Part shown: one piece after another, positions 1 through 59,025 of the stretch
Position numbering within the stretch: the stretch's first letter is position 1
Layout: every line of letters begins with the position of its first letter
Assembly (NCBI GenBank): GCA_046484045.1
Contig: JAWOBZ010000003.1
Location: 1 to 59,025, forward strand
DNA: 59,025 bases
DNA from: Thermoplasmata archaeon
Lineage (GTDB): Archaea; Thermoplasmatota; Thermoplasmata; Halarchaeoplasmatales; Halarchaeoplasmataceae
Direction of reading: 5' to 3'
The notes under the pieces: generated by a model
What the model saw: the letters and a program-made list of their open reading frames with translations, nothing else
Database searches by the model: none
What the model was told of the DNA's origin: nothing
Position numbers and translations under genes: made by a program

Positions 1-1
1 T

Positions 2-739
2 CGATATTCGAGACACACCGTGCTGCCCGAGATAGGAGAAAGGGGACAGAAACTATTGAGCAGTGCCGAAGTGACGATAATCGGCTTGGGTGGGCTGGGA
101 ACGGTCATATCGGACGCGCTTGTAAGATGCGGTGTTGGAACCGTTAACATCGTAGACAGAGACGTGGTCGAGATATCCAACCTACAGAGGCAGACGCTTT
201 ACGACGAAAAAGATATCGGTGATAAAAAGGCTGATGCAGCTTACCATCGGCTAAAGTCCATCAACTCCGATGTGGATATCCAGAAATACATTTTAAACGT
301 GGGTCCATCCAATATCGAAGATCTGATCGAAAAAGCCGATATAGTCCTAGACGCTACCGATAACATAGATACAAGATACGTTATCAACGAAGCCTGTGTC
401 AAGCAGTATGTACCGTGGATATTCACCTCGGTTATGGGCACCTACGGGATGACTTTGAATATATTTCCACGAAAAGGACCTTGTCTTAGATGTTTACTGC
501 CCGACGAACCCCATTCGGAGAGCTTCCAAAACGGCAGTGAAGCCGGTATCCTCTTCACCCTACCGAGGGTGATGGGGAATATATCCGCTACTGAGGCGGT
601 AAAGTATCTCGTAGGCGACGAGCCCAGGGAGGAGCTGCTCACCGTGGATCTCTGGAAGAACGATTACATGCTGACATCAGTAGCCAGAAATGAAAATTGT
701 GTATGCTGCGTAAAAGAAGATTTTGAATATATAAAATGA
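2..739 (+). CDS. E1-like ThiF/MoeB/UbaA-family adenylyltransferase (5' end cut by window edge)
   Basis: The frame stays open back to base 2 (RYSRHTVLPEIG), matching the RYxRQ/H start of ThiF/MoeB proteins. Other motifs are the Rossmann loop 'IIGLGGLGT', 'DRDVVEISNLQRQ', and two CxxC pairs (CLRC, CVCC) typical of the structural Zn site. There is no rhodanese domain. Confidence 0.85.
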   Translation, partial: RYSRHTVLPEIGERGQKLLSSAEVTIIGLGGLGTVISDALVRCGVGTVNIVDRDVVEISNLQRQTLYDEKDIGDKKADAAYHRLKSINSDVDIQKYILNVGPSNIEDLIEKADIVLDATDNIDTRYVINEACVKQYVPWIFTSVMGTYGMTLNIFPRKGPCLRCLLPDEPHSESFQNGSEAGILFTLPRVMGNISATEAVKYLVGDEPREELLTVDLWKNDYMLTSVARNENCVCCVKEDFEYIK

Positions 740-1348
740 CTACATCTCGTTGAATTCCATATCATCTATCAAATTGCGAACGTCGATTTTCTTTTCCTCT
801 TTTTCGACTTCTTCCGGATAGCTCTTGATGCGGGGGCCCGATGGAACGATTGGACATTTGAAATCCGATTCTATCGATAGCTCGTAAGTGCCTATCTCCC
901 TGGCGATCTCTATCACTTCGTTCTTGTCCAAGCCTATCAGAGGTCTTGCGATCGTTCTGTCCACTACTCTGTCCAAGGTATAGAGATTCGATAACGTCTG
1001 GGACGCCACTTGCCCCAGGGATTCTCCGGTGGAGATCATGTCTGCGTCTATTCGGTCAGACAGTATATCGGCGGAGCGGTACATCATCCTCTTGCAGACG
1101 ATGCAGTTGAAGTGTGAGGATATGCCCTCGTTTATAGCCCTATGGATAGGTCTGAAATCTGCGGTATATGCTTCTATACCTGGGTGATGTTCTCTTAACC
1201 TTTTAGTCAATTTTTTAACGGTTGATAGCTCTTCTGGATTCACGATAAGATGCAGCAGGACCACCTCGCTTCCTACCTCTGCCATGAGATGTGAAGCTAC
1301 AGGTGAATCAATGCCCGCCGATAGTAAAATCACGGTCTTCTCTGCCAT
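740..1348 (-). CDS. ThiI-like PP-loop ATP pyrophosphatase domain protein (lacks THUMP and N-terminal ferredoxin-like domains)
   Basis: PP-loop 'LLSAGIDSPVASHLM' (ThiI signature SGGIDSPVA), 'STGESLGQVASQT', CxxC 'CIVCKR' plus a third Cys in 'FKCPIV'. Only 202 aa. Its stop codon directly abuts the stop of the E1-like gene (convergent). Confidence 0.75.
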   Translation of the reverse strand: MAEKTVILLSAGIDSPVASHLMAEVGSEVVLLHLIVNPEELSTVKKLTKRLREHHPGIEAYTADFRPIHRAINEGISSHFNCIVCKRMMYRSADILSDRIDADMISTGESLGQVASQTLSNLYTLDRVVDRTIARPLIGLDKNEVIEIAREIGTYELSIESDFKCPIVPSGPRIKSYPEEVEKEEKKIDVRNLIDDMEFNEM

Positions 1349-1449
1349 TATAAGGAAAATACAATAACTATATAAATAATTGAGCTAATGAGGCAAAAGA
1401 AACAAAAAGCTTATTAAAGGAGTCCATTTTGAGGGAAAAGATAACGACT

Positions 1450-1629
1450 ATGACAAGGAAACACACCCGATTTGAAAAAGCTAGAATTATAGGCTCCCGC
1501 GCACTTCAGATATCGATGGGGGCACCGGCGTTGATCGAGGTTCCTGTGGAGATGCTCGATCCCGTTGATATCGCAATGGACGAGTACGAGAAAGGTGTGA
1601 TCCCGATCTCAGTAATTAGAGATGAATAA
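1450..1629 (+). CDS. rpoK: DNA-directed RNA polymerase subunit K (Rpo6/omega-like)
   Basis: '[20 protein letters not shown]' is the conserved RpoK/Rpb6 core. I prefer the ATG at 1450 over the TTG at 1429 in the ORF track. Its end overlaps the start of the next gene (uS2). Confidence 0.85.
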
Positions 1630-2239
1630 TATGACAGACAATGAAAATGAGATGCTAGTTCCAGAAGATACCTACCTTACTTCGGGGATACATATAGGTA
1701 CACAGCAGAAAAGTGCTTCGATGAAACCGTTCATATTCAAAGTAAGAGACGATGGTTTATACGTACTGGACGTAAGAAAAACCAACAGCAGGATATCCAC
1801 TGTAGCCAAATTCCTCTCTAGGTACCCCAGCAGAAGGATACTCTTGGTATCCGCCCGTCAGTACGGTAAGAAACCCATAGAAAAGTTTTCAGAGGTTATC
1901 GGGACCATGTGTATAGCCGGTAGGTTCATACCAGGTACCTTGACGAATCCATCACTCGGTAATTTCGTAGAACCCGAGGTTATAGTTGTTGTCGATCCTG
2001 CAGCCGACAAGCAGGCTCTAAAAGAAGCGGTCAATATCGGTATACCTGTGATCGCCCTGGTAGATACCAATAACAGACTTGAGAACGTAGACCTCGCTAT
2101 ACCGACCAACAACAAAGGTAGAAAAGCTCTAGCTTTGATATTCTGGCTCTTGGCTAGAGGTATTCAAAAACATATCGGTGAGATCGAGAGCTACGACGAT
2201 TTCGAATTCGATGTTGGAGATTTCGAACAGAGCTTGTAG
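1622..2239 (+). CDS. rps2: 30S ribosomal protein uS2
   Basis: '[11 protein letters not shown]', '[11 protein letters not shown]', '[27 protein letters not shown]'. The rpoK-rps2 neighbourhood is typical of archaea. Confidence 0.9.
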
Positions 2240-2243
2240 ATAA

Positions 2244-4166
2244 TCAGTATAATCTCACGGTCTCTAGATTCTTAGGCGTTCTAGTTTCTATGCCATATTT
2301 TTTGTAAACGGTACTAGCTAGATTGGTACATTTACCTTCTTCTCCGTGACACATTATCACCCTGTTCGGAGACGGCTTCATACCGCTCACGTAATGCAGC
2401 AGCTGTATCCTATCACTGTGACCAGAGAACCCTTCGCACGTGTGAACCCTGAGTTTAACCGTGATATCCAGAGATTGACCGTTCTCGGTGAGAGATATAT
2501 GATCGTACCCCTTCTGGATCCTATCTCCTATGGTTCCAGCTGCCTGATATCCGACGAAAACGATCGCGGATTCAGGGTCATCTCCCCATGCCTTGAAGTA
2601 TTCGAGTACTGGACCTCCGTTCATCATACCCGCAGTTGCAAGAACTACGGCTGGTTCTGAACTGTCGCAGATTTCCTTTCTCATATCCATGCTGTCGACC
2701 TGATGGAATATCGAAGACATGAATGGATTTTCGTCTTCCTGGAAGATCTTTTTCTTCAACTTGTTGTTCAAAAATTCTGGATACGCTGTATGTATGGCGG
2801 TAGCTTCCCAGATCATCCCGTCCAGGTAGACGGGTGCTTCCTTGATATCTCCTTTTCTCATAGCTTCTTCTATCACCAGCATGACCTCTTGTGATCTACC
2901 CACTGCGAATACGGGGATGAGTACTTTACCCTCGGCATAATCTATGTGCTGGATCAGTATGTCTTTCAACTGCTCCACAGCGTCCAATCTGCTGGGCTGG
3001 AGGTCGTTATATCCACCGTAAGTTGATTCTATAACCACGGTTTCTGCCCTGGGAAATCTGTTAACGGCCTGATTGAAGAGCCACGTCTTGTCGTACTTTA
3101 TGTCACCTGTGAACACCACGTTGTAATCTCCGTCTCCTATGTGCAGGTGGGCTACAGCGGAACCCAGGATGTGACCTGCATTATGCAGTGTAAGTCTGAT
3201 GTCGGGTGCGATATCCGTGGTTTCACCGTACTCCAGAGGGATAGTATGTTTCACTGCCTCTCTGATATGGCTGGATTTGTAAGGCGGATCCTTTGCTTCA
3301 CTAACTGATACTTTGATGTAATCCAGCTGAAGTAGTGCCGCCATATCACGTGTTGGTGCTGTACAGTAAACCGGTCCGTCGAAACCGTATTTGTAAAGGG
3401 CGGGTATTATACCGCTGTGATCGAGATGTGCATGTGTTAGAATTATCGAATCGATATTGTCAAGAGGGAGTAATTCAGGAGCGTTAAGATAGGGTGTTCC
3501 ATTATCATCAGACGACACATCGGCTCCACAATCTATCAATATCCTGCTATCTCTGGTGTGAAGTAGAGTACAGGATCTACCCACTTCCCTGTAGCCTCCT
3601 AGAGCTGTGATCCGCGCGAAGGTTTCACCCGTTCTGGTGTCACGGTTGATCTTCCTACCGAGTTTTTTTAGGAATTCCTTTCGTTCACCTCTCACCGCTC
3701 TTAGATAACTCCGGATGTCCTTGACCGTCTTAGATGGTATCGGCGGCGCCCTGACCACATCGGGTGCCCAACCGGTTTCTCTTTTTATCTCATTCAACAC
3801 ACTCCCCTTCTTACCTATGGCCACCCCTGGTGCCTTTGCCTCGATGGTCACCTCGCCGGTATCTTCTTTGAAGTACATATCGGTGATCTTGGCATCCTCG
3901 GATACTATCTCGTTTATCTTCCCCTCGGCCTCTTCCGGTGTATCCAGCAGAGATGGGTCCGGTCTTATCGAGACCCTCCTCTTCAGAGTTTCCGCTAATC
4001 TTTTGATCACTTCCGAATCCGTGGTGAACTCGTCTATATCCTTCGTATAGATCACTATCGTTGAACCCTCGAATTCGATATCTGATATCTGTACCGACGA
4101 TGGGATCACATCATTGACAGCTTTCCTGGCATTCCGTAAAACGTCTTCGACACTCATAAAATTCAC
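2244..4166 (-). CDS. aCPSF1-type beta-CASP metallo-beta-lactamase ribonuclease with N-terminal KH domains
   Basis: KH GxxG motif 'VAIGKKGSVLNEIKRETGW', MBL motif 'LTHAHLDHSG', and a 640-aa length typical of archaeal CPSF1. Confidence 0.9.
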   Translation of the reverse strand: MNFMSVEDVLRNARKAVNDVIPSSVQISDIEFEGSTIVIYTKDIDEFTTDSEVIKRLAETLKRRVSIRPDPSLLDTPEEAEGKINEIVSEDAKITDMYFKEDTGEVTIEAKAPGVAIGKKGSVLNEIKRETGWAPDVVRAPPIPSKTVKDIRSYLRAVRGERKEFLKKLGRKINRDTRTGETFARITALGGYREVGRSCTLLHTRDSRILIDCGADVSSDDNGTPYLNAPELLPLDNIDSIILTHAHLDHSGIIPALYKYGFDGPVYCTAPTRDMAALLQLDYIKVSVSEAKDPPYKSSHIREAVKHTIPLEYGETTDIAPDIRLTLHNAGHILGSAVAHLHIGDGDYNVVFTGDIKYDKTWLFNQAVNRFPRAETVVIESTYGGYNDLQPSRLDAVEQLKDILIQHIDYAEGKVLIPVFAVGRSQEVMLVIEEAMRKGDIKEAPVYLDGMIWEATAIHTAYPEFLNNKLKKKIFQEDENPFMSSIFHQVDSMDMRKEICDSSEPAVVLATAGMMNGGPVLEYFKAWGDDPESAIVFVGYQAAGTIGDRIQKGYDHISLTENGQSLDITVKLRVHTCEGFSGHSDRIQLLHYVSGMKPSPNRVIMCHGEEGKCTNLASTVYKKYGIETRTPKNLETVRLY

Positions 4167-4281
4167 TTCTTTACTTTTCTAATAATTACATTGTTGTTAC
4201 ACATACTGATACACTGTTTTTCTATATCTTCCGCGAAACTCTATATCTTTATAGAATTAAATATACTGATTAAATGGGTTT

Positions 4282-4932
4282 TCATGGTAAACGGATGTTC
4301 TTTTCTTCCTTGATACTCTCCATCTTGCTTTGGATCTCTTCATCATCCATTTCACTGTATCCTTCTTCCGTTATTTTTGCGACTCTTATACCGTCTCCAG
4401 AAGCTGAATCTCTGCTGCTTGATACCATGAGACATAGGATCGCTAAGTCGATGCCCTCTTCGATTGACATATCTTCCTTGTAATGGTCTTCCAATACTCC
4501 GTAAACGAACGGAGATCCTGATCCTTCGGAAACATAGTCATCGGATATGGCACCACCAGCCATGTCCAAGGCGTAAACATGACCTCCTTTATGGTCCACT
4601 CCACCTAACAGTAATCCTACATAATAAGGGAGCATCCTTCTTCCGAGAAGCATATTTGAAAGTAATGTTGAAGCCGCCTTCACGGTCATCTTCTTATCTC
4701 TTTTAAGCTGATAGAGTTCTGCTTCAGAGCTGAGATATCTCGAAATAACCTGTCCATCCCCTACTAGCCCTGCGATAGTCAAACAAAGGTTGTCGCCTAT
4801 AGGGAACAATTTGCGGGTCTTTTTGTGAGCTATCATGTGCCCCTTCGTTGCTCTCTTTTCGGTTGCCATCACTACGCCGTCTTTGCAGACAAGTCCTATC
4901 GTTGTTGTGCCTTTCTTAACATTTTCATCCAT
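4282..4932 (-). CDS. psmB: proteasome subunit beta
   Basis: Short propeptide followed by the catalytic Thr: 'MDENVKKG|TTTIGLVCKDGVVMATEKRAT'. Confidence 0.9.
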   Translation of the reverse strand: MDENVKKGTTTIGLVCKDGVVMATEKRATKGHMIAHKKTRKLFPIGDNLCLTIAGLVGDGQVISRYLSSEAELYQLKRDKKMTVKAASTLLSNMLLGRRMLPYYVGLLLGGVDHKGGHVYALDMAGGAISDDYVSEGSGSPFVYGVLEDHYKEDMSIEEGIDLAILCLMVSSSRDSASGDGIRVAKITEEGYSEMDDEEIQSKMESIKEEKNIRLP

Positions 4933-5087
4933 GCTTTCACGCTCGGTCCCAATCTTGATTGGTTTTTACTTTTTAGTAGAGATATGATGGGAATAATCTT
5001 TTAGTTAATATCCCCCTAAAAGTTTCTACGATTGATTAAGTATAGGGGTCTTATATAACTCTTTCCTTAGGGTACTCATCGTGCGTT

Positions 5088-5894
5088 TCAATCCGTATGT
5101 ACATCGATCTGTGGATAAGGTATCTCTATACCCCTCTTGGCGTACCATTGGAAGACGCCCTTGGTGAGTTGATGCTTGACCGTCCAATAGTCGTCGTTCC
5201 TGGTCCACGCTTTGAGTGTGACGTTGATCGCGGAATCACCCAGGTCGTTGACGGTGACAGCAGGTGCTGGATCTTTGAGTATCAGAGGATGTTTATTCAT
5301 CAGCTCTAGTGCGGTGTCGATGGCTTTGTTCAGGTCTCCCGAGTAACTCAATCCAACTTTAACATCCACTCTTCTTTTTTCTATACGTGAGTAATTGATT
5401 ATCGGCGAGCCCCAAACGACCTGATTGGGTATGGTGATGTAGGTATTATCTGGAGTCAGTATCTCCGTGGACATCAACCCGACGGACTGTATGTTTCCTT
5501 CCAACCCCTTCACTTCGACGTGCTCTCCTTTGTAAAAAGGTCTGATGCTGGCAAGCCAAGCACCTGCTGCAAGATTGTTGAACGTATCTCTTAGACCGAA
5601 ACCCAGAACGATGCCCACCACTGCAGAGATCCCGATCGTGAGAGAGCCTACATCGAAGCCCAGTGTGGCAGCGGCAATGAGGATCACTGCGATGTACATG
5701 ATTATACCGAATAGTCGTCCGATAAAAGTTCGCAGAAGATGTGGGATCTTCATCTTTTTTAGTCCCTTCTTCAGTACCGAGACTATTATCTTTACGACTA
5801 TGACGCCTATAAGAATGATTATAGCAGCGGTTATCGCTTGAATCCAACTTACTCCAGCATACGGTATATTTCGAGTTAGGTCCACGAACATCAC
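5088..5894 (-). CDS. small-conductance mechanosensitive channel (MscS family)
   Basis: N-terminal TM helices followed by the MscS beta-domain pattern 'PFYKGEHVEVKGLEGNIQSVGLMSTEILTPDNTYITIPNQ'. Confidence 0.8.
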   Translation of the reverse strand: MMFVDLTRNIPYAGVSWIQAITAAIIILIGVIVVKIIVSVLKKGLKKMKIPHLLRTFIGRLFGIIMYIAVILIAAATLGFDVGSLTIGISAVVGIVLGFGLRDTFNNLAAGAWLASIRPFYKGEHVEVKGLEGNIQSVGLMSTEILTPDNTYITIPNQVVWGSPIINYSRIEKRRVDVKVGLSYSGDLNKAIDTALELMNKHPLILKDPAPAVTVNDLGDSAINVTLKAWTRNDDYWTVKHQLTKGVFQWYAKRGIEIPYPQIDVHTD

Positions 5895-6010
5895 CTTGAT
5901 TATTTTTAAGTAAAGCTTTCAGATATATAAAGCTTAGATACAACGACTTAAATCTTTTAATATGAAAACACTATAAATATGAAAACATTATAGACCTTTA
6001 TGGTGTTCTG

Positions 6011-6985
6011 TTGGACATAAGACTCACTTGGACCATAACGATCCTCGTTACCTACGTCATCGGTATCATAATATTCAACCCTCTGCTGGAAAAATTGAGG
6101 AACAAAGGGTTCGTGGGCAGGGATATGTACAAGAAGGGGCATCCAAGGATACCCGAGATGGGAGGCATCGGGATCGCTTTCGCCTTCCTGGCGGGCTTCC
6201 TTCTTTTAAGTGTTTTCACGGAGATACCATACGTAGCATATCTATCGGTTTTCGTTCTGATGCTTTACTTCCTTTTCGGTCTGCTCGATGACCTTTTGGG
6301 CATAGGAGGCATCAAAGACGTGAGCTATAGGAAACTGATCAAAATAGTCATACCCCTCTTCTTCGCTTTTCCTCTGATGAATTTTTCAAGTGATTCCGTG
6401 GATATTCCGTACCTTGGCGAACTATATCTAGGTTTTTTTTATCCGTGGATATTCCTGCCTGTCTTCATCATGGTCACCAGCAATCTGATGAACATGTACT
6501 CTTATTACAACGGTCAGTCGGCTGGCACCACGGTCATCGTGCTCTTCTTCCTATCGATGAAATTGTACTCACAGGGACATATGGATATCTTCTACATCAT
6601 AATCCCCTTCCTGGGTGCGACACTGGCTTTCCTGTCGTACAACGTGCAGCCCGCCGGGGTCTTCCCCGGTGACAGCGGTGATATGCTCATGGGGGCGGCT
6701 ATCGGGATCGTCGGTGTACTGAGCGGGTATGAAGCCTTCGTTTTCATCGCTCTTCTACCTCTAATAATTAATTTCCTGATGGTAGCCGCATGGTTCGTGG
6801 AAGCAAGGGGGGACCTGAAGGTGAAATTCGGTGATGTGAGGAAAGATGATACCATCAACCCTCCGAATGCGAAGACGCTGATGTGGTTTTTCCCATCTTA
6901 TATCCATTTAACAGAGAGACAGACCACGGTGATCATGTATATCTTAGTCCTTATATCTTCATTCACCGCGTGGATACTTTTCTAG
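6011..6985 (+). CDS. polyprenyl-phosphate glycosyl-1-phosphate transferase (MraY/WecA/AglH, GT4 family), paralog 1
   Basis: 'GRDMYKKGHPRIPEMGG', 'LLDDLLG', 'NLMNMYSYYNGQSAG', 'VFPGDSGDM'; polytopic membrane protein. Confidence 0.8.
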   Translation: MDIRLTWTITILVTYVIGIIIFNPLLEKLRNKGFVGRDMYKKGHPRIPEMGGIGIAFAFLAGFLLLSVFTEIPYVAYLSVFVLMLYFLFGLLDDLLGIGGIKDVSYRKLIKIVIPLFFAFPLMNFSSDSVDIPYLGELYLGFFYPWIFLPVFIMVTSNLMNMYSYYNGQSAGTTVIVLFFLSMKLYSQGHMDIFYIIIPFLGATLAFLSYNVQPAGVFPGDSGDMLMGAAIGIVGVLSGYEAFVFIALLPLIINFLMVAAWFVEARGDLKVKFGDVRKDDTINPPNAKTLMWFFPSYIHLTERQTTVIMYILVLISSFTAWILF

Positions 6986-7070
6986 TTCTTACATGAAAAG
7001 ATAAAAAATATATACCTACAGTAGTTCTTATGGCAAAGTTTATTAGTTAATTTCCCAAGGAGTATAATAC

Positions 7071-8039
7071 ATGCTGATAATATCTCTGTCGATATTGGTC
7101 GCTTTCTTCATAGCACTCATAGTCTCTAAATGGCAGATAGACACATTTTCAGAGGCTGGGTTGATCGGTAAAGACATGCACAAGGATGGTGCTCCAGAGA
7201 TACCCGAGATGGGGGGTCTGGCAGCCATCGTTGGTTTTATTGTGGGAATATCTTTACTGCTGGGAAGAGGTGAAGAGAACATCAACAACGCTGTTTTCCT
7301 GACCGCTATCATAGGTATAATCGGAGCCGGTTTCATCGGCATGGTAGACGATATGGTGAAGATCCGCCAGAGGACGAAAGCAATGCTGCCTTATCTTTTC
7401 ACACTGCCCTTCGGAATACAGATGATGGGTGAGTCGTTCTCGATCTTCGGCATCCATTTCGATGTTGGATGGGTAATACTGTTGATCGTTCCTTTCGGGG
7501 TAACCTGTGCAGCCAACGCATCCAACATGCTCGAAGGGTTCAACGGTCTCGGAGCTGGATTGTCGTTCATCATAGCTACCACGCTGATAATACTGATCTA
7601 TATGGGGAACGGGGACTCATCCAACTACGGTTTGTATATCCTGTATCCTCTCTTGGGCGCCACCCTTGGGTTCTCGGTTTTCAACCTTTATCCGTCGAGG
7701 ATCTTTCCTGGCGATACCTTCACGCTCTTCAGCGGTGCTGCTATAGGCTGCGCCGCCATAATCAGCGACCTGATAACGCCTGGTATCATCTTGTTCATCC
7801 CCATGATAACGGAATTCTTCCTTAAATTCAGGGGCGGTTTCAAAGCGGAAAATTTTTCCAACGTTAACGAGGAAGGTTATCTCAAGAGCACCCACGATAA
7901 GACCGAGAGCATCACTCACTGGATAGTAAAACACATGAATGTAAAAGAATGGCACCTCGTGGCGATCGTGTGGGCCATCGAGGGTGTATTGGCATTATTG
8001 ATAATCATCCTTTTCGGATTTTTTAACTTCAGTTTCTGA
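7071..8039 (+). CDS. polyprenyl-phosphate glycosyl-1-phosphate transferase (MraY/WecA/AglH, GT4 family), paralog 2
   Basis: Same motif set as the upstream gene: 'GKDMHKDGAPEIPEMGG', 'MVDDMV', 'NASNMLEGFNGLGAG', 'IFPGDTFTL'. The two genes are a tandem duplicate. Confidence 0.8.
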   Translation: MLIISLSILVAFFIALIVSKWQIDTFSEAGLIGKDMHKDGAPEIPEMGGLAAIVGFIVGISLLLGRGEENINNAVFLTAIIGIIGAGFIGMVDDMVKIRQRTKAMLPYLFTLPFGIQMMGESFSIFGIHFDVGWVILLIVPFGVTCAANASNMLEGFNGLGAGLSFIIATTLIILIYMGNGDSSNYGLYILYPLLGATLGFSVFNLYPSRIFPGDTFTLFSGAAIGCAAIISDLITPGIILFIPMITEFFLKFRGGFKAENFSNVNEEGYLKSTHDKTESITHWIVKHMNVKEWHLVAIVWAIEGVLALLIIILFGFFNFSF

Positions 8040-8528
8040 TCACCTGTAAAGTGAAGGACCGGGTTTCGTTGTGGACACTTCTTTTTCTTTGACCGGTGCA
8101 CCACCGAGTGATTGGAAGTGTATGGTTACCCTCATACCTATATTGACTATATTTTGGACGGTGTTGAAGAAATCGGTTCTGTTCAAGTCCTCGTCGTACA
8201 TGTGCATCTTGACTATCACCGAGTCCGGTATGTTTTCACCGTCCCTCTTGATGTTGTAGATGTTGTGACCCTCTGATAAGATCATCACCAGATTCTTCTC
8301 GAAATGTGCTCTCTGATTGGAATTCAACTGTGTTAGGATCTGTTTGTGTTCCTTACTCACTGTAAGTTTGTAAACGACCTCGAGCCTTTTAGGATAATCT
8401 TCAGGATTACCGAGAAGTACGATCCTGTCACCGTGTTTTAACTGTATGAGCCATGACAACTGTTTGTGATCGATGATCTCGTATTCCCTATCGTCATCGT
8501 CCAGCCATTCCGTTATCTGTTCTTTCAT
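8040..8528 (-). CDS. hypothetical soluble protein, function unknown
   Basis: Clean 162-aa ORF with non-repetitive composition, packed between flanking genes. I recognise no motif. Confidence 0.5.
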   Translation of the reverse strand: MKEQITEWLDDDDREYEIIDHKQLSWLIQLKHGDRIVLLGNPEDYPKRLEVVYKLTVSKEHKQILTQLNSNQRAHFEKNLVMILSEGHNIYNIKRDGENIPDSVIVKMHMYDEDLNRTDFFNTVQNIVNIGMRVTIHFQSLGGAPVKEKEVSTTKPGPSLYR

Positions 8529-8549
8529 GGGAAGAGATTTGTACTGTGA

Positions 8550-9125
8550 TTAAAAAATCTTTGCATCTAAAACCAATTCCATGATGCCCAAAGTGATAAG
8601 CGGGGCAACGACCATCAAGAAATCGTCGTCGATGATGATAGTAGGTTTCTCAGCTGTGACGGCCACGACGGCTCCAACAGCGCTAAAGGCAATCAAAATC
8701 GGTAGACTCATCGAAGTCAAAAGTAAATATCCGATCACCGAGATAACGAACCACACAAAGAGAGGTACCCAAGGGTATATGTTCAATTCGTGGTACCTGA
8801 TCTCTCCGATGATTGGATCTACAATACCCATGCCGAACAGACAGATCACTGCGAGATGCATGGGGAACAGCAGTAGTGCTATGGCTGCAGCCATGGTGGC
8901 CCATGCGTAGGCGGCGATCTGTTTACTCTCATAGTCTCTCATACCGAACACGTTCCAGCCCATGTAAAGCCGCAGTGATTCGAAACCAAGGATTATGAGG
9001 ACAACTACGAGGAAAAGTGAGGGCCTGGAGTATCCAGCCAGCTTTTCCGGTACGAGGTAGTAGAGTAGAAATATCCACGCCATAGAATGGATCAACCTGC
9101 GGAAGAGATGCTGTTCATCCACCAC
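8550..9125 (-). CDS. polytopic membrane protein; dolichol/polyprenol kinase-like assignment tentative
   Basis: About 6 hydrophobic segments. Overlaps the upstream gene by 11 nt. The kinase suggestion comes only from the neighbouring AglH-like genes and a general resemblance, not from a firm motif. Confidence 0.5.
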   Translation of the reverse strand: MVDEQHLFRRLIHSMAWIFLLYYLVPEKLAGYSRPSLFLVVVLIILGFESLRLYMGWNVFGMRDYESKQIAAYAWATMAAAIALLLFPMHLAVICLFGMGIVDPIIGEIRYHELNIYPWVPLFVWFVISVIGYLLLTSMSLPILIAFSAVGAVVAVTAEKPTIIIDDDFLMVVAPLITLGIMELVLDAKIF

Positions 9126-10596
9126 GTTCTTTCACCTTCTCGAGGTATTTGCCACGTTCTCTGAGGATTTCCAGCACTTTCACGGCCCTTCCAGTACTGT
9201 CGAAGATCGGGATGCCGATTTCGTGAAATCCCTTTCTCCACTTGTCTGCGTTGGCACCTCCGTGGAGGGTGATTACCAATGGTTTGGAAAGTGATGGATA
9301 TATGGCCGTTATATCCGATATCGATGGATCGTCCAAGTTGATGGCCTTGGATAAACAGAGGAGCACTGCATCCAAATTTGGATCCCCGTCGAGGATCTCG
9401 ATTGTTCTCAGTAATGTTCGGTTGTCCACTTCGGGGGTTAGATCAATGGGGTTCGTTACCGATCCAAGCGGGCTGACAACTGTTTCTAGTTTTTCTATGG
9501 TATCCTGGCTGAGATCCGCGATCGACAGGTCGGAACCGCTCTTCTCGATCAGATCGGATACGATTATACCCATACTTCCCGCACTGGATACTTCTGCGAT
9601 GTTTCCGCGGGTTAGTGGTTTATAGCAAGACAGTGCTGTAGAGAATTCTACCAGTTCTCTCTCATCTTCCGCTTTTATTATCCCTGCTTGTTTCATCATC
9701 CCGTCAAGGAGTTTTCCTGAGGTCTTCGCAATGTTTCCAGTGTGCGATTGAACTGCCTTGGAGCCCCTCTCTGATCTCCCACCTTTCAAAAGGACGATCG
9801 GAGAATGAGGTGTGACCTTTTTGGATAATCCGTAGAACCGTCTGCCGTCGGTGAAGGTTTCGATGTAAAAAGCCAACACGGAATCACCTTGCCGTCCAAA
9901 ATACTCCAAGAGCTCGTTCTCGTCGATATCGACCTTGTTTCCCAGACCTACGAAGGCTCTCAGTCCGACGTGCATCTCATTCAAAGTCTCGAGGAATGGA
10001 AGGGCCAGGTATCCACTCTGAGATATGAAAGTTACCATACCCTGTCTTGGTCTTTTGATGATATCTTCCGAGACGAAGAAGGTGTCCAGTCCGCTTATAT
10101 TGTCCAGGATCCCCATGGTGTTGGGACCAAGGACACGGATATCGCTGTTCTCTATAATAGATGCGAGTTCTCTTTCCATCTCCGCCCCCTCTTTCCCTCC
10201 TTCACGGAAACCGCTGGATTGGATGATGGCTGACCGGACGCCTTTGTCGATCACCTTCTCCATCACACCTAGGACTTTGTTTGCCGGCAGACTGACGATA
10301 GCTAGATCTGGAATCCGTGGTAAATCTTCGATATCTCTATAGAAATTTTCTCTGTCCGTGGGCTTGGGGTTAACCGCGTAGACTTCTGTGCCCATCCTCT
10401 TAAGGTTCCTGAAAACGGTGCTGCCGATAGAATTCTCATTAGATAAGGAAACACCGAATACGACTGCGCTCTCGGGCTCTAACATGGTCTTCAGGTCTGA
10501 GGAACTCATCTTCTTCAACGTCGGAGTTATTGTTTCAGGGATATATAACGTTTGATAAAAAAAATGAAAGTTACGGAAAAGGTTTAGATCATCCAC
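9115..10596 (-). CDS. ADP-forming acyl-CoA synthetase alpha-type subunit (CoA-binding plus CoA-ligase domains, no ATP-grasp)
   Basis: 'ESAVVFGVS' CoA-binding start, 'ISQSGYL', phosphohistidine loop 'VQSHTGNIAKT'. The true start may be the internal ATG at 10509 (MSSSDLK...). Confidence 0.8.
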   Translation of the reverse strand: MDDLNLFRNFHFFYQTLYIPETITPTLKKMSSSDLKTMLEPESAVVFGVSLSNENSIGSTVFRNLKRMGTEVYAVNPKPTDRENFYRDIEDLPRIPDLAIVSLPANKVLGVMEKVIDKGVRSAIIQSSGFREGGKEGAEMERELASIIENSDIRVLGPNTMGILDNISGLDTFFVSEDIIKRPRQGMVTFISQSGYLALPFLETLNEMHVGLRAFVGLGNKVDIDENELLEYFGRQGDSVLAFYIETFTDGRRFYGLSKKVTPHSPIVLLKGGRSERGSKAVQSHTGNIAKTSGKLLDGMMKQAGIIKAEDERELVEFSTALSCYKPLTRGNIAEVSSAGSMGIIVSDLIEKSGSDLSIADLSQDTIEKLETVVSPLGSVTNPIDLTPEVDNRTLLRTIEILDGDPNLDAVLLCLSKAINLDDPSISDITAIYPSLSKPLVITLHGGANADKWRKGFHEIGIPIFDSTGRAVKVLEILRERGKYLEKVKERGG

Positions 10597-11922
10597 TTAC
10601 GCTTCTTCGATCCTGTCGTGCTCTTCTCTCAGATCTATCACACGCTTGGCCTTGCCGACGGTCCTGGGCAGCTTGCCCGGTTCCAGAAGTTCGACGTCCG
10701 CTCGGATGTTCAATATCGCGGTGATGTTCTCCTGTGCCCTCTTGAGCAGGTCCTTTTCGTCGAATTTATCCGATTCGTAGTAATCCTTGTCGATCTCCAC
10801 TTTTACGTACAATTTATCGAGAACGTCCCTATCCACAATGATCTGGTAGTGTTCTCCGATGCCTTCGGTCTCCAGCAGTGCGGCTTCTATCTGGCTCGGG
10901 AAGACGTTCACTCCGCCGACTATCAGCATGTCGTCACTTCTTCCCTTGATGCGCATTATACGCGGGTGCTCTCTACCGCACTCGCACTCTTCGTAGTTGA
11001 CCACGGCGATATCTTTCGTCCTGTATCTGAGCAAAGGCATGGCCTCTCTGGAGAGCATGGTGAAGACCAGTTCTCCTTTCTCTCCTTCAGGCAGGACTTC
11101 TCCGGTAGCTGGATTGATGGTCTCTACCAGGAACTCGTCGCTCCAGATGTGGAGACCCTTCTGTTTTGGACACTCGACTGCTACACCGGGTCCGTAGAGT
11201 TCGCTCATGCCGTAGACGTCGTGAGCTCTGAGACCCATGGATTCCTGTATGCTATGTCTAGCTTCGTCGCTCCAAGGTTCGGCTCCGAACATACCTATCT
11301 TGAGGTTGAAATCCTTCAAGGGGTCGTATCCGTACTTCTTGGATGCCTCTGAAAGGTAAATGGCATAAGAAGGTGTGCAGGAAAGCACGGTTGTCTGGAA
11401 GTCGTACATCATCTTGATCTGCTTCTTTGTATTTCCCGTACTGGTGGGTATTATGGAAGCACCCAGGACTTCCGCACCCTGGTGGAATCCCAGGCCGCCG
11501 GTGAAAAGACCGTATCCGTAGGCGTTCTGGACAATATCTCCGGGTTTCGTCCCGGCTGCGCTGTATGTCCTAGCCATAAGGTCCCCCCAGGTCTCCATGT
11601 CATTGCGTGTGTAAGACACCACGGTGGGTGTTCCGGTTGTCCCGCTTGATGCATGGAACCGTATCACTTTTTCCCTGGGCACCGCTAATATCCCGTAGGG
11701 ATAATGATCTCTTAAATCATCTTTGACCGTGAAAGGTATCTTGTGAACATCTTCTAAACTTTTTATATCGTCGGGTGTGATCCCTTCCTCTTTGAATATT
11801 CTTTTGTACATGGGTACGTTCTCGTAGGCATAACGTACCATCTTCATCATCTTCTCTTCCTGCAGTTCTCTTATATCTTCCAGTTTCATCATCTGAGCTT
11901 TTTCGTTGTACATTTTTTTCAC
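10597..11922 (-). CDS. paaK: phenylacetate-CoA ligase / coenzyme F390 synthetase-family AMP-forming ligase
   Basis: AMP-binding motif 'FHASSGTTGTPTVVSYT', plus 'GMSELYGPGVAVEC' and a PaaK-like C-terminal domain. It abuts the downstream ACD-alpha gene. Confidence 0.85.
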   Translation of the reverse strand: MKKMYNEKAQMMKLEDIRELQEEKMMKMVRYAYENVPMYKRIFKEEGITPDDIKSLEDVHKIPFTVKDDLRDHYPYGILAVPREKVIRFHASSGTTGTPTVVSYTRNDMETWGDLMARTYSAAGTKPGDIVQNAYGYGLFTGGLGFHQGAEVLGASIIPTSTGNTKKQIKMMYDFQTTVLSCTPSYAIYLSEASKKYGYDPLKDFNLKIGMFGAEPWSDEARHSIQESMGLRAHDVYGMSELYGPGVAVECPKQKGLHIWSDEFLVETINPATGEVLPEGEKGELVFTMLSREAMPLLRYRTKDIAVVNYEECECGREHPRIMRIKGRSDDMLIVGGVNVFPSQIEAALLETEGIGEHYQIIVDRDVLDKLYVKVEIDKDYYESDKFDEKDLLKRAQENITAILNIRADVELLEPGKLPRTVGKAKRVIDLREEHDRIEEA

Positions 11923-12040
11923 CTGGATATTGGTTGTTATAATCTTAAGGTATCATATAGAAAAGTGATTATAAGTCTTTCGAATGGTTAAAGTTAAAAA
12001 AAAATAAAAATTAATAAAAAAAGGATAATTGGAAAGGGGT

Positions 12041-12316
12041 TTACATTGCTATACCAGGAGATGGTGGTGGATTTATACCCGGGTTTCCATTATAAACCTT
12101 TCCCATACTTATTGGTTCACTTTTAATTTCCGGTTCTTCTGGATTTGGATATGGGTCAATATCTTGCTCCGGTCTTTCAATATCTTCATCCGGTTCAATT
12201 GCAGCGGTGGACAGACTCGTCCACATTACGGATACTGTAAAGATCGCAACCAAAGTCAAAACAGCAAGCCCAACATTCCTTACGTTTCTTTCGTTTTTCT
12301 TTCTCATCTTTTTCAC
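12041..12316 (-). CDS. small secreted or membrane-anchored Pro/Glu-rich protein
   Basis: Basic N-terminus plus one hydrophobic helix ('VGLAVLTLVAIFTVSVMW'), then an acidic Pro-rich tail. A GGTGA Shine-Dalgarno-like motif lies 6 nt upstream of the ATG. Confidence 0.45.
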   Translation of the reverse strand: MKKMRKKNERNVRNVGLAVLTLVAIFTVSVMWTSLSTAAIEPDEDIERPEQDIDPYPNPEEPEIKSEPISMGKVYNGNPGINPPPSPGIAM

Positions 12317-12444
12317 CTTTTTATATTACTTAACTATCCCTTAAGATTATATATATACATATAGAGCATTTCAAATCTCGATTCGAGATATAGAACGGTT
12401 CAATTGTGCTGAATGTCGAAGTACTGGAAAAGAAAAAAAGTAAA

Positions 12445-12936
12445 TTATTTTTGATATTTCATCGAAGAACGGATCTTTTCTACTATTCCTGCTATCTTGC
12501 TGCGGTGTTCGTTTTCTTTGATCTTCTTATCCTCTATACCAAAGGTATAGATCGGGGATTTACCGGAACATTCTTTCAACTGACGATATACCTTCTCAAG
12601 CTCTCCGCCTCCAGATGTGCAGTAGAATACTACTTCAGGCAGCTTATTTCCGTATCGATTGAGATATGTCCGGACCGCAGGTGTGATAGACCCAGCCCAG
12701 ACAGGAGTGCCGATTATGACGAGGTCGTACATGGAGGGATCGTGCTTTATCCCCCCGATCTCAGTTTCCTTTTCCTTCAACGCGTGATATCCTGCCCGGA
12801 TAAAGCCGATCAGTGGAGTTTTTCTGTTTTTCTTATCGATGATCCTCTCGGTATCGGCTTCCAGGTGCTTGGCCAATGCCCTACCGACCTTCTCTGTGTT
12901 TCCGGTTCTTGAATAATACACTACTAGCGTTTTCAT
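12445..12936 (-). CDS. flavodoxin-like protein
   Basis: 'MKTLVVYYSRTGNTEKV' FMN-binding loop. I prefer the start at 12936 because it gives an ATGA overlap with the stop of the upstream gene. Confidence 0.8.
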   Translation of the reverse strand: MKTLVVYYSRTGNTEKVGRALAKHLEADTERIIDKKNRKTPLIGFIRAGYHALKEKETEIGGIKHDPSMYDLVIIGTPVWAGSITPAVRTYLNRYGNKLPEVVFYCTSGGGELEKVYRQLKECSGKSPIYTFGIEDKKIKENEHRSKIAGIVEKIRSSMKYQK

Positions 12937-13388
12937 GATATCTCCGTACATTCCAACTCGTTAAAAATATCTTCGATGAACTTATCGCCCGCTGCGGTTT
13001 TACTCTCCCACCTGATCCCGCTGGTCGTCCTGGAGTGAGTGGAGTCGTCTTTCACTTGCTCCACGTCGAATTTGATGATAGACATGTGTTCGTTGCAGTC
13101 CATCTGTTCCTTCATAACTTTCGCCGTGCCGTAGATCGACACGTTCACATCACCCTTCTCGCACATGCAGATCATGGCTTTTCCGGTTTCTTCGATGTTC
13201 TTGGTTCCATCGTGTCTTTTCGCCATCCCCATCAGTATGGTATTACGGTCTTTAGCCCATGCAAGATGTATCGGGGTCGTGTTCGGTCTTCCCTCTTCGG
13301 ATACAGTGGCTACTATAACCGTTGGAATCTTTGATCTGAGTAATCTGTATGCTTCCTCCGGCAAGCTGCTACCTAGTATTTCCGACAT
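12933..13388 (-). CDS. pyridoxamine 5'-phosphate oxidase-like FMN-binding split-barrel protein
   Basis: 'TVIVATVSEEGRPNTTPI' and a following beta-rich pattern typical of the PNPOx-like fold. Translationally coupled to the flavodoxin gene. Confidence 0.7.
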   Translation of the reverse strand: MSEILGSSLPEEAYRLLRSKIPTVIVATVSEEGRPNTTPIHLAWAKDRNTILMGMAKRHDGTKNIEETGKAMICMCEKGDVNVSIYGTAKVMKEQMDCNEHMSIIKFDVEQVKDDSTHSRTTSGIRWESKTAAGDKFIEDIFNELECTEIS

Positions 13389-13475
13389 GGTGGGTGATGT
13401 TTTCTAAAGGATATATTTTTTCCTTTGAATTGATATCGATTTATTCTTATGATAAAGACCACAAAGTATAAGTAA

Positions 13476-13491
13476 GTATACCAGGTATACC
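13476..13491. promoter_or_regulatory. candidate operator of the TA operon (GTATACC / GGTATACC repeats)
   Basis: GTATACC at 13476-13482 and the self-complementary GGTATACC at 13484-13491, 8-23 nt upstream of the antitoxin ATG at 13499. Confidence 0.35.
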
Positions 13492-13498
13492 TTATCAC

Positions 13499-13909
13499 AT
13501 GGTAAAAACTATAAAAGTGAGCGAAAGAGTCCATGACCTCCTCGACGAATTCAAGAAGAAGCACGGTTTATCCACCTATAAAGAAGCAGTAGAAACAGCT
13601 GTGATGGAGGCCGAAGGGGTATTGGACGATTCCGGTTCTATCGTATCCACCATGGATGTCTTAGGAGGTCAGCCAAGGATAAAAGATACAAGGATTGGTA
13701 TACTAAATATAAATAGATGGTATTTTGAAGAAGGATTATCCGTGAAGGAGATATGCGATCATTACTATGTTGAAAAAGAAGGGGTGGAAGCTGCCGTTAA
13801 GTATATCGAAGAAAATCCAGAACATATCCAGCAGTTAAAAAGGGAAATCCAGATAAAAGAAAAGATATCGATGGAGACGGCCAAAGAAAGGATGAAGGAG
13901 ATCGTTTGA
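13499..13909 (+). CDS. DUF433-type antitoxin with N-terminal RHH-like segment
   Basis: 'LGGQPRIKDTRIGILNI..W..EGLSVKEICDHY' matches the DUF433 pattern. Its stop overlaps the ATG of the next gene (TGATG). Confidence 0.75.
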   Translation: MVKTIKVSERVHDLLDEFKKKHGLSTYKEAVETAVMEAEGVLDDSGSIVSTMDVLGGQPRIKDTRIGILNINRWYFEEGLSVKEICDHYYVEKEGVEAAVKYIEENPEHIQQLKREIQIKEKISMETAKERMKEIV

Positions 13910-14256
13910 TGAGGATATGTCTGGATGAGAACGTACCAGAACATGTACTAATTCGACTAAGATCACATGGTCACGATGTAGCCTTGGCAAGAGAAGAAGC
14001 AGGAACAGGCGCTACTGATATCGAATTATTGAAATTATGTACTCAGGAAGAAAGAGTCTTACTCACAAACGATAACGATTTTGATATTCTGCATGGGAAT
14101 TACCACCATGAAGGGATTTTAAGGTACTCTATTAATCAGCCGACAAAAGAGGGATGGAAGAAATTGATAGAAGGGATCGAACTGATCGAGGAGCATATGT
14201 CCATGAAAAACGAACTACAATGGCCTATGCAGTGGTGGGAAAGTTTTAATGGATGA
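13909..14256 (+). CDS. DUF5615 (PIN-like/Mut7-C-like) toxin
   Basis: 'MRICLDENVP...GATDIELL....RVLLTNDNDF' is the typical DUF5615 partner of DUF433. Confidence 0.75.
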   Translation: MRICLDENVPEHVLIRLRSHGHDVALAREEAGTGATDIELLKLCTQEERVLLTNDNDFDILHGNYHHEGILRYSINQPTKEGWKKLIEGIELIEEHMSMKNELQWPMQWWESFNG

Positions 14257-14300
14257 ATTAACAGAAGGCATAGGAAGTGTATATTTGCATGGGTGGATAG

Positions 14301-15368
14301 TTAAAATATACCTGAGAACAGGGGTATCAACACCAATACGATGGGTATCGAAACCACCGTGGTCCATGTTACGGATAGCGCCGTTCCCTTTGCGTTCAAA
14401 CCGTACGAGATCAGGAACATGTTCGTACTGGTAATCGGCAGGACGGAGTTGATCACTATCACGGCGAACCAAGAACCTGGTATCAGTCCAAGGAGCAGGA
14501 TAGGGGCGAATACTAATGTGGTGATGATCGGAGTGTACAACATGGTGGTCAGGAATGCGTTCCTACCAACCGACCAATGGAACTTCCTCTCTTCGCTTTC
14601 TTCTGGCGGTAAGAACATCTTCTTCATCTCGTCGAATTGGAGGTCTTTCGGATGTATCCCTGCTCCTGCATAGTACAGACCGGCTGGGATAGTAAGAGCG
14701 GTGATGAAGTAGAGGACCGTTCCACCGTCACCGAGGTCAGCCATCGTGATACCGGTTTGATGATGTATTATTATAGCCGCTATTACGAACGATAATAGGT
14801 ACCATGGATATATTCTAAGAAACAAAGGTAAAGGTGAACCATCTTCGCGTATATTCTTGGTTTCATGCTTGTGCATCACCGAAAGTATGTAGGGGAGAAC
14901 AGCGAAAAGACCTATACCGACGAGGCTTATGTAGATACCTGCGGGTACGGTCCATCCTTCGATGGCCAGAAGAGCACCTCCGACGAATGCGGCGCTCCTT
15001 CCTTGGTTCGTGAGTACGGTTTTTATGAACGTTCTTTTCTTCATCCCCGTGAGTTCTAGTTCTTTGGCTTCGATGTGACCCAGGATGTAGGCGAGCATGT
15101 ACATGAAAAATAAAACACCAAAAGTTATGCCCGCGAATGTGATCTCGCTCTTCCCGAAATCGATATTGATAAATATCCTGAATAGAAGGAGTGGTATGAA
15201 CACGAATAAAAGAACGAGACCTATCTTTTTCATTATGACGTCGATGCGGTCTCGACCGAATGTTTTTCCTAGGAAGTAAGTCACGACTAGACCTACGATT
15301 ATCCAGGGGAGCGTGTACAACCCGCTGATGTACGGTAATATAGTACCTAGTATACTGATTAAAGCCAT
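14301..15368 (-). CDS. polytopic membrane transporter, possibly auxin-efflux-carrier (AEC) family
   Basis: About 10 hydrophobic segments over 355 aa. The family call is based on overall architecture only. Confidence 0.5.
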   Translation of the reverse strand: MALISILGTILPYISGLYTLPWIIVGLVVTYFLGKTFGRDRIDVIMKKIGLVLLFVFIPLLLFRIFINIDFGKSEITFAGITFGVLFFMYMLAYILGHIEAKELELTGMKKRTFIKTVLTNQGRSAAFVGGALLAIEGWTVPAGIYISLVGIGLFAVLPYILSVMHKHETKNIREDGSPLPLFLRIYPWYLLSFVIAAIIIHHQTGITMADLGDGGTVLYFITALTIPAGLYYAGAGIHPKDLQFDEMKKMFLPPEESEERKFHWSVGRNAFLTTMLYTPIITTLVFAPILLLGLIPGSWFAVIVINSVLPITSTNMFLISYGLNAKGTALSVTWTTVVSIPIVLVLIPLFSGIF

Positions 15369-15533
15369 ATGCAGGTCAAATAGGAAACATTATTTAAAAA
15401 GTTCGTTCGTGTAGTTGTTGGTAATAAGTATTGAAGTAAAATACATAGACTGCTTTCTAACTATATACTAAATAAGCGTTCCAACAGTATAATTTCCGAA
15501 AATATAATAAACAGGAGGTAGACTGCCTCCTCG

Positions 15534-17666
15534 ATGTCCTCTGAAACTCGGTCTCTCGATGCTCTCTTTGACCCGGAATCAGTAGCCGTTATAGGTGCTT
15601 CTCATACCAAGGGGAAGGTGGGGCATATTTTGGCATCCAATATCCTTAAATCGGATTACGACGGGGATGTTTATTTGGTCAACCCAAAAGGTGGAGAGAT
15701 ACTCGGTGAGAAGGTTTACGAAAATATAAGCGACCTACCGGACGGGATCGATCTTACATGCATAGTGATACCGGCAAAATACGTCGAGGACGCCGTTAGG
15801 GAGTGTGGGGAGAAGGATTTCAAACATCTGATCATCATATCATCCGGATTCTCTGAAATAGGGAACACGGATATGGAAAGAGCCGTTGTAGATGAAGCCG
15901 AGAAACACGGCATGAGGGTTTTAGGACCTAACGTTTTCGGTATCTACTCGGCCAAGGCAGACCTGAACGCCACCTTCGGTCCTGAGAAGATCAAGAAAGG
16001 GAAGATAGCTCTCATCTCTCAGAGCGGTGCACTCGGAATCGCCATGATCGGAAAGACGGCGGAGCAGTACCTCGGTCTTTCTACCATCGTAAGCGTGGGG
16101 AACAAATCCGATGTCGATGATATGGACCTGCTGGAATATCTCTCCGAAGACGATGATAGCGAGGTCATCATGATATACATGGAGGGACTGCCCAACGGTA
16201 GAGAATTTTTAAAGAAGGTAGATGAGATGCCGCCGGAGAAGGCCATCGTTGTTATAAAAGCCGGCAGGTCCGAGAAGGGTGCTACCGCGGTCGCATCTCA
16301 CACCGGTTCTCTGGCAGGTAGCGACAAGATATTCAGCGCTGCGTTCGAGCAAGCCGGGATCTGCAGGGCTACGAATCTAAGAGAGGCATTCGACTGGTCG
16401 AGGGTATTCGCATCCAATAAGCTGCCGGAAAGAGAGAACACGGTGGTTATCACGAACGGCGGTGGTATCGGTGTGCTCAGTGCTGACGCAGCCGAACTCT
16501 ACGGCGTGAACCTCCTGGACGATCAGACTTTCCTGAAAGAAAAGTTCGAGGACGCCATACCGTCTTTCGGGTCGACGAAGAACCCGATAGATCTCACCGG
16601 TCAGGCGGGTAGGGAGGAATACAAAAGGGCGATGGAAGCCGCACTGGAGAGCGACGAGATCGGTTCAGTGGTGGGGCTTTACTGCGAAACCGGTGTTTCA
16701 GATCCCCTTGAGACATCTAGGGCGTTAAAAGAGATATTCGATAAATACAAAGACAAAAAGCCCATGGTTTTCACTTTTACGGGTGGAGAGTTCGTTGACG
16801 AGTGTGTCGAGTGGTTGAGGAAGAACAAAGTCCCGGCTTTTACGGACACCTACGAAGCCATGTCCGCAATGGGAGCGTTGTTCAGAAGGAAGGAATACTT
16901 GGAGAAGAAGAAGGAGATGGAGGATATGGAGGAACCTGATATCGACATAGACAGGATCCAGAAGGTGGTGGATAAGGTGAGGGGGCAAAACAGATTGAAC
17001 CTCCTGGAGAGCGAGGGGAGGGAGATAATGGACGCCGCGGGGGTTTCCATGGCGAAGGGGAGAGTGGTCAACAGTCTGGAAGAATGCGTTGATGCGGCGG
17101 AAGAGATAGGCTACCCCGTCGTGCTTAAAGTGGTTTCAGAAGATATAATCCATAAGACCGATGCAGGCGGCCTAGCTTTGAACCTAGAGAACGAAAAAGA
17201 GGTCGTAGATGCATACCAGGCGATCTATTCAAGCTGTAAAAGTAAATATCCCAAGGCGAGGATCAGGGGCATCTCGGTGGCTGAGATGTTGGAGGGGGGG
17301 GAGGAGACCATCGTAGGCGGCACGACGGACCCGTCCTTCGGACCAGTGGTCATGTTCGGCCTCGGAGGAGTCTATGTAGAGATATTGAAGGACGTTCAGT
17401 TCCGCGTGGCACCTATATCTAAAAGGGAGGCGAGCAGGATGATGGGAGAGATAAACTCGTTCCCGGTGTTAGTAGGGGCTAGGGGGCAGAAGAGGAAGGA
17501 CCTGAACGCACTAGCAGATGTTATATACCGTGTTTCATTTTTGATGGATAAGATAGAGGCTATCTTAGAGATAGATCTTAACCCGATAAAGGCTTTCGAA
17601 CAAGGTAAAGGATGCAAAGCCGTTGATGTTGCAATCACACTTAAAAGAGAGGTGGAAGAAAAATGA
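15534..17666 (+). CDS. acd: acetyl-CoA synthetase (ADP-forming), fused alpha-beta form
   Basis: 'ESVAVIGAS', 'ISQSGALG', phosphohistidine loop 'VASHTGSLAGS', and a C-terminal ATP-grasp ('GYPVVLKVVSEDIIHKTDAGG'). Confidence 0.9.
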   Translation: MSSETRSLDALFDPESVAVIGASHTKGKVGHILASNILKSDYDGDVYLVNPKGGEILGEKVYENISDLPDGIDLTCIVIPAKYVEDAVRECGEKDFKHLIIISSGFSEIGNTDMERAVVDEAEKHGMRVLGPNVFGIYSAKADLNATFGPEKIKKGKIALISQSGALGIAMIGKTAEQYLGLSTIVSVGNKSDVDDMDLLEYLSEDDDSEVIMIYMEGLPNGREFLKKVDEMPPEKAIVVIKAGRSEKGATAVASHTGSLAGSDKIFSAAFEQAGICRATNLREAFDWSRVFASNKLPERENTVVITNGGGIGVLSADAAELYGVNLLDDQTFLKEKFEDAIPSFGSTKNPIDLTGQAGREEYKRAMEAALESDEIGSVVGLYCETGVSDPLETSRALKEIFDKYKDKKPMVFTFTGGEFVDECVEWLRKNKVPAFTDTYEAMSAMGALFRRKEYLEKKKEMEDMEEPDIDIDRIQKVVDKVRGQNRLNLLESEGREIMDAAGVSMAKGRVVNSLEECVDAAEEIGYPVVLKVVSEDIIHKTDAGGLALNLENEKEVVDAYQAIYSSCKSKYPKARIRGISVAEMLEGGEETIVGGTTDPSFGPVVMFGLGGVYVEILKDVQFRVAPISKREASRMMGEINSFPVLVGARGQKRKDLNALADVIYRVSFLMDKIEAILEIDLNPIKAFEQGKGCKAVDVAITLKREVEEK

Positions 17667-18700
17667 AGAATATTATTATATCGTCGACCGAAGCGGACGC
17701 TGGAAAGACCACGGTAGGAATGGCTATAGCGATGTGTTCCGACAAGAAATTCAACTACTTCAAACCCTTCGGAGACAGACCGATCTACAAGAAGAAGAGG
17801 CTGATAGATTACGACGCGAAGCTGTTCAAGAACGTTCTAAAATTGGATATGGACTACGAGAAATTCTGCATAGGATTCGACCATTCCAAGATCAAGTACG
17901 CATACGACGAAAAGACTATAGAAGATAAACTGACGGAAAGGATCGAGGAACTGAGCCAGGGAAAGGACGGAGTGATCATCGAGACGGGAGAGGACTGGAG
18001 GTTCGGCTCTTCGGTGTCATTGGACCCCGCGTCTTTGTATAAAATATTGGATGCTGAGATCGTGCTTGTAGCGGCGGGTTCACGGACGAACATCGTGGAT
18101 GATCTGACGGCGGCAGCAAGGTACTTCGACGCCCTTGACATACCGATCAAGGGAGTAGTGTTGAACAAAGTTGAGTCGGAAGAAGACATCAAGAATTTTG
18201 CGCTGAAGGATATCGAATCTATGGGATTGGACGTTCTGGGTATCATCCCCGAGATAACGGATTTTAAATTGACCAGAGTGAGTTTTATCAACGACATGCT
18301 GTTCGGAAAGGTCGTCGCCGGTGAAGTTGGGTTGGAGAACATAGTGGAGAACATCTTCGTGGGTGCGCTGAGCGTCGACGAGATGGTGAGGAACCCGCAC
18401 TTCCACGAGAAGAGAAAATTGATCGTGACCGGAGGAGACAGGTCCGACGTTGTACTCGCATCCCTCGAGGAGGGCACGGCAGGGATCGTATTGACCAACG
18501 ATATCATCCCTCCGAACAACATCATATCTAAAGCTGACGGGGTCGGCATCCCGCTGATATCCGTACCGCTGGACACCTTCGAAGCGGCACAACGAATCGA
18601 GAGGATGGACAGGATAACCACCATCGAGGACGACTTCAAGATAGACAAGATCAAAGAGATCATCACGAAGAAGCTGGATGTTGACTTGTTAAAAGTTTGA
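17663..18700 (+). CDS. DRTGG-domain protein resembling the N-terminal (BioD-like plus DRTGG) regulatory half of phosphotransacetylase
   Basis: P-loop-like 'STEADAGKTTV' and the DRTGG motif 'VTGGDRSDV'. ATGA overlap with the acd stop. Confidence 0.75.
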   Translation: MKNIIISSTEADAGKTTVGMAIAMCSDKKFNYFKPFGDRPIYKKKRLIDYDAKLFKNVLKLDMDYEKFCIGFDHSKIKYAYDEKTIEDKLTERIEELSQGKDGVIIETGEDWRFGSSVSLDPASLYKILDAEIVLVAAGSRTNIVDDLTAAARYFDALDIPIKGVVLNKVESEEDIKNFALKDIESMGLDVLGIIPEITDFKLTRVSFINDMLFGKVVAGEVGLENIVENIFVGALSVDEMVRNPHFHEKRKLIVTGGDRSDVVLASLEEGTAGIVLTNDIIPPNNIISKADGVGIPLISVPLDTFEAAQRIERMDRITTIEDDFKIDKIKEIITKKLDVDLLKV

Positions 18701-18725
18701 TTTAAAGTCAACGACACGGCTTTTT
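18680..18725 (+). terminator. stop-codon-spanning hairpin followed by a T5 run
   Basis: GTTGACTT (18680-18687) pairs with AAGTCAAC (18705-18712) around the TGA at 18698-18700. TTTTT at 18721-18725 fits archaeal oligo-T termination. Confidence 0.35.
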
Positions 18726-18733
18726 GAACTTAT

Positions 18734-19339
18734 GGGGGGATTGGAGTAATTCCCCCTACTCACAAAATGAATTTTGTTCTTTTGTAGGGTCGTTGACTTC
18801 TAACAAGAAAGGTCGCTCTTTCTTGTGAATCTCAGAATTATGTAATAATTCTAGGTTAGTTGGAACAGTGTTCCACTATAAATGAAAAAAATTTGAATCA
18901 CAGAAGGATAATCGATACCTATTCAAATAATGCACAGCCCGCCAGCGGGTGGGTGTAGCGGACGTGTGTACCGTCGCTCCAGTTCTCGTAAACTACATTG
19001 GTGCCGTTTATCCCGAACTCGTTCGGGAAAGTATTGGAATTAGAAATTCCAATGTTAGAGGAATTCATTCCTCTACTCGAAGGAAAACTTATGAGTTTTC
19101 CTGTAAACTTAGAGAGCTCTGCTCGACAAGTATCTGGAAAGGCGATAGGCTTTCCTGTAGACATTTCAGTAACCATGTTACTGATGTCATAGGAATCATT
19201 GATTCCTATTTAGTAGAAATTTTGAATTCCTACGATCACATGAAATCCCATTGATTTCATGTTAGAGGTAGCGGATCTTCGTGCTGTAGTTGGCTTTTCC
19301 TACCCTTCGTCCATCTACACTGGAATGTTTGACATTCCA
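18734..19339. repeat. dense cluster of short perfect palindromes/hairpins (GGAA...TTCC core) in a gene-free region
   Basis: Fourteen dyads located by hand in this span, plus one at 18680-18712 just upstream; see the finding for coordinates. No credible ORF. Confidence 0.8.
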
Positions 19340-19568
19340 CCTCTCACTCGGTCATAGACCTCGTGACATTGCATAGCTGTAGGAGTAAACGTCGGAAGGT
19401 GTAGGTTCTCCCTGTGCTGGCGGTGTTCCGATAGTTGCCAGCCGGTTCACCTTCTCGCCGTTCAGGAAGGTCGAGAGATAGCGGTAATCCGTCTTAGAGA
19501 TAAGTGCACCAAAAAATATCGGTAATCGACCCAAAAATTTAATTCCTATCTACTTATTATTATTGACG

Positions 19569-21893
19569 ATGAAGCAGATACCAGCAGGTAAATCGATAAG
19601 GAGCGACTTCGGTGGAAAAACATCATTCAGTGATTTTATTTCTGAAATTCAGCAAAAAGAGTTGGACGGATATTTACACGTTAGTCTAGCAAAGACTGAT
19701 AGTAGATACGTAGGTAAATTGTTCTTTGCAGAGGGTAACGTGATTGCGGCAGTTCATCAAGGAAGAGAGGAACTTGAAGGAAAAAATGCAGTTAAAAAAT
19801 TGGTAGAGAACGCGATAAACCCTGACAGTTTATTGGAATTACATTCTTATTCCTACAGATCATCGTCAATCTCCATAGAGCATATATTATCTGACAAAGA
19901 GGATTGGTGGTTGGATGAGGAGATTAACATTGAACTGGAGATCAAAAGAGCGAGCAGCAAGAAAGGTAGGAAAGGGGAAGAGGAAAAATCAGTTTCCAGT
20001 GTTGATGTAGATATTGAAGATAAGGATTATTATGCCGACGATGTCTTCGAAGAAGAATTCGACATAGATATGAGTGATTTCGGGAAGATGGAGAAGATAC
20101 CGGCTGCGGTTTCACCCCTCAAAGAGGGGGAGGACATAGTGGAGAGAGCGGAAAGAAGAGTCCAGAAGATCCGAGAGGGAAAACAGGAGCAGGAATTGGA
20201 AAGATTAAAAGAGGAAATTAAGAGAAGAAAACAGGAACTCGATCGAAGAGAAAAACAGGTGCAGGAAAGGATCGATAAGATCAAGGAAAAGGAAGAAGAA
20301 CTGAAAGATAAAGCCTCACAGGTCAGAGAGGAGATGCAGAACGTAAAGGACCTCTGGACAGATCTAAGGAGGGAAAGTAGGAGCCTCACATCCGCAAAGG
20401 AAGGGATCGAAGAGAAGATAAGCGAGCAGATGAGGAGAGAAGAAGAACTCTTCGAAAAGGAGAATAAACTAGAGGAAAAGGGAGACCAGCTCTCAGAATG
20501 GGAGAAGGACATCAAAGCCCGCTCATCTAAACTAGGTAAGATGGAAGAAGAACTCAGCAGCTGGCAAAGAGAACTTTCCAGGAAGGAAAAAAGATTGGAT
20601 TCCATGGAAAATGAAGTTGAAAGTAGGGAGGAAGAAGTCTTCGACAAGGAACATGCACTCGATGAAAGAGAAAGCGAGGTATCGGAGATCGAAGAACGGA
20701 TCGAAGATAAAGAAAAGCAGATCGATAAGGTAAAGGATAGTCTTGATAAAAGGAGAAGAGAACTCAAACTCAAAGAAGACGAGTTGGATATGAAAGAAGA
20801 GAACATCCAGAATAGGGAGGAAAAACTCTCAGAGGAAAAGGAAAAAGTCGAAGAACTCAAACACGGTCTGAAAGAGGACCGCGAATCCCTGCGTGAGATG
20901 AAGAGCAGATTGAGGAGCAGAGAAAAAGAACTCAATCAAAGAGAAGCGGAAATAGATGAAAGGGAAAAGAAGGTAGAGTCCAAAGAAGAAGAATTGAAGG
21001 AGAGAAAGGATAACCTCGAAAGGAAAGCCATCGATCTAAACGAAAGGGATCTGGAATTGAACAAATGGGACGCTGACCTCAACGAAAAGGCCGATAGGGT
21101 CCTTTCCGCAAAAGAAGATCTAGACGAGAGAGAAAAACAATTAGAGGACATGAAAGAAGAACTTGAGATCAAGGAAGAAAACCTAGAAAGAAAAGAGAAA
21201 GAGCTAGAAGAAAGAAAAGATGAACTAGAGCAGAAGTACAAGGATAGAGAGGAAGAATTAGACGATAAAGAAGACGAATTAGCTGAGATGAAAAGAAAAT
21301 TGTCCGGTAGAAAGGGTGCACTTTCTAGAAAGGAAAATATCCTAGAGGAAAAGGAAGTGGAAATAAAAGAAAAATATGATCAACTGGGCGAGAGAGAAAA
21401 AGAGATCGAGCAAGAAGAACAAGAAATAGAAGATATAAAACAAGAACTCGAAGAGGAAAGAGCCGAACTGGCAAAACATAGGATGGAAATCGAAGAAGAA
21501 AGGGAAGAGATGGAGGAAGGACTCCAGGAAAAACTGAAGGAAGTCGAAGAAGAACGAAACGATCTGCAGAGCGAAAAACAAGAACTAGAAAATAAAACCC
21601 AGAAAGTAAAAGATGAGCTGGAGAAATTGATGGACGAAAAGGACGATTTGGAAGATAAAAGGTCAGAAATAGAAGAAAAGAAAAATAAACTCGAAAACAG
21701 GGAAGAAAAAATCGTCTCCTTGGAAGAAAACTTGGAGGAAAAGGGAAAGGAACTCGATGATAGAGAAAAGGATATCGAGAAGAGGGAAAAACGTCTAGAG
21801 AAGAGGGAGGAACAGGTGGAGGAGAAAGAAGAACTTTTCAATGAAAAACAAAAATCTTTGAAATCCATAAGAGAAGGTCTGGACGAGATTTAA
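19569..21893 (+). CDS. long coiled-coil protein with small N-terminal globular (DUF4388-like) domain
   Basis: The N-terminus 'FSDFISEIQQKELDGYLHV....GKLFFAEGNVIAAV....LEGKNAVKKL' resembles the DUF4388 pattern. An acidic linker follows, then roughly 580 aa of E/K/R/D/L heptad-like sequence. ATG at 19569 (the ORF track uses the TTG at 19563). Confidence 0.7.
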   Translation: MKQIPAGKSIRSDFGGKTSFSDFISEIQQKELDGYLHVSLAKTDSRYVGKLFFAEGNVIAAVHQGREELEGKNAVKKLVENAINPDSLLELHSYSYRSSSISIEHILSDKEDWWLDEEINIELEIKRASSKKGRKGEEEKSVSSVDVDIEDKDYYADDVFEEEFDIDMSDFGKMEKIPAAVSPLKEGEDIVERAERRVQKIREGKQEQELERLKEEIKRRKQELDRREKQVQERIDKIKEKEEELKDKASQVREEMQNVKDLWTDLRRESRSLTSAKEGIEEKISEQMRREEELFEKENKLEEKGDQLSEWEKDIKARSSKLGKMEEELSSWQRELSRKEKRLDSMENEVESREEEVFDKEHALDERESEVSEIEERIEDKEKQIDKVKDSLDKRRRELKLKEDELDMKEENIQNREEKLSEEKEKVEELKHGLKEDRESLREMKSRLRSREKELNQREAEIDEREKKVESKEEELKERKDNLERKAIDLNERDLELNKWDADLNEKADRVLSAKEDLDEREKQLEDMKEELEIKEENLERKEKELEERKDELEQKYKDREEELDDKEDELAEMKRKLSGRKGALSRKENILEEKEVEIKEKYDQLGEREKEIEQEEQEIEDIKQELEEERAELAKHRMEIEEEREEMEEGLQEKLKEVEEERNDLQSEKQELENKTQKVKDELEKLMDEKDDLEDKRSEIEEKKNKLENREEKIVSLEENLEEKGKELDDREKDIEKREKRLEKREEQVEEKEELFNEKQKSLKSIREGLDEI

Positions 21894-21918
21894 TTATCCA
21901 TTCGGACACGTTAAGTAT

Positions 21919-23082
21919 CTAAATTAAATCCAGCTTAGAAACGGTTTCTCCTATCCTCTTCAAAGCTTCCTTTATATTTTCTCTAGAGTTTGCAAAGGAT
22001 AATCTAAGATGATTCTCACCGACGTCACCGAATGCAGCCCCCGGCGTCGTAGCGACTTTTGCCTCCTCGAGAAGCATCATCGAAAGTTCCATGCTGGATA
22101 TATCGAAATCATAACCAGGGAATGAATAAAATGTCGCATTAGGTTTAACACAGTGGAATCCATCAATTTTGTTAAGACCGTCTACTATAACGTCCCTACG
22201 TTTCCTGTAAGATTCTACCATCTTTTGTACCTCAGGATCACCTTCGCGTAAAGCTACAATCCCAGCTTTTTGGACGAAGGAAGTTGCACATGTAATAGAA
22301 TGTGTTTGGATCTTAAGGATATCCTCTAGAAGCTTTTCATCACAGACTATCCATCCCAATCTCCAGCCGGTCATGGCGTATGATTTTGAGAAGCCGCTGA
22401 TCGTGATCGTTCTCTCCCTCATACCGTCTAATGACCCGATCGATATGTGTTCACCTTCGAATATCAGGCTCTCGTAAATCTCATCGCTTATCACGGTAAG
22501 GTCGTTGTCCACGGCTATATCTGCTATCCCTTTCATATCATCTTTACTCAGCGTTGTACCCGTTGGATTCGAAGGTGTATTCAACAACAGCACTTCGGTT
22601 CTAGATGATATTGAGTCCTGTAATAGATCCATCTCGATAGAATATTTGTTCTCTTCATCAAGCGGCACGGTTTTTGGTATGCCGTCAGCGAACTTGATCA
22701 TGGGTCTGTAAGATACCCAGGCGGGGTCCATAACAACGGCCTCCGCACCGTCGTCTAGATGCGCCAAAATCGACATGAAAAGTGCCATCTTAGCAGGCGT
22801 AACCAGTACATTCTCTTCGTCAAAATCTAATTTGTTTTTTTGTTTGATCCTCTTTGAAATTTCTGCTCTAAGTTCAGATATACCTTGTGGATTGGTGTAA
22901 TGTGTGAACCCCTCTTTCATCGCACGTGATGCAGCATCGATGATAAAATCCGGTGTCGTAAAATCGGGTTCACCAACTGCCAAAGAGATGACCTCGTCGC
23001 CTTCTTCTCCCATCTTAGCAGCCAGCTTCGATATCCTCATGGTCTCCGAAAAGCTAACATCGAGCATTCTTTTTACGGTCAT
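21919..23082 (-). CDS. class I/II PLP-dependent aminotransferase (aspartate aminotransferase-like)
   Basis: 'NTPSNPTG' and the PLP-lysine motif 'SGFSKSYAMTGWRLGW'. Confidence 0.85.
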   Translation of the reverse strand: MTVKRMLDVSFSETMRISKLAAKMGEEGDEVISLAVGEPDFTTPDFIIDAASRAMKEGFTHYTNPQGISELRAEISKRIKQKNKLDFDEENVLVTPAKMALFMSILAHLDDGAEAVVMDPAWVSYRPMIKFADGIPKTVPLDEENKYSIEMDLLQDSISSRTEVLLLNTPSNPTGTTLSKDDMKGIADIAVDNDLTVISDEIYESLIFEGEHISIGSLDGMRERTITISGFSKSYAMTGWRLGWIVCDEKLLEDILKIQTHSITCATSFVQKAGIVALREGDPEVQKMVESYRKRRDVIVDGLNKIDGFHCVKPNATFYSFPGYDFDISSMELSMMLLEEAKVATTPGAAFGDVGENHLRLSFANSRENIKEALKRIGETVSKLDLI

Positions 23083-23159
23083 TCTTTACAGACTCCTACA
23101 TCTTATTTATCCGATACAACTACACATATAGCGTTATAATAATCAGTGCCAAGATTATT

Positions 23160-24086
23160 CTACCCAATAAGTTCAGACATTATCGCTTTTTGGGCATGCA
23201 GTCTATTCTCAGCTTGGTCGAATATAACCGAGTTAGGTCCATCCATGACCTCGCCGGTGATCTCTAAACCCCTGTGAGCCGGTAAACAGTGCATGACTAC
23301 GGCGTCATCCTTTGCTTTAGAAAGCAGTCCTTGGTTGATCTGGTAGGGCAAGAATATCTTCTTGATCTCCTCTTCCTTTTTTTCATCCCCCATGGATATC
23401 CATACATCGGTATACAGAACATCCGCGTCTATAACCGCTTTGTTTGGATCATGGCTCACATCGATCTCGGTTCCATCCTCTTCAGCTAATTCTTTAGCTT
23501 TCTCCAAGATATCCATATTCGGTCCGTAACCCTCGGGAGTGCATGCGATCATATCCATCCCGACGGCCGCACAGCCCAATAGTAACGAATTGCAAACGTT
23601 GTTTCCATCACCAAGGTAGACGAGTTTGTTATTGAAATCACTTTTATGTTCTCTGATAGTCATCAGGTCTGCAACTATCTGGCAGGGATGCTCTATATCG
23701 TCAAGACCGTTAATAACGGGTACTGAGGCGTTATTGGCAAGTTCCATCATCATATCGTGTTTGAAGGCCCTGTACATGATCCCGTCAACGTACCTGCTGA
23801 GGACCTTGGATGTATCAGCTATGGTCTCACCTCTGCCCAACTGCATATCTTTGGGACTTAGATAAAGAGCGTGTCCGCCGAGCTGGGTCGTCCCCACTTC
23901 AAAGCTTATCCTGGTTCTAGTGCTCGGTTTTTCAAATATCATAGCCAAGCTTTTTCCTTTGAGGGGGTGATACGGCTCTCCGTTTTTGTGTTTCTTCTTT
24001 ATCTCTCCCGCTATCCTCAATATCTCCTTGATATCGTCTTTGATATCCATGATCGAAATCAGATGTTTTGTCATTTTATCACTCAT
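23160..24086 (-). CDS. argF: ornithine carbamoyltransferase
   Basis: 'FEKPSTRTRISFE', 'HPCQIVADL', 'HCLPAHRGLEI' (HCLP marks OTCase rather than ATCase). Confidence 0.85.
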   Translation of the reverse strand: MSDKMTKHLISIMDIKDDIKEILRIAGEIKKKHKNGEPYHPLKGKSLAMIFEKPSTRTRISFEVGTTQLGGHALYLSPKDMQLGRGETIADTSKVLSRYVDGIMYRAFKHDMMMELANNASVPVINGLDDIEHPCQIVADLMTIREHKSDFNNKLVYLGDGNNVCNSLLLGCAAVGMDMIACTPEGYGPNMDILEKAKELAEEDGTEIDVSHDPNKAVIDADVLYTDVWISMGDEKKEEEIKKIFLPYQINQGLLSKAKDDAVVMHCLPAHRGLEITGEVMDGPNSVIFDQAENRLHAQKAIMSELIG

Positions 24087-24112
24087 CCATTAGATTATTA
24101 TTCATACTCAAT

Positions 24113-25027
24113 TCATTCGTATTTACCATCGGTCAATCTAGACATGAGGTTGATATATAATTTACTTGTCTTTTCTACCATATCTTCAGGTAAAGATGGT
24201 ATAGGCGGCTCATCAGAACCTTCTTTCCTCGCTTCCATCAATTCTTGGTGATAACCGATATCTCTATAATACTGCCTCACGAACTCCTTGCTTTTTTCAA
24301 CAAAATTTCCATTTTTATATTCGTCTATTTCCCAGAACCTGTCTTCATCTGCTGTTGCGAAGGTATCTACTACCATCATATCCCTGTCGTGATCCATGGC
24401 GAATTCTTTCTTACCATCGACATGCAGTAATCCGTTCTTCTCTACGTTTTTTTCTATTATCTTGTCTATCTTCAAAACCGCATCCTTGATCTCTAAAAAT
24501 TCGTTTTCAGTAAGTCCGGATATTTCCAATGCTTCCTCATTCGATAGGTGCCTATCGTAGTCTTCTAATTTGGTCGTTACTTCGAAGAAAGGCTCAGGTA
24601 GTCTATCACCGTATCCGGGCATCGAGTCGAATCCAAAGTCCTTGTAATCAACCTCACCGTTCTTGAATCGGTCATGCAGAGAACCGGCTACAAAGTAACG
24701 GCAGATGAACTCTAGAGGTATCAGATAATTCGTCGTATCTTCATCGATCTTGGAATAATCGTGGATAACATCCACTTTATTTACTACCATATTTTGATCA
24801 TCCGGGATGCCATAAAAATGTGTCTTTATCCTGAGGTCACTCTCGATCCTTTCAAACCAGTAGGAAGATGTTTTACACAGGGTCTCTCCTTTCCTCGGTA
24901 TATCGTTGGGGATGACCTTATCAAAGACAGATATGTTGTCCGTGAAGAAGAATTCGAGGTGGTCGTCTCCTATGTCGTACACTTCCTTTACTTTACCTTT
25001 CCTTATCAGTTTTTTCATTGGGCACAC
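24113..25027 (-). CDS. purC: phosphoribosylaminoimidazole-succinocarboxamide (SAICAR) synthase
   Basis: 'GKVKEVYDIGDDHLEFFFTDNISVFD', 'IPLEFICRYFVAGS'. The start may be the ATG at 25018 (MKKL). Confidence 0.85.
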   Translation of the reverse strand: MCPMKKLIRKGKVKEVYDIGDDHLEFFFTDNISVFDKVIPNDIPRKGETLCKTSSYWFERIESDLRIKTHFYGIPDDQNMVVNKVDVIHDYSKIDEDTTNYLIPLEFICRYFVAGSLHDRFKNGEVDYKDFGFDSMPGYGDRLPEPFFEVTTKLEDYDRHLSNEEALEISGLTENEFLEIKDAVLKIDKIIEKNVEKNGLLHVDGKKEFAMDHDRDMMVVDTFATADEDRFWEIDEYKNGNFVEKSKEFVRQYYRDIGYHQELMEARKEGSDEPPIPSLPEDMVEKTSKLYINLMSRLTDGKYE

Positions 25028-25127
25028 ACAGTAATTTTCGGACAGATGTAGAATGTATTTAATATTTGTGTTCTAGCAAAATGCATATGTCTGGAGTCTA
25101 AATTAAATCGTTGCATCAAATGTAGGA

Positions 25128-25550
25128 TCATCGACCGTCGTTTAGATATTTTTTTGCTTTCTTCAAGAGATTTTTTGCATTCATAAAGGTAAGGTTGATC
25201 AATGCTTCATCGTATGGTAGCCAGGTAAATCCTTGGTGCTCTCTAGATATGTTTATCTTCCCCTTGCATGTTCTTCCCAAGAAAAATATGACTTTTTTAT
25301 GTGAGAGTTCTCTGCCCTTGTGGTAAAAATAATCTATTTCCTCTTTGAACCCGTCTTCAAGCTCAACTTCATCCTCGTTAACCCCGGTTTCTTCAGTGAG
25401 TTCTCTCAAAGCCGTTTCTGTCTCTGATTCTCCATTTTCGACGTGACCCTTCGGGAAATCCCAATGTCCGGCTGGATAGTGCAAGAGTAGATATTCTCTT
25501 TTGCCGTCTTCTCGATATAAAAGTACCCCTGCTGATCTCTCTTCCATCAT
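25128..25550 (-). CDS. Nudix hydrolase
   Basis: Nudix box 'GHWDFPKGHVENGESETETALRELTEETG'. Confidence 0.85.
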   Translation of the reverse strand: MMEERSAGVLLYREDGKREYLLLHYPAGHWDFPKGHVENGESETETALRELTEETGVNEDEVELEDGFKEEIDYFYHKGRELSHKKVIFFLGRTCKGKINISREHQGFTWLPYDEALINLTFMNAKNLLKKAKKYLNDGR

Positions 25551-25637
25551 GTTATCATTCTATTATATTTACCAAAGCCAATTATGCAATGTATTTATAG
25601 TTTACACAAAATTGATCGCCTACCTTAATAAATTTAA

Positions 25638-27314
25638 CTAATAGAACAGCAAGATGATCATCAAAAAGAACAATGATGACAGATATATTATAAATATCAG
25701 ATTTTCTTCATATTCTTCTTTGTTTATAAGGTAGAATTCTAAAACCCCCAGCAGAGCAAGGGGTGCTAAGAATACTACATCTTGAAGGATGAAATAACAT
25801 GATAGATATGTTATTATGAAGGAGATCCCGATCACGATCTTAGACCGTTTCAGGCCAATCAATCCAGGCAGTGTTGATATACCCGCTTCCTTGTCTCCTT
25901 CATAATCTTTTATGTCGATGAAATTAAGTGCCATCGTGAAGCCTAACATTAATATTAAAACCACTTTTACCGGGAACGTCAACAAAGAATAATTGACGAA
26001 CCAGTATCCCGCGATTATCAAGACCAAAGAATTAAAAGATATGATAGCCTTTGATAAAACGGGAACTTTTTTAAGACGGAAAGGCGGTGCGGAATAGAGG
26101 AAATAACCTGCCATATATGTAATAATCAAAAATAGGAATACCACACTGACAAGATATGCATATATTAATGCAACGAACAATAAAATCCATGATAATTTTT
26201 TGTAGGTTATAAGAGGGATATCACCTTTTATCAAGGGTCGTTCCTCATTCGTGACGGTATCTATAGGGATGTCTTCTAGGTTATTTATAAAAACTGAATA
26301 AAGCCATGTTAAGGCTATAGATATGACGATGATAAAAAAAGTTGGAATATGGTAGTGAACGGATATAGTCCTCTCCGTGAATGTATATGCCAAAACGATC
26401 CCCAAAAAGAACATCGATTCATAATGTATCAATCGGTAGGGTCGTATATCCTTTATTATGGATTTTAAATATGTCTTATTATATAGGAAGAATATCACGG
26501 TTCCAAGAATAAATATAATTATAAAAAATGACTGAGTCAATACGCGTGTAGAATGTGCTACTAGATTCAATCCAAGTTGACGCGCGACGTACATCAAAAG
26601 TGAGGGAAAGGCGATCATCTCCCAAAATATTATGGTGTATAAAAACAGTGTGAAAACAGCACTTTTTAACAGATTTGAAGACGATATATACAGGTATGAA
26701 AATCCAAGTATCAGAATTATTAGTATCTCTATTTTCATACCTATAGTTACACCGTAGGATTGCGGGCTAAATTGTCCAAAGTAGGTCAGATATCTGGTTA
26801 ACGTATTTGATAGGTCTCCTTCGATTATATATCCAATATTGATTCCGGGATTTCCTGTTATCGATCTTATTGTGAAGTCAACTATAGGTGCAACATTAAG
26901 AATTATGAACGTGGGCAGCACGATCTTCAATATCTTTATTACCGGTTTGTCAAGCGCTACGTAGAACAGCAAAGTTATGCCGAATGCTAGTGCCAAATAA
27001 CTAGAAAAAAAATGTATCAAATTGCCTATATTAAAAATCGCACTTAGATCATAGAAATGTAGATACAGAGATGCTTCTAAAAAATTTCTTATTGAAACAG
27101 CGAAGAAGAATGATAAGAAAAAATAAAGGACCGGTGTTTTGGAGTCTTCTATGCTTTTTATCTTTCTCTTGAGCAATTCTTCGATTTTACTTTTTGTTGT
27201 TTTTTCTCTCCCGCCCTCTTTCTCTATCATTTCTATTTCGAGGTCATCATCCATTATGTTTATCATGGAGTTGGGGTTATTATTATTTTCGGAGTGGTTG
27301 GCTTGATAGATCAT
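25638..27314 (-). CDS. UbiA-family prenyltransferase fused to a roughly 300-aa N-terminal polytopic membrane domain
   Basis: The C-terminal half carries the two Asp-rich UbiA motifs ('NNLEDIPIDTV' and 'NFIDIKDYEGDKEAG'). The N-terminal half is multi-TM with no motif I recognise. The gene is visibly AT-rich. Confidence 0.7.
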   Translation of the reverse strand: MIYQANHSENNNNPNSMINIMDDDLEIEMIEKEGGREKTTKSKIEELLKRKIKSIEDSKTPVLYFFLSFFFAVSIRNFLEASLYLHFYDLSAIFNIGNLIHFFSSYLALAFGITLLFYVALDKPVIKILKIVLPTFIILNVAPIVDFTIRSITGNPGINIGYIIEGDLSNTLTRYLTYFGQFSPQSYGVTIGMKIEILIILILGFSYLYISSSNLLKSAVFTLFLYTIIFWEMIAFPSLLMYVARQLGLNLVAHSTRVLTQSFFIIIFILGTVIFFLYNKTYLKSIIKDIRPYRLIHYESMFFLGIVLAYTFTERTISVHYHIPTFFIIVISIALTWLYSVFINNLEDIPIDTVTNEERPLIKGDIPLITYKKLSWILLFVALIYAYLVSVVFLFLIITYMAGYFLYSAPPFRLKKVPVLSKAIISFNSLVLIIAGYWFVNYSLLTFPVKVVLILMLGFTMALNFIDIKDYEGDKEAGISTLPGLIGLKRSKIVIGISFIITYLSCYFILQDVVFLAPLALLGVLEFYLINKEEYEENLIFIIYLSSLFFLMIILLFY

Positions 27315-27434
27315 TTGCCAAAATCCATTTTATGGTCTAGTATATTATATGATATTCCTTCATGTGTTTCTCCAAATAAATTATATATACGTTAAATCAC
27401 TCACCTGAATAGAATCAGGTCTAGGTGGAATAAC

Positions 27435-30400
27435 ATGACAAAAGGAAATAAGAAAAAATACTATTTCGGATGTTTGGCACATTTTATCGTATTTATCTTA
27501 CTGATGACATCATTTAGTGTAATTTTATACACTCATGATGGCTCTGAAAAAATGGTCAAAAGTAAATCAATCGAAATCATGGACAGCGGTACAGATGATG
27601 GATGGGGGTACAATTGGGTGAACAGTACAGGATCACCCTCGGTGCCGTATCTCTGGGAATATATCACCTTCGACGGAATTCCAACTGATCTTTCGTCAGA
27701 TGGATGGACTGATAAGATACCGTTAGGATTCAACTTTACTTTCTATGATGGGATCTACGATCATGTTTATATAAACTCAAATGGCTGGGTTAGTTTTACA
27801 GATCAAGCGGGATATCAAGAAGAGGATTTTCCTGGATACGATAGTTACAACTGTATCATATCTCCTTATTCCACAGACCTGAACCTTTCCGACGGAGAAG
27901 TCTATTACAAGCATGTTGAAAACGGTCATGATCGTTTCGTTGTAACGTGGGATAACGTGATGGACAATGGGAATCCACAAACATTTCAGGTTGTGCTCAA
28001 TGAAACCGGAGAATTCTGGTTCAATTATGAAACCCTTAACTCCCCTTCTGCAAACGTGGGTATAAATAATCAGAACAGTTCCATAGGTATCGATTACGAC
28101 TCTGAGGCATCTTTGATGTCCCAGCTTTCGGTCAAATTTGAATACACACCCCCATCATATCGTTTAATATCAACACCCGAATACAAGGGCAATTACGGCG
28201 ATGTAGGAGATGAGTTGTGGTATTCCATCAAGTTGAGAAATATCGGAACTAACGTCGACGCCTACGACTTAAACACGGTGGGAAGTACTTGGACGACTGA
28301 GATATACGATTCCACGATGACATCCGTGATCTCTACCATCACACTCGATTCGATGGAAACCAAAGAAATCGCTGTGAAGGTGGATATTCCTTCATCCGGA
28401 GTGACAGCTGGTGATTACGACACCGCGGAGTTGGTGATGACTTCTCAGAACGATGCTAGTTTGGAAAACACCGCGACACTGATCTCCAATGTTAAGGCAC
28501 CGATACTTTTGGTCGATGATGATTCATATATATATTCGTCTAACACGGATTACACTACAGAAAAATATTACATGGAGGCATTGGAAGATAACGGATATAC
28601 ATACAATTATTGGAATCACACTGCTTGGGGCACACCGGATGGGATATCTCCTGATACACACTACGTTACCATTTGGTTCACCGGAAACGATTACGGTGAT
28701 GACGGCGGTGAATGGGAAGGTTCCGACCCAACTTTGGATGGAACGGACAGAGCCGTACTATCGGAGTATCTAAATCATGGTGGTAGATTGTACTTGAGCT
28801 CAATATATTGTTATTATGATCTCACCTTTTACAGTGGTGACTGGTCACAGTGGCTAAGAGAGTATCTATCTATAGATGATTTTGTTGATGTTTATTCAGA
28901 GCATTCTTTTGAAGGCGTTCCTGGTGATACTATTGGAAACGAGCTTGACTTAAGCGTTTATTCTGGGGATTTTCACCCGCAGATGAGTTGGAATGCGACC
29001 TCACATGGAAAAACTGTTGACGATGGTGTGGTCACCCATCTGAACAGCACCAACGATCGTAACGTCTCGGTGAGAGCTGATAGCGGCAAGTTCAGAACCG
29101 TTTATACCGGCTTCGATTTCTCAACGGTCAACAATGGAACTGAAGGTAACCGAACCATACTCATGGGCAGGATAATAGACTGGCTAATACAGATACCACC
29201 TTATAAACCGAAAAATCCACTGCCTACCGACGGTCATGAAAGACTTCCCAACACAGTCAACCTAAGTATAGAAGTTAACGACTATAACGGAGACAGCATG
29301 AACGTGTCTTTTAGACGCGCTTCTGATAACAGTGTTATACAGAACGTCACCGATGTTCCTAGCGGTTCTAGGGCGGAGGTAGAACTATCGGGTCTAACCT
29401 ACGGCAAAACTTACCGATGGTATGCTGTAGCCATGGACGATATCGGAGAAAGTATCTCTGATACGTTTACCTTTACAATAAATAACCCCCCAAACAAGCC
29501 AATGGATCCTTCACCCTCTCATCAGTCCAGCGGCATGGAATATTCCGTAGAACTAAGCGTCAACGTTTCTGATGCAGACGGTGATTTAATGAACGTTACC
29601 TTTTATAATGGCCAGAACCATGAAATAATAGGTGAGAACCAAGGAGTACAAAATGATAGTCAAACTACAACACCTTGGTCAGATCTAGATTCGAGTGAGA
29701 TTTACTATTGGTATGTGATCTCTGATGATGGTGTGATCCAAACTAAGTCTGATACATGGACTTTCGTAACTAATACAAAACCAAGTGCTCCATCAGATCC
29801 CAAACCATACGATGGCGAAAAAGCGGTCGGGATAGGTAACCTCTCCCTGAGTACATATGTAACAGATCCAGAAGGTGATGTTATGGATGTAACTTTTTAT
29901 GATGCTTCAGACGACAGCGTCATCGGTAGAAATAATGAAGTAGTGAGCGGAACCAGAGCAGAAACGGATTGGGAAGGTTTAACAGAACCTGGAAAAGAAT
30001 TCAAGTGGTACGCAATTGCAGATGACGGATTGGATACAAGAAGATCTTTAACATTTTCGTTCATCTCAAATCATCCACCTGAGACCCCAATAAATCCCTC
30101 ACCTGAGGACGGTGAAACAGATGTTGGGACCACCGTGATAATAAGTGTTGATTTAGCTGATATTGATGAAGAACTCATGAATGTGACCTTCTTTGATGCA
30201 TCAGATGATACTGAGATCGGAAACAGAACCGAGGTGGATAACGGAACTGAAGCTGTTACATGGCGTAATCTTGAAACTGATAATACATATGAATGGTATG
30301 TTGTTGTATCAGATGGAAAAGACGAAGTAACTTCTTCAACATGGTCTTTTACTACAGAGAGCGGGAATCCCCCGCCGGATGCACCGACTAATCCTTCACC

Positions 30401-31772
30401 ATCTCACGAAGAAACGGGGGTATCGACTTCTCCCACTTTGAGCGTGGACGTTTCCGACCCCGATGGAGATACGATGTCCGTTACATTCTACGACGCTTCG
30501 GACAACAGCACTATAGACAGTCAAACAGGAGTGGCGAGTGGAGGTTTCGCTTCCGTAACGTGGTCTGGATTATCAGCTCAAACACCTTATCAGTGGTATG
30601 TGATAGTCAATGACGGTGAATCTGATACAAAATCGGACACATGGAACTTTACAACCGGAGTTGGAAATCAAGCACCGGATTCGCCGATAAATGCTTCACC
30701 ACCGGATGGAGCGACAGACACTTCATTATCCCCTGACTTGAGCGTAGAGGTTTCAGATCCCGATGGAGACACACTTACTGTGACATTCTACGACGCATCG
30801 GATGATAGTGAGATAGACAGTGATTCAGGCGTATCTAGCGGCAGCACTTCGTCAGTAACATGGACAGGGCTGTCATCAGAAACAGAATATGAATGGTACG
30901 TTATAGTTGAAGACAACGAATTATCTACTGAATCAGATACATGGTCTTTCACCACCGGTGTTGATGATACACCGCCAAGCATAGTCTCAACTACACCAAG
31001 TGATGGAGCAACCGATGTGGATACGGACACTGATATTGAGATCGTACTAGATGAAGCAATAGATTCCAATAATATAGATATAACAATTTCATCAAACGAT
31101 GGAGATGTTTCGGGTACGCCTGAATTATCCACAAACAACAAAGAGATAACGTTTACACCCGACAGCGACTTGAGCCCTGATACGGAGTACACGGTTAGTT
31201 TAACGGTACAAGATTATTCAGGGAACATACTCACTCATGAATTCACATTCACTACTGCAGCAGGAGCGGACAGCGACGGAGACGGTATGCCGGATGAGTG
31301 GGAGATTGAACACGGACTCGATCCAAATGATCCCGACGACGCGGATAAAGACCCGGACGGAGACGGTAAAACCAACTTGGAAGAGTACCAAGAGGGGACA
31401 GATCCACAGAAAGCGGAAGGAGACGATGGATTCCCGATGTGGATCATAGCAGTGATTGTGGTTATCGGTGTAGCAGTCGTTTTCCTGTTCTTCTTCATGC
31501 AAAAAGGAAAAGAGGGAGATGTCGAAGGAACGGAAGAAGAGTCTGAAGATCTCCTAGAGGACGAAGAAGATGAAGAACTAGGTGAAGATATCTTTGAAGA
31601 AGACGAAGAAGGATCAGTAGAAGAATTAGAGGATGACATCTTTGAAGAAGACGAAGAAGGATCAGTAGAAGGATTAGAGGATGACATCTTCGAAGAGGAG
31701 GGCGAAGGATCAGTAGAGGAATTAGAGGCTGAAGACACCTTCGAAGAGGAAAACGAAATAGAAGAACAATAA
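27435..31772 (+). CDS. giant surface protein (adhesin-like)
   Basis: Domain order: signal anchor, NIDO-like domain, CARDB/NEW3-like domain, six 98-aa beta-sandwich modules, SbsA-type Ig domain, TSP3-like Ca-binding repeats, TM helix, acidic tail. Supporting motifs are the N-terminal hydrophobic anchor, 'FNFTFYDGIYDHVYINSNGWVSF' (NIDO-like), the SbsA_Ig-like 'PPSIVSTTPSDGATDV...', 'DSDGDGMPDEWE..DPDGDGKTNLEE', the TM 'FPMWIIAVIVVIGVAVVFLFFF', and a D/E-rich tail. Confidence 0.85.
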   Translation: MTKGNKKKYYFGCLAHFIVFILLMTSFSVILYTHDGSEKMVKSKSIEIMDSGTDDGWGYNWVNSTGSPSVPYLWEYITFDGIPTDLSSDGWTDKIPLGFNFTFYDGIYDHVYINSNGWVSFTDQAGYQEEDFPGYDSYNCIISPYSTDLNLSDGEVYYKHVENGHDRFVVTWDNVMDNGNPQTFQVVLNETGEFWFNYETLNSPSANVGINNQNSSIGIDYDSEASLMSQLSVKFEYTPPSYRLISTPEYKGNYGDVGDELWYSIKLRNIGTNVDAYDLNTVGSTWTTEIYDSTMTSVISTITLDSMETKEIAVKVDIPSSGVTAGDYDTAELVMTSQNDASLENTATLISNVKAPILLVDDDSYIYSSNTDYTTEKYYMEALEDNGYTYNYWNHTAWGTPDGISPDTHYVTIWFTGNDYGDDGGEWEGSDPTLDGTDRAVLSEYLNHGGRLYLSSIYCYYDLTFYSGDWSQWLREYLSIDDFVDVYSEHSFEGVPGDTIGNELDLSVYSGDFHPQMSWNATSHGKTVDDGVVTHLNSTNDRNVSVRADSGKFRTVYTGFDFSTVNNGTEGNRTILMGRIIDWLIQIPPYKPKNPLPTDGHERLPNTVNLSIEVNDYNGDSMNVSFRRASDNSVIQNVTDVPSGSRAEVELSGLTYGKTYRWYAVAMDDIGESISDTFTFTINNPPNKPMDPSPSHQSSGMEYSVELSVNVSDADGDLMNVTFYNGQNHEIIGENQGVQNDSQTTTPWSDLDSSEIYYWYVISDDGVIQTKSDTWTFVTNTKPSAPSDPKPYDGEKAVGIGNLSLSTYVTDPEGDVMDVTFYDASDDSVIGRNNEVVSGTRAETDWEGLTEPGKEFKWYAIADDGLDTRRSLTFSFISNHPPETPINPSPEDGETDVGTTVIISVDLADIDEELMNVTFFDASDDTEIGNRTEVDNGTEAVTWRNLETDNTYEWYVVVSDGKDEVTSSTWSFTTESGNPPPDAPTNPSPSHEETGVSTSPTLSVDVSDPDGDTMSVTFYDASDNSTIDSQTGVASGGFASVTWSGLSAQTPYQWYVIVNDGESDTKSDTWNFTTGVGNQAPDSPINASPPDGATDTSLSPDLSVEVSDPDGDTLTVTFYDASDDSEIDSDSGVSSGSTSSVTWTGLSSETEYEWYVIVEDNELSTESDTWSFTTGVDDTPPSIVSTTPSDGATDVDTDTDIEIVLDEAIDSNNIDITISSNDGDVSGTPELSTNNKEITFTPDSDLSPDTEYTVSLTVQDYSGNILTHEFTFTTAAGADSDGDGMPDEWEIEHGLDPNDPDDADKDPDGDGKTNLEEYQEGTDPQKAEGDDGFPMWIIAVIVVIGVAVVFLFFFMQKGKEGDVEGTEEESEDLLEDEEDEELGEDIFEEDEEGSVEELEDDIFEEDEEGSVEGLEDDIFEEEGEGSVEELEAEDTFEEENEIEEQ
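29196..30959 (+). repeat. six tandem 98-aa (294-nt) protein modules
   Basis: Each module reads P-x-x-P-x-(N/D)P-x-P...LSV.V.D.DGD.M.VTFYDASD...W..L.....Y.WY....DG......TW.FTT. The span is 1764 nt, which is 6 x 294. The last two copies are the most similar. Confidence 0.85.
31587..31751 (+). repeat. 48-nt tandem repeat (3.4 copies) encoding DIFEEDEEGSVEELED
   Basis: Copies start at 31587, 31635 and 31683 (the third carries a 3-nt insertion), with a partial copy at 31734. The repeat lies in the cytoplasmic acidic tail. Confidence 0.85.
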
Positions 31773-31851
31773 TCACTTAGTGGAAACCAAAAACCCCTTC
31801 CCTCTATAATATTACTTAAAAAAATCATTATATAATGGTATTATTATCGGT

Positions 31852-33216
31852 GTGAGTAAAAATCGTGATAAACAGTTGAGCGTGATAAATTTGGAAAAAG
31901 CCGAAGTGATCAGCAGAGTTCAAGAAGAGAACGTTAAATTCGTAGAGATGCAGTTCATGGACCTACTGGGTGGTGTGAAAACGGTATCAGTCCCTGCTAG
32001 CCATCTAGAAAGGTCGATAGAGGAGGGAGTCCTATTCGACGGGTCATCCATTGTAGGATACGCAACCATAGAAGAGTCGGATCTCAGGGCCTATCCCGAT
32101 CTTGACACATTCTTGGTATTCCCATGGTCCGATGATAAGATAAAAACCGGCAGGATGATATGTGACATCTACCACTCCGATGGAGATAGATTCGAAGGAG
32201 ACCCTAGATTCATCTTACATCGGCAGATGGAAAGGGCGGAAAAGATGGGATACAAATTCAACGTTGGTCCTGAGTTTGAATTTTTCCTATTTAAAATGGA
32301 TGAAAACGGTAATCCAACAGTGATACCGGACGATACTGGTGGCTACTTCGATCTTATGCCTCTGGATAGGGCGGATAAAGTTAGGAAGGAGTGCAACCTT
32401 TATTTCCAACAGATGGGATTCGAAGTGGAAGCGTCACACCACGAAGTGGCCAATGGCCAGCACGAGATCGACTTGAGGTACAAAGAAGCGATGACCATGG
32501 CGGATTACATCCTAACGCTCAAACATGGTATTAAGACCGTGGCCAAGCTAAACAACCTGCACGCTACGTTCATGCCGAAGCCGATATCCGGCGTCAACGG
32601 GACGGGTATGCACGTACATCAGAGTTTTTTTGACAAGGATGGAAACAATTCATTCTACGATGAAAGTAAACCCGATGGATTGAGTGATATCATGAAGAAC
32701 TATCTGGGAGGGCTGCTCGAACACGCCGATGAGATGTGCTCGGTATTGAATTCCTCAGTTAACTCTTACAAGAGATTGATACCTGGGTACGAAGCACCGG
32801 TTTACATCACATGGGCTTTCCTCAATAGAAGTGTATTAGCCAGGATACCAGCGGGTAGGGGTAAAGCAACCAGGATCGAGATTAGGAACCCGGACCCCGG
32901 GGGAAATCCCTACCTCCAATTCGCAGTTCTGCTGTCGGCGGGTCTAGATGGAATAGAAAATAAGATATCTCCACAACCACCGGCTGAACAGGATATTTTC
33001 TCCTTGACACATAAGGAAAGACATGAATTTGGTATCAAATCTCTACCCTCCAATCTTGGACATGCATTGTCCTTAACCGAGGAAAGTGAATTCATGAAGA
33101 AAACGCTCGGGGAGCACACACATAGACATTTCCTGCATAAGAAGAGGGAAGAATGGAACGAGTACCGACAGCAGGTGACGGATTGGGAAATAAAGAAATA
33201 CCTATCAAAACTATAA
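31852..33216 (+). CDS. glnA: glutamine synthetase, type I
   Basis: 'VKFVEMQFMDLLGGVK', 'FMPKPISGVNGTGMHVHQS', 'NSYKRLIPGYEAP'. GTG start as given in the ORF track. Confidence 0.9.
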   Translation: MSKNRDKQLSVINLEKAEVISRVQEENVKFVEMQFMDLLGGVKTVSVPASHLERSIEEGVLFDGSSIVGYATIEESDLRAYPDLDTFLVFPWSDDKIKTGRMICDIYHSDGDRFEGDPRFILHRQMERAEKMGYKFNVGPEFEFFLFKMDENGNPTVIPDDTGGYFDLMPLDRADKVRKECNLYFQQMGFEVEASHHEVANGQHEIDLRYKEAMTMADYILTLKHGIKTVAKLNNLHATFMPKPISGVNGTGMHVHQSFFDKDGNNSFYDESKPDGLSDIMKNYLGGLLEHADEMCSVLNSSVNSYKRLIPGYEAPVYITWAFLNRSVLARIPAGRGKATRIEIRNPDPGGNPYLQFAVLLSAGLDGIENKISPQPPAEQDIFSLTHKERHEFGIKSLPSNLGHALSLTEESEFMKKTLGEHTHRHFLHKKREEWNEYRQQVTDWEIKKYLSKL

Positions 33217-33248
33217 TACACTATAATATATAAGACCGTTAAACTAGA

Positions 33249-33983
33249 ATGAAGAACATGATAGAACCAGAGCCTTTATGGAATACCAGGATACTTTCAG
33301 TTGACAATACATTGGTGATCGCAGACTTACATATAGGGTACGAGAGAGAACTGGAGGAGAAAGGTATCCAAGTCACTTCCAAAACGAGTAAGATGGTAAA
33401 ATCAGTAGCGGCTCATCTGAAAAGTGAAGAGGTCACCCGTTTGATAATTAATGGTGACGTGAAACATAACATCCCTTCGGGTAGTTGGCAGGAATACGAA
33501 GAGATCCCTAGAGCCATGGACAGGTGGCTTTCTCATGTAGATGAGATACACGTGTTCCCTGGTAATCACGATGGAGGTATAGAATCCTACCTCCCCTCCG
33601 AAGTGATAATACATGAATCAAGAGGAGATATAATCGACGGTATAGGTTATTTTCATGGACATGCCAATCCCTCAGATAACGTACTGGATGCTGAGATAAT
33701 AATTACAGCACACACTCATCCGGCAGTGACTCTCTTGGACAGTTTAGGTAACAGAGAGAAATATATTTGCTGGATCAAATTTGATTACATCTATAACGAC
33801 TCCATGGGAAAAGGAATAATCATGCCCCCTCTAAATCCACTGCTCGGTGGTGTTAGTTTCAATGAAGACGGTTATCTAGGCCCGTTTCTGAACAATATCG
33901 ATAAAGAAAATGTATCTATACACCTTCTAGATGGAACACAGTTGGGCAAATCGAATCAAAATTTTGAGCATTATATAGATTGA
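33249..33983 (+). CDS. calcineurin-like metallophosphoesterase (MJ0037-type)
   Basis: 'LVIADLHIG', 'INGDVKHN', 'PGNHDG', 'FHGHAN', 'ITAHTHP'. Confidence 0.8.
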   Translation: MKNMIEPEPLWNTRILSVDNTLVIADLHIGYERELEEKGIQVTSKTSKMVKSVAAHLKSEEVTRLIINGDVKHNIPSGSWQEYEEIPRAMDRWLSHVDEIHVFPGNHDGGIESYLPSEVIIHESRGDIIDGIGYFHGHANPSDNVLDAEIIITAHTHPAVTLLDSLGNREKYICWIKFDYIYNDSMGKGIIMPPLNPLLGGVSFNEDGYLGPFLNNIDKENVSIHLLDGTQLGKSNQNFEHYID

Positions 33984-33995
33984 AAAATATGCATA

Positions 33996-34508
33996 TCACA
34001 GATAATCTTTCTCTTCACTAAGGTCTATCATCAGAGCTATGCATACCTTTGAAGTTGATATGCCAACGTTTTTAGCTGCGAGACCCCCTTTCAAAGATAT
34101 CTTTGATCTGATATTATGTATTTGGGCCGTATCTATTGCACCCCCCACCGCCATGCCCATATCGATCAAATGGAAGGCGCAGTTCGGTCCTTCGAAGATC
34201 CCCTTGATCTTATTATCTGAAAAATCTTCACAGTTTTTGAAACCGCATGCTCTGCAGTCCAGATCCAGAGGCGGATGCTCTTCAAGACCTATGATTATGA
34301 CTTTAGCGGCCTCTCTGATTATCTCTCCTTCGTAGCTGTAAGAGTCATCATTCAGCTCATCCGACATCTGAAACATCTCTTCTGTTAAAATCTCTTTTTC
34401 CGCTTTATCTAGTAACGTTATCTTAAGATAGGATTCACCCAATGATTTAGGAGCCGTTCTAGCGGATATCGCCATAAGGTTAGATATCAGTTCGATACTG
34501 TCTTCCAT
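33996..34508 (-). CDS. DUF2148-like Cys-containing protein
   Basis: 'LDCRACGFKNCEDF' plus 'GPNCAF', in a 170-aa protein resembling the DUF2148 family. Recalled from memory only. Confidence 0.5.
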   Translation of the reverse strand: MEDSIELISNLMAISARTAPKSLGESYLKITLLDKAEKEILTEEMFQMSDELNDDSYSYEGEIIREAAKVIIIGLEEHPPLDLDCRACGFKNCEDFSDNKIKGIFEGPNCAFHLIDMGMAVGGAIDTAQIHNIRSKISLKGGLAAKNVGISTSKVCIALMIDLSEEKDYL

Positions 34509-34539
34509 TTTTCCACACCTGTGTCGTAAGGATAGCGTC

Positions 34540-34947
34540 CTATAAATTTAAAGGTTTGTATAGATGATTTCCTAAAGCGATCAAAGCGCCTAACAATGCC
34601 AAAAAACCCGAAATGGCACCGACTAAACCACCGAAAAAAATTAACACAATCGAAAATGCTGTAGCCAAGACCACCATCTTCAGATATTTATAAGTCTGGC
34701 TGTCCTTTTCAACCAGGTGAACGGTAACGAATAAAAGGAGTGCTCCGAAGATTACGTTTACTAAAAGGTGTATGAACGAAAAGAGGGAATAATCTGTACT
34801 AAAAAAGAATATAAAGTGAAGAAAACCCATGATGATAGATAGATATGCGCCTAAGAAAAGAAGAGTAGAATGTAATGAGAGTTCTTCCAGGTCTGATATC
34901 GATCTGGGTGATGTTTCCACAATCTTATCTATGGTCTCTTCGATCAT
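34540..34947 (-). CDS. small integral membrane protein (3-4 TM)
   Basis: Hydrophobic segments 'LLFLGAYLSIIMGFLHFIFFF', 'LVNVIFGALLLFVTV' and 'VVLATAFSIVLIFFGGLVGAISGFLALLGALIALG'. Confidence 0.5.
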   Translation of the reverse strand: MIEETIDKIVETSPRSISDLEELSLHSTLLFLGAYLSIIMGFLHFIFFFSTDYSLFSFIHLLVNVIFGALLLFVTVHLVEKDSQTYKYLKMVVLATAFSIVLIFFGGLVGAISGFLALLGALIALGNHLYKPLNL

Positions 34948-35124
34948 GTATCTCTATCCGAATTTTTTAATCCGGAATATCTATAAAATGTTTGTCATTA
35001 TTGATGAAGAAGGTTCGTAATTGTGGCGACGTGAGACGGTCAATGCAGATGCAGATGTGTAATATATGTGTAATATATTAGTAATAGTTTTCATTTCAGC
35101 AGTAAAAAGGTAAGGAAAGATAAT

Positions 35125-35958
35125 ATGAGATTGATAGTATCCTCTAAGGAAGACAAGGCTAGCATGAATATTTTGGATAAATTATTAGATCATGACTGGA
35201 ACGAGATCGGAGAATATCGGGGGAATCCGGTATATCAAAAAGAAACCGATATGATAGTGACGGTCAATGAGCATCACATCTACGTGGATAACATCGATAA
35301 GGAGGTTGAAGATATATTTGAATTCGATATCGATCATGTCGTATTCATTTCTAAGCACGCATCAAAAGCGGGCATCCACTCTTTGACCGTTCATCCCATC
35401 GGTAATTACGGAGAAGCGAAATTCGGTGGAATCGAGGGGAGATTGGTCCCGCCAGCCCCTGAATCGATGACTAAAGCTCTTCGAGTTCTTTGGAAAAAAG
35501 CCAGAGAGACCGGAATGATAAGCGAATACGAGGTATCTTTCGAAGCCACACACCACGGCCCATATCTTGAAAAACCTACGTACTATATCGAGATAGGCAG
35601 CGACGAAAGCTGTTGGCAGGACGACAGAGCTGGTAGCGTCATAGCCGATACGGTGATGTCTGTTGAAAAAACTGAAAACAAACCGAATTTGGTAGGCATC
35701 GGAGGAGGGCATTATGCACCTGCCTTTACCGACATCTCGAGACATCATGAAGTCAACATGGGTCACATGGTGCCGGGATGGGCGGTAAAATCGTTGAACA
35801 AGGATAATCTTGCAGATGCTGTGGAATTATCCGATGCGGATCATGTTATATTGGATGATGGATTGAAGGGAAGTAAGAGAAAAAAGGTGCTGGAGATTTT
35901 AGAGGAATTAAATGTAGAAATTATTACAGAAAAGGAGATCAGTGAAAGATATGACTAA
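35125..35958 (+). CDS. dtdA: D-aminoacyl-tRNA deacylase, archaeal DTD2 type
   Basis: 'MRLIVSSKEDKASMNILDKLL' start, 'SKHAS', 'FEATHHGP', 'GGGHYAP'. Confidence 0.75.
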   Translation: MRLIVSSKEDKASMNILDKLLDHDWNEIGEYRGNPVYQKETDMIVTVNEHHIYVDNIDKEVEDIFEFDIDHVVFISKHASKAGIHSLTVHPIGNYGEAKFGGIEGRLVPPAPESMTKALRVLWKKARETGMISEYEVSFEATHHGPYLEKPTYYIEIGSDESCWQDDRAGSVIADTVMSVEKTENKPNLVGIGGGHYAPAFTDISRHHEVNMGHMVPGWAVKSLNKDNLADAVELSDADHVILDDGLKGSKRKKVLEILEELNVEIITEKEISERYD

Positions 35959-35965
35959 ACCATCT

Positions 35966-37255
35966 TCACTTTTTCTCCCATCTCTCCAGCTCCATAACAA
36001 CGGATAGTGTTTTCCCCTCTTTGATCTCCTCCCGTATCCTGTTTTCCTTTTCCAAAACATCTACAGCCCTATTTGCTATCAGGTGTGCTTCCTCTTTAGG
36101 TATCACCATAACACCGCTGTCGTCGCCGACTATCCAATCTCCAGGTTTGACGTCAACGTCACCACATTCAATATCGTCCTGAAGTCCACCGTAACCTTTG
36201 GGTTCCCCAGCATTAGAAGATGAGTATTTTGCGAATATAGGGAAATCTATCTCCTTGATCTCATCAACATCTCTGACGGCTCCGTCGATTACGACTCCCT
36301 CCACACCTTTCATCTTACAAGACCAAGACGCTAACTCACCCCAAACTGCAGTCCTTCCGCCTCCCGCATCTATCACGATAACATCTCCCTCTTCAGCTTT
36401 TTCAATAGCCTCTACGGGTTTAGCCCAATCACCGTCTACGGTTCTAACGGTGAATGCTTTCCCGATGATTTTACTACCTGGTGAAGTGATCTGTTTGATA
36501 TCGTCCATGCACGGCTTCCTATGCATAGCATCTGATATATTAGGTGTGGATACCTTCTCTAAAGCTTCCTTAATATTCACTTTAGAGAATTTCTTTGTGA
36601 CCTCGGATTCGATGGCTTGACCCGTTTCGATAGATTTCTTGATCTTCTGAGCAGCGTTTTTCACATCCTTCGCTTTGATTATGGCACCACCCACTATTAC
36701 TATCTCTGCACCTTTTTCAACAAGGGCGGGAGCGGTTTCAGAATTTATGCCACCGGCCACTGCTACGGGTACCGTACTTACTTCTACGACTTTACCAAGT
36801 GTATCCAAGGGATCCTCACCTCTCATCTGTGCGTCGATTCCGACGTGAACCCCTATGTAATCAGCACCGAGTTCACAGACTTCCTTCGTTCTCGTTACGA
36901 TATCATCGACTCGGATCATATCTACCATTATCTCGGCATCGTAGTTCTTCGCGGACCTGACGCCTTCTTTGATCGTCTCGTCATCGGATGCACCCAAGAT
37001 GCCTATGATATCGGCTCCCGCTTTTGCAGCAATCTCGACCTCAACCCCACCGACATCCATCGTTTTCATGTCTGCAAAGATCACTTTGTCCGGGAAGGAT
37101 TCCTTCAACTTCCTCACCGATTCCATCCCTTCAGATTTTATTAGAGGTGTACCCGCTTCGATGACATCCACCCCACCTTCTACTGCGGACCTACAAATAT
37201 TTAGAGCTCTCTCCAAGTTCATCAAGTCCAAAGCTACCTGCAACTTTGCGCACAT
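35966..37255 (-). CDS. fusion of 3-hexulose-6-phosphate synthase (OMPDC-fold) and an RraA-like domain
   Basis: The N-terminus 'KLQVALDL...GVDVIEAGTPL' is HPS-like. The C-terminus 'GELASWSCKMKGVEGVVIDGAVRDVDEI' is RraA/DlpA-like. Confidence 0.8.
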   Translation of the reverse strand: MCAKLQVALDLMNLERALNICRSAVEGGVDVIEAGTPLIKSEGMESVRKLKESFPDKVIFADMKTMDVGGVEVEIAAKAGADIIGILGASDDETIKEGVRSAKNYDAEIMVDMIRVDDIVTRTKEVCELGADYIGVHVGIDAQMRGEDPLDTLGKVVEVSTVPVAVAGGINSETAPALVEKGAEIVIVGGAIIKAKDVKNAAQKIKKSIETGQAIESEVTKKFSKVNIKEALEKVSTPNISDAMHRKPCMDDIKQITSPGSKIIGKAFTVRTVDGDWAKPVEAIEKAEEGDVIVIDAGGGRTAVWGELASWSCKMKGVEGVVIDGAVRDVDEIKEIDFPIFAKYSSSNAGEPKGYGGLQDDIECGDVDVKPGDWIVGDDSGVMVIPKEEAHLIANRAVDVLEKENRIREEIKEGKTLSVVMELERWEKK

Positions 37256-37357
37256 ATCTATTTAAAAGAGGGCATCGATTAAAAATATATCGAAAGAATT
37301 GAAAGGTATTTTCTCATATTACAAAATAAAAAATCAAAAAAATAATAAAACTACTCA

Positions 37358-37418
37358 GAATCAAAGATTCACAGGAATCAAAGATTCCTCTTCTCTTTGG
37401 TATAAATACCAAAGATTC
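37358..37418. repeat. three copies of CAAAGATTC within two GAATC-AAA-GATTC palindromes and a TTTGGTAT/ATACCAAA palindrome
   Basis: GAATCAAAGATTC at 37358-37370; AGGAATCAAAGATTCCT at 37373-37389; TTTGGTATAAATACCAAA at 37396-37413, followed by GATTC. Confidence 0.8.
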
Positions 37419-37430
37419 TAATTGTTTTTT

Positions 37431-37452
37431 AAAAAAATTAAAAAAAGAAAAA
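37431..37452 (-). terminator. oligo-T termination signals downstream of the C1 peptidase gene
   Basis: Read on the minus strand just after the stop: CCCTTTTTCTTTTTTTAATTTTTTT, giving T5, T7 and T7 runs. Confidence 0.5.
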
Positions 37453-37468
37453 GGGTTTTGTGGGTGTT

Positions 37469-40400
37469 TTAGTAGGTTACGTCCCAAGTGTAGGTTGTAT
37501 CTAGGTCTAGGTATAACCAGTACGCTTCTCCTGGATTCAATGTGTGATCTCCAGGTGTATGATCGTATGCTATATTGTATGTCGCTGATGCATCGTAGTA
37601 CCCTATAACAGAAACATCTGCAGGTGCGTCCGTACCGGATGTGCTGCTCGGGTAGGAAACCATGTTCCAACCAGGATACAATGTGATACTAGTGGTATCC
37701 GGTTTCGAATCGCCCATAACGACTAGATCATCTGTTCCAGTCATGTGGACCCAAATACCCATTCCGCTGGTCCATGTGGAAAGATCGTTGTATGTGTCAC
37801 TTCTTCCGGGAACGTATGTCTTCCATTCACCTATTGAAGCGTCGTAGCACATAACTTTGTCGTAGTTACCTGCAATGCCGTTTGTGGCATCATCGAGGAT
37901 CGAAGTTAGACTTGTATCCGTTCTCGTCAGGTTGTAGGACAAGAAATGCCATCCGTTATGACTGCCGCCTGCATCCAATGTTCCGAGATCGTGGAAAGGT
38001 TGTGTTGGTGATGGTTCCTCTTGATCAGATGTGAATCCACTTTCACGTCCGTCCGCGTCTATTGCACAGACTCTGTACCACCATATTGTCGAATCGGCTG
38101 TTCCTGCACCGCTGTCTACGTAGCTGTAACTCGCAGATTCGTCTGCTGTTACGTTTGTGTATACTGATGCGGTATCCAAACCTGCTTGTGTGTCCGCCCT
38201 GTATATCTCGTAGTGATCTACATCGTTGTCGCCGCCGCCGTCGTCTGCACTTGCCGTCCAGTTGACTGCGTTGTCATCGGTTGATCCTCCGCTGCCTGAA
38301 GATTCGATGTACAAGTGGTCCACATATAGTGTACCCTGTGTTTCACCATTGGCAGCTGTTGTATCTGTAATCTGTACATCAACGGCGTCTCCATTAGCAA
38401 CGCCTGTAAGTTCCCAACTTAGATATGTATCTGTATCACTACCTGCAGTGATTTCTCCTAGATTGGTGTATCCACCACCGTTAACTTGATAGTTAACGTC
38501 GTACGCTTCGTCATCTTCTCGGTAAGCGTCGAGATAAAGCACGAAGGGCGTATTGGCTCCACTTATTGAAATGGAATATACAACATCCACTTCATAGGCT
38601 GGATTACTTGGTGGCCCACCGGTTCGAGTTTCCGTAACCTGGTGATAACTGTTGTCCTGAGTATGGGTGAACGTGTGATCGTTGGTTTCTCCTTCACCAG
38701 TATTCACAGTCGATGAATCGGATGTATCTTCTGTACTTGATACTCCATAATGCTCAACGGTCAATCCGCTTGGTGCATCTGGGAAGTTGTATATCTCGAA
38801 GACGTCGTCACTGGTGTCTGTTGTCTGAGCATAATCGTTGAACGTATTGTTGGTACCACTGGCTGTACCTCTTACAAGGCATTGATCACTGGTGTCATCG
38901 GGTACCGTCCAGGTATAAGACCCTGTGTCTTCGATATTTTCAACTATATCTGTGTAGGTCGCACCGTTATCGGTACTGTATTCAAGATCGATACTGTAAC
39001 CTTGTTGGTAATCTCCGGGGTCAGCATCCCATGTTATATCGTGGTTTGTTCCTGCTTCCCAACTTTCTCCACCATTTGGTGTAAGGATTGTTATACTCGG
39101 AGTATCTAGACCAAGAATTTCGAAATAATCGTCACTCTCATCTTGGCCGCTCATACCTAGGTCATCATGTATTGTTACCCTCACAAGACAAGTCGTACTT
39201 GGGTCTCTGGGTACCCTCCAGTTGTATGATTCATTAGATGCCGACAAACCGGTTGTGATCTCTTCCCAATTGCCACCACCATCTGAGGAGTAATGTAGAT
39301 CCGCTGTGGTGACGGTTCCATCACCAGCTGTATAACTCCAAGTGATATCGTGGTACTCTCCTGCTTTCCATTGTTCTCCTCCATTCGGCGATAAAACTCT
39401 AGCTGAAGGTGGTTCGCTACTCGTAATGGTGAAAGTAGCGTCACTTGAATCTCTTCCCGACAATCCTTGATCATCTACTACGGTTCCTCGAACTAAACAC
39501 TGGTCGCTATCCTCGTTGGGTACACTCCAAGTGTATGTACCATCATCTGGTTCTCCAGCAGCGATCTCAGTCCACGCGTTGCCGTTGTCCACACTATAGT
39601 GTAGATTTACGTGAGATATCGGGTTGGTCATTTCCGTTGTTGTCCATGTTATTTCACGATCTTCTCCGAAAGCCCAGTTTTCGCCACCGTTAGGTGATGT
39701 AATTTCTATTTGAGGTGGTTCTGAACTTGAAACGCTCATAGTTATGTCATCGATGTTCCAGCCGACGCCTTCCACTGCGGCATCGGATGCAAAGAAGAAC
39801 TTACACTGAACTCTTGTAGCCACTCCATCGATCCAGGGTGAAAGGTCGAGTCTCTCCTGTCTCCAACCGCCTGAATCTCCGCCCCATACTTCTTGACCGG
39901 CAAGGGGGGTATCTCCATAATCGGCATAAACCGTACCATCGTAACCTCCGTCTGTGGTTCCTCTTTCCCAATCTGTATTATCGGTTCGTACATCTACTAC
40001 ACCGCCGTCCCAGTAATCATTACCATCTGGGGGTTCCGTATCGTATTCGTGCCAAAATAGCATTTCTGCAGAGTTAGCCGCGCTGATATCGATCCAAGGT
40101 GTGGTCAGGTTATCACACCATGAGTTACCGTATCCACCGTTACCTATGTTGAAAGCGTAACTACCGCTGTAAACTTCGTCAGACCATATCTGCCATCTCT
40201 CAGCTGATTTGGATGGTGATGGGCAGGGTATCTCGGTCCAATTCACCCAACCGGCTTCTACATCGTCTGTAGAACCTGCTGTGAATGAGTTAACTGAAGT
40301 AGTAGTAGTAAGCTCAGCTTCATTCGTTATAACTAGCTCGTAATTATATGACAAATCATCATCCAATTGGTCTACTGCGATTGCATGAGTGGTCTTGAAC

Positions 40401-42421
40401 CTCGTTTCAGATGCAGAATGATCTACTGGTGGGTCCGATAGACCGTAATTAACAACTACGGTGGAAGGTTCATCTACTGTAAATTCGATCAACGTTGCTA
40501 TCTTATTTGTTTCAGTAGGTCCAGAAGTTACAACCGGAGGTGTCGCGTCTATCTCCGCAGTGTCTGTTTTATCACCGTGTGAAGCATCTGCATACGTGAC
40601 TGTAATCGTATCTCCACCACTTACCAACAATGTTCCCGCATCGTCCGTTGCTGAACAGGGTATAGTTCCTACCCATATGTGGTCGTATTTTGCATCAACA
40701 GAAAGTGATAACGTCTCTGTCTCATCTGGACTGGTCACATCAACGGCCACACCGCCCGCACCGGATAAGTCGGAATCGACAACCTGAATACCGATGGTAT
40801 CTTCGACTGCATATTTCGTTTGATCGAAAGATACAGATCCATCAGGATAAGTGAATGTTGTCCACATCACGCACGGATTACTCGCCGGTGCATCCGGTGA
40901 GTTGATGGTTATATCATCGTAATTGACCGTATTGTAATCGTATGGATCGTTATCGCTGTTATCATAGTACTCTACGTAGAAACTGTCCATGGTACTTGCT
41001 GAACCTGAAGATTCTGCCATCTGTAGGTAGAAATAATTGGCACCGTTTCCTTGGTTCCATTCATCTGAGAAATCTGTTACATCGATCGCCATGAAAGACG
41101 GATAAGGATGTCTTGTCTTACTAGCACCGTCCCATAACGGTTTTAGCGTATCTTCAGGATACGGGTTGTCACCGCCGTCTTCTAACGCGATTCCCATGGT
41201 GATACCAGGATCTCTGTCACCTTCATCACTGAAGGTCCATGTACTCAAGAGCTCTGGTGATTTTGCATCGGTATCGTCGTAAACAGCTCCCGTACCTGCA
41301 CCACCTTTGAGTTCGTAAGTCCAATTTAAAAATAGCGTCTTGTAACAGTCATAGGTCATCCAGTACATACCGGCGTATTGGTGTGTGGAATCATATGGAC
41401 CCCAACCTGTGCCCCAAGAATTGGCAACCAAAAAGGCACCTTCTTCAGGGCTTCCGTCCGGATCGGTCATTTGGTCATCGTAACCTACGATCGTATTCGC
41501 GTGATTTAATTCTTCCTCAGTACCCCAATCATCGGTTGATATCACTTCATCGTCCTGCCAGTCTCCCCACATATTAGTTGGGTAAGCGCTTGCGTCTATA
41601 CCGAAACCTACGAGTCTTCCTTCATCGATCCTGGTCTTGATGGCGTTGATAGCTGTATCGTCGTCGTTGTTAGCTGTCATGTAGTGTCCTATAGACTTGA
41701 ACTGTGCTGCACTCCTCCATGCGGATTCACTTCCCCAGGATGAGTAATCACTGTCCGTGTAGGGCATCTCAGCGTAGTTAGAGTTTCCGACTGAAGTGGA
41801 TAGATCCCAAAGACCTGCCCAATTTGTTCCTTCGTCTTCTCCATTGTTTATCATGTTGTAAGACCATGCGGGACTCATCACGTAGTCTGGATTATCCAGG
41901 TTGTTCCACTCTCCCCCGGATACATCTTGGTTATACGCCTGTGCTTGCTGGAAGGTCAGAGCGTAATATGTAGCGGACCACGCACAGCAGGAGCCCTGCT
42001 GTCCTTGATCTCCCATTGGGGGCATGTAAGGGCTCGTTGTATAATCAGTTGATGCCCTTGTTGAGGGTTCCTCTGCCCTGACATCATCATCGCTGTCATC
42101 TACTCTTATCTCCAATGTGCCTATCATCTCATTGTATTGTTGTTCCGTAGGCGGGGCCATACCTGTACCACGGCCGTCTATGACCTGATTGTAGTTCTTA
42201 CCAGGTTCTCTTACACCGAAAATACTCTTCAATTGTTCTATGTCATTCTTAGTAGCGTATCTGTAATTTGTTTCCGTTTTGCTCACATCATTTTCAATAT
42301 TCTGTTCATCAACATTATCGGCTTCACCACCATAATTGAATATGGCAATGGATAATCCTGATACTATCAGGAAAAAAGCAACCAATATTGCTAATACAGA
42401 AGGTATTCGTTTTCTTTTCAT
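37469..42421 (-). CDS. giant secreted or anchored papain-family (C1) cysteine peptidase with many accessory beta-sandwich domains
   Basis: N-terminal signal anchor 'IPSVLAILVAFFLIVSGLSIAIF'. Catalytic motifs are 'QGQQGSCCAWSATYY' (Cys codons 41984-41989), 'NHANTIVGYDD' and 'ANSWGTGWG'. GGAGG lies 7 nt upstream of the ATG. Confidence 0.85.
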   Translation of the reverse strand: MKRKRIPSVLAILVAFFLIVSGLSIAIFNYGGEADNVDEQNIENDVSKTETNYRYATKNDIEQLKSIFGVREPGKNYNQVIDGRGTGMAPPTEQQYNEMIGTLEIRVDDSDDDVRAEEPSTRASTDYTTSPYMPPMGDQGQQGSCCAWSATYYALTFQQAQAYNQDVSGGEWNNLDNPDYVMSPAWSYNMINNGEDEGTNWAGLWDLSTSVGNSNYAEMPYTDSDYSSWGSESAWRSAAQFKSIGHYMTANNDDDTAINAIKTRIDEGRLVGFGIDASAYPTNMWGDWQDDEVISTDDWGTEEELNHANTIVGYDDQMTDPDGSPEEGAFLVANSWGTGWGPYDSTHQYAGMYWMTYDCYKTLFLNWTYELKGGAGTGAVYDDTDAKSPELLSTWTFSDEGDRDPGITMGIALEDGGDNPYPEDTLKPLWDGASKTRHPYPSFMAIDVTDFSDEWNQGNGANYFYLQMAESSGSASTMDSFYVEYYDNSDNDPYDYNTVNYDDITINSPDAPASNPCVMWTTFTYPDGSVSFDQTKYAVEDTIGIQVVDSDLSGAGGVAVDVTSPDETETLSLSVDAKYDHIWVGTIPCSATDDAGTLLVSGGDTITVTYADASHGDKTDTAEIDATPPVVTSGPTETNKIATLIEFTVDEPSTVVVNYGLSDPPVDHSASETRFKTTHAIAVDQLDDDLSYNYELVITNEAELTTTTSVNSFTAGSTDDVEAGWVNWTEIPCPSPSKSAERWQIWSDEVYSGSYAFNIGNGGYGNSWCDNLTTPWIDISAANSAEMLFWHEYDTEPPDGNDYWDGGVVDVRTDNTDWERGTTDGGYDGTVYADYGDTPLAGQEVWGGDSGGWRQERLDLSPWIDGVATRVQCKFFFASDAAVEGVGWNIDDITMSVSSSEPPQIEITSPNGGENWAFGEDREITWTTTEMTNPISHVNLHYSVDNGNAWTEIAAGEPDDGTYTWSVPNEDSDQCLVRGTVVDDQGLSGRDSSDATFTITSSEPPSARVLSPNGGEQWKAGEYHDITWSYTAGDGTVTTADLHYSSDGGGNWEEITTGLSASNESYNWRVPRDPSTTCLVRVTIHDDLGMSGQDESDDYFEILGLDTPSITILTPNGGESWEAGTNHDITWDADPGDYQQGYSIDLEYSTDNGATYTDIVENIEDTGSYTWTVPDDTSDQCLVRGTASGTNNTFNDYAQTTDTSDDVFEIYNFPDAPSGLTVEHYGVSSTEDTSDSSTVNTGEGETNDHTFTHTQDNSYHQVTETRTGGPPSNPAYEVDVVYSISISGANTPFVLYLDAYREDDEAYDVNYQVNGGGYTNLGEITAGSDTDTYLSWELTGVANGDAVDVQITDTTAANGETQGTLYVDHLYIESSGSGGSTDDNAVNWTASADDGGGDNDVDHYEIYRADTQAGLDTASVYTNVTADESASYSYVDSGAGTADSTIWWYRVCAIDADGRESGFTSDQEEPSPTQPFHDLGTLDAGGSHNGWHFLSYNLTRTDTSLTSILDDATNGIAGNYDKVMCYDASIGEWKTYVPGRSDTYNDLSTWTSGMGIWVHMTGTDDLVVMGDSKPDTTSITLYPGWNMVSYPSSTSGTDAPADVSVIGYYDASATYNIAYDHTPGDHTLNPGEAYWLYLDLDTTYTWDVTY
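38783..39721 (-). repeat. three tandem 102-108-aa Ig-like modules (SPNGGE.W...I.W...Y..D.G..W..I)
   Basis: Modules start at residues 901 (39721), 1003 (39415) and 1106 (39106): 'EPPQIEITSPNGGENW', 'EPPSARVLSPNGGEQW', 'DTPSITILTPNGGESW'. Confidence 0.8.
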
Positions 42422-42652
42422 TTGTTTTCCTCCTCTATATATAGAGTTTATTTAGTATTACAATGATATAATTTCAACTACTTATAATTTACTAATCTCG
42501 GAGGTTATCTAGATTGTAATATAAGTGTTTAGCTTTTTTAACCTTGATCAACAACATAAATCTATTGATCATCTATTTTCAATATTATAGATTGAAATTC
42601 CCCCCAATTACATTTATGGAGTGTTCAACTAAAAAAACATTCTTCGAAATGA

Positions 42653-42660
42653 TTATATAA
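42653..42660 (+). promoter_or_regulatory. candidate TATA box for the giant subtilase gene
   Basis: TTATATAA is centred about 27 nt upstream of the ATG at 42684, which would give a near-leaderless transcript. Alternatively, GGAGG at 42693-42697 could serve the ATG at 42705. Confidence 0.35.
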
Positions 42661-42683
42661 TTGCTCAATGATTAGGCACCAAA

Positions 42684-45600
42684 ATGGAATCAGGAGGAAA
42701 ATCAATGCCTATAAGAAAACCACTGAGTAACCAAATATTAAAGATATTTACGGTAATCATCTTTTTAACTATCATATCTTCTATCTTCGCTATCCCCTAT
42801 AGTAATGAAGATAATGAAGATAGAGATGAGAAAAAAAATGATGATGATTTAACAAGCTTATCATTAGATGAGAAAGTTGAAGAAAAATCTAAAACCTTCA
42901 CCGATTCAACATCTAGTCGTCAAGAAGAACAATCAGATGGATGGATTGATAAATTAACTCTCGGGGTGAGGGAGGAAATGAACACACCGTCTAAATTGAT
43001 CTCCGTTATGGTCGTGACGACAGATCTAGGGACATTGCATCAAAAATTAAGGGGATACGGGGGTGTAATACATACAGATTCTGACGCTGTTAAACCTGAA
43101 CACTTCGATTACTCAGCACTTTCTTATCAACAAAGTAATGGCATAGTTATGTCAAGAGAAATTGACGTACCGGTATCATCTATCAAGGATATCGCTGAAC
43201 TATCAGAAGTAATCAAAATACTCAAAAAACCTGAGATACATACTATGAGTTCCGATGTGACTTTTAACAGACCTCAACAAGATGTAGGTGCTCAACCCTA
43301 CGGTACGCTCAATAAATCCCTGCTTAAGATACACAATGCTGACAAAGTTTGGGAAAACGAGATATACGGTGATGATACAAACATCGCCATCGTTGATACC
43401 GGCACTGATTTTTCCCACGCTGATCTCATTGATCAATGGGCTGTGGCACCCGAGGGAGATTATAGTGGTGCTGGATGGCCTTTGATGTTAGACCCAGGTA
43501 GCATGGATTTATATACGACTAGGAATCAAACCGGAGTAAATCACACTGTCGAAGGTGGTTATCCAGTTGGCTTTGAGGACAGTAGTAGTTCACAATACTC
43601 ACAGACTAACTTTACGTTTTCACCAACAACCCAACCCGTTAATGTAGATAATGAAACAATTGTATATCGTTACGATGAAGTTCTTCCCAAGTCACAAGAC
43701 GATTACGAGGCCTCAAAGGCTCATATTGACCTAAAAGGGGATGGATTATATTTAGAAGAAAAAACTCATGTGGTTAAACCCACGGAGCGCATTACTGCAG
43801 GGGATTACGTGGATAAGTCCAGTGACAACGTTGAAGACCTTTTAAAGAATAAGGAAACATCAACTGGCCCATCAACAACAGTAGAGAATGATGGATGGTA
43901 CACGTTAAGCAGCACAGGTGATTGGGGCAAATATTCATCCTTAGCGGTCGATACAGACGACAATATACATGTGGCTTTTTATGATGAAGAGGAACATGTT
44001 CTTATGTATGCATTTAAAGATGTTGATACCTGGTCCTACGATGTTGTTGATAACGGCACCGATGTAGGTAAATATTGTTCTTTGGCATTGAAACCGAACG
44101 GTAAACCGGCTGTGAGCTATTACGATGCATTTAATCAAGATATTAAATATGCTGTAAAAAACGGTGACGGATGGGAGGTAGAAAGGATAGACCACAGCGT
44201 CAACGACAGGGATGCAGGTAAATATTCCTCACTTGCTATTGACAGCACAGGAAAAGCCATAATCAGTTTCTATGAATCTCAACAGGATATGGCATGGTAT
44301 GCTAAAGGTGAATTCGGTAGCTTCTCTTTAAGGGGTTTATCCAAAGGAAGTGGTGAGGGGGGCACACATACATCTGTCGCAGTAGATAGTAACAACGATA
44401 TACATTTTAGCTACGTTAACAAATCTGATAATTTACTATATGCGAAGTGGGACGGCAGTTGGACAAGGTCAACTATAGATGACTCAGGTGGTGTAGGAGA
44501 ATATTGTTCAATCAAAATTGATAGTTCAAATAATCCCCATGTTAGCTACTATGATGGGGATAACGGCGACCTTAAGTACGCATATTATTCGTCTGGTAGT
44601 TGGACGACGACACCGTTGGACAGCGATGGAGATGTGGGAAAGTACACTTCAATTGCATTGGATAACAATGATAATCCATACATAAGTTATTACGACGTTA
44701 CCAATGGTGATTTAAAGATCATGTTCTTTGATGTCATTTGGTATGAGCGTATTGTAGATGAATCGGGCGACGTCGGATCTTACACCTCAATTGACTTTAA
44801 CAGTGAATATACCCCCGTAATTTCATATTACTTTACAGACAATATGTTTTTGAAAATCGCATCGGTGGAACCCACGGAAATCAATATAGAAAACATCGGT
44901 GATGAAAAAGGTAAAGACATGTGTGTGGGTGGATTCCAAACGGGATCAAAGGAAGGTTTCGTTAAGGATTTATACTTGGATATTGCTTACAGCGTTAACA
45001 CTGATAATGGTGATCCAAATTTGTGGAATGAAAATTCGATTTTACTGGTGCACGGTGATAAAAAGACTTCCGCTTTAGATATATCCCCTTCGGACGGAGA
45101 AACATATGTCCAAAAGACTATCCCGATTACTGAAATAGCAAATATAAATTATTTGAGTAATATCTCAAAACTTAACATTTTTTACGATTTCAATTATTCA
45201 GGACCCGCACCGGGACCGACCGTCAGCTTCGATCATATCGATATTATATGTGATTACCACGCGTATCCGAAATTGCATCTTAAAAAATACATCAAGAATG
45301 AAACCGGTTTGGTTAGACCAGACAACACCATCTTGAGTAGAACAGTTACCGATCCCTCATCATTAACGCCTTCTGACGGTGATTCTTATATCGTTCCCGT
45401 AAATGCAGTGGGAGAATGGGAAGGTCAATCAAACAAGATAGCAGAATGGGATTCTTCCAAACACGAATGGGAGTTTTCGACCCCTTCAGAGGACGGTTTT
45501 GAAGTTTGGGTGGAGGACGAACACATACAGCTTGATTGGAACAGTGAGGATGTAAAATGGCTATTAAATGATTTCAATTTAAGATACGTTCCAGATTATA

Positions 45601-48600
45601 AATTATCTGGTCGTTTCGAGGTTTACAATAAAAGTAATCAAACTTACTTCTATGCGAACAATAATCAGTATCTCACACTTTTTGAAGGTGACGAAACCGA
45701 CCAAGTAAATTCTACTTACAATTTCACCCAGCACCACCTTGTGGATGTTGAAATATTTTTTGTGAATAAAAATGGCCGTCGTTTCGAATGGAACGAAGAT
45801 AATTACACGTTGGACACCTTCAACGGGTCTATAAGGTTAGATACCGACATTCCCCCCGGCACCTTCGTAAAGTCAAATTATGAATGGTTTTATCCCATGG
45901 GGGGTATGAGTTTAAAAGAGGTCGCATTTGAAGGACGTGATAAAAATGATAGGTTTAGGATTTATGATATAAATAAAATGTTCATAAAGAACGTTCAGGT
46001 CTATTATCGTAATAACGAAAGAGAACCTTACATCATATTACCTGAGGAAGATTATAAAATTAATCATGAAGAAGGTAACATCACACTTCTTACAAACATA
46101 CCCGAAGGGTCAATGGTAGCGATCGACTATGAATGGCACTACCTCAGCGGAGGGCGTAAGGGAGATGAAAAGGTGGTCACAGGTAATAAATCCGATGAAA
46201 CTAATACTGTTTATGACCTCGAACGGTACCCTCTATTGAATGAAAGCGCTTATTTAGAGTATGAAGATGGAACCATTAATGAAATCGACCAGAAGGACAA
46301 TTACACCCTCGATTATCAAAATGGTACGTTGACCTTACTAATGGATATACCAGATGAGGCTAATTTCAATATATCATATGACTGGTACTTCTTCGGTTTC
46401 GATGAGCAGTTTGAGCTAAATACCACCACGGGCGTTTTCACAAACAAATACAACATAAAAGATAACACCGAACTGACATTCACTTACGAATGCTATCGGA
46501 GATGGGGAGAAAACAGATACTCTACCTTCGAAAAGAAAGGTTCTTTACAGTTGTTCGATAAAATAGAGATGAATGAAGAATTGCTTGCGTCGTACACATG
46601 TGGTAAAGGGTTGGTGACACTAGATGTAGAGATACCGAAGGCACAGTATGCAAGCAATGAGACATATGGTCAAGAATACCTTTCAGGGGCCTATAACATC
46701 ACTGACTTACCATTCAAATCTCAGAGTGGGTGGTATCGATTCGGCATATCAAAATCGATGCATTTGGCTGACATATGGAATCAGCAAGTGGGTATGCTGT
46801 TGGTTGACAGCGAAGTTCCAGGGGTTTATGATCAAGTCTTCGTGGATATAGATAATGACTATGATTTCGGTGATGAGAAACCCGTCAACAAATCCAGTCC
46901 ATTGGCATTTACAGAAGTAAAATCCTACAATGGAAGAGAGGGGTCACCTATGAGGTATATACACAATTATGACCTTGCATGGATGGGTAATAAAGCAGAA
47001 GACGCTAACATTGTACTTTCTGCAGGTCTGCTGTACTGGATATCAGACGGTGTAAATACCCTCCCTTACGGGGAAAGATACGCTGAACATTTTGAATATG
47101 AAGAAGAGAACATTCCTGTACCAAAACAGGGAAATCTGGTCGCATTCTACGATGACTGGGGTACCCATGGAACATCTACTGCCTCTATGGCGGTGGGCAC
47201 TGGTTCTTCGTATCCAGTTAATTACCTGAAGAATAGTTTTGGTGAACAAATAGCGGATCTTTATTCGGATATTAATTCCCAGGGGTTCGCTCCAAATTCT
47301 AAAGTGATGGGGGTGTCTTTGCTTGGTCCAGCAGGTGGATCCGCAGAAGCCGGTTGGTTGTTCGCCGCTGAAGGTTATGACGGGATTCCAGATACCGGTG
47401 ACGAAGCGGATATTAACAGCAATAGCTGGGGTTCCTTCGTTGATAACTCTGGTTGGTTCGTATACGATCGATTAGCAATGAACATAACAGAGATGTACCC
47501 CCATACCACTCTAGTGGCTTCCGCAGGAAACCAAGGGAACGGGTACGGTACCATCGGGTCACCTGGTTCGTCTCCAGCAGTGATAACGGTTGGTGCAGGT
47601 ACTAACATGGCATACAAAGACTATATGGGTAACGACCTAGGATTCCTTTATCCTGGAGGGGAATCGCTCTATCAGTTCGGTATAGGTGAAGGTGATCCCA
47701 TGAACGCCCGCCCACACGGAGACATAGTGAGTTTCTCCAGTTTAGGGCCGACTAAGATGGGGCAACCAGGTATCGATGTTTATGCTGCTGGAGCCTTCGG
47801 TATGGCTGCACTACCAATAAACGAACCATTCACATACGCATACGAGCATGAAAGTGGTCAGTTAGATGGTGCAATACCTGACGGTTGGTTCCTTTGGCAA
47901 CAAACAATGAAACAGGACAGACCTTTACCTCATAATAACTCACATACTTTTGCATTATTCTCCGGAACAAGTATGGCAGCTCCTATCACTGCAGGCGTCT
48001 GCGCTCTTGTTCACCAAGTGTATGAAAGTAAACATGGTTCACCTCCCACAAATGATGAGATGAAACGCATAATCATGTCCAGTGCTGACGATTACGGTTA
48101 TGACGTATTACAGCAGGGTGGCGGATGGTTGAACGCAAGCAGGGCTGTAGAGATGGCGAACCAATCTGCTGGAGTAATGCCTGGTTTAGATTTCTGGGCT
48201 CCTGGTTCTTATGACGGGATATCCCGTAGAGGCATGGTCAACTTGATGAAACCGAATGAGAGCGACGACATACATGTCGAATTAGACAACTACGGGAGCC
48301 ATGACATCTCAAATTCTGATGGTATATCAAGTGAAACTATCATAGAAAAAGGTAAAAAACACAAGTACGGAGAGAACATTATACTTTCCGAGAAAGGCAT
48401 ATCAAGAGAATCTATTGATCTGATACATACGCTCTGGCTTGAAAATAACAGTGCAGTTATAGGCCCACAGGGAGAAAATTCTTCTTCTATCCTAGAGTAT
48501 CTACCTTCTTACAATATAACTGACGATCCTCTTATATACAATACTGGTGATGTGACAGATGAACTGTTATTCTCCGGTAATGAAAGCGACGAAACCGGGC

Positions 48601-51600
48601 AGTATCACGAATTCTATCAACACAACATGACCTATGTTGATGTTTACAAAAGCGGAAAGATAGAAAATGAAACGATTTTGATCGGTGACTCTGGAAATAA
48701 CGTAGGTGACTCGAATATGTTGAATGAACGCGGAATCGTATCTTCAAGTGTATACAACAGTGGACGTATAGAAAATGAAACTGTTTTTATCGGAACAGAT
48801 ATTAACGAAACTGGTTATACATACAACTTTGCTGAAAGGAACCTTTACGATGTAACTGTGTTGTATGACGATTCCAATACAAAAACGATCTGGGATGTGG
48901 ATAATTACTCTTTCGATTACGAAAGGGGTGTTATAACCTCCGAAACCGATATACCCAAAGGTGCCTATGTAAATGTGACCTATAGCTGGGATTATAAAAT
49001 GAGGAATAATTATTATGAGATTGATAAAGAAACCGGTAAGTTCACTCTGGAGGTCGATGTAGGCGACGGTGCCTTGGTGAATGTAACTTATAATTGGAAA
49101 TATTTGATGGAAGAATCGCCGTCAAATTATACCGTTGATTACCTGAATGGAAATATTACATTGAATACCGATATTGATAATGGAACGGACTTGACAGCGA
49201 ATTGGGGGTGGCACTACTTATGGGATACTTCAAATTACCATTTTGACCACGATACTGGAGAGCTCATAGTGATACCCTCCATAGATTTTAATACGAAAAT
49301 TAAAGCCACATACAGCGTTGTAGGGTTACTTCCTGAAAATGATTGTCTTATAAACCCACTTTCAGGAGATTTAACATTGAGCAGATCTTTCAACCACGAT
49401 AAACCTGATATTACAGAAAAGGTGGTCATGGAATATGCCCACAACGGTGTATCCGCTGTAACCTATGAAAAAACTATGGAATTTTCTTTCGATTTCAACT
49501 GGGATTTGATGGATGGTTATATCACAGTAACTAAAGACGGTGTTTTCAAGGGAAACACCGCTGGTAATTGGGAAAAGGTCGTATCAGATGATGGAGATAA
49601 CACACTGAGCAGGATTTTGAACCAGACAGGCTTCCTCAAAGTCACCGCGATAATGGAAAAGACTAGTAATAGCTACATACAAATATACGATTGGCAGGAC
49701 GTAAATGAAACAATCTTTGGTAAAGAGCCCACCAGTAAAGGAGAGAACGGGATATATGACGGTAGAGATGAAAAAGTTAGGTTTACATGGGCTATGGATA
49801 AAAGTCAATACTTGACAGCAGTGGTACGTGACCCCAAAAATAGGGTTCATGATGGTTTGGTACTCGAATCCAAAGTGGCCGGAATGCAAGCTGAAGGAGA
49901 AGGTACGATCGTACTTGAATCATATCAAAAAGAAGAATGGGATTGGATTGATATATCAAACGTATCTAACGATGGATTCGATGCCAAAATTACAGTGCCA
50001 GAAGATGCTGGTGTTGGCGGATATCAAGGTGCCTTTGTTTATGACTGTGGCCAACAATCAAGTTTTGGAGTAATTCCCATATTCGTCAACGTAGCTGGTT
50101 ATCCATCACGAGCTAACGGAAGTTTGGAAATAGGTGGAGAATACGCGAACCATGGATTGTACAGTAACGATAGGATAGGAGCACACGTTGCTTATTATGA
50201 TTCAAGGATATTCTATCTTGATTACGAACTCCTTTTCCCACCCGCAGAAAACGACCATTATATGGCTATAATACAGCACTTGTCTAATCAGTCAACTATG
50301 GAAATTAAAGCCTATGGTGAATCCTTTAGCCCTTACTCGGGTGGTGATTTCGGACCGTTCTCTATGAGTATGATAAGCGAATCCCCGGCTTCTACTGATC
50401 CATATAAAACTATGATACAGGTAGAGGATTACCTCCGTAGAAATCCGGATGGGTTGGTTCTATTGGAGATAAGATGCATTGGGGTCGGATCGGAAGGACC
50501 CATGGGGGAATTGATCAATGGAACCCTAGGTCACATGAAAGTATGGCCTACTGATACTACACGCTATAACGAACCACGTGGTAAAATGAATATTAACGTA
50601 GAAACTAGCTTCGATATAGACGGAGGCATTTCGGTGTTAGCACCGGACTCAGAAGAAGAATCCGGTACAGACTCCGTATCATCACATGACATCGCTCCTT
50701 ATGGGAGTGATTTTGTCAAGTATCTTGCAGAAGCCCCAGATATGCAGGAGGTAGAGCTTCCTGAAGGTGTTTATACGTTTAACTTCCATATATGGGGACT
50801 CTCTGATAGTGACGACTATGACCTAGGTTTGTTCTACGTTATTCCTGACGATTATGATGGATCTATGGAGAATGTACTTGAAATAGAACATCCTCCAGGA
50901 AGTGGTAAAAATATAGAAGTTAAGTTCATGGAATACTGTGCCGATGCTGATGCCGATGAAGACGTTACTTTGATAACTCCTGAGCAGGGGACTTATCTCT
51001 GTAAAGTTGCAGGTTTCACTGTATCGTCTGGGGAATACGATTACCATTGGAAATATTATAGTGAAGGTGAAGCGCTCTATGAGATACAAGATTTGAGTAA
51101 TAAAACCGTTCGTCCAAAAAGTAATGAAACCGATCTGAAATTTAATCTGACGTGGGACATGCCCGTAAATATAGTTAACAAAACCGTTGAAAGCAAGGTT
51201 TTCCTATCACCCACAGCGTCATCCGTAGCACTGACCGAAATAATAACACCAAGTGTGATTTTCGACTATCAAAAACCTGTCCTGGAAGACGTGTCACCAG
51301 GTGATCAGGAGATACTGAACAGCCGAGACGTAGCGATTTCTGCATCTTACGAAGATAAAGGTAAAAGTGGTATAGATATTGACAATATTGTATTATATCT
51401 CGATAATGAAAAACAGGTAGTAAATCCCACTGAAGAACATGTGTCCTTAACCACTGAGGATCTGTCTGATGGTGTCCATGATGTGATGTTAATCGTGACG
51501 GATAAAGCTGGTAACGAAGTTGTAAAAGAATGGTCTTTCGTTGTCGATACAACTGACCCACTCATAGATATATCTCATCCAGCTGATTCGGAGATCACCA

Positions 51601-52676
51601 CAAGAAATGATATGTATGAAATCCAGGGTACCGTCGATGACAACGATGCCATCGTTGTGATAAACGACGATAGAGTTCCCTTGAGTGGAGGCAGTTTTAA
51701 ACATGAGGTCTCTATTAATGAAGGTGAAAACAAATTCACCATAGTTGCTGAAGACGAAGCTGGAAATAAATATGAGGTTATAAGGGAGATAATCCACGAT
51801 ACATCCGATCCAGTTTTAAGAGGCGCTTCTCCGCTATCAACGAACATAGTTACCAATAAAGATCAGATAACGTTCAAAGGCCAAATACATGGAGAGAAAT
51901 TTTTATACAATAATAAAGTAATGATCAACGATAACGAAGTTAAAGTAACTGCAGACGGTTCATTCTACTACATATACGAACTCTTCGAAGGAGAAAATGT
52001 TATTACACGTGAGATTATCGACGCTGCTGGTAACAGAGTTAGTGATACATTTTACATAACTAGAGATACTGAATTAATAGATTTCAAGGTTGACGATATC
52101 GAAAAGATAGACGACGGGACAGTCCTTGTATCCGGAACCGTTGAAGATGACAGTAGCGTTTCTATAAATGGTATACCGGTCAAAGTTCAGCAAGGACAAT
52201 ACAGTAGTGAAATTGATATCATCCCTGGTAGGAGCAACGAAATTATCGTATACGCTGAAGATGAAGCAGGTAATAGTGAACAGATAACTAGGACATATGA
52301 ATCTGTTTCAAGTTCTTCAAAGAAAACATCATCGATATCGGACCATTTGGGTTATTTAATAGGCATCTCCATCGGCGCTCTTATAGTCGGTTTGATTATA
52401 GGTCTATTTTCGATTAAATTCCTTGGAGGTGGATTTAAAAAGGAAACCGAAGGAGATGAACAACAAGAAGAACTAGAAACAGACGAAATCGAAGACATGG
52501 GAGAACCTGTAGATGAAGGGGAAGAGATCAGCGACGAAGAGGAAAAGGTTTCAATAGATGATTCAGGAGCAGATGATGATCTAATAGAGGAAGAGGAAGT
52601 TTCTGATAATAAAGAAACAACCGTAGAAGATCCGGAAGAATTAGGAGATGAACAGGAGGAAAACCTTTCTGAATGA
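42684..52676 (+). CDS. giant membrane-anchored subtilase (S8 family) with a nested multi-domain insertion, C-terminal TM helix and acidic tail
   Basis: Catalytic motifs: 'IAIVDTGTDFSHADL' (Asp238), 'WGTHGTSTASMAVG' (His1495), 'ASAGNQGNG', 'SGTSMAAPITAGVCALV' (Ser1763). N-terminal anchor 'ILKIFTVIIFLTIISSIFAIP'. C-terminal TM 'LGYLIGISIGALIVGLIIGLFSI'. An alternative start is at 42705. Confidence 0.9.
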   Translation: MESGGKSMPIRKPLSNQILKIFTVIIFLTIISSIFAIPYSNEDNEDRDEKKNDDDLTSLSLDEKVEEKSKTFTDSTSSRQEEQSDGWIDKLTLGVREEMNTPSKLISVMVVTTDLGTLHQKLRGYGGVIHTDSDAVKPEHFDYSALSYQQSNGIVMSREIDVPVSSIKDIAELSEVIKILKKPEIHTMSSDVTFNRPQQDVGAQPYGTLNKSLLKIHNADKVWENEIYGDDTNIAIVDTGTDFSHADLIDQWAVAPEGDYSGAGWPLMLDPGSMDLYTTRNQTGVNHTVEGGYPVGFEDSSSSQYSQTNFTFSPTTQPVNVDNETIVYRYDEVLPKSQDDYEASKAHIDLKGDGLYLEEKTHVVKPTERITAGDYVDKSSDNVEDLLKNKETSTGPSTTVENDGWYTLSSTGDWGKYSSLAVDTDDNIHVAFYDEEEHVLMYAFKDVDTWSYDVVDNGTDVGKYCSLALKPNGKPAVSYYDAFNQDIKYAVKNGDGWEVERIDHSVNDRDAGKYSSLAIDSTGKAIISFYESQQDMAWYAKGEFGSFSLRGLSKGSGEGGTHTSVAVDSNNDIHFSYVNKSDNLLYAKWDGSWTRSTIDDSGGVGEYCSIKIDSSNNPHVSYYDGDNGDLKYAYYSSGSWTTTPLDSDGDVGKYTSIALDNNDNPYISYYDVTNGDLKIMFFDVIWYERIVDESGDVGSYTSIDFNSEYTPVISYYFTDNMFLKIASVEPTEINIENIGDEKGKDMCVGGFQTGSKEGFVKDLYLDIAYSVNTDNGDPNLWNENSILLVHGDKKTSALDISPSDGETYVQKTIPITEIANINYLSNISKLNIFYDFNYSGPAPGPTVSFDHIDIICDYHAYPKLHLKKYIKNETGLVRPDNTILSRTVTDPSSLTPSDGDSYIVPVNAVGEWEGQSNKIAEWDSSKHEWEFSTPSEDGFEVWVEDEHIQLDWNSEDVKWLLNDFNLRYVPDYKLSGRFEVYNKSNQTYFYANNNQYLTLFEGDETDQVNSTYNFTQHHLVDVEIFFVNKNGRRFEWNEDNYTLDTFNGSIRLDTDIPPGTFVKSNYEWFYPMGGMSLKEVAFEGRDKNDRFRIYDINKMFIKNVQVYYRNNEREPYIILPEEDYKINHEEGNITLLTNIPEGSMVAIDYEWHYLSGGRKGDEKVVTGNKSDETNTVYDLERYPLLNESAYLEYEDGTINEIDQKDNYTLDYQNGTLTLLMDIPDEANFNISYDWYFFGFDEQFELNTTTGVFTNKYNIKDNTELTFTYECYRRWGENRYSTFEKKGSLQLFDKIEMNEELLASYTCGKGLVTLDVEIPKAQYASNETYGQEYLSGAYNITDLPFKSQSGWYRFGISKSMHLADIWNQQVGMLLVDSEVPGVYDQVFVDIDNDYDFGDEKPVNKSSPLAFTEVKSYNGREGSPMRYIHNYDLAWMGNKAEDANIVLSAGLLYWISDGVNTLPYGERYAEHFEYEEENIPVPKQGNLVAFYDDWGTHGTSTASMAVGTGSSYPVNYLKNSFGEQIADLYSDINSQGFAPNSKVMGVSLLGPAGGSAEAGWLFAAEGYDGIPDTGDEADINSNSWGSFVDNSGWFVYDRLAMNITEMYPHTTLVASAGNQGNGYGTIGSPGSSPAVITVGAGTNMAYKDYMGNDLGFLYPGGESLYQFGIGEGDPMNARPHGDIVSFSSLGPTKMGQPGIDVYAAGAFGMAALPINEPFTYAYEHESGQLDGAIPDGWFLWQQTMKQDRPLPHNNSHTFALFSGTSMAAPITAGVCALVHQVYESKHGSPPTNDEMKRIIMSSADDYGYDVLQQGGGWLNASRAVEMANQSAGVMPGLDFWAPGSYDGISRRGMVNLMKPNESDDIHVELDNYGSHDISNSDGISSETIIEKGKKHKYGENIILSEKGISRESIDLIHTLWLENNSAVIGPQGENSSSILEYLPSYNITDDPLIYNTGDVTDELLFSGNESDETGQYHEFYQHNMTYVDVYKSGKIENETILIGDSGNNVGDSNMLNERGIVSSSVYNSGRIENETVFIGTDINETGYTYNFAERNLYDVTVLYDDSNTKTIWDVDNYSFDYERGVITSETDIPKGAYVNVTYSWDYKMRNNYYEIDKETGKFTLEVDVGDGALVNVTYNWKYLMEESPSNYTVDYLNGNITLNTDIDNGTDLTANWGWHYLWDTSNYHFDHDTGELIVIPSIDFNTKIKATYSVVGLLPENDCLINPLSGDLTLSRSFNHDKPDITEKVVMEYAHNGVSAVTYEKTMEFSFDFNWDLMDGYITVTKDGVFKGNTAGNWEKVVSDDGDNTLSRILNQTGFLKVTAIMEKTSNSYIQIYDWQDVNETIFGKEPTSKGENGIYDGRDEKVRFTWAMDKSQYLTAVVRDPKNRVHDGLVLESKVAGMQAEGEGTIVLESYQKEEWDWIDISNVSNDGFDAKITVPEDAGVGGYQGAFVYDCGQQSSFGVIPIFVNVAGYPSRANGSLEIGGEYANHGLYSNDRIGAHVAYYDSRIFYLDYELLFPPAENDHYMAIIQHLSNQSTMEIKAYGESFSPYSGGDFGPFSMSMISESPASTDPYKTMIQVEDYLRRNPDGLVLLEIRCIGVGSEGPMGELINGTLGHMKVWPTDTTRYNEPRGKMNINVETSFDIDGGISVLAPDSEEESGTDSVSSHDIAPYGSDFVKYLAEAPDMQEVELPEGVYTFNFHIWGLSDSDDYDLGLFYVIPDDYDGSMENVLEIEHPPGSGKNIEVKFMEYCADADADEDVTLITPEQGTYLCKVAGFTVSSGEYDYHWKYYSEGEALYEIQDLSNKTVRPKSNETDLKFNLTWDMPVNIVNKTVESKVFLSPTASSVALTEIITPSVIFDYQKPVLEDVSPGDQEILNSRDVAISASYEDKGKSGIDIDNIVLYLDNEKQVVNPTEEHVSLTTEDLSDGVHDVMLIVTDKAGNEVVKEWSFVVDTTDPLIDISHPADSEITTRNDMYEIQGTVDDNDAIVVINDDRVPLSGGSFKHEVSINEGENKFTIVAEDEAGNKYEVIREIIHDTSDPVLRGASPLSTNIVTNKDQITFKGQIHGEKFLYNNKVMINDNEVKVTADGSFYYIYELFEGENVITREIIDAAGNRVSDTFYITRDTELIDFKVDDIEKIDDGTVLVSGTVEDDSSVSINGIPVKVQQGQYSSEIDIIPGRSNEIIVYAEDEAGNSEQITRTYESVSSSSKKTSSISDHLGYLIGISIGALIVGLIIGLFSIKFLGGGFKKETEGDEQQEELETDEIEDMGEPVDEGEEISDEEEKVSIDDSGADDDLIEEEEVSDNKETTVEDPEELGDEQEENLSE
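43918..44873 (+). repeat. seven tandem 45-50-aa repeats (putative 7-bladed beta-propeller) inside the subtilase insertion
   Basis: Pattern (V/A)GKY(S/C/T)S(L/I)A(V/L/I)D..(N/G).(P/I)(H/A)(V/I)S(Y/F)YD.....L(K/M)YA, seen seven times from 'WGKYSSLAVDTDDNIHVAFYD' to 'VGSYTSIDFNSEYTPVISYYF'. Confidence 0.75.
45798..46602 (+). repeat. cluster 1 of NY.(L/V)D...G.I.L...IP.G..V...Y.W.Y modules (between catalytic Asp and His)
   Basis: 'DNYTLDTFNGSIRLDTDIPPGTFVKSNYEWFY', 'EDYKINHEEGNITLLTNIPEGSMVAIDYEWHY', 'DNYTLDYQNGTLTLLMDIPDEANFNISYDWYF', plus two degenerate copies. Confidence 0.75.
48573..49443 (+). repeat. cluster 2 of the same module family (C-terminal to catalytic Ser)
   Basis: 'DNYSFDYERGVITSETDIPKGAYVNVTYSWDY', 'NYYEIDKETGKFTLEVDVGDGALVNVTYNWKY', 'SNYTVDYLNGNITLNTDIDNGTDLTANWGWHY', 'SNYHFDHDTGELIVIPSIDFNTKIKATYSV'. 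Confidence 0.75.
51264..52304 (+). repeat. four tandem Ig-like (about 85-100 aa) stalk domains preceding the TM anchor
   Basis: Recurrent pattern D(T)..P.I/L ... G(T)V.D ... I(N)....V ... G.F....(I/L).EG.N.(I/F)T(I/R).A.D.AGN.... Confidence 0.65.
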
Positions 52677-52833
52677 GTAATTTACGAGACTAAAGCAGGT
52701 GAGCAGAATATCATATGCTCCGGAACTCCTTTGTAGCAATACCGCGCGTTGTAAGTCATCAATACAACCTGTTTTTATGATATATCTATCCTCATTGTTT
52801 TTCCTATTGATAGTCTACATGTCCTTGTGATTT

Positions 52834-52878
52834 ATGGAATTTTTATTAAATTCCATAGATTGTTGGAACAAGTTCCAA
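52834..52878. repeat. two adjacent palindromes: ATGGAATTT/AAATTCCAT and TTGGAAC-AA-GTTCCAA
   Basis: 52834-52856 has a 9-bp stem and 5-nt loop. 52863-52878 has 7-bp arms and a 2-nt spacer. The arrangement resembles the pair at 18834-18875. Confidence 0.8.
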
Positions 52879-52992
52879 CTAAAGAACTGGAAAGGAGCTA
52901 GACTTACACGCGATCTACGATTAAAAACAAAAATTATATATAATAGTTGTTAATGAGCCTTAATTAAATCTAATTAAATATGATGTGATATC

Positions 52993-53241
52993 ATGACAGA
53001 AAAAGAAAAGAACACAAAAAAGAAGAAATACACTACGGTGTCGATCCCTATACCTCTGGCTAAGAAGGTCAAGAAGAGGATGGAAGGAACTGGATTCAAT
53101 TCAATATCCAGTTACGTAACCTACGTCCTGAGACAGGTTATATCCAGCATAGAGGAAGAGGAAAAACAGCAGGAAAGCTTCTCCAAGGAAGACGAGGAGA
53201 AAGTGAAAGAGAGATTACGAGCTCTAGGTTATCTCGATTAA
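52993..53241 (+). CDS. ribbon-helix-helix (CopG-like) DNA-binding protein
   Basis: Basic N-terminus, then a 'TVSIPIPLAKKVKKRME' beta-strand/helix pattern and an acidic C-terminal tail. Confidence 0.6.
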   Translation: MTEKEKNTKKKKYTTVSIPIPLAKKVKKRMEGTGFNSISSYVTYVLRQVISSIEEEEKQQESFSKEDEEKVKERLRALGYLD

Positions 53242-53262
53242 ACCACTATAGAGGAATAAAAC

Positions 53263-54411
53263 ATGTCTAAACCTCACGGTGGAAACCTGGTCAACAGGGT
53301 CGTTTCCGACGAGAAAAGGGAAAGGTTACTGGATGAATCCGAAGGTATGAGGAGTCTCCAGCTTTCGAGCCAGCTCAGAAGAGATATGCAGAACATCGCT
53401 TCCGGAGTTTACAGTCCCCTTCAGGGATTCATGTGCCGAGATGATTTCGAGAGCGTAGTAGAACACTCACGATTGGATTCCGATATCGCATGGACTATAC
53501 CGATAGTACTAGATGTCGACGAAGAAACGAAAAAGGATCTGACTGAAGGAGATGAGATAATACTGAAGGCCGAGAACGGCAAGAAGGTCGGTCTGATGGA
53601 TATCGAGGAGATCTACTCGTACGACAAAGACGAATTCGCCAAGAACGTATACGGCACCGATGACATGGGCCACCCAGGAGTTCAGAAGGTCAACAAGATG
53701 AAGGACTACCTGATGGGCGGAGAGATCTACCAACTACAGGAACTGGACAATCCGTTCGAGAAATACCATCTCAAGCCCATGGAAACCAGGATCTTATTCA
53801 AAGAGAAGGGCTGGAGAACGGTCGTCGGGTTCCAGACCAGGAACGTACCACATCTGGGACACGAGTACGTCCAGAAGACGGCACTTACCTTCGTGGACGG
53901 TATCTTTGTAAATCCCATAATCGGAAAGAAAAAAGTCGGTGATTACAAAGACGAAGTGATCCTGAAGGCATACGACGTTCTCATGAATAACTATTACCTG
54001 CAGGACAGGGCGGTTATGAGCATACTCGAAGCCGAGATGCGCTACGCAGGACCGAAAGAGGCTATCTTCCATGCCATAATGAGAAAGAACTTCGGATGTA
54101 CTCACTTCATCGTAGGCAGAGACCACGCAGGAGTGGGAGACTACTACGGACCCTATGCGGCACAGGATATATTCGAGAAGTTCCCTGATCTTGAGATCAC
54201 ACCAGTGTTCTTCAAATCGTTCACGTACTGTGAAAAATGCGGTGGAGCCGTCGACGGATTCATATGTCCACACGATGATAAATACAGGGAAAATTTCAGC
54301 GGTACAAAGATGAGGAAACTTCTACAGGAAGGTAAAACACCGCCTGACCATATGATGAGACCGGAAGTCGCCGAGCTCGTTGCCGGAATAGAAGATAAAT
54401 TCGTTAAGTGA
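53263..54411 (+). CDS. sat: sulfate adenylyltransferase (ATP sulfurylase)
   Basis: 'GFQTRNVPHLGHEY', 'HFIVGRDHAGVGDYYGPYAAQ'. Confidence 0.9.
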   Translation: MSKPHGGNLVNRVVSDEKRERLLDESEGMRSLQLSSQLRRDMQNIASGVYSPLQGFMCRDDFESVVEHSRLDSDIAWTIPIVLDVDEETKKDLTEGDEIILKAENGKKVGLMDIEEIYSYDKDEFAKNVYGTDDMGHPGVQKVNKMKDYLMGGEIYQLQELDNPFEKYHLKPMETRILFKEKGWRTVVGFQTRNVPHLGHEYVQKTALTFVDGIFVNPIIGKKKVGDYKDEVILKAYDVLMNNYYLQDRAVMSILEAEMRYAGPKEAIFHAIMRKNFGCTHFIVGRDHAGVGDYYGPYAAQDIFEKFPDLEITPVFFKSFTYCEKCGGAVDGFICPHDDKYRENFSGTKMRKLLQEGKTPPDHMMRPEVAELVAGIEDKFVK

Positions 54412-55433
54412 TACCTGAACCGGTTGGTAATCATATGAATAAGATAAAGAAAGCCGTCGGGGATAGAGATGGACTTCTCTTACACCACTGGGATACCGAC
54501 GGGATGGTATCCGCTGCGCTGATCCTCAAAGAGCTAGAAAATCATGCGGAGTTCACTAAATTCACTCCCTCTATAGGCAATTATCTTCTGAACGATGAGG
54601 ACAGAAAGAAGATAGAAGATATCGATCCTGAATTCACGATAGTCGTCGACATGGCGCTGCCGGAAGACTCCATAAATTTTCTGAAAAAATTCGGAGAAGT
54701 GTTCATCTTCGACCATCATCTTCAGGAAAGACACGACGTTGTCATCCATCACAATCCTATAATCAACGGTGAGTCACCGAAATCATATCCCAGCGCTTCT
54801 TGGGTAATAAATGAGTATATCGGTGATGAACCGAGTCTGCTTTCCATACTTGGAGCATTCGGAGACCGGGAACAGAAACTGAAGGAGAACCCGTATGCTA
54901 TGGACACCATCAACGGTGTGCTGGAGAAACTTGATGCACGGTTCGACGAAGTCCTCAGATGCGCCTATTATCTGGACTCGAACTACAAAGTTGGAGACCG
55001 GAAAGCGGTAACCGACTCACCTGACTTTTTGAAAGATGTCGATTATCCCTCTCAGATACTGGGGAGAGAAGATCTGAAGGAGAACTACGAAGATCTCAAC
55101 AAGGCGATCGAAGAAGAATCCAGCGGGGAACTGGAGAAGGTCAAAGACAACGTTTTCTACAGGGAGATGGAATCACCCTACAATATCATCTCCACCGTCA
55201 CCAGGAAACTGGCGTGGTCGAGAGATGGAAACATAATCATCGTTGCCAACAGTGAATACAAAGAAGGTGAGACCCAGGTGTATATACGCGGGCCTATACC
55301 TGATTCCGAGAAGATAATCCAGATGGTGAAGAAAGACGGGTATTCAGCAGGCGGTAAGAGTGACGTGGTCGGTATGGTAATACCCACGGAAGAAAAAAAC
55401 CGATTGATGGATGAGATAAAAAATCACTTATGA
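54408..55433 (+). CDS. DHH/DHHA1-family phosphoesterase (NrnA-like; candidate pAp phosphatase)
   Basis: DHH motifs 'HHWDTDGMVSAA', 'IVVDMAL', 'IFDHH', and the C-terminal 'GGKSDVVG'. The GTG at 54408 overlaps the sat stop; an alternative ATG is at 54435. Confidence 0.7.
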   Translation: MIPEPVGNHMNKIKKAVGDRDGLLLHHWDTDGMVSAALILKELENHAEFTKFTPSIGNYLLNDEDRKKIEDIDPEFTIVVDMALPEDSINFLKKFGEVFIFDHHLQERHDVVIHHNPIINGESPKSYPSASWVINEYIGDEPSLLSILGAFGDREQKLKENPYAMDTINGVLEKLDARFDEVLRCAYYLDSNYKVGDRKAVTDSPDFLKDVDYPSQILGREDLKENYEDLNKAIEEESSGELEKVKDNVFYREMESPYNIISTVTRKLAWSRDGNIIIVANSEYKEGETQVYIRGPIPDSEKIIQMVKKDGYSAGGKSDVVGMVIPTEEKNRLMDEIKNHL

Positions 55434-55458
55434 TCAAAATCGAAATGGAGAAGATAAA

Positions 55459-56040
55459 ATGAATAAACATATAATACCGAGTGAACAGCATTGGGAAAAG
55501 GAAAATATCGAGGAAGGTTTCGTTCTTTGGTTCACCGGACTTTCCGGTTCGGGTAAATCCGCTGTAGCGGAGAGAGTTGCTATCGCTTTGGAAAGAGAAT
55601 TCGGAGAGCTGGTCGAGCGTCTGGACGGAGATATCGTTAGACAGCACCTCACCTACGACCTGGGATTCACCAAAGATGACAGGGACATGAACATCGAAAG
55701 GGTCTCGTTCGTCGCTGAACTGCTTTCCAGGAACGGCATCTGCGTCCTGGCTTCTTTCATCTCGCCCTACATCGAGAGAAGGGACAAGACGCGAGAGATG
55801 GTCACCAATTTCATCGAAGTCTTCGTTAAATGTCCGGTGGAAGTCTGTGCGGACAGGGACGTCAAGGGACTCTACGAGAAAGCCATGAACGGCGAGATAG
55901 AGAATTTCACCGGTGTATCTGACCCCTATGAAGAACCGCCGAATCCAGAGATAGTTCTCGAGACCGATAAAGAGACCATCGAAGAGAGCGTAGAAAAGGT
56001 ATTAGACTACCTAGAGGATAACGGCTACGTAGGAAGATGA
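55459..56040 (+). CDS. cysC: adenylyl-sulfate (APS) kinase
   Basis: 'GFVLWFTGLSGSGKSAVA', 'LDGDIVR', 'SFISPY'. Confidence 0.9.
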   Translation: MNKHIIPSEQHWEKENIEEGFVLWFTGLSGSGKSAVAERVAIALEREFGELVERLDGDIVRQHLTYDLGFTKDDRDMNIERVSFVAELLSRNGICVLASFISPYIERRDKTREMVTNFIEVFVKCPVEVCADRDVKGLYEKAMNGEIENFTGVSDPYEEPPNPEIVLETDKETIEESVEKVLDYLEDNGYVGR

Positions 56041-56390
56041 CCGAAGTAGTTCTAGATGCCAACGCATTGATCATGCCCTTCGATTCGTCCATCAACTTAG
56101 ACGACGAGCTGGAGAGAGTGATCGGTAATCCGAAGATATACGTCCCCTCATCCGTCATAGATGAATTGAATGCCCTGGAGAGAAAGGACGCCCTGAAGCT
56201 GGCCGAGAGATATAAGACGATCGATGTTGAAGAATCCAAAGATACGGGCGTGCTGGAGGCTGCGGAGAAACTCGATGCGGTGATAGTGACGAACGACCGA
56301 GGACTTCTAGAGAGAGCTAGGAAAAAGGGGTTAGCGGTCGCTTTCCTTCGAGGCATTTCGCATCTCGAGCTCATAGGAGAAATATTTTAA
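56037..56390 (+). CDS. PIN-domain protein (Fcf1/Nob1-like archaeal type)
   Basis: 'VVLDANALI', 'IDEL' and 'VIVTNDRGL' supply the acidic PIN residues. ATGA overlap with the cysC stop. Confidence 0.7.
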   Translation: MTEVVLDANALIMPFDSSINLDDELERVIGNPKIYVPSSVIDELNALERKDALKLAERYKTIDVEESKDTGVLEAAEKLDAVIVTNDRGLLERARKKGLAVAFLRGISHLELIGEIF

Positions 56391-56413
56391 ACCCTCTTTT
56401 TTATTTAATTTCC

Positions 56414-56845
56414 ATGGAAGAAACTAACGTAGGATCGAATGAGGAAAAATCTACGATCATCATGGAAGGAAAAATCACTTCCGGACTTGAGAGAGGTAAG
56501 TATTTCCTTTCTAAGAAGGGTTACAGGAAAAGGGTGAAAGATAAGATCGGTATAGACCCGAAGATGGGGACTCTTAACATCAAATTAAATGATACGAATG
56601 CTGAAAAACTAAAAAGACTCAAGGATGAAGACGGTTATTACATCGAAGGTTTCGAATATAAGGGTGAGGAATACGGCGGGGTGAAGCTTTTTCCGGCCGA
56701 GATAGGTGGGCTTGACGGTGCCGTGGTCATCCCTGATATGTCCCATTACGATAGAACACTGGAGTTGATCTCGGATCATCCTCTCAGGGATGAGTTGGAT
56801 CTAACAGACGGAGAAGTTGTACAGGTCGTTGTGAACGTCCCTTGA
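56414..56845 (+). CDS. ribK: CTP-dependent riboflavin kinase (archaeal RibK)
   Basis: 'GKITSGLERGKYFLS...Y......IGIDPKMGTLNIKL' matches the MJ0056-type pattern. Confidence 0.8.
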   Translation: MEETNVGSNEEKSTIIMEGKITSGLERGKYFLSKKGYRKRVKDKIGIDPKMGTLNIKLNDTNAEKLKRLKDEDGYYIEGFEYKGEEYGGVKLFPAEIGGLDGAVVIPDMSHYDRTLELISDHPLRDELDLTDGEVVQVVVNVP

Positions 56846-57673
56846 TCAAAATTCTTTTTCAACGTATTTTAACGCACTCTCGAATAGATACTTGCCGTCA
56901 CCGGATCCTTTTGAATTATTATCTCTCGTCCAGTCTGGTCTGGTGTGTGAGTAGAAAACCCTCTCCGGGTGGGGCATCAGACCGAGAACGTTTCCCCTGG
57001 GGTTGCATACCCCCGCGATGTCGTCAATAGAACCGTTGGGGTTCCATGGATAGTCTGGGGTCGAACCCTTTGGTGTAGTGTATCTGAAAACGATCTGGTC
57101 GGTCTTCTTTAACTTTTCTAAAAGGTGATCTTCTTGAAGTATGAATTTCCCCTCGGCATGTGCACTGGGGAATACGATCTTTTCACCCTTTTTGTACTCC
57201 CTGGTGAAAACACATCTCTCGTTCTCCTCGACTTTTAAAATTGATGGACGACACTCGAATTTGTTGCTGTCGTTCGTAGCTAAGATAGCGTCCGGTATAT
57301 CGGTTATCGTTTTATCTATCGCGGGAAGGAGACCCATCTCCACAAGGACTTGAAAACCGTTGCAGACTCCTAGGACGGGTTTTCCCGCTTCTACGAATTC
57401 TATCAGTTCATCCTCCATGGCGCTCTTCATCCTTGCCCCGAAGATGGCTCCTGCACGGATATAGTCGCCGGCGGAAAAACCCCCAGGGATCATCAGGATG
57501 TCGTAGTCGCTTAGTTCTCGTTTCTCATCTTCGGTTACGTCATCTCCAGTGAACTGCTTGAGGTGAACCTTCTCCGCTTTAGCTCCGAGCCTTTTCCAGA
57601 CAAGGTGTGACTCCTCTTCACAGTTCGTTCCTTCGATCCTGAGAACGGCAACGTTTATGTCTTCGCGGTTCAA
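56846..57673 (-). CDS. purQ: phosphoribosylformylglycinamidine synthase I (glutamine amidotransferase subunit)
   Basis: 'IPGGFSAGDY', nucleophile elbow 'LGVCNGFQVL', 'GLMPHPER'. Confidence 0.9.
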   Translation of the reverse strand: MNREDINVAVLRIEGTNCEEESHLVWKRLGAKAEKVHLKQFTGDDVTEDEKRELSDYDILMIPGGFSAGDYIRAGAIFGARMKSAMEDELIEFVEAGKPVLGVCNGFQVLVEMGLLPAIDKTITDIPDAILATNDSNKFECRPSILKVEENERCVFTREYKKGEKIVFPSAHAEGKFILQEDHLLEKLKKTDQIVFRYTTPKGSTPDYPWNPNGSIDDIAGVCNPRGNVLGLMPHPERVFYSHTRPDWTRDNNSKGSGDGKYLFESALKYVEKEF

Positions 57674-57776
57674 TTTATCGTCCAGGAAAGGGTAAAACCA
57701 TCAGCATAATAAATATTTTGTAGACCTTAGAACAGAAATTATTTAATGATGGACAATATACCTATGCCATCATTTT

Positions 57777-57854
57777 GGGGCCATGGGGTAGCTTGGTCGA
57801 TCCTTCGGCGTTTGGGACGCTGGTACCCGAATTCAAATTTCGGTGGCCCCACCA
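57777..57854 (+). tRNA. tRNA-Pro (anticodon UGG), CCA encoded
   Basis: Hand-folded cloverleaf: acceptor GGGGCCA/TGGCCCC, A14/G18G19/A21 in the D loop, anticodon stem CGGCG/CGCTG, loop TTTGGGA, T arm CCGAA-TTCAAAT-TTCGG, discriminator A, then CCA. Confidence 0.9.
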
Positions 57855-57860
57855 TCCTTT

Positions 57861-58511
57861 TTACTCTAGAACATCATCCATGCTGGAAAGTTTCTCACTG
57901 ACCTTCTTTTTGTGTTCTTCTAAAATCTCGTCCGGTCTTTTAGGTGTGTCGTACACATCGTACATCTCTCCCCTTTTGATCATGATCTGATATTCCTTAC
58001 TCTTCCAGTTCAGATGCGTCCTGATCTTCGATATCTTTTCGATGATCGCCTTGTCCACTTCGTCCACTACTTCTGCTGGGTCGCCCTTCACGACTGAGTT
58101 GTCCGGGATTTTTGTTCCCGATTTGATTATTGACCCGTTGGTGACCAAGACGTTGTCTCCCAACTCCACGCCCGGCATGACCACTGCGTCCATGCCCACG
58201 AAGGTGTTTTTACCCAACCTACACCCTTCCAATCTTGCTCCGGGTGAGATGAAAGAACCTTCGCCTATGTTGACTTCCCGGTCTTCTGTAGATTCGATGG
58301 AAGAATTCGGCATCACGTAAACGTCGTTATCGAGATGAACCTTTGATTTATCCGCATCGATGATGCTGCCCGGCCAGATACCGCATCCCTTTCCTATCTC
58401 TATCTCTCCCACCATCTTCGCAGTCGGGTCGACGAAGTAATTCATCTCGCTATCGTCGTTATCAATTATCTTTTCCAGTTCTTCGGTCATCAGATTGATA
58501 GTTATCTTCAT
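57861..58511 (-). CDS. left-handed beta-helix (hexapeptide repeat) protein, gamma-carbonic-anhydrase/acetyltransferase-like, with a roughly 60-aa C-terminal helical extension
   Basis: Hexapeptide-type repeats 'IGKGCGIWPGSII', 'IGEGSFISPGARL', 'LGKNTFVGMDAVV', 'LGDNVLVTNGSII'. Confidence 0.7.
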   Translation of the reverse strand: MKITINLMTEELEKIIDNDDSEMNYFVDPTAKMVGEIEIGKGCGIWPGSIIDADKSKVHLDNDVYVMPNSSIESTEDREVNIGEGSFISPGARLEGCRLGKNTFVGMDAVVMPGVELGDNVLVTNGSIIKSGTKIPDNSVVKGDPAEVVDEVDKAIIEKISKIRTHLNWKSKEYQIMIKRGEMYDVYDTPKRPDEILEEHKKKVSEKLSSMDDVLE

Positions 58512-58595
58512 TGTTAAATATGTTTTGGAATCTAGAAATTATTCGCTTTTTATGTCCCGCATAGAAGAGTTTAGATGGTGCGGGTTCGCTGAGTC

Positions 58596-58658
58596 GGAAT
58601 TGCAAGAATTCCTCCTGCCGGGATTTTATTCAGAATTACTCCTTCCATTCATAATTCT
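58596..58658. repeat. two hairpins: GGAATT/AATTCC and AGAATTA/TAATTCT
   Basis: 58596-58612 (loop GCAAG) and 58632-58658. The second has the same 7-bp arms as the hairpin at 18834-18852 but a different loop. Confidence 0.75.
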
Positions 58659-58738
58659 AAAAATAGGTTTTTACCTCATGAACCCGAGTAAAATAGTGTA
58701 AATTTAACATGGATCATAGATACACAGAAGATTGTAAA

Positions 58739-58811
58739 TGCGGGTGCTGGGATTTGAACCCAGGTAATAGCCTTGGCAAGGCTAGGTGATACCAAACTAC
58801 ACCACACCCGC
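58739..58811 (-). tRNA. tRNA-Gly (anticodon GCC), CCA not encoded
   Basis: The reverse complement folds as acceptor GCGGGTG/CACCCGC, anticodon stem TAGCC/GGCTA, loop TTGCCAA, T arm CTGGG-TTCAAAT-CCCAG, discriminator A. It is followed by TTT. Confidence 0.9.
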
Positions 58812-59025
58812 AAGAGTGAGTGCTAACGAACTCTGAGGACAAAGCGGAACATGGTTCCGGTGATTGCCCCGCAGTGTGAAGGAGGGGGATTCGGAAACCG
58901 TTTTTTCCGATATCCACCGTATTACAGAATTAAATCTATGGAACAAACTGTTTTATAAATATTTTACCAAAGGATTCATTCGATCTTATCCAATTCTTGA
59001 CGGCATTTCTCTGCCCATTCCTCTT

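Follow-up and report, generated by a model that had tools for sequence, protein, structure and literature searches.

REP, REPIN and BIME elements are bacterial and are mobilised by RAYT (Y1/HUH) transposases; the REPs of one genome are near-identical, high in copy number, and carry a GTAG or CGTC tag. In IS200/IS605 transposons, the hairpins of the left and right ends are usually similar, and flanking direct repeats are not typical. The PATEs (palindrome-associated transposable elements) of haloarchaea are described as transposase-less derivatives of IS200/IS605 (IS1341-type) transposons (Dyall-Smith et al. 2011, PMC3119063; Gomes-Filho et al. 2015, PMC4615843). The first of these accounts includes 52-bp PATEs consisting of termini only, as well as cases of one mobile element inserting into another (PMC3119063), and the second ties a stem and UUCA-tetraloop motif to IS1341-type tnpB right ends, HgcC and PATE RNAs (PMC4615843).

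Here we analyse a gap (18701-19562) in a window of 59,025 nucleotides, by which we mean the whole stretch of DNA under study. The gap is best taken for a junkyard, at a spot of the chromosome that varies between strains of a hypersaline Thermoplasmatota archaeon, and it is probably a pile-up of PATE/REP-like miniature hairpin elements derived from IS200/IS605. The features of the gap and its borders are as follows.

17663-18700, plus strand: gene for an AAA_26 and DRTGG protein (BioD-like / phosphotransacetylase-N-like; Pfam).
Within 18680-18799, no strand assigned: GTTGACTT/AAGTCAAC dyad over the DRTGG stop codon (dyad check).
Within 18680-18799, no strand assigned: 11-bp long-range inverted repeat, AAGTCAACGAC (18705-18715) with GTCGTTGACTT (18789-18799).
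18734-18875, no strand assigned: cluster of five hairpins (18734-18756, 18762-18777, 18803-18826, 18834-18852 and 18861-18875; dyads, fold).
18919-19010, minus strand: 3' piece of an ORF, ending in GTNVVYENWSDGTHVRYTHPLAGCALFE and a stop (translation, homologues P0121-P0124, alignments).
19011-19262, plus strand: Insertion 1, 252 nt with ~10 hairpins (U1-U9 and B''; alignments, fold).
19011-19030 and 19077-19108: layer 1 of Insertion 1, an ancestral two-hairpin module of ~52 nt (U1, linker, U4, GTAAAC tail).
19031-19076: layer 2, 46 nt (U2 and U3) within the linker of the ancestral module.
19109-19261: layer 3, 153 nt (B'', U5-U9) after the tail of the ancestral module.
19263-19315, minus strand: middle piece of the ORF (...VDGRRVGKANYSTKIRYL; translation and alignment).
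19316-19366, minus strand: Insertion 2, exactly 51 nt (alignments, model R1, nhmmer).
19367-19534, minus strand: 5' piece of the ORF (...KTDYRYLSTFLNGEKVNRLATIG...DVYSYSYAM), truncated at its N-terminus (translation, homologues, alignment).
19569-21893, plus strand: gene for a 774-aa protein, with an N-terminal domain of ~110 aa and a very long E/K-rich coiled coil.

The DRTGG gene has homologues in Thermoplasmatota MAGs; with it the conserved synteny ends and the variable spot follows, the content downstream of it being different in every relative compared. The gene gave a weak CbiA match only. Beyond the gap, the coiled-coil gene showed no link to the dyads.

All 15 dyads that the original prediction had placed in this region are present, with the same coordinates and arms. 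Of these, 14 are perfect Watson-Crick palindromes, and the one at 18734-18756 contains a single G.T, as had been noted at the time. Several arms can be extended by 1-3 bp (18803-18826, 9 bp; 19033-19053, 9 bp; 19238-19262, 10 bp), and two dyads join the list, a perfect one at 18762-18777 and an imperfect one at 19214-19232. The claimed excess over chance was borne out: with arms of at least 7 and spacers of at most 8, 18701-19562 holds 12 perfect dyads, compared with a mean of 0.48 and a maximum of 5 in 1000 first-order Markov shuffles. When arms of at least 8 are counted, the gap contains 10 (0.15 expected) of the 25 found across the whole 59-kb window. A comparison of densities, proposed along with the prediction and run here within the window, places the gap (13.9 dyads per kb) above the other intergenic DNA (4.9 kb, ~2.9 per kb) and coding sequence (~0.41 per kb); a short spacer at 37256-37468 also reaches 14 per kb, from 3 dyads. 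The enrichment is real, yet it comes on top of a genome-wide habit of intergenic hairpins. Folded as single-stranded DNA, 19005-19268 forms a string of ten hairpins (z = -10.45). The units have diverged too far for TRF to report any tandem repeat in the region.

Beneath the hairpins lies a dead gene. What is left of a small YD-repeat-like ORF occupies 18919-19534 on the minus strand, broken by two insertions. "YD-like" is used as a label and not as a claim of membership, because the TIGR01643 YD-repeat match is weak (E = 0.22) and below cut-off; Pfam and NCBIfam gave nothing else for the remnant. By exact look-up, neither the homologue P0122, of locus tag R6U61_08425, nor the 85-aa ORF that spans the array is on record. 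The original prediction had seen no credible ORF between the flanking genes, a view that is right only by half, as ~310 nt are what remains of a member of a genuine family of small ORFs. It had also allowed that the region might prove to be simply a decayed gene: the remnant bears this out in part, and it leaves the dyads unexplained. The CCCGC/GCGGG dyad inside the 3' piece is simply the codons for PLAG. Rickettsia palindromic elements are insertions that stay in frame, and the lengths of 51, 51 and 252 nt are multiples of 3; in-frame insertion was rejected here, since stop codons turn up in frame and the length of the inner insertion is 46 nt.

Insertion 2 consists of hairpin B (TCACGAGGTCTATGACCGAGTGA), GAGG, hairpin A (TGGAATGTcaaACATTCCA) and GTGTA, such that hairpin B starts at its first nucleotide and hairpin A plus 5 nt forms its end. 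With boundaries set exactly against uninterrupted homologues, its termini show neither terminal inverted repeats nor a target duplication. It is common to the window and copy (i) of the closest relative, L003, only, and is absent from L003 copy (ii), L012, L020 and the P0122 protein sequence. One module, then, inserted alone at 19316-19366. The family's basic module runs to ~51-54 nt: first comes hairpin B, imperfectly paired (TCAC-GA-GNTC...GANC-GA-GTGA), then, after a short linker, hairpin A (TGGAA...TTCCA), and last a tail resembling GTAAA. In the family alignment the GA/GA internal loop of hairpin B is conserved and a few G.U pairs are tolerated. Double compensatory changes occur in 12 of 17 pairs, a level reached in 0 of 500 shuffles, the counts being made on an alignment fitted to the model. 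Model R1 scores Insertion 2, a member of its training set, at 60.7 bits; 8 of its 10 best window matches fall in 19011-19389, and across the 59-kb window it gives two clear module sites and a weak one at 37368-37415. Units differ in sequence, lack a constant flanking tetranucleotide, and are followed by GTAG in only 2 cases. Hairpins A and B of the module are unlike each other, an observation that speaks against derivation from IS200/IS605.

Insertion 1, which starts and finishes with hairpins in the fold, is missing from three homologous copies that read straight through its site (L003 9680-10010, L003 11570-11820 and L012). At the same site L020, a relative, carries only a 51-nt U4+U1 module, with a junction identical to that of the window (GTTCGGGA up to the junction, TAAACGG after it); the 51-nt module common to L020 and the window has no target duplication. 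A second module inserted after the RYLY codons and, since L020 holds this module only, the array grew through later insertions of 46 nt in the linker and 153 nt after the tail, to reach 252 nt and ten hairpins. Within the array, the module model matches 19108-19161 (E = 4e-6), 19209-19262 (E = 0.06) and 19077-19107 (E = 0.16). Identity between the window and L020 is 40/44 (91%) in hairpins and 102/158 (65%) in flanks. GTAAAC lies upstream of the B'' block in both the window (19103-19108) and L003, and the other junctions, preceded by CGTTTA, GCAATG and GCTCTG, are unlike it. PATEs have a conserved targeting oligonucleotide of 4-6 nt on their 5' side; we looked for a consistent one at the module junctions and saw none, which counts against an IS200/IS605 origin. 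So does the direct repeat TTAGAG, which bounds the 153-nt block (19109-19114 and 19262-19267).

Strain-specific module insertions were seen among the window, L003, L012 and L020. In L003 the module forms a 54-nt tandem array of identical units, a recent amplification, placed between PNPOx and DUF433 genes where the window has a plain 110-bp spacer. The "spacers" of this array are identical 26-mers and are themselves hairpins. A type III toxin-antitoxin RNA array was considered for these repeats and dropped because no toxin gene follows them. The exact pattern of the U5/A hairpin found only L003's own contig in the genome collection and nothing in the metagenome and viral collections; the B+A pattern found nothing in the viral collection. 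The 862-nt region had no blastn match in phage and plasmid collections, and nothing scored in a protein search with a chimeric query that joined all open translations of the arrays. The family has few known copies, and this, with the empty searches, weighs against the IS200/IS605 reading.

A pattern built from L003 and Insertion 2 matched four related soda-lake contigs of one metagenome (rough chance estimate below 1), a similarity partly guaranteed by the search, since the pattern was derived from the module family. A profile of the soda-lake element alone (nhmmer) recovered both the units of L003 (E = 6e-11) and Insertion 2 (E = 4e-4). The soda-lake elements are multi-copy, contain no genes, and include the B+A module. 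Each is set among housekeeping genes unrelated to those around the others, and all stop sharply at a shared right end; because the copies are at least 92% identical to one another despite unrelated flanks, copying between loci is needed. Their right end, CCCCGTCC-TTCA-GGACGGGG-AGGAGGTCA, gives a sub-threshold HgcC match of 27 bits. The same signature of stem, UUCA loop and AGGAGGTCA occurs directly after a tnpB ORF in L019, with equal scores for HgcC and sot0042; this genuine tnpB 3' end reaches 28.5 bits, much like the soda-lake end, and all scores are below the Rfam gathering score of 50. From these likenesses we infer that transposons of the IS200/IS605 family gave rise to the modules, as PATE-like or REP-like derivatives. 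In 18700-19562, the tetraloop and AGGAGGTCA right end had no motif match, so that the window's own modules lack the IS605-type right end of PATEs; this lack is evidence against the derivation. Neither transposase nor cas genes were found beside the soda-lake copies, and no tnpB adjoins any copy. Pfam scans of 48 of the window's ORFs found no tnpA, tnpB, Y1 or other transposase, and no Orc1/Cdc6, ParA/ParB or cas gene. That no transposase was found among these ORFs or beside any copy likewise weighs against descent from IS200/IS605.

On this reading, a small YD-repeat-like ORF on the minus strand died at this spot, and miniature non-coding hairpin modules entered the ORF and then one another. 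An HUH/Y1 transposase acting in trans would mobilise the modules in the form of single-stranded DNA hairpins, which would usually insert without target duplication. They would land preferentially in or beside existing copies, giving rise to arrays of perfect palindromes. Pairing would be kept because the hairpin, and not its sequence, is what is recognised. We think it unlikely that the 51-nt module is instead a distinct, undescribed minimal mobile element of halophilic Thermoplasmatota, one that homes to a site, targets its own tail and linker, and has hairpins under selection. Homing would be seen in three diverged copies of the ORF family being hit at one and the same codon, after RYLY, self-targeting of tail or linker would build strings of perfect palindromes, and selection would appear as the higher identity of hairpins than flanks (91% vs 65%). 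A homing system of the guide-RNA or TnpB-like kind could lie behind such an element, as could a host function, for example the silencing of orphan toxin-like ORFs.

The DRTGG gene and the dead ORF converge, and the five-hairpin cluster sits between their ends. The 11-bp inverted repeat (18705-18799) surrounds its hairpins at 18734-18756 and 18762-18777, the latter followed by a T-rich run. No homologue of 18680-18799 was found elsewhere, and neither a target duplication nor a second copy of 18705-18799 was seen. RNA folding of 18701-18935 gave z = -4.47. These hairpins resemble the others in look; 18701-18932 showed no homology to the soda-lake element (nhmmer) and no significant match to model R1. 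The cluster's lack of detectable homology to the module family is a further observation against the IS200/IS605 reading. Its hairpins may be more debris, or 3'-end hairpins of the convergent genes. A scan for terminators and promoters found no terminator-like site. An Rfam search, which the original prediction had named as a check, yielded no family that explains the span: at gathering score the sole match in the whole window is a tRNA (58739-58811), and at E <= 10 the best matches in the gap reach 17-19 bits (E >= 0.37), with no HgcC or sot match. We took a weak group-II-D1D4-5 match (17.5 bits, E = 0.37) for a chance one.

Halobacterium expresses PATE-derived RNAs (PMC4615843), and the hairpins could likewise act as RNA, whether as a PATE-derived or omega-RNA-like ncRNA, a cluster of small RNAs, or 3'-end hairpins that stabilise or terminate convergent transcripts. 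Such roles would fit the maintenance of pairing through compensatory changes with a few G.U tolerated, the conserved GA/GA loop of hairpin B, the greater conservation of hairpins than flanks, the fact that, of the window's 14 perfect GGAA...TTCC dyads, 13 are intergenic, and the hairpins at 18734-18875, which lie just past the DRTGG stop codon with a T-rich run. However, we consider an RNA function doubtful. No Rfam family comes at or near threshold and no terminator-like site was found, the dense array lies within the dead ORF, three homologous copies lack it, and loops of 1-3 nt are a poor length for RNA hairpins. An omega RNA needs a right-end tetraloop and a guide-adjacent 3' end, both of which the window modules lack. 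It is rather improbable that the palindromes were made locally by mutation, through template switching or snap-back, replication slippage, or tandem duplication of quasi-palindromes. The arms are almost all perfect, the 14 hairpins having 113 Watson-Crick pairs between them, an identical 54-nt unit was recently amplified in tandem in L003, a 6-bp direct repeat bounds the 153-nt block, and no transposase was found, all of which would suit mutation. In contrast, homologous B+A modules with sharp boundaries at unrelated loci in different genomes, the same 51-nt unit alone at two sites, and soda-lake copies that remain at least 92% identical within unrelated flanks speak against it.

The original prediction had put forward an array of sites bound by a dimeric regulator, or else by a nucleoid or partition protein. 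Many dyads do share GGAA/TTCC, and the array is regularly spaced at ~23-25 bp, but the distance from GGAA to TTCC varies from 4 to 12 nt, and the arms differ and co-vary, preserving pairing over a fixed sequence. The array is also absent from the sister genome and the homologous copies, Pfam scans show no ParA/ParB-type operon or regulator gene adjoining the region, and related modules are dispersed in other genomes; double-stranded, centromere-like binding sites are thus very unlikely. A replication or segregation locus, which had also been proposed, does not agree with the absence of the dense array from three homologous copies, nor with the Pfam scans of 48 of the window's ORFs, which found no Orc1/Cdc6 or ParA/ParB. 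We find it hardly credible that the span is simply a decayed gene, possibly together with an origin of replication or a CRISPR array that has degenerated. The ~310 nt of ORF remnants and the superficially CRISPR-like layout of repeats and "spacers" in L003 are in keeping with this, but the dyads lie in inserted, non-homologous parts outside the remnants. Archaeal origins have origin recognition boxes (ORB) beside an orc1/cdc6 gene and a switch in skew. An origin of this type was rejected, as no Orc1/Cdc6 was found in the scanned ORFs, GC skew at the locus tracks gene strand only, no ORB-type dyad motifs were seen by eye, and the array is absent from homologous copies. CRISPR arrays alternate identical repeats with unique spacers, as a rule near cas genes or a leader. 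This option was rejected on the absence of TRF tandem repeats in the window and of cas genes in the Pfam scans, and on the L003 "spacers", which are identical 26-mer hairpins. Decayed miniature inverted-repeat elements, among the explanations first offered, come closest: the dyads do lie in small insertional modules, without the terminal repeats and target duplications of that class. Classical MITEs were set aside, with no TIRs or TSD at Insertions 1 and 2 and 11-bp inverted termini at 18705-18799 only.

If the pile-up reading is correct, the locus is a stepwise record of ~51-nt hairpin elements invading a gene and then each other, with three states kept: ancestral (L020), amplified (L003) and mosaic (the window). 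PATE/REP-like elements, with their IS200/IS605/TnpB link, would then reach beyond haloarchaea and bacteria to uncultured hypersaline Thermoplasmatota. Two hairpins and a 5-nt tail would offer a minimal substrate for testing single-strand hairpin transposition or homing. Such arrays disrupt short-read assemblies here and yield spurious ORFs; Logan contigs stop at 19027/28 and start again at 19457. In unannotated "gene-free" gaps like this one, mobile-element debris should be considered ahead of regulatory roles.

How do the modules compare with known systems? As in REPs, the palindromes are short (20-40 nt) and lie mostly between genes; as in BIMEs, they cluster in mosaic arrays, up to ~10 units joined by short linkers, and the arrays vary between strains; and as in REPINs, the mobile unit has two hairpins. 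Unlike REPs, the window units differ in sequence and share only a loose GT(A/G)(A/T)A tail; unlike REPINs, in which two REPs pair together, hairpins A and B fold separately. No RAYT was found in Pfam scans of 48 of the window's ORFs, and the host is archaeal. With TnpB omega RNA/sotRNA/HgcC (RF00062, RF02656), the soda-lake relatives share the stem, the UUCA tetraloop and the AGGAGGUCA 3' end, whereas scores fall below the gathering value of 50, the window region has no match, and no tnpB adjoins any copy. Differences from PATEs include dissimilar hairpins A and B, no conserved target oligonucleotide seen, window modules without the tetraloop/AGGAGGTCA right end or a known parent IS, and a host in Thermoplasmatota instead of Halobacteria; the accounts of PATEs used here (PMC3119063 and PMC4615843) do not mention a 252-nt string of ten different perfect hairpins or 54-nt tandem arrays. 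Other features are shared with PATEs. The window modules are non-coding and too short for a transposase, have a minimal size of ~51-54 nt, are strain-specific, insert into other elements, and reside in a hypersaline archaeal host. Insertion 2 has palindromes at or near both ends without TIRs or target duplication, and the soda-lake relatives carry the stem, UUCA tetraloop and AGGAGGTCA end that are also found after tnpB.

The palindrome-packed gap is mostly explained as a set of miniature hairpin elements, nested in one another, that occupy a dead ORF within a variable island. On re-reading 18400-19900 and checking each dyad by script, we confirmed all 15 dyads of the original prediction at their coordinates; 14 are perfect, the one at 18734-18756 has the single G.T pair already noted, and the arms of several exceed the lengths first listed. 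For perfect dyads with arms of at least 7 and spacers of at most 8, 18701-19562 holds 12; over 1000 first-order Markov shuffles of this stretch the average is 0.48, and no shuffle exceeds 5. With arms of at least 8 there are 10 (0.15 in shuffles), out of 25 in the entire window. The proposed comparison with other intergenic DNA, made within the window, likewise shows enrichment (13.9/kb versus approximately 2.9/kb, and approximately 0.41/kb in genes, on a crude gene map). Folded as single-stranded DNA, 19005-19268 forms ten consecutive hairpins (z = -10.45).

The dyad region is the extreme case of a genome-wide habit of intergenic hairpins: of the window's 14 perfect GGAA...TTCC dyads, 13 lie between genes. 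Smaller intergenic groups of adjacent GGAA...TTCC hairpins occur at 37357-37415, 52833-52879 and 58596-58910, past the 3' ends of the 1650-aa and 3330-aa genes and around a tRNA. These genes encode two of three giant proteins, probably secreted or surface (27435-31772, 1445 aa; 37469-42421, 1650 aa; 42684-52676, 3330 aa), with Ig-like, papain-like peptidase and subtilase domains.

Genes flanking the gap and segments within it (window coordinates)
Flanking, ADP-forming acetyl-CoA synthetase gene
Flanking, AAA_26/DRTGG protein gene, stop at 18700
19569-21893, flanking, 774-aa coiled-coil protein gene (~110-aa N-terminal domain, then ~600 aa of E/K-rich coiled coil)
19011-19262, insertion 1, 252 nt, dense hairpin string, from alignment with uninterrupted copies
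19031-19076, 46-nt block (hairpins U2+U3) in the linker of the module
19109-19261, 153-nt block after the module's GTAAAC tail
19316-19366, insertion 2, exactly 51 nt, common to the window and L003 copy (i), elsewhere absent

The sole Pfam hit of the 774-aa protein, RNase_Y_N over ~70 residues within the coiled coil, may reflect composition rather than homology.

The gap had been described as gene-free, a view that blastn, translation and protein relatives do not bear out. Approximately 310 nt are remnants of a small ORF, because minus-strand pieces (...DYRYLSTFLNGEKVN...VYSYSYA...VDGRRVGKANYSTKIRYL...GTNVVYENWSDGTHVRYTHPLAG) are homologous to the closest relative's locus, L003, and to four proteins, P0121-P0124. 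By blastn against the fetched loci, 18933-18990 and 19263-19492 match several places in L003. These four proteins, all of 91-115 aa, were the only relatives in the protein search, and for the two with a source name the annotation is a Thermoplasmata or Thermoplasmatota MAG. Pfam gave no match to the ORF remnant, and NCBIfam only a weak YD-repeat match (E = 0.22). The CCCGC/GCGGG dyad merely reflects the PLAG codons.

Discrete insertions carry the dyads: alignment of the window with three uninterrupted ORF copies leaves two extra segments, and a two-hairpin module recurs as their building block. In insertion 2, hairpin B (TCACGAGGTCTATGACCGAGTGA) is followed by GAGG, hairpin A (TGGAATGT-caa-ACATTCCA) and GTGTA, with neither terminal inverted repeats nor a target duplication. 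A fourth homologue, L020, carries a 51-nt insertion (L020 2238-2288) at the exact insertion 1 junction (...GTTCGGGA|TAAACGG), and P0122 likewise ends right after RYLY. The array of insertion 1 is an expanded two-hairpin module, because L020 has only U4-like and U1-like hairpins at the same junction; on alignment, it reads as the L020-type module plus 46 nt in the linker and 153 nt after the GTAAAC tail, the latter bounded by TTAGAG direct repeats. Identity between the window and L020 is 40/44 in the hairpins and only 102/158 in the flanks. Insertion lengths (51, 252 and 51 nt, and 54 nt for the L003 unit) are all multiples of three, which is probably coincidence; an in-frame meaning was rejected, as stop codons occur in frame within the inserts and the inner insertion measures 46 nt.

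The module is found in more than one genome and at loci unrelated to one another. The L003 spacer between PNPOx and DUF433 genes (537-972), plain and 110 bp in the window (13389-13498), holds a tandem array of at least 430 nt, including a run of Ns at an assembly gap, in which one 54-nt unit is repeated unchanged: B (TCACAAGTTCTTTGAACGAGTGA), GCAC, A (TGGAAAGG...CTTTCCA) and GTAAA. Its last 57 nt match window 19103-19159. In public metagenomes, a degenerate pattern for B+A (21 specified bases; roughly estimated chance hits <1) gave five matches. One, L016 (GC 0.55), looks random; the other four, from one soda-lake sediment, are copies of a non-coding element of 135-250 nt (at least 92% identity) that share a sharp right end in unrelated flanks (PCNA, histidine kinases, sulfotransferase, etc.), and no transposase was found near them. 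A profile of this element alone gives E = 6e-11 for the L003 units and E = 4e-4 for insertion 2; as the element was picked out with the B+A pattern, part of this similarity is built in. In one copy (L018 1823-1893, minus strand), a group II intron 3' end (RF00029, 44 bits, above the gathering score) breaks the element's GGAATG...CATTCC hairpin.

When R1, a covariance model of the module, was searched across the entire window without filters, eight of the ten best matches lay within 19011-19389, including one outside the training set (19108-19161; 31.5 bits, E = 4e-6). Hairpin pairing is kept by compensatory change, with changes on both sides in 12 of 17 pairs, equalled in none of 500 shuffles, on a model-fitted alignment that leans towards the R1 structure. 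At 37368-37415, two hairpins are followed by a GTGAA tail, an arrangement matching that of the module (R1, E = 0.6). The 18734-18875 hairpin cluster has no detectable relation to this family and may instead be the 3'-end hairpins of convergent genes.

Longer relatives of the module bear an IS1341-type right-end signature. The soda-lake element ends in ...CCCCGTCC-TTCA-GGACGGGG-AGGAGGTCACA|, exactly where Rfam HgcC matches below threshold (27 bits), and a scan of viral contigs placed this motif 34 nt past the end of a genuine tnpB coding sequence (HTH_OrfB_IS605, OrfB_IS605 and Cas12f1-like TNB domains), whose locus also scores sub-threshold for HgcC (28.5 bits) and matches sot0042. Gomes-Filho et al. 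(PMC4615843) describe a right-end-like motif, a stem of 8 bp capped by a UUCA loop, which IS1341-type tnpB genes, HgcC RNAs and RNAs derived from PATEs (palindrome-associated transposable elements) carry at their 3' ends. Rfam and motif scans of the region found no such signature in the window's own modules. PATEs, as described by Dyall-Smith et al. (PMC3119063), lack inverted terminal repeats, have near-terminal palindromes and make no target duplication; 52-bp terminal-only forms may still move, and mobile elements tend strongly to insert into one another. The modules are probably miniature derivatives of the PATE/REP kind that would be moved in trans in the form of single-stranded hairpins, and arrays would grow as new copies land inside or beside those already present.

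Against this mobile-element reading stand inconsistent target sites, the 6-bp direct repeat around the 153-nt block and the few copies known, and no transposase partner was found for the modules. Local palindrome-generating mutation would account for the perfect arms and tandem amplification but would leave identical modules in unrelated flanks unexplained. The originally proposed array of protein-binding sites on duplex DNA is disfavoured by half-site spacing that varies from 4 to 12 nt, by covariation of the arms and by homologous copies that lack the array. For the replication locus suggested alongside it, and for a CRISPR array, the defining partners are missing among the 48 window ORFs scanned, and we consider it unlikely that the hairpins serve as a functional RNA.

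Miniature hairpin elements would here have accumulated at a variable locus. DRTGG homologues assign the organism to the hypersaline Thermoplasmatota, Ca. Natronoplasma and Ca. Saliniplasma being among its named relatives, and synteny is lost just downstream of the DRTGG gene, where L003 (GCA_964535805.1, 94% identity) has toxin-antitoxin cassettes and relatives of 81-83% identity an acetyl-CoA hydrolase/GNAT gene. Independent short-read contigs end within the array or at most ~100 nt from the DRTGG stop codon. Among same-sample Logan contigs, L002 ends after hairpin U1 (19027/19028) and L013 restarts within the ORF remnant (19456/19457), which suggests repeats or population variation. L013 is then identical to the window over 6177 nt up to 25633/25634, where a DDE_Tnp_1 transposase gene follows (L013 6178-7034), a strain-variable IS insertion between NUDIX and UbiA genes. 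The YD-like ORF 3' end (AGCCCGCCAGCGGGTGGGTGTAG, encoding ...YTHPLAG) recurs five times in the L003 island:

7297-7321, ORF 3' end
8372-8397, ORF 3' end
9689-9746, ORF 3' end
11579-11640, ORF 3' end
12183-12225, ORF 3' end

These copies sit between toxin-antitoxin-type cassettes (DUF3368/UPF0175, RHH/PIN, AbiEii-like nucleotidyltransferase, VapB-like), a layout similar to that of orphan-module arrays in polymorphic toxin loci.

Follow-up and report, generated by a model that had tools for sequence, protein, structure and literature searches.

How a subtilisin-like (S8) protease domain can be organised when its catalytic Asp and His stand more than a thousand residues apart is the question raised by the ORF at 42684..52676 of the window (the whole 59,025-nucleotide stretch of DNA that was analysed; all features described here lie on its forward strand). 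The ORF is complete and encodes, in one uninterrupted frame, a membrane-anchored S8 subtilase of 3,330 aa; the public gene call of the same ORF uses Met8 as the start and gives 3,323 aa. An earlier note had read the S8 signatures and the wide Asp–His spacing in it, and had left two explanations: a protease fold assembling around a very large insertion, or a vestigial Asp strand in a pseudo-protease scaffold.

All of the signatures are found at exact coordinates. Asp238 (nt 43395-43397) lies within IAIVDTGTDFSHADL, with the local motif VDTG; His1495 (nt 47166-47168) lies within WGTHGTSTA; the oxyanion Asn1616 (nt 47529-47531) lies within ASAGNQGNG (SAGNQGNGYG); and Ser1763 (nt 47970-47972) lies within SGTSMAAP. 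The recomputed spacings agree with the earlier values: 1,257 residues between Asp and His and 268 between His and Ser, the Asp-to-Ser span being 1,526 aa. The order Asp, His, Ser with D[ST]G, HGT, and GTSxAxP is that of the S8 signatures. Kexins (S8B) carry DDG at the Asp motif, and the DTG found here places the protein on the S8A side. The gene product is probably a secreted S8A subtilase with a C-terminal membrane anchor, made by a Thermoplasmatota archaeon.

The divided catalytic domain

In the native protein, the Pfam family Peptidase_S8 (PF00082) matches residues 1478-1815 (profile positions 39-287; 97.9 bits, cut-off 21.8), and the Asp block lies outside the match. When residues 200-275 were spliced in silico to residues 1478-1830 or 1340-1830, the match became full length (profile positions 1-287 of 288; 111.4-111.8 bits). 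Scans of residues 190-340 alone and 1150-1500 alone gave no S8 match even at E up to 10; for the N-terminal fragment, this is because the Asp block alone is too short for a scoring match, and it was validated by the spliced constructs and by family profiles.

A baseline profile was built from 78 relatives that have an ordinary Asp–His segment of 185-260 residues. This profile matches the protein in two pieces: positions 7-108 correspond to residues 215-320 (E = 3.7e-20), and positions 113-256 correspond to residues 1335-1508 (E = 5.5e-41). The two pieces abut without overlap and without absent profile columns; therefore, one block of 1,014 residues (residues 321-1334; 43644..46685) is inserted at a single loop of the baseline segment, between profile positions 108 and 113. 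The split S8 alignment that the earlier note had asked for is thus in hand, and the roughly 1000 extra residues that it had supposed to be nested in the catalytic domain now have definite borders. On the upstream side of the block lies the N-block (residues 206-320; 43299..43643; profile match at 215-320), which comprises the first helices, beta-1 with Asp238, and the first half of the baseline Asp–His segment. On the downstream side lie the second half of the baseline segment (residues 1335-1477) and the S8 core (residues 1478-1830), which carries His1495, Asn1616, and Ser1763 (46686..48173 together; profile match and PF00082). The N-block aligns with subtilisin BPN' 8-44, Tk-SP, and intracellular serine proteases (with the family profile, BPN' 8-44 and Tk-SP 13-48, i-E = 1.7e-6), and single PDB chains match the orthogroup profile twice, about 1,400 profile positions apart, as 7xr8 does through its residues 26-62 and 243-295. 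It is likely, on these alignments, that the catalytic domain consists of two stretches far apart in sequence, 206-320 and 1335-1830.

A second Asp block nearer to the His, which would give an ordinary spacing, was also sought. A D[TSG]G motif does not occur elsewhere within 250 residues upstream of His1495, and the family Asp-block HMM (filters off, E up to 100) has its sole significant match in the protein at residues 217-279 (E = 4e-25), beside an adjoining insignificant fragment at 292-308 (E = 0.11). The string MLLVDSEV (around residue 1372) was considered for the role of the Asp strand and rejected: every relative conserves it within the baseline segment, the short relatives with a DTG block of their own among them, and the Asp-block HMM has no match there.

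Four Thermoplasmatota orthologues, taken from separate assemblies, show 39-48% identity to the protein in their best BLAST segment and are collinear with it from about residue 10 to about residue 1,900, and one or two overlapping BLAST segments cover the Asp-to-Ser span. Asp238, His1495, Asn1616, and Ser1763 are invariant in all five members of the orthogroup. The N-block with its Asp is conserved most strongly when orthologue identity is compared region by region: the values are 61-67% for the N-block, 60-70% for the second half of the baseline segment, 57-60% for the core, and 27-40% for the inserted modules.

Modules within and around the insertion

The modules of the insertion are aligned in the following order. 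At its N-terminal edge is an acidic linker of about 90 residues (321-413; 43644..43922), for which the AlphaFold2 pLDDT is 20-31 and the orthologue identity is 26-46%. It is followed by a seven-bladed beta-propeller of the lectin type (residues 414-745; 43923..44918), recognised from repeats, model, Foldseek, and profile: seven blades of about 47 residues occupy 415-745, and the predicted model has 28 strands with pLDDT 80-93. In Foldseek, this model resembles the Photorhabdus PLL/PHL fucose lectins over the full length of these lectins (TM 0.75-0.78, identity 12-14%); the orthogroup profile gives a weak match to a PDB chain named 'Fucose-binding lectin protein' (7e7n, E = 6.7e-5), and Pfam gives a weak BNR_4 match in this region. 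The propeller resembles fucose-binding lectins in its predicted fold and, weakly, in profile, and sugar binding is putative. The likeness to PLL/PHL, 7e7n, and 4csd extends over the full length of those proteins, whereas those are free lectins and the present propeller is nested in a protease.

Next comes a beta-sandwich domain without a family assignment (residues 746-870; 44919..45293), whose strands are at model positions 439-538 with pLDDT 55-78; a Pfam scan of these residues gave no match. A DUF2793 domain follows (residues 882-952; 45327..45539; Pfam E = 7.1e-11). DUF2793 is related to phage tail-fibre families, one of which is among the PHROGs matches, and the domain is missing from all four orthologues, each of which has a 74-residue gap at that place. 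The remainder of the insertion is occupied by three or four beta modules of about 80 residues (residues 961-1334; 45564..46685) with the motif NYTLD..G.I.L..DIP.G..V...YEW, found from repeats, a weak DUF2460 match, and the model. The model confidence is low in the DUF2793 region and over the final ~100 residues of the insertion, and the insert alone, searched by sequence against the PDB, yielded one chance-level match only. The modules named in the earlier note are real: the seven blades at 415-745, DUF2793 at 882-952, and the repeated ~80-residue modules at about 960-1330. An intein or protein splicing was rejected as an explanation for the block, in that neither a Hint nor an intein domain appeared in the Pfam scans, and the block consists of a propeller and beta modules.

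The flanking regions are also modular. An N-terminal hydrophobic segment (about residues 14-40; 42723..42803; Kyte-Doolittle scan) may be a signal peptide or a signal anchor. A propeptide-like region (about residues 85-205; 42936..43298) lies directly before the catalytic domain, and this position suggests that it is a propeptide; its conservation in orthologues is 38-46%, and the relatives align from residue 88. Past the catalytic domain, a second array of ~80-residue modules was recognised by the repeat motif (residues 1901-2255; 48384..49448) and is missing from three of the four orthologues. It is followed by a conserved post-catalytic region (residues 2256-2860; 49449..51263), which relative and orthologue alignments show to be common to distant relatives, and in the scanned part of which Pfam found no family. 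An Ig-like stalk (residues 2861-3195; 51264..52268) consists of Big_13 and three Glucodextran_B repeats in Pfam. The hydropathy scan places a C-terminal transmembrane helix at about residues 3222-3247 (52347..52424), and by residue composition the C-terminal tail (52434..52673) is highly acidic: the last 98 residues (3233-3330, overlapping the end of the hydrophobic segment) contain 40 Asp/Glu and 5 Lys/Arg. The tail is presumed to be cytoplasmic. The two hydrophobic segments and the acidic tail are thereby confirmed.

Asp–His spacing and triad state in the family

About 1,500 relatives are detectable, and the spacing was surveyed among the 138 closest cluster representatives. It is shorter than 300 residues in 81 of them, longer than 300 in 57, and at least 1,000 in 12; where Asp and His are both kept, it ranges from about 200 to about 1,290 residues. 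Seven of the 12 representatives in the 1,000-plus group have lost catalytic residues, and in this sample the orthogroup of the present protein is the only one in that group with an intact triad, the protein itself having the largest spacing with an intact triad. The spacing that the earlier note regarded as exceptional is accordingly the longest with an intact triad in the sample, but it is the extreme of a continuum and not singular. Long inserts use three or four recurrent sites, and their domain sets differ by lineage; the site of 321-1334 is also used in the orthologues and in many relatives. As far as can be judged from these sequences, the insertion region is a hot spot in this S8 family. 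When genome contigs were searched, the single-protein query gave no match, and the query with the orthogroup alignment found loci.

It was also found that Asp, His, Ser, and the oxyanion Asn are present together in 109 of the 138 relatives. Asp and His are both kept in 123 and both lost in 9, while only one of the two is lost in 4 and 2; the Fisher p of 1e-9 for this co-loss is without correction for phylogeny and is inflated by shared ancestry. In the pseudo-subtilase P0009, the Asp, His, and Ser positions are occupied by Thr, Gln, and Trp, and P0149, P0106, and P0086 are also long-insert relatives without the triad; in the present protein, the triad and Asn are intact. Judging by the seven of the 12 representatives in the 1,000-plus group, very long inserts seem often to accompany activity loss in the relatives. 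The earlier note had allowed that S8 homologues with inserts of similar size might already have been described. Such long-insert relatives do exist, but in the cluster look-ups they carried either no annotation or just the name 'S8 family serine peptidase', and our literature search found no paper on subtilases with very large Asp–His inserts.

A probable active enzyme, alternatives, and known subtilases

The reading that we favour, and hold to be the probable one, is that of an active S8A enzyme whose catalytic domain is built in two pieces around the 1,014-residue array. Residues 206-320 would provide the first helices, beta-1 with Asp238, and the first half of an accessory segment of about 200 residues, and residues 1335-1830 would provide the rest of this segment, the helices of His1495 and Ser1763, and the oxyanion Asn1616. 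The two catalytic pieces would pack together in the usual subtilisin fold, giving an active enzyme. The acidic linker, the lectin-like propeller, the beta-sandwich, DUF2793, and the three or four beta modules would be strung in this order at one surface loop, and the array would be placed next to the active site as an arm for binding or targeting; its ligands might be, for instance, glycans carried by surfaces or by protein substrates. The homologue P0010, whose insertion at the corresponding site comprises 375 residues, was modelled with the insertion included. In this model, pLDDT is 85-94 over the N-block, and beta-1 is predicted as a strand; in Foldseek, the core matches subtilisins with probability 1.0 and TM 0.5-0.6, and since this alignment covers the core only (~300 columns), the packing of the N-block is read from pLDDT.

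A rather unlikely variant is that the protein folds as proposed and is then cut in the linker 321-413 or in another part of the insert, by itself or by another protease, so that the Asp-fragment and the His/Ser-fragment remain as a non-covalent complex or the insert is shed. SpyCEP, a streptococcal subtilase, forms two associated fragments after autocleavage between Asp and His, and the low pLDDT (20-31) and weak conservation (26-46%) of the ~90 residues at the start of the insertion would suit such a maturation; however, the orthologues conserve the inserted domains in collinear order, which argues that function keeps them. We regard as still less probable, and indeed improbable, the scaffold considered in the earlier note, in which the protein would act as a surface adhesin or binding scaffold, with a relic Asp strand and a triad that does not assemble. 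The frequent lack of the triad in long-insert relatives (P0009, P0149, P0106, and P0086) and the many binding-type modules of the protein speak for it. Against it, Asp, His, Asn, and Ser are intact, and they stay invariant in five orthologues that have only about 40-50% identity; no other region of the protein is conserved as well as the N-block; and the relatives that turned into pseudo-enzymes replaced Asp along with His and Ser, which would not be expected if the Asp were already irrelevant. Because of this N-block conservation, the invariant triad, and the co-loss of Asp and His in relatives, an active protease whose fold assembles around the insertion is favoured over a vestigial Asp strand. 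An artefact of assembly or gene calling, in which two genes or contigs were fused and the Asp block and the His/Ser core come from different proteins, is very improbable: the source is presumably a metagenome assembly, but nothing was found in support of a join within 43.4-47.2 kb, the frame is unbroken, the catalytic pieces abut exactly in profile coordinates, the gene neighbourhood is conserved with locus L001, and a chimeric assembly is ruled out because four independently assembled orthologues are collinear over the whole span.

If the two-piece enzyme is active, the subtilisin fold tolerates more than 1,000 residues of folded domains in one Asp–His loop, far above the ~130-residue jellyroll of CspB and the ~200-residue insert of TPPII. 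We give about even chances to a wider reading of the sequences, in which the loop region that leads from the Asp strand to the His helix would be a docking site for domain arrays that are gained, lost, and exchanged between lineages, with the enzyme active throughout and the insert acting as a programmable targeting arm near the active site. If this were true, the protein would be a working hydrolase with catalytic residues 1,257 apart, among the widest known within one catalytic domain. Among the arrays so docked would be lectin propellers, domains of the phage-tail-fibre type, a unit of alpha/beta and beta-sandwich parts, and small beta modules. In its spacings, the family presents a natural gradient (about 200 to about 1,290, with some branches lacking the triad) for studies of insertion tolerance, and the same gradient is useful for folding from distant segments and for the decay of enzymes into pseudo-enzymes. 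The protein also points to glycan- or surface-guided extracellular proteolysis in uncultured Thermoplasmatota; S8A is reported to be among the dominant extracellular peptidase families in the genomes of Marine Group II and Ca. Proteinoplasmatales (PMC9123169).

Known subtilases follow the same principle on a smaller scale, in that a folded domain sits in a subtilase loop without destroying the subtilase domain. PA domain inserts (C5a peptidase, lactocepin, and plant subtilases) have roughly 120-150 residues. In CspB, a jellyroll of ~130 residues interrupts and stabilises the protease domain (PMC3567191). These inserts are one domain, whereas the present one is a multi-domain array about eight times larger, located between Asp and His. 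TPPII has its ~200-residue insert between Asp and His as well; it is cytosolic and forms large oligomers, in contrast to the present protein with its N- and C-terminal hydrophobic segments (probable signal sequence and membrane anchor). TPPII (MEROPS S08.090; PDB 3lxu) likewise belongs to S8A, has its insertion at the same fold position, and has a recognisably related core. Its chain 3lxu matches the present protein only from the His region onward, Peptidase_S8 is the only TPPII-related Pfam family found (TPPII-specific domains were not), and the baseline-segment profile matched no PDB chain at E up to 10. The earlier description of the segment before the His as an ordinary pyrolysin/TPPII-type insert therefore holds as to its being ordinary for its own subfamily and TPPII-like in fold position, but homology to TPPII was not found. 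The general description of the pyrolysin group in the S8A classification by Siezen and Leunissen (summarised in PMC9549277) fits the large inserts and the long C-terminal extension of the protein. The closest known proteins form an uncharacterised archaeal and bacterial S8A subfamily, which has the same Asp block, core, post-catalytic domains, and ~200-residue baseline segment with the motifs GWPxxFD, VLVVD..GVYDTVYVDLD.D.DF.DEKP, and SGGMxYFIADG. Of the 138 representatives, 81 have the spacing below 300, whereas the present protein has 1,014 more residues at one loop. The hosts of this subfamily are Nitrososphaerota (e.g., Nitrosotalea devanaterra), Bathyarchaeia, Thermoplasmatota, and some Chloroflexi and Acidobacteria.

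Division of the catalytic domain

The S8 protein, the giant subtilase of the window, is encoded by a single uninterrupted ORF of 3,330 aa at 42684..52676 (+); a public gene call for the identical protein starts seven codons downstream of the ORF start. Its signatures are Asp238 in IAIVDTGTDF, His1495 in WGTHGTSTA, Asn1616 in SAGNQGNG and Ser1763 in SGTSMAAP, exactly at the positions reported in the earlier note, and at the sequence level the protein is an S8A subtilase. His and Ser are separated by 268 residues, and Asp and His by 1,257 residues; the latter distance, to which the earlier note had drawn attention, is real and was well described there. Pfam Peptidase_S8 matches the intact protein only at residues 1478–1815, from profile position 39 onward, and thus the beginning of the domain, which bears the Asp, is absent beside the His. 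A second Asp motif near His1495, a case that the note had foreseen, does not occur: no D[TSG]G motif other than that of Asp238 lies within 250 residues upstream of His1495, and the Asp-block HMM of the family, run unfiltered over the whole protein to E = 100, detected one site, residues 217–279 (E = 4e-25), plus an insignificant adjoining fragment.

The N-block (residues 206–320, containing Asp238) is the missing part of the same S8 domain, because three independent tests, based on splices, a split profile and solved structures, agree. One is that when residues 200–275 were spliced to residues 1478–1830 or 1340–1830, the Pfam match became full length (profile 1–287 of 288), and the score rose from 97.9 bits for the intact protein to 111.4–111.8 bits. 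Another uses the relatives: 1.84 billion proteins were searched exhaustively, and in each of the 150 closest cluster representatives the Asp, His, Asn and Ser were located. A short-member profile was made of the Asp-to-His segments of 78 relatives with ordinary spacing (≤ 260 residues); its positions 7–108 correspond to residues 215–320 of the S8 protein (E = 3.7e-20), and its positions 113–256 to residues 1335–1508 (E = 5.5e-41). A split alignment, such as the earlier note proposed to look for, was found with this profile, and the abutment of the two pieces in profile coordinates is the signature of one 1,014-residue insertion (residues 321–1334) at one loop. The last is that, with family and orthogroup profiles, the N-block was aligned to the N-terminus of solved subtilases: subtilisin BPN' (8–44), Tk-SP (13–48; i-E = 1.7e-6) and an intracellular serine protease (26–62). 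Over 1,000 profile positions further on, the His/Ser core is matched by these chains as well.

Other assemblies contain four orthologues, ~2,900–3,100 aa long; where the source is named, it is a Thermoplasmatota or Thermoplasmata MAG. One BLAST segment, or two that overlap, suffices to align each collinearly with the S8 protein over residues ~10 to ~1,900; their Asp–His distances are 1,187, 1,208, 1,250 and 1,254 residues, and the gene neighbourhood is common to L001, a locus of a related MAG. Therefore, a chimeric assembly join, considered in the earlier note, or a fused gene call is excluded for practical purposes.

Contents of the insertion and the remaining layout

The insertion (residues 321–1334) was modelled from a shallow five-sequence alignment, with a mean pLDDT of 59.7. 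It begins with an acidic linker predicted at low confidence (residues 321–413; pLDDT 20–31), which is followed by a seven-bladed propeller of 28 strands and seven repeats (residues 414–745; pLDDT 80–93), a beta-sandwich (residues ~759–858; pLDDT 55–78), a poorly modelled DUF2793 domain (residues 882–952, window 45327–45539; Pfam E = 7e-11, with PHROGs matches that include a phage tail-fibre family) and small beta modules recognized from repeats and the model (residues ~960–1330). The 7-blade repeat, the DUF2793-like motif and the repeated modules noticed earlier are all recovered here. The propeller matches the Photorhabdus seven-bladed fucose-binding lectins over their whole length (TM 0.75–0.78), and its sequence profile matches PDB chains named 'Fucose-binding lectin protein' (E = 6.7e-5). 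DUF2793 occurs only in the S8 protein, all four orthologues having a clean 74-residue gap there, which indicates a recent gain of a single domain inside the insertion. The same small modules, of ~80 residues with the motif 'NYTLD...YEW', make up a second array after the catalytic domain (residues 1901–2255, window 48384–49448); three of the four orthologues lack it, and the fourth has part of it. Since such arrays occur at both places, this module type spreads inside and outside the domain.

At the N-terminus, a hydrophobic segment precedes a propeptide-like region (~residues 85–205), so named from its position only. Downstream of the second array are a conserved post-catalytic region common to distant relatives (residues 2256–2860), a stalk of Big_13 and Glucodextran_B Ig-like domains (Pfam), one transmembrane helix near residues 3222–3247 and a very acidic C-terminal tail. 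Judged from the sequence, this domain order is the predicted layout of an extracellular, surface-anchored enzyme.

Family series and catalytic state

Positions could be mapped in 138 relatives. The triad is intact in 79 of the 81 representatives with an Asp–His spacing below 300, 12 of 13 at 300–500, 9 of 9 at 500–700, 6 of 23 at 700–1,000, and 5 of 12 at 1,000 or more, these five being the S8 protein and its four orthologues. In other words, an intact triad is missing in 24 of the 35 relatives with inserts of > 700 residues versus 2 of the 81 short ones. P0137, for example, has 1,289 residues from Asp to His, but Asp replaces its catalytic Ser. When the long members are placed on the short-member profile, insertions recur at positions ~48–50, 100–113, ~180 and ~208–210, with contents differing between lineages (an alpha/beta domain and then a beta-sandwich in P0010 and its relatives). 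The S8 protein uses the second site only, with the largest load, and is at the end of a continuum of Asp–His spacings within a well-known enzyme family. The hosts of the relatives are Thermoplasmatota, Nitrososphaerota (including Nitrosotalea devanaterra), Bathyarchaeia, and some Chloroflexi and Acidobacteria.

Two groups with altered triads were observed. P0027, P0115, P0122, P0124, P0146, P0151 and, partly, P0137 and P0148 keep Asp and His and carry Asp for the catalytic Ser ('GSD..A'); in most of them the oxyanion Asn is also replaced by Asp ('SAGDYGYGYG'). They may be either a consistent pseudo-enzyme lineage or bearers of an altered catalytic set. In P0009, P0044, P0062, P0091, P0097, P0149, P0106, P0086 and P0050 (2,200–3,700 aa), none of Asp, His and Ser remains; the substitutions are, for example, Thr/Gln/Ala or Thr/Gln/Trp, while the whole architecture is retained.

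The S8 protein is, in our judgement, quite likely an active surface protease, not a relic, whose catalytic domain is folded around the 1,014-residue array, which probably serves binding or targeting. In the full-length alignment of the five-member orthogroup (42–51% identity to the S8 protein), Asp238, His1495, Asn1616 and Ser1763 are invariant. The N-block is the most conserved part (61–67% identity); comparable values are seen for the His–Ser core (57–60%) and for the latter half of the baseline segment, the ordinary Asp–His stretch of the subfamily (60–70%), and the inserted modules show only 27–40%. Among the 138 relatives, Asp and His are both kept in 123 and both lost in 9, and are lost singly in 4 (Asp) and 2 (His), giving a Fisher p of about 1e-9, which ignores shared ancestry and so overstates independence. 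Still, this pattern is as would be expected if the distant Asp worked together with His and Ser. In the dead relative P0009 (3,078 aa), Thr, Gln and Trp occupy the three triad positions. P0010, a homologue in which 375 residues are inserted at the site used in the S8 protein, was modelled with the insertion present: its Asp block has a pLDDT of 85–94, beta-1 forms a strand, and the core matches subtilisin structures in a Foldseek alignment covering the core only. This model may serve as a structural proof of principle for a domain bearing an insertion at this site; for the S8 protein, we infer the triad geometry.

Known systems and neighbouring genes

The insert of TPPII occupies the same place as the baseline segment, but this agreement is positional alone: the profile of that segment matched no PDB chain, TPPII included, and no TPPII-specific Pfam domain other than S8 was found in the S8 protein. 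A TPPII identity was therefore rejected, and for the segment before the His, which the earlier note had likened to a pyrolysin/TPPII-type insert, homology to the TPPII insert was not detected. PA domains interrupt the subtilase domain in other subtilases. Likewise, a ~130-residue jellyroll interrupts and stabilises the protease domain of CspB (PMC3567191). Domain insertion into the subtilase domain is hence already known; the scale, the multi-domain content and the position between Asp and His are new, as is the evidence of an insertion hot spot throughout the family. Public records name these relatives only 'S8 family serine peptidase', and our literature searches found no description of these proteins. 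The S8 protein is a striking extreme, and its family provides a natural series in which domain insertion can usefully be studied. In Marine Group II and in Ca. Proteinoplasmatales, a lineage of Thermoplasmatota, extracellular S8A peptidases have been reported to be among the dominant peptidase families (PMC9123169), which would fit a part in the breakdown of proteins outside the cell.

The S8 gene has a divergently transcribed neighbour 262 bp away (37469–42421, −), which encodes a surface protein of 1,650 aa bearing a papain-type Peptidase_C1 domain. This pairing is kept in L001 (20–577), and the two giant proteases may therefore form a unit. A 1,445-aa Big_5/TSP3 surface protein is encoded 11 kb upstream (27435–31772, +), and its homologue directly follows the S8 gene in two related MAGs (L001 10219–13974; L002 9351–13352), an arrangement that suggests reshuffling within a cluster of genes for giant surface proteins. 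The sulfate-activation genes at 53263–56040 (+) encode ATP sulfurylase, a DHH-family protein and APS kinase, which are 70–89% identical to their L001 counterparts (16996–19773), while the adjoining S8 protein is only 39% identical; evolution is thus much faster in the surface protease than in the adjacent housekeeping genes. Locus L004 (CAYVTG010000001.1, 10001–11188) carries, at a contig end, a second, truncated copy of the N-terminal part of the S8 gene, with 41% identity to residues 26–424; the same MAG carries the orthologue at L002, which points to paralogues in a single genome. Genes for tRNA-Pro(TGG) (57777–57854, +) and tRNA-Gly(GCC) (58738–58812, −) lie towards the right end of the window.
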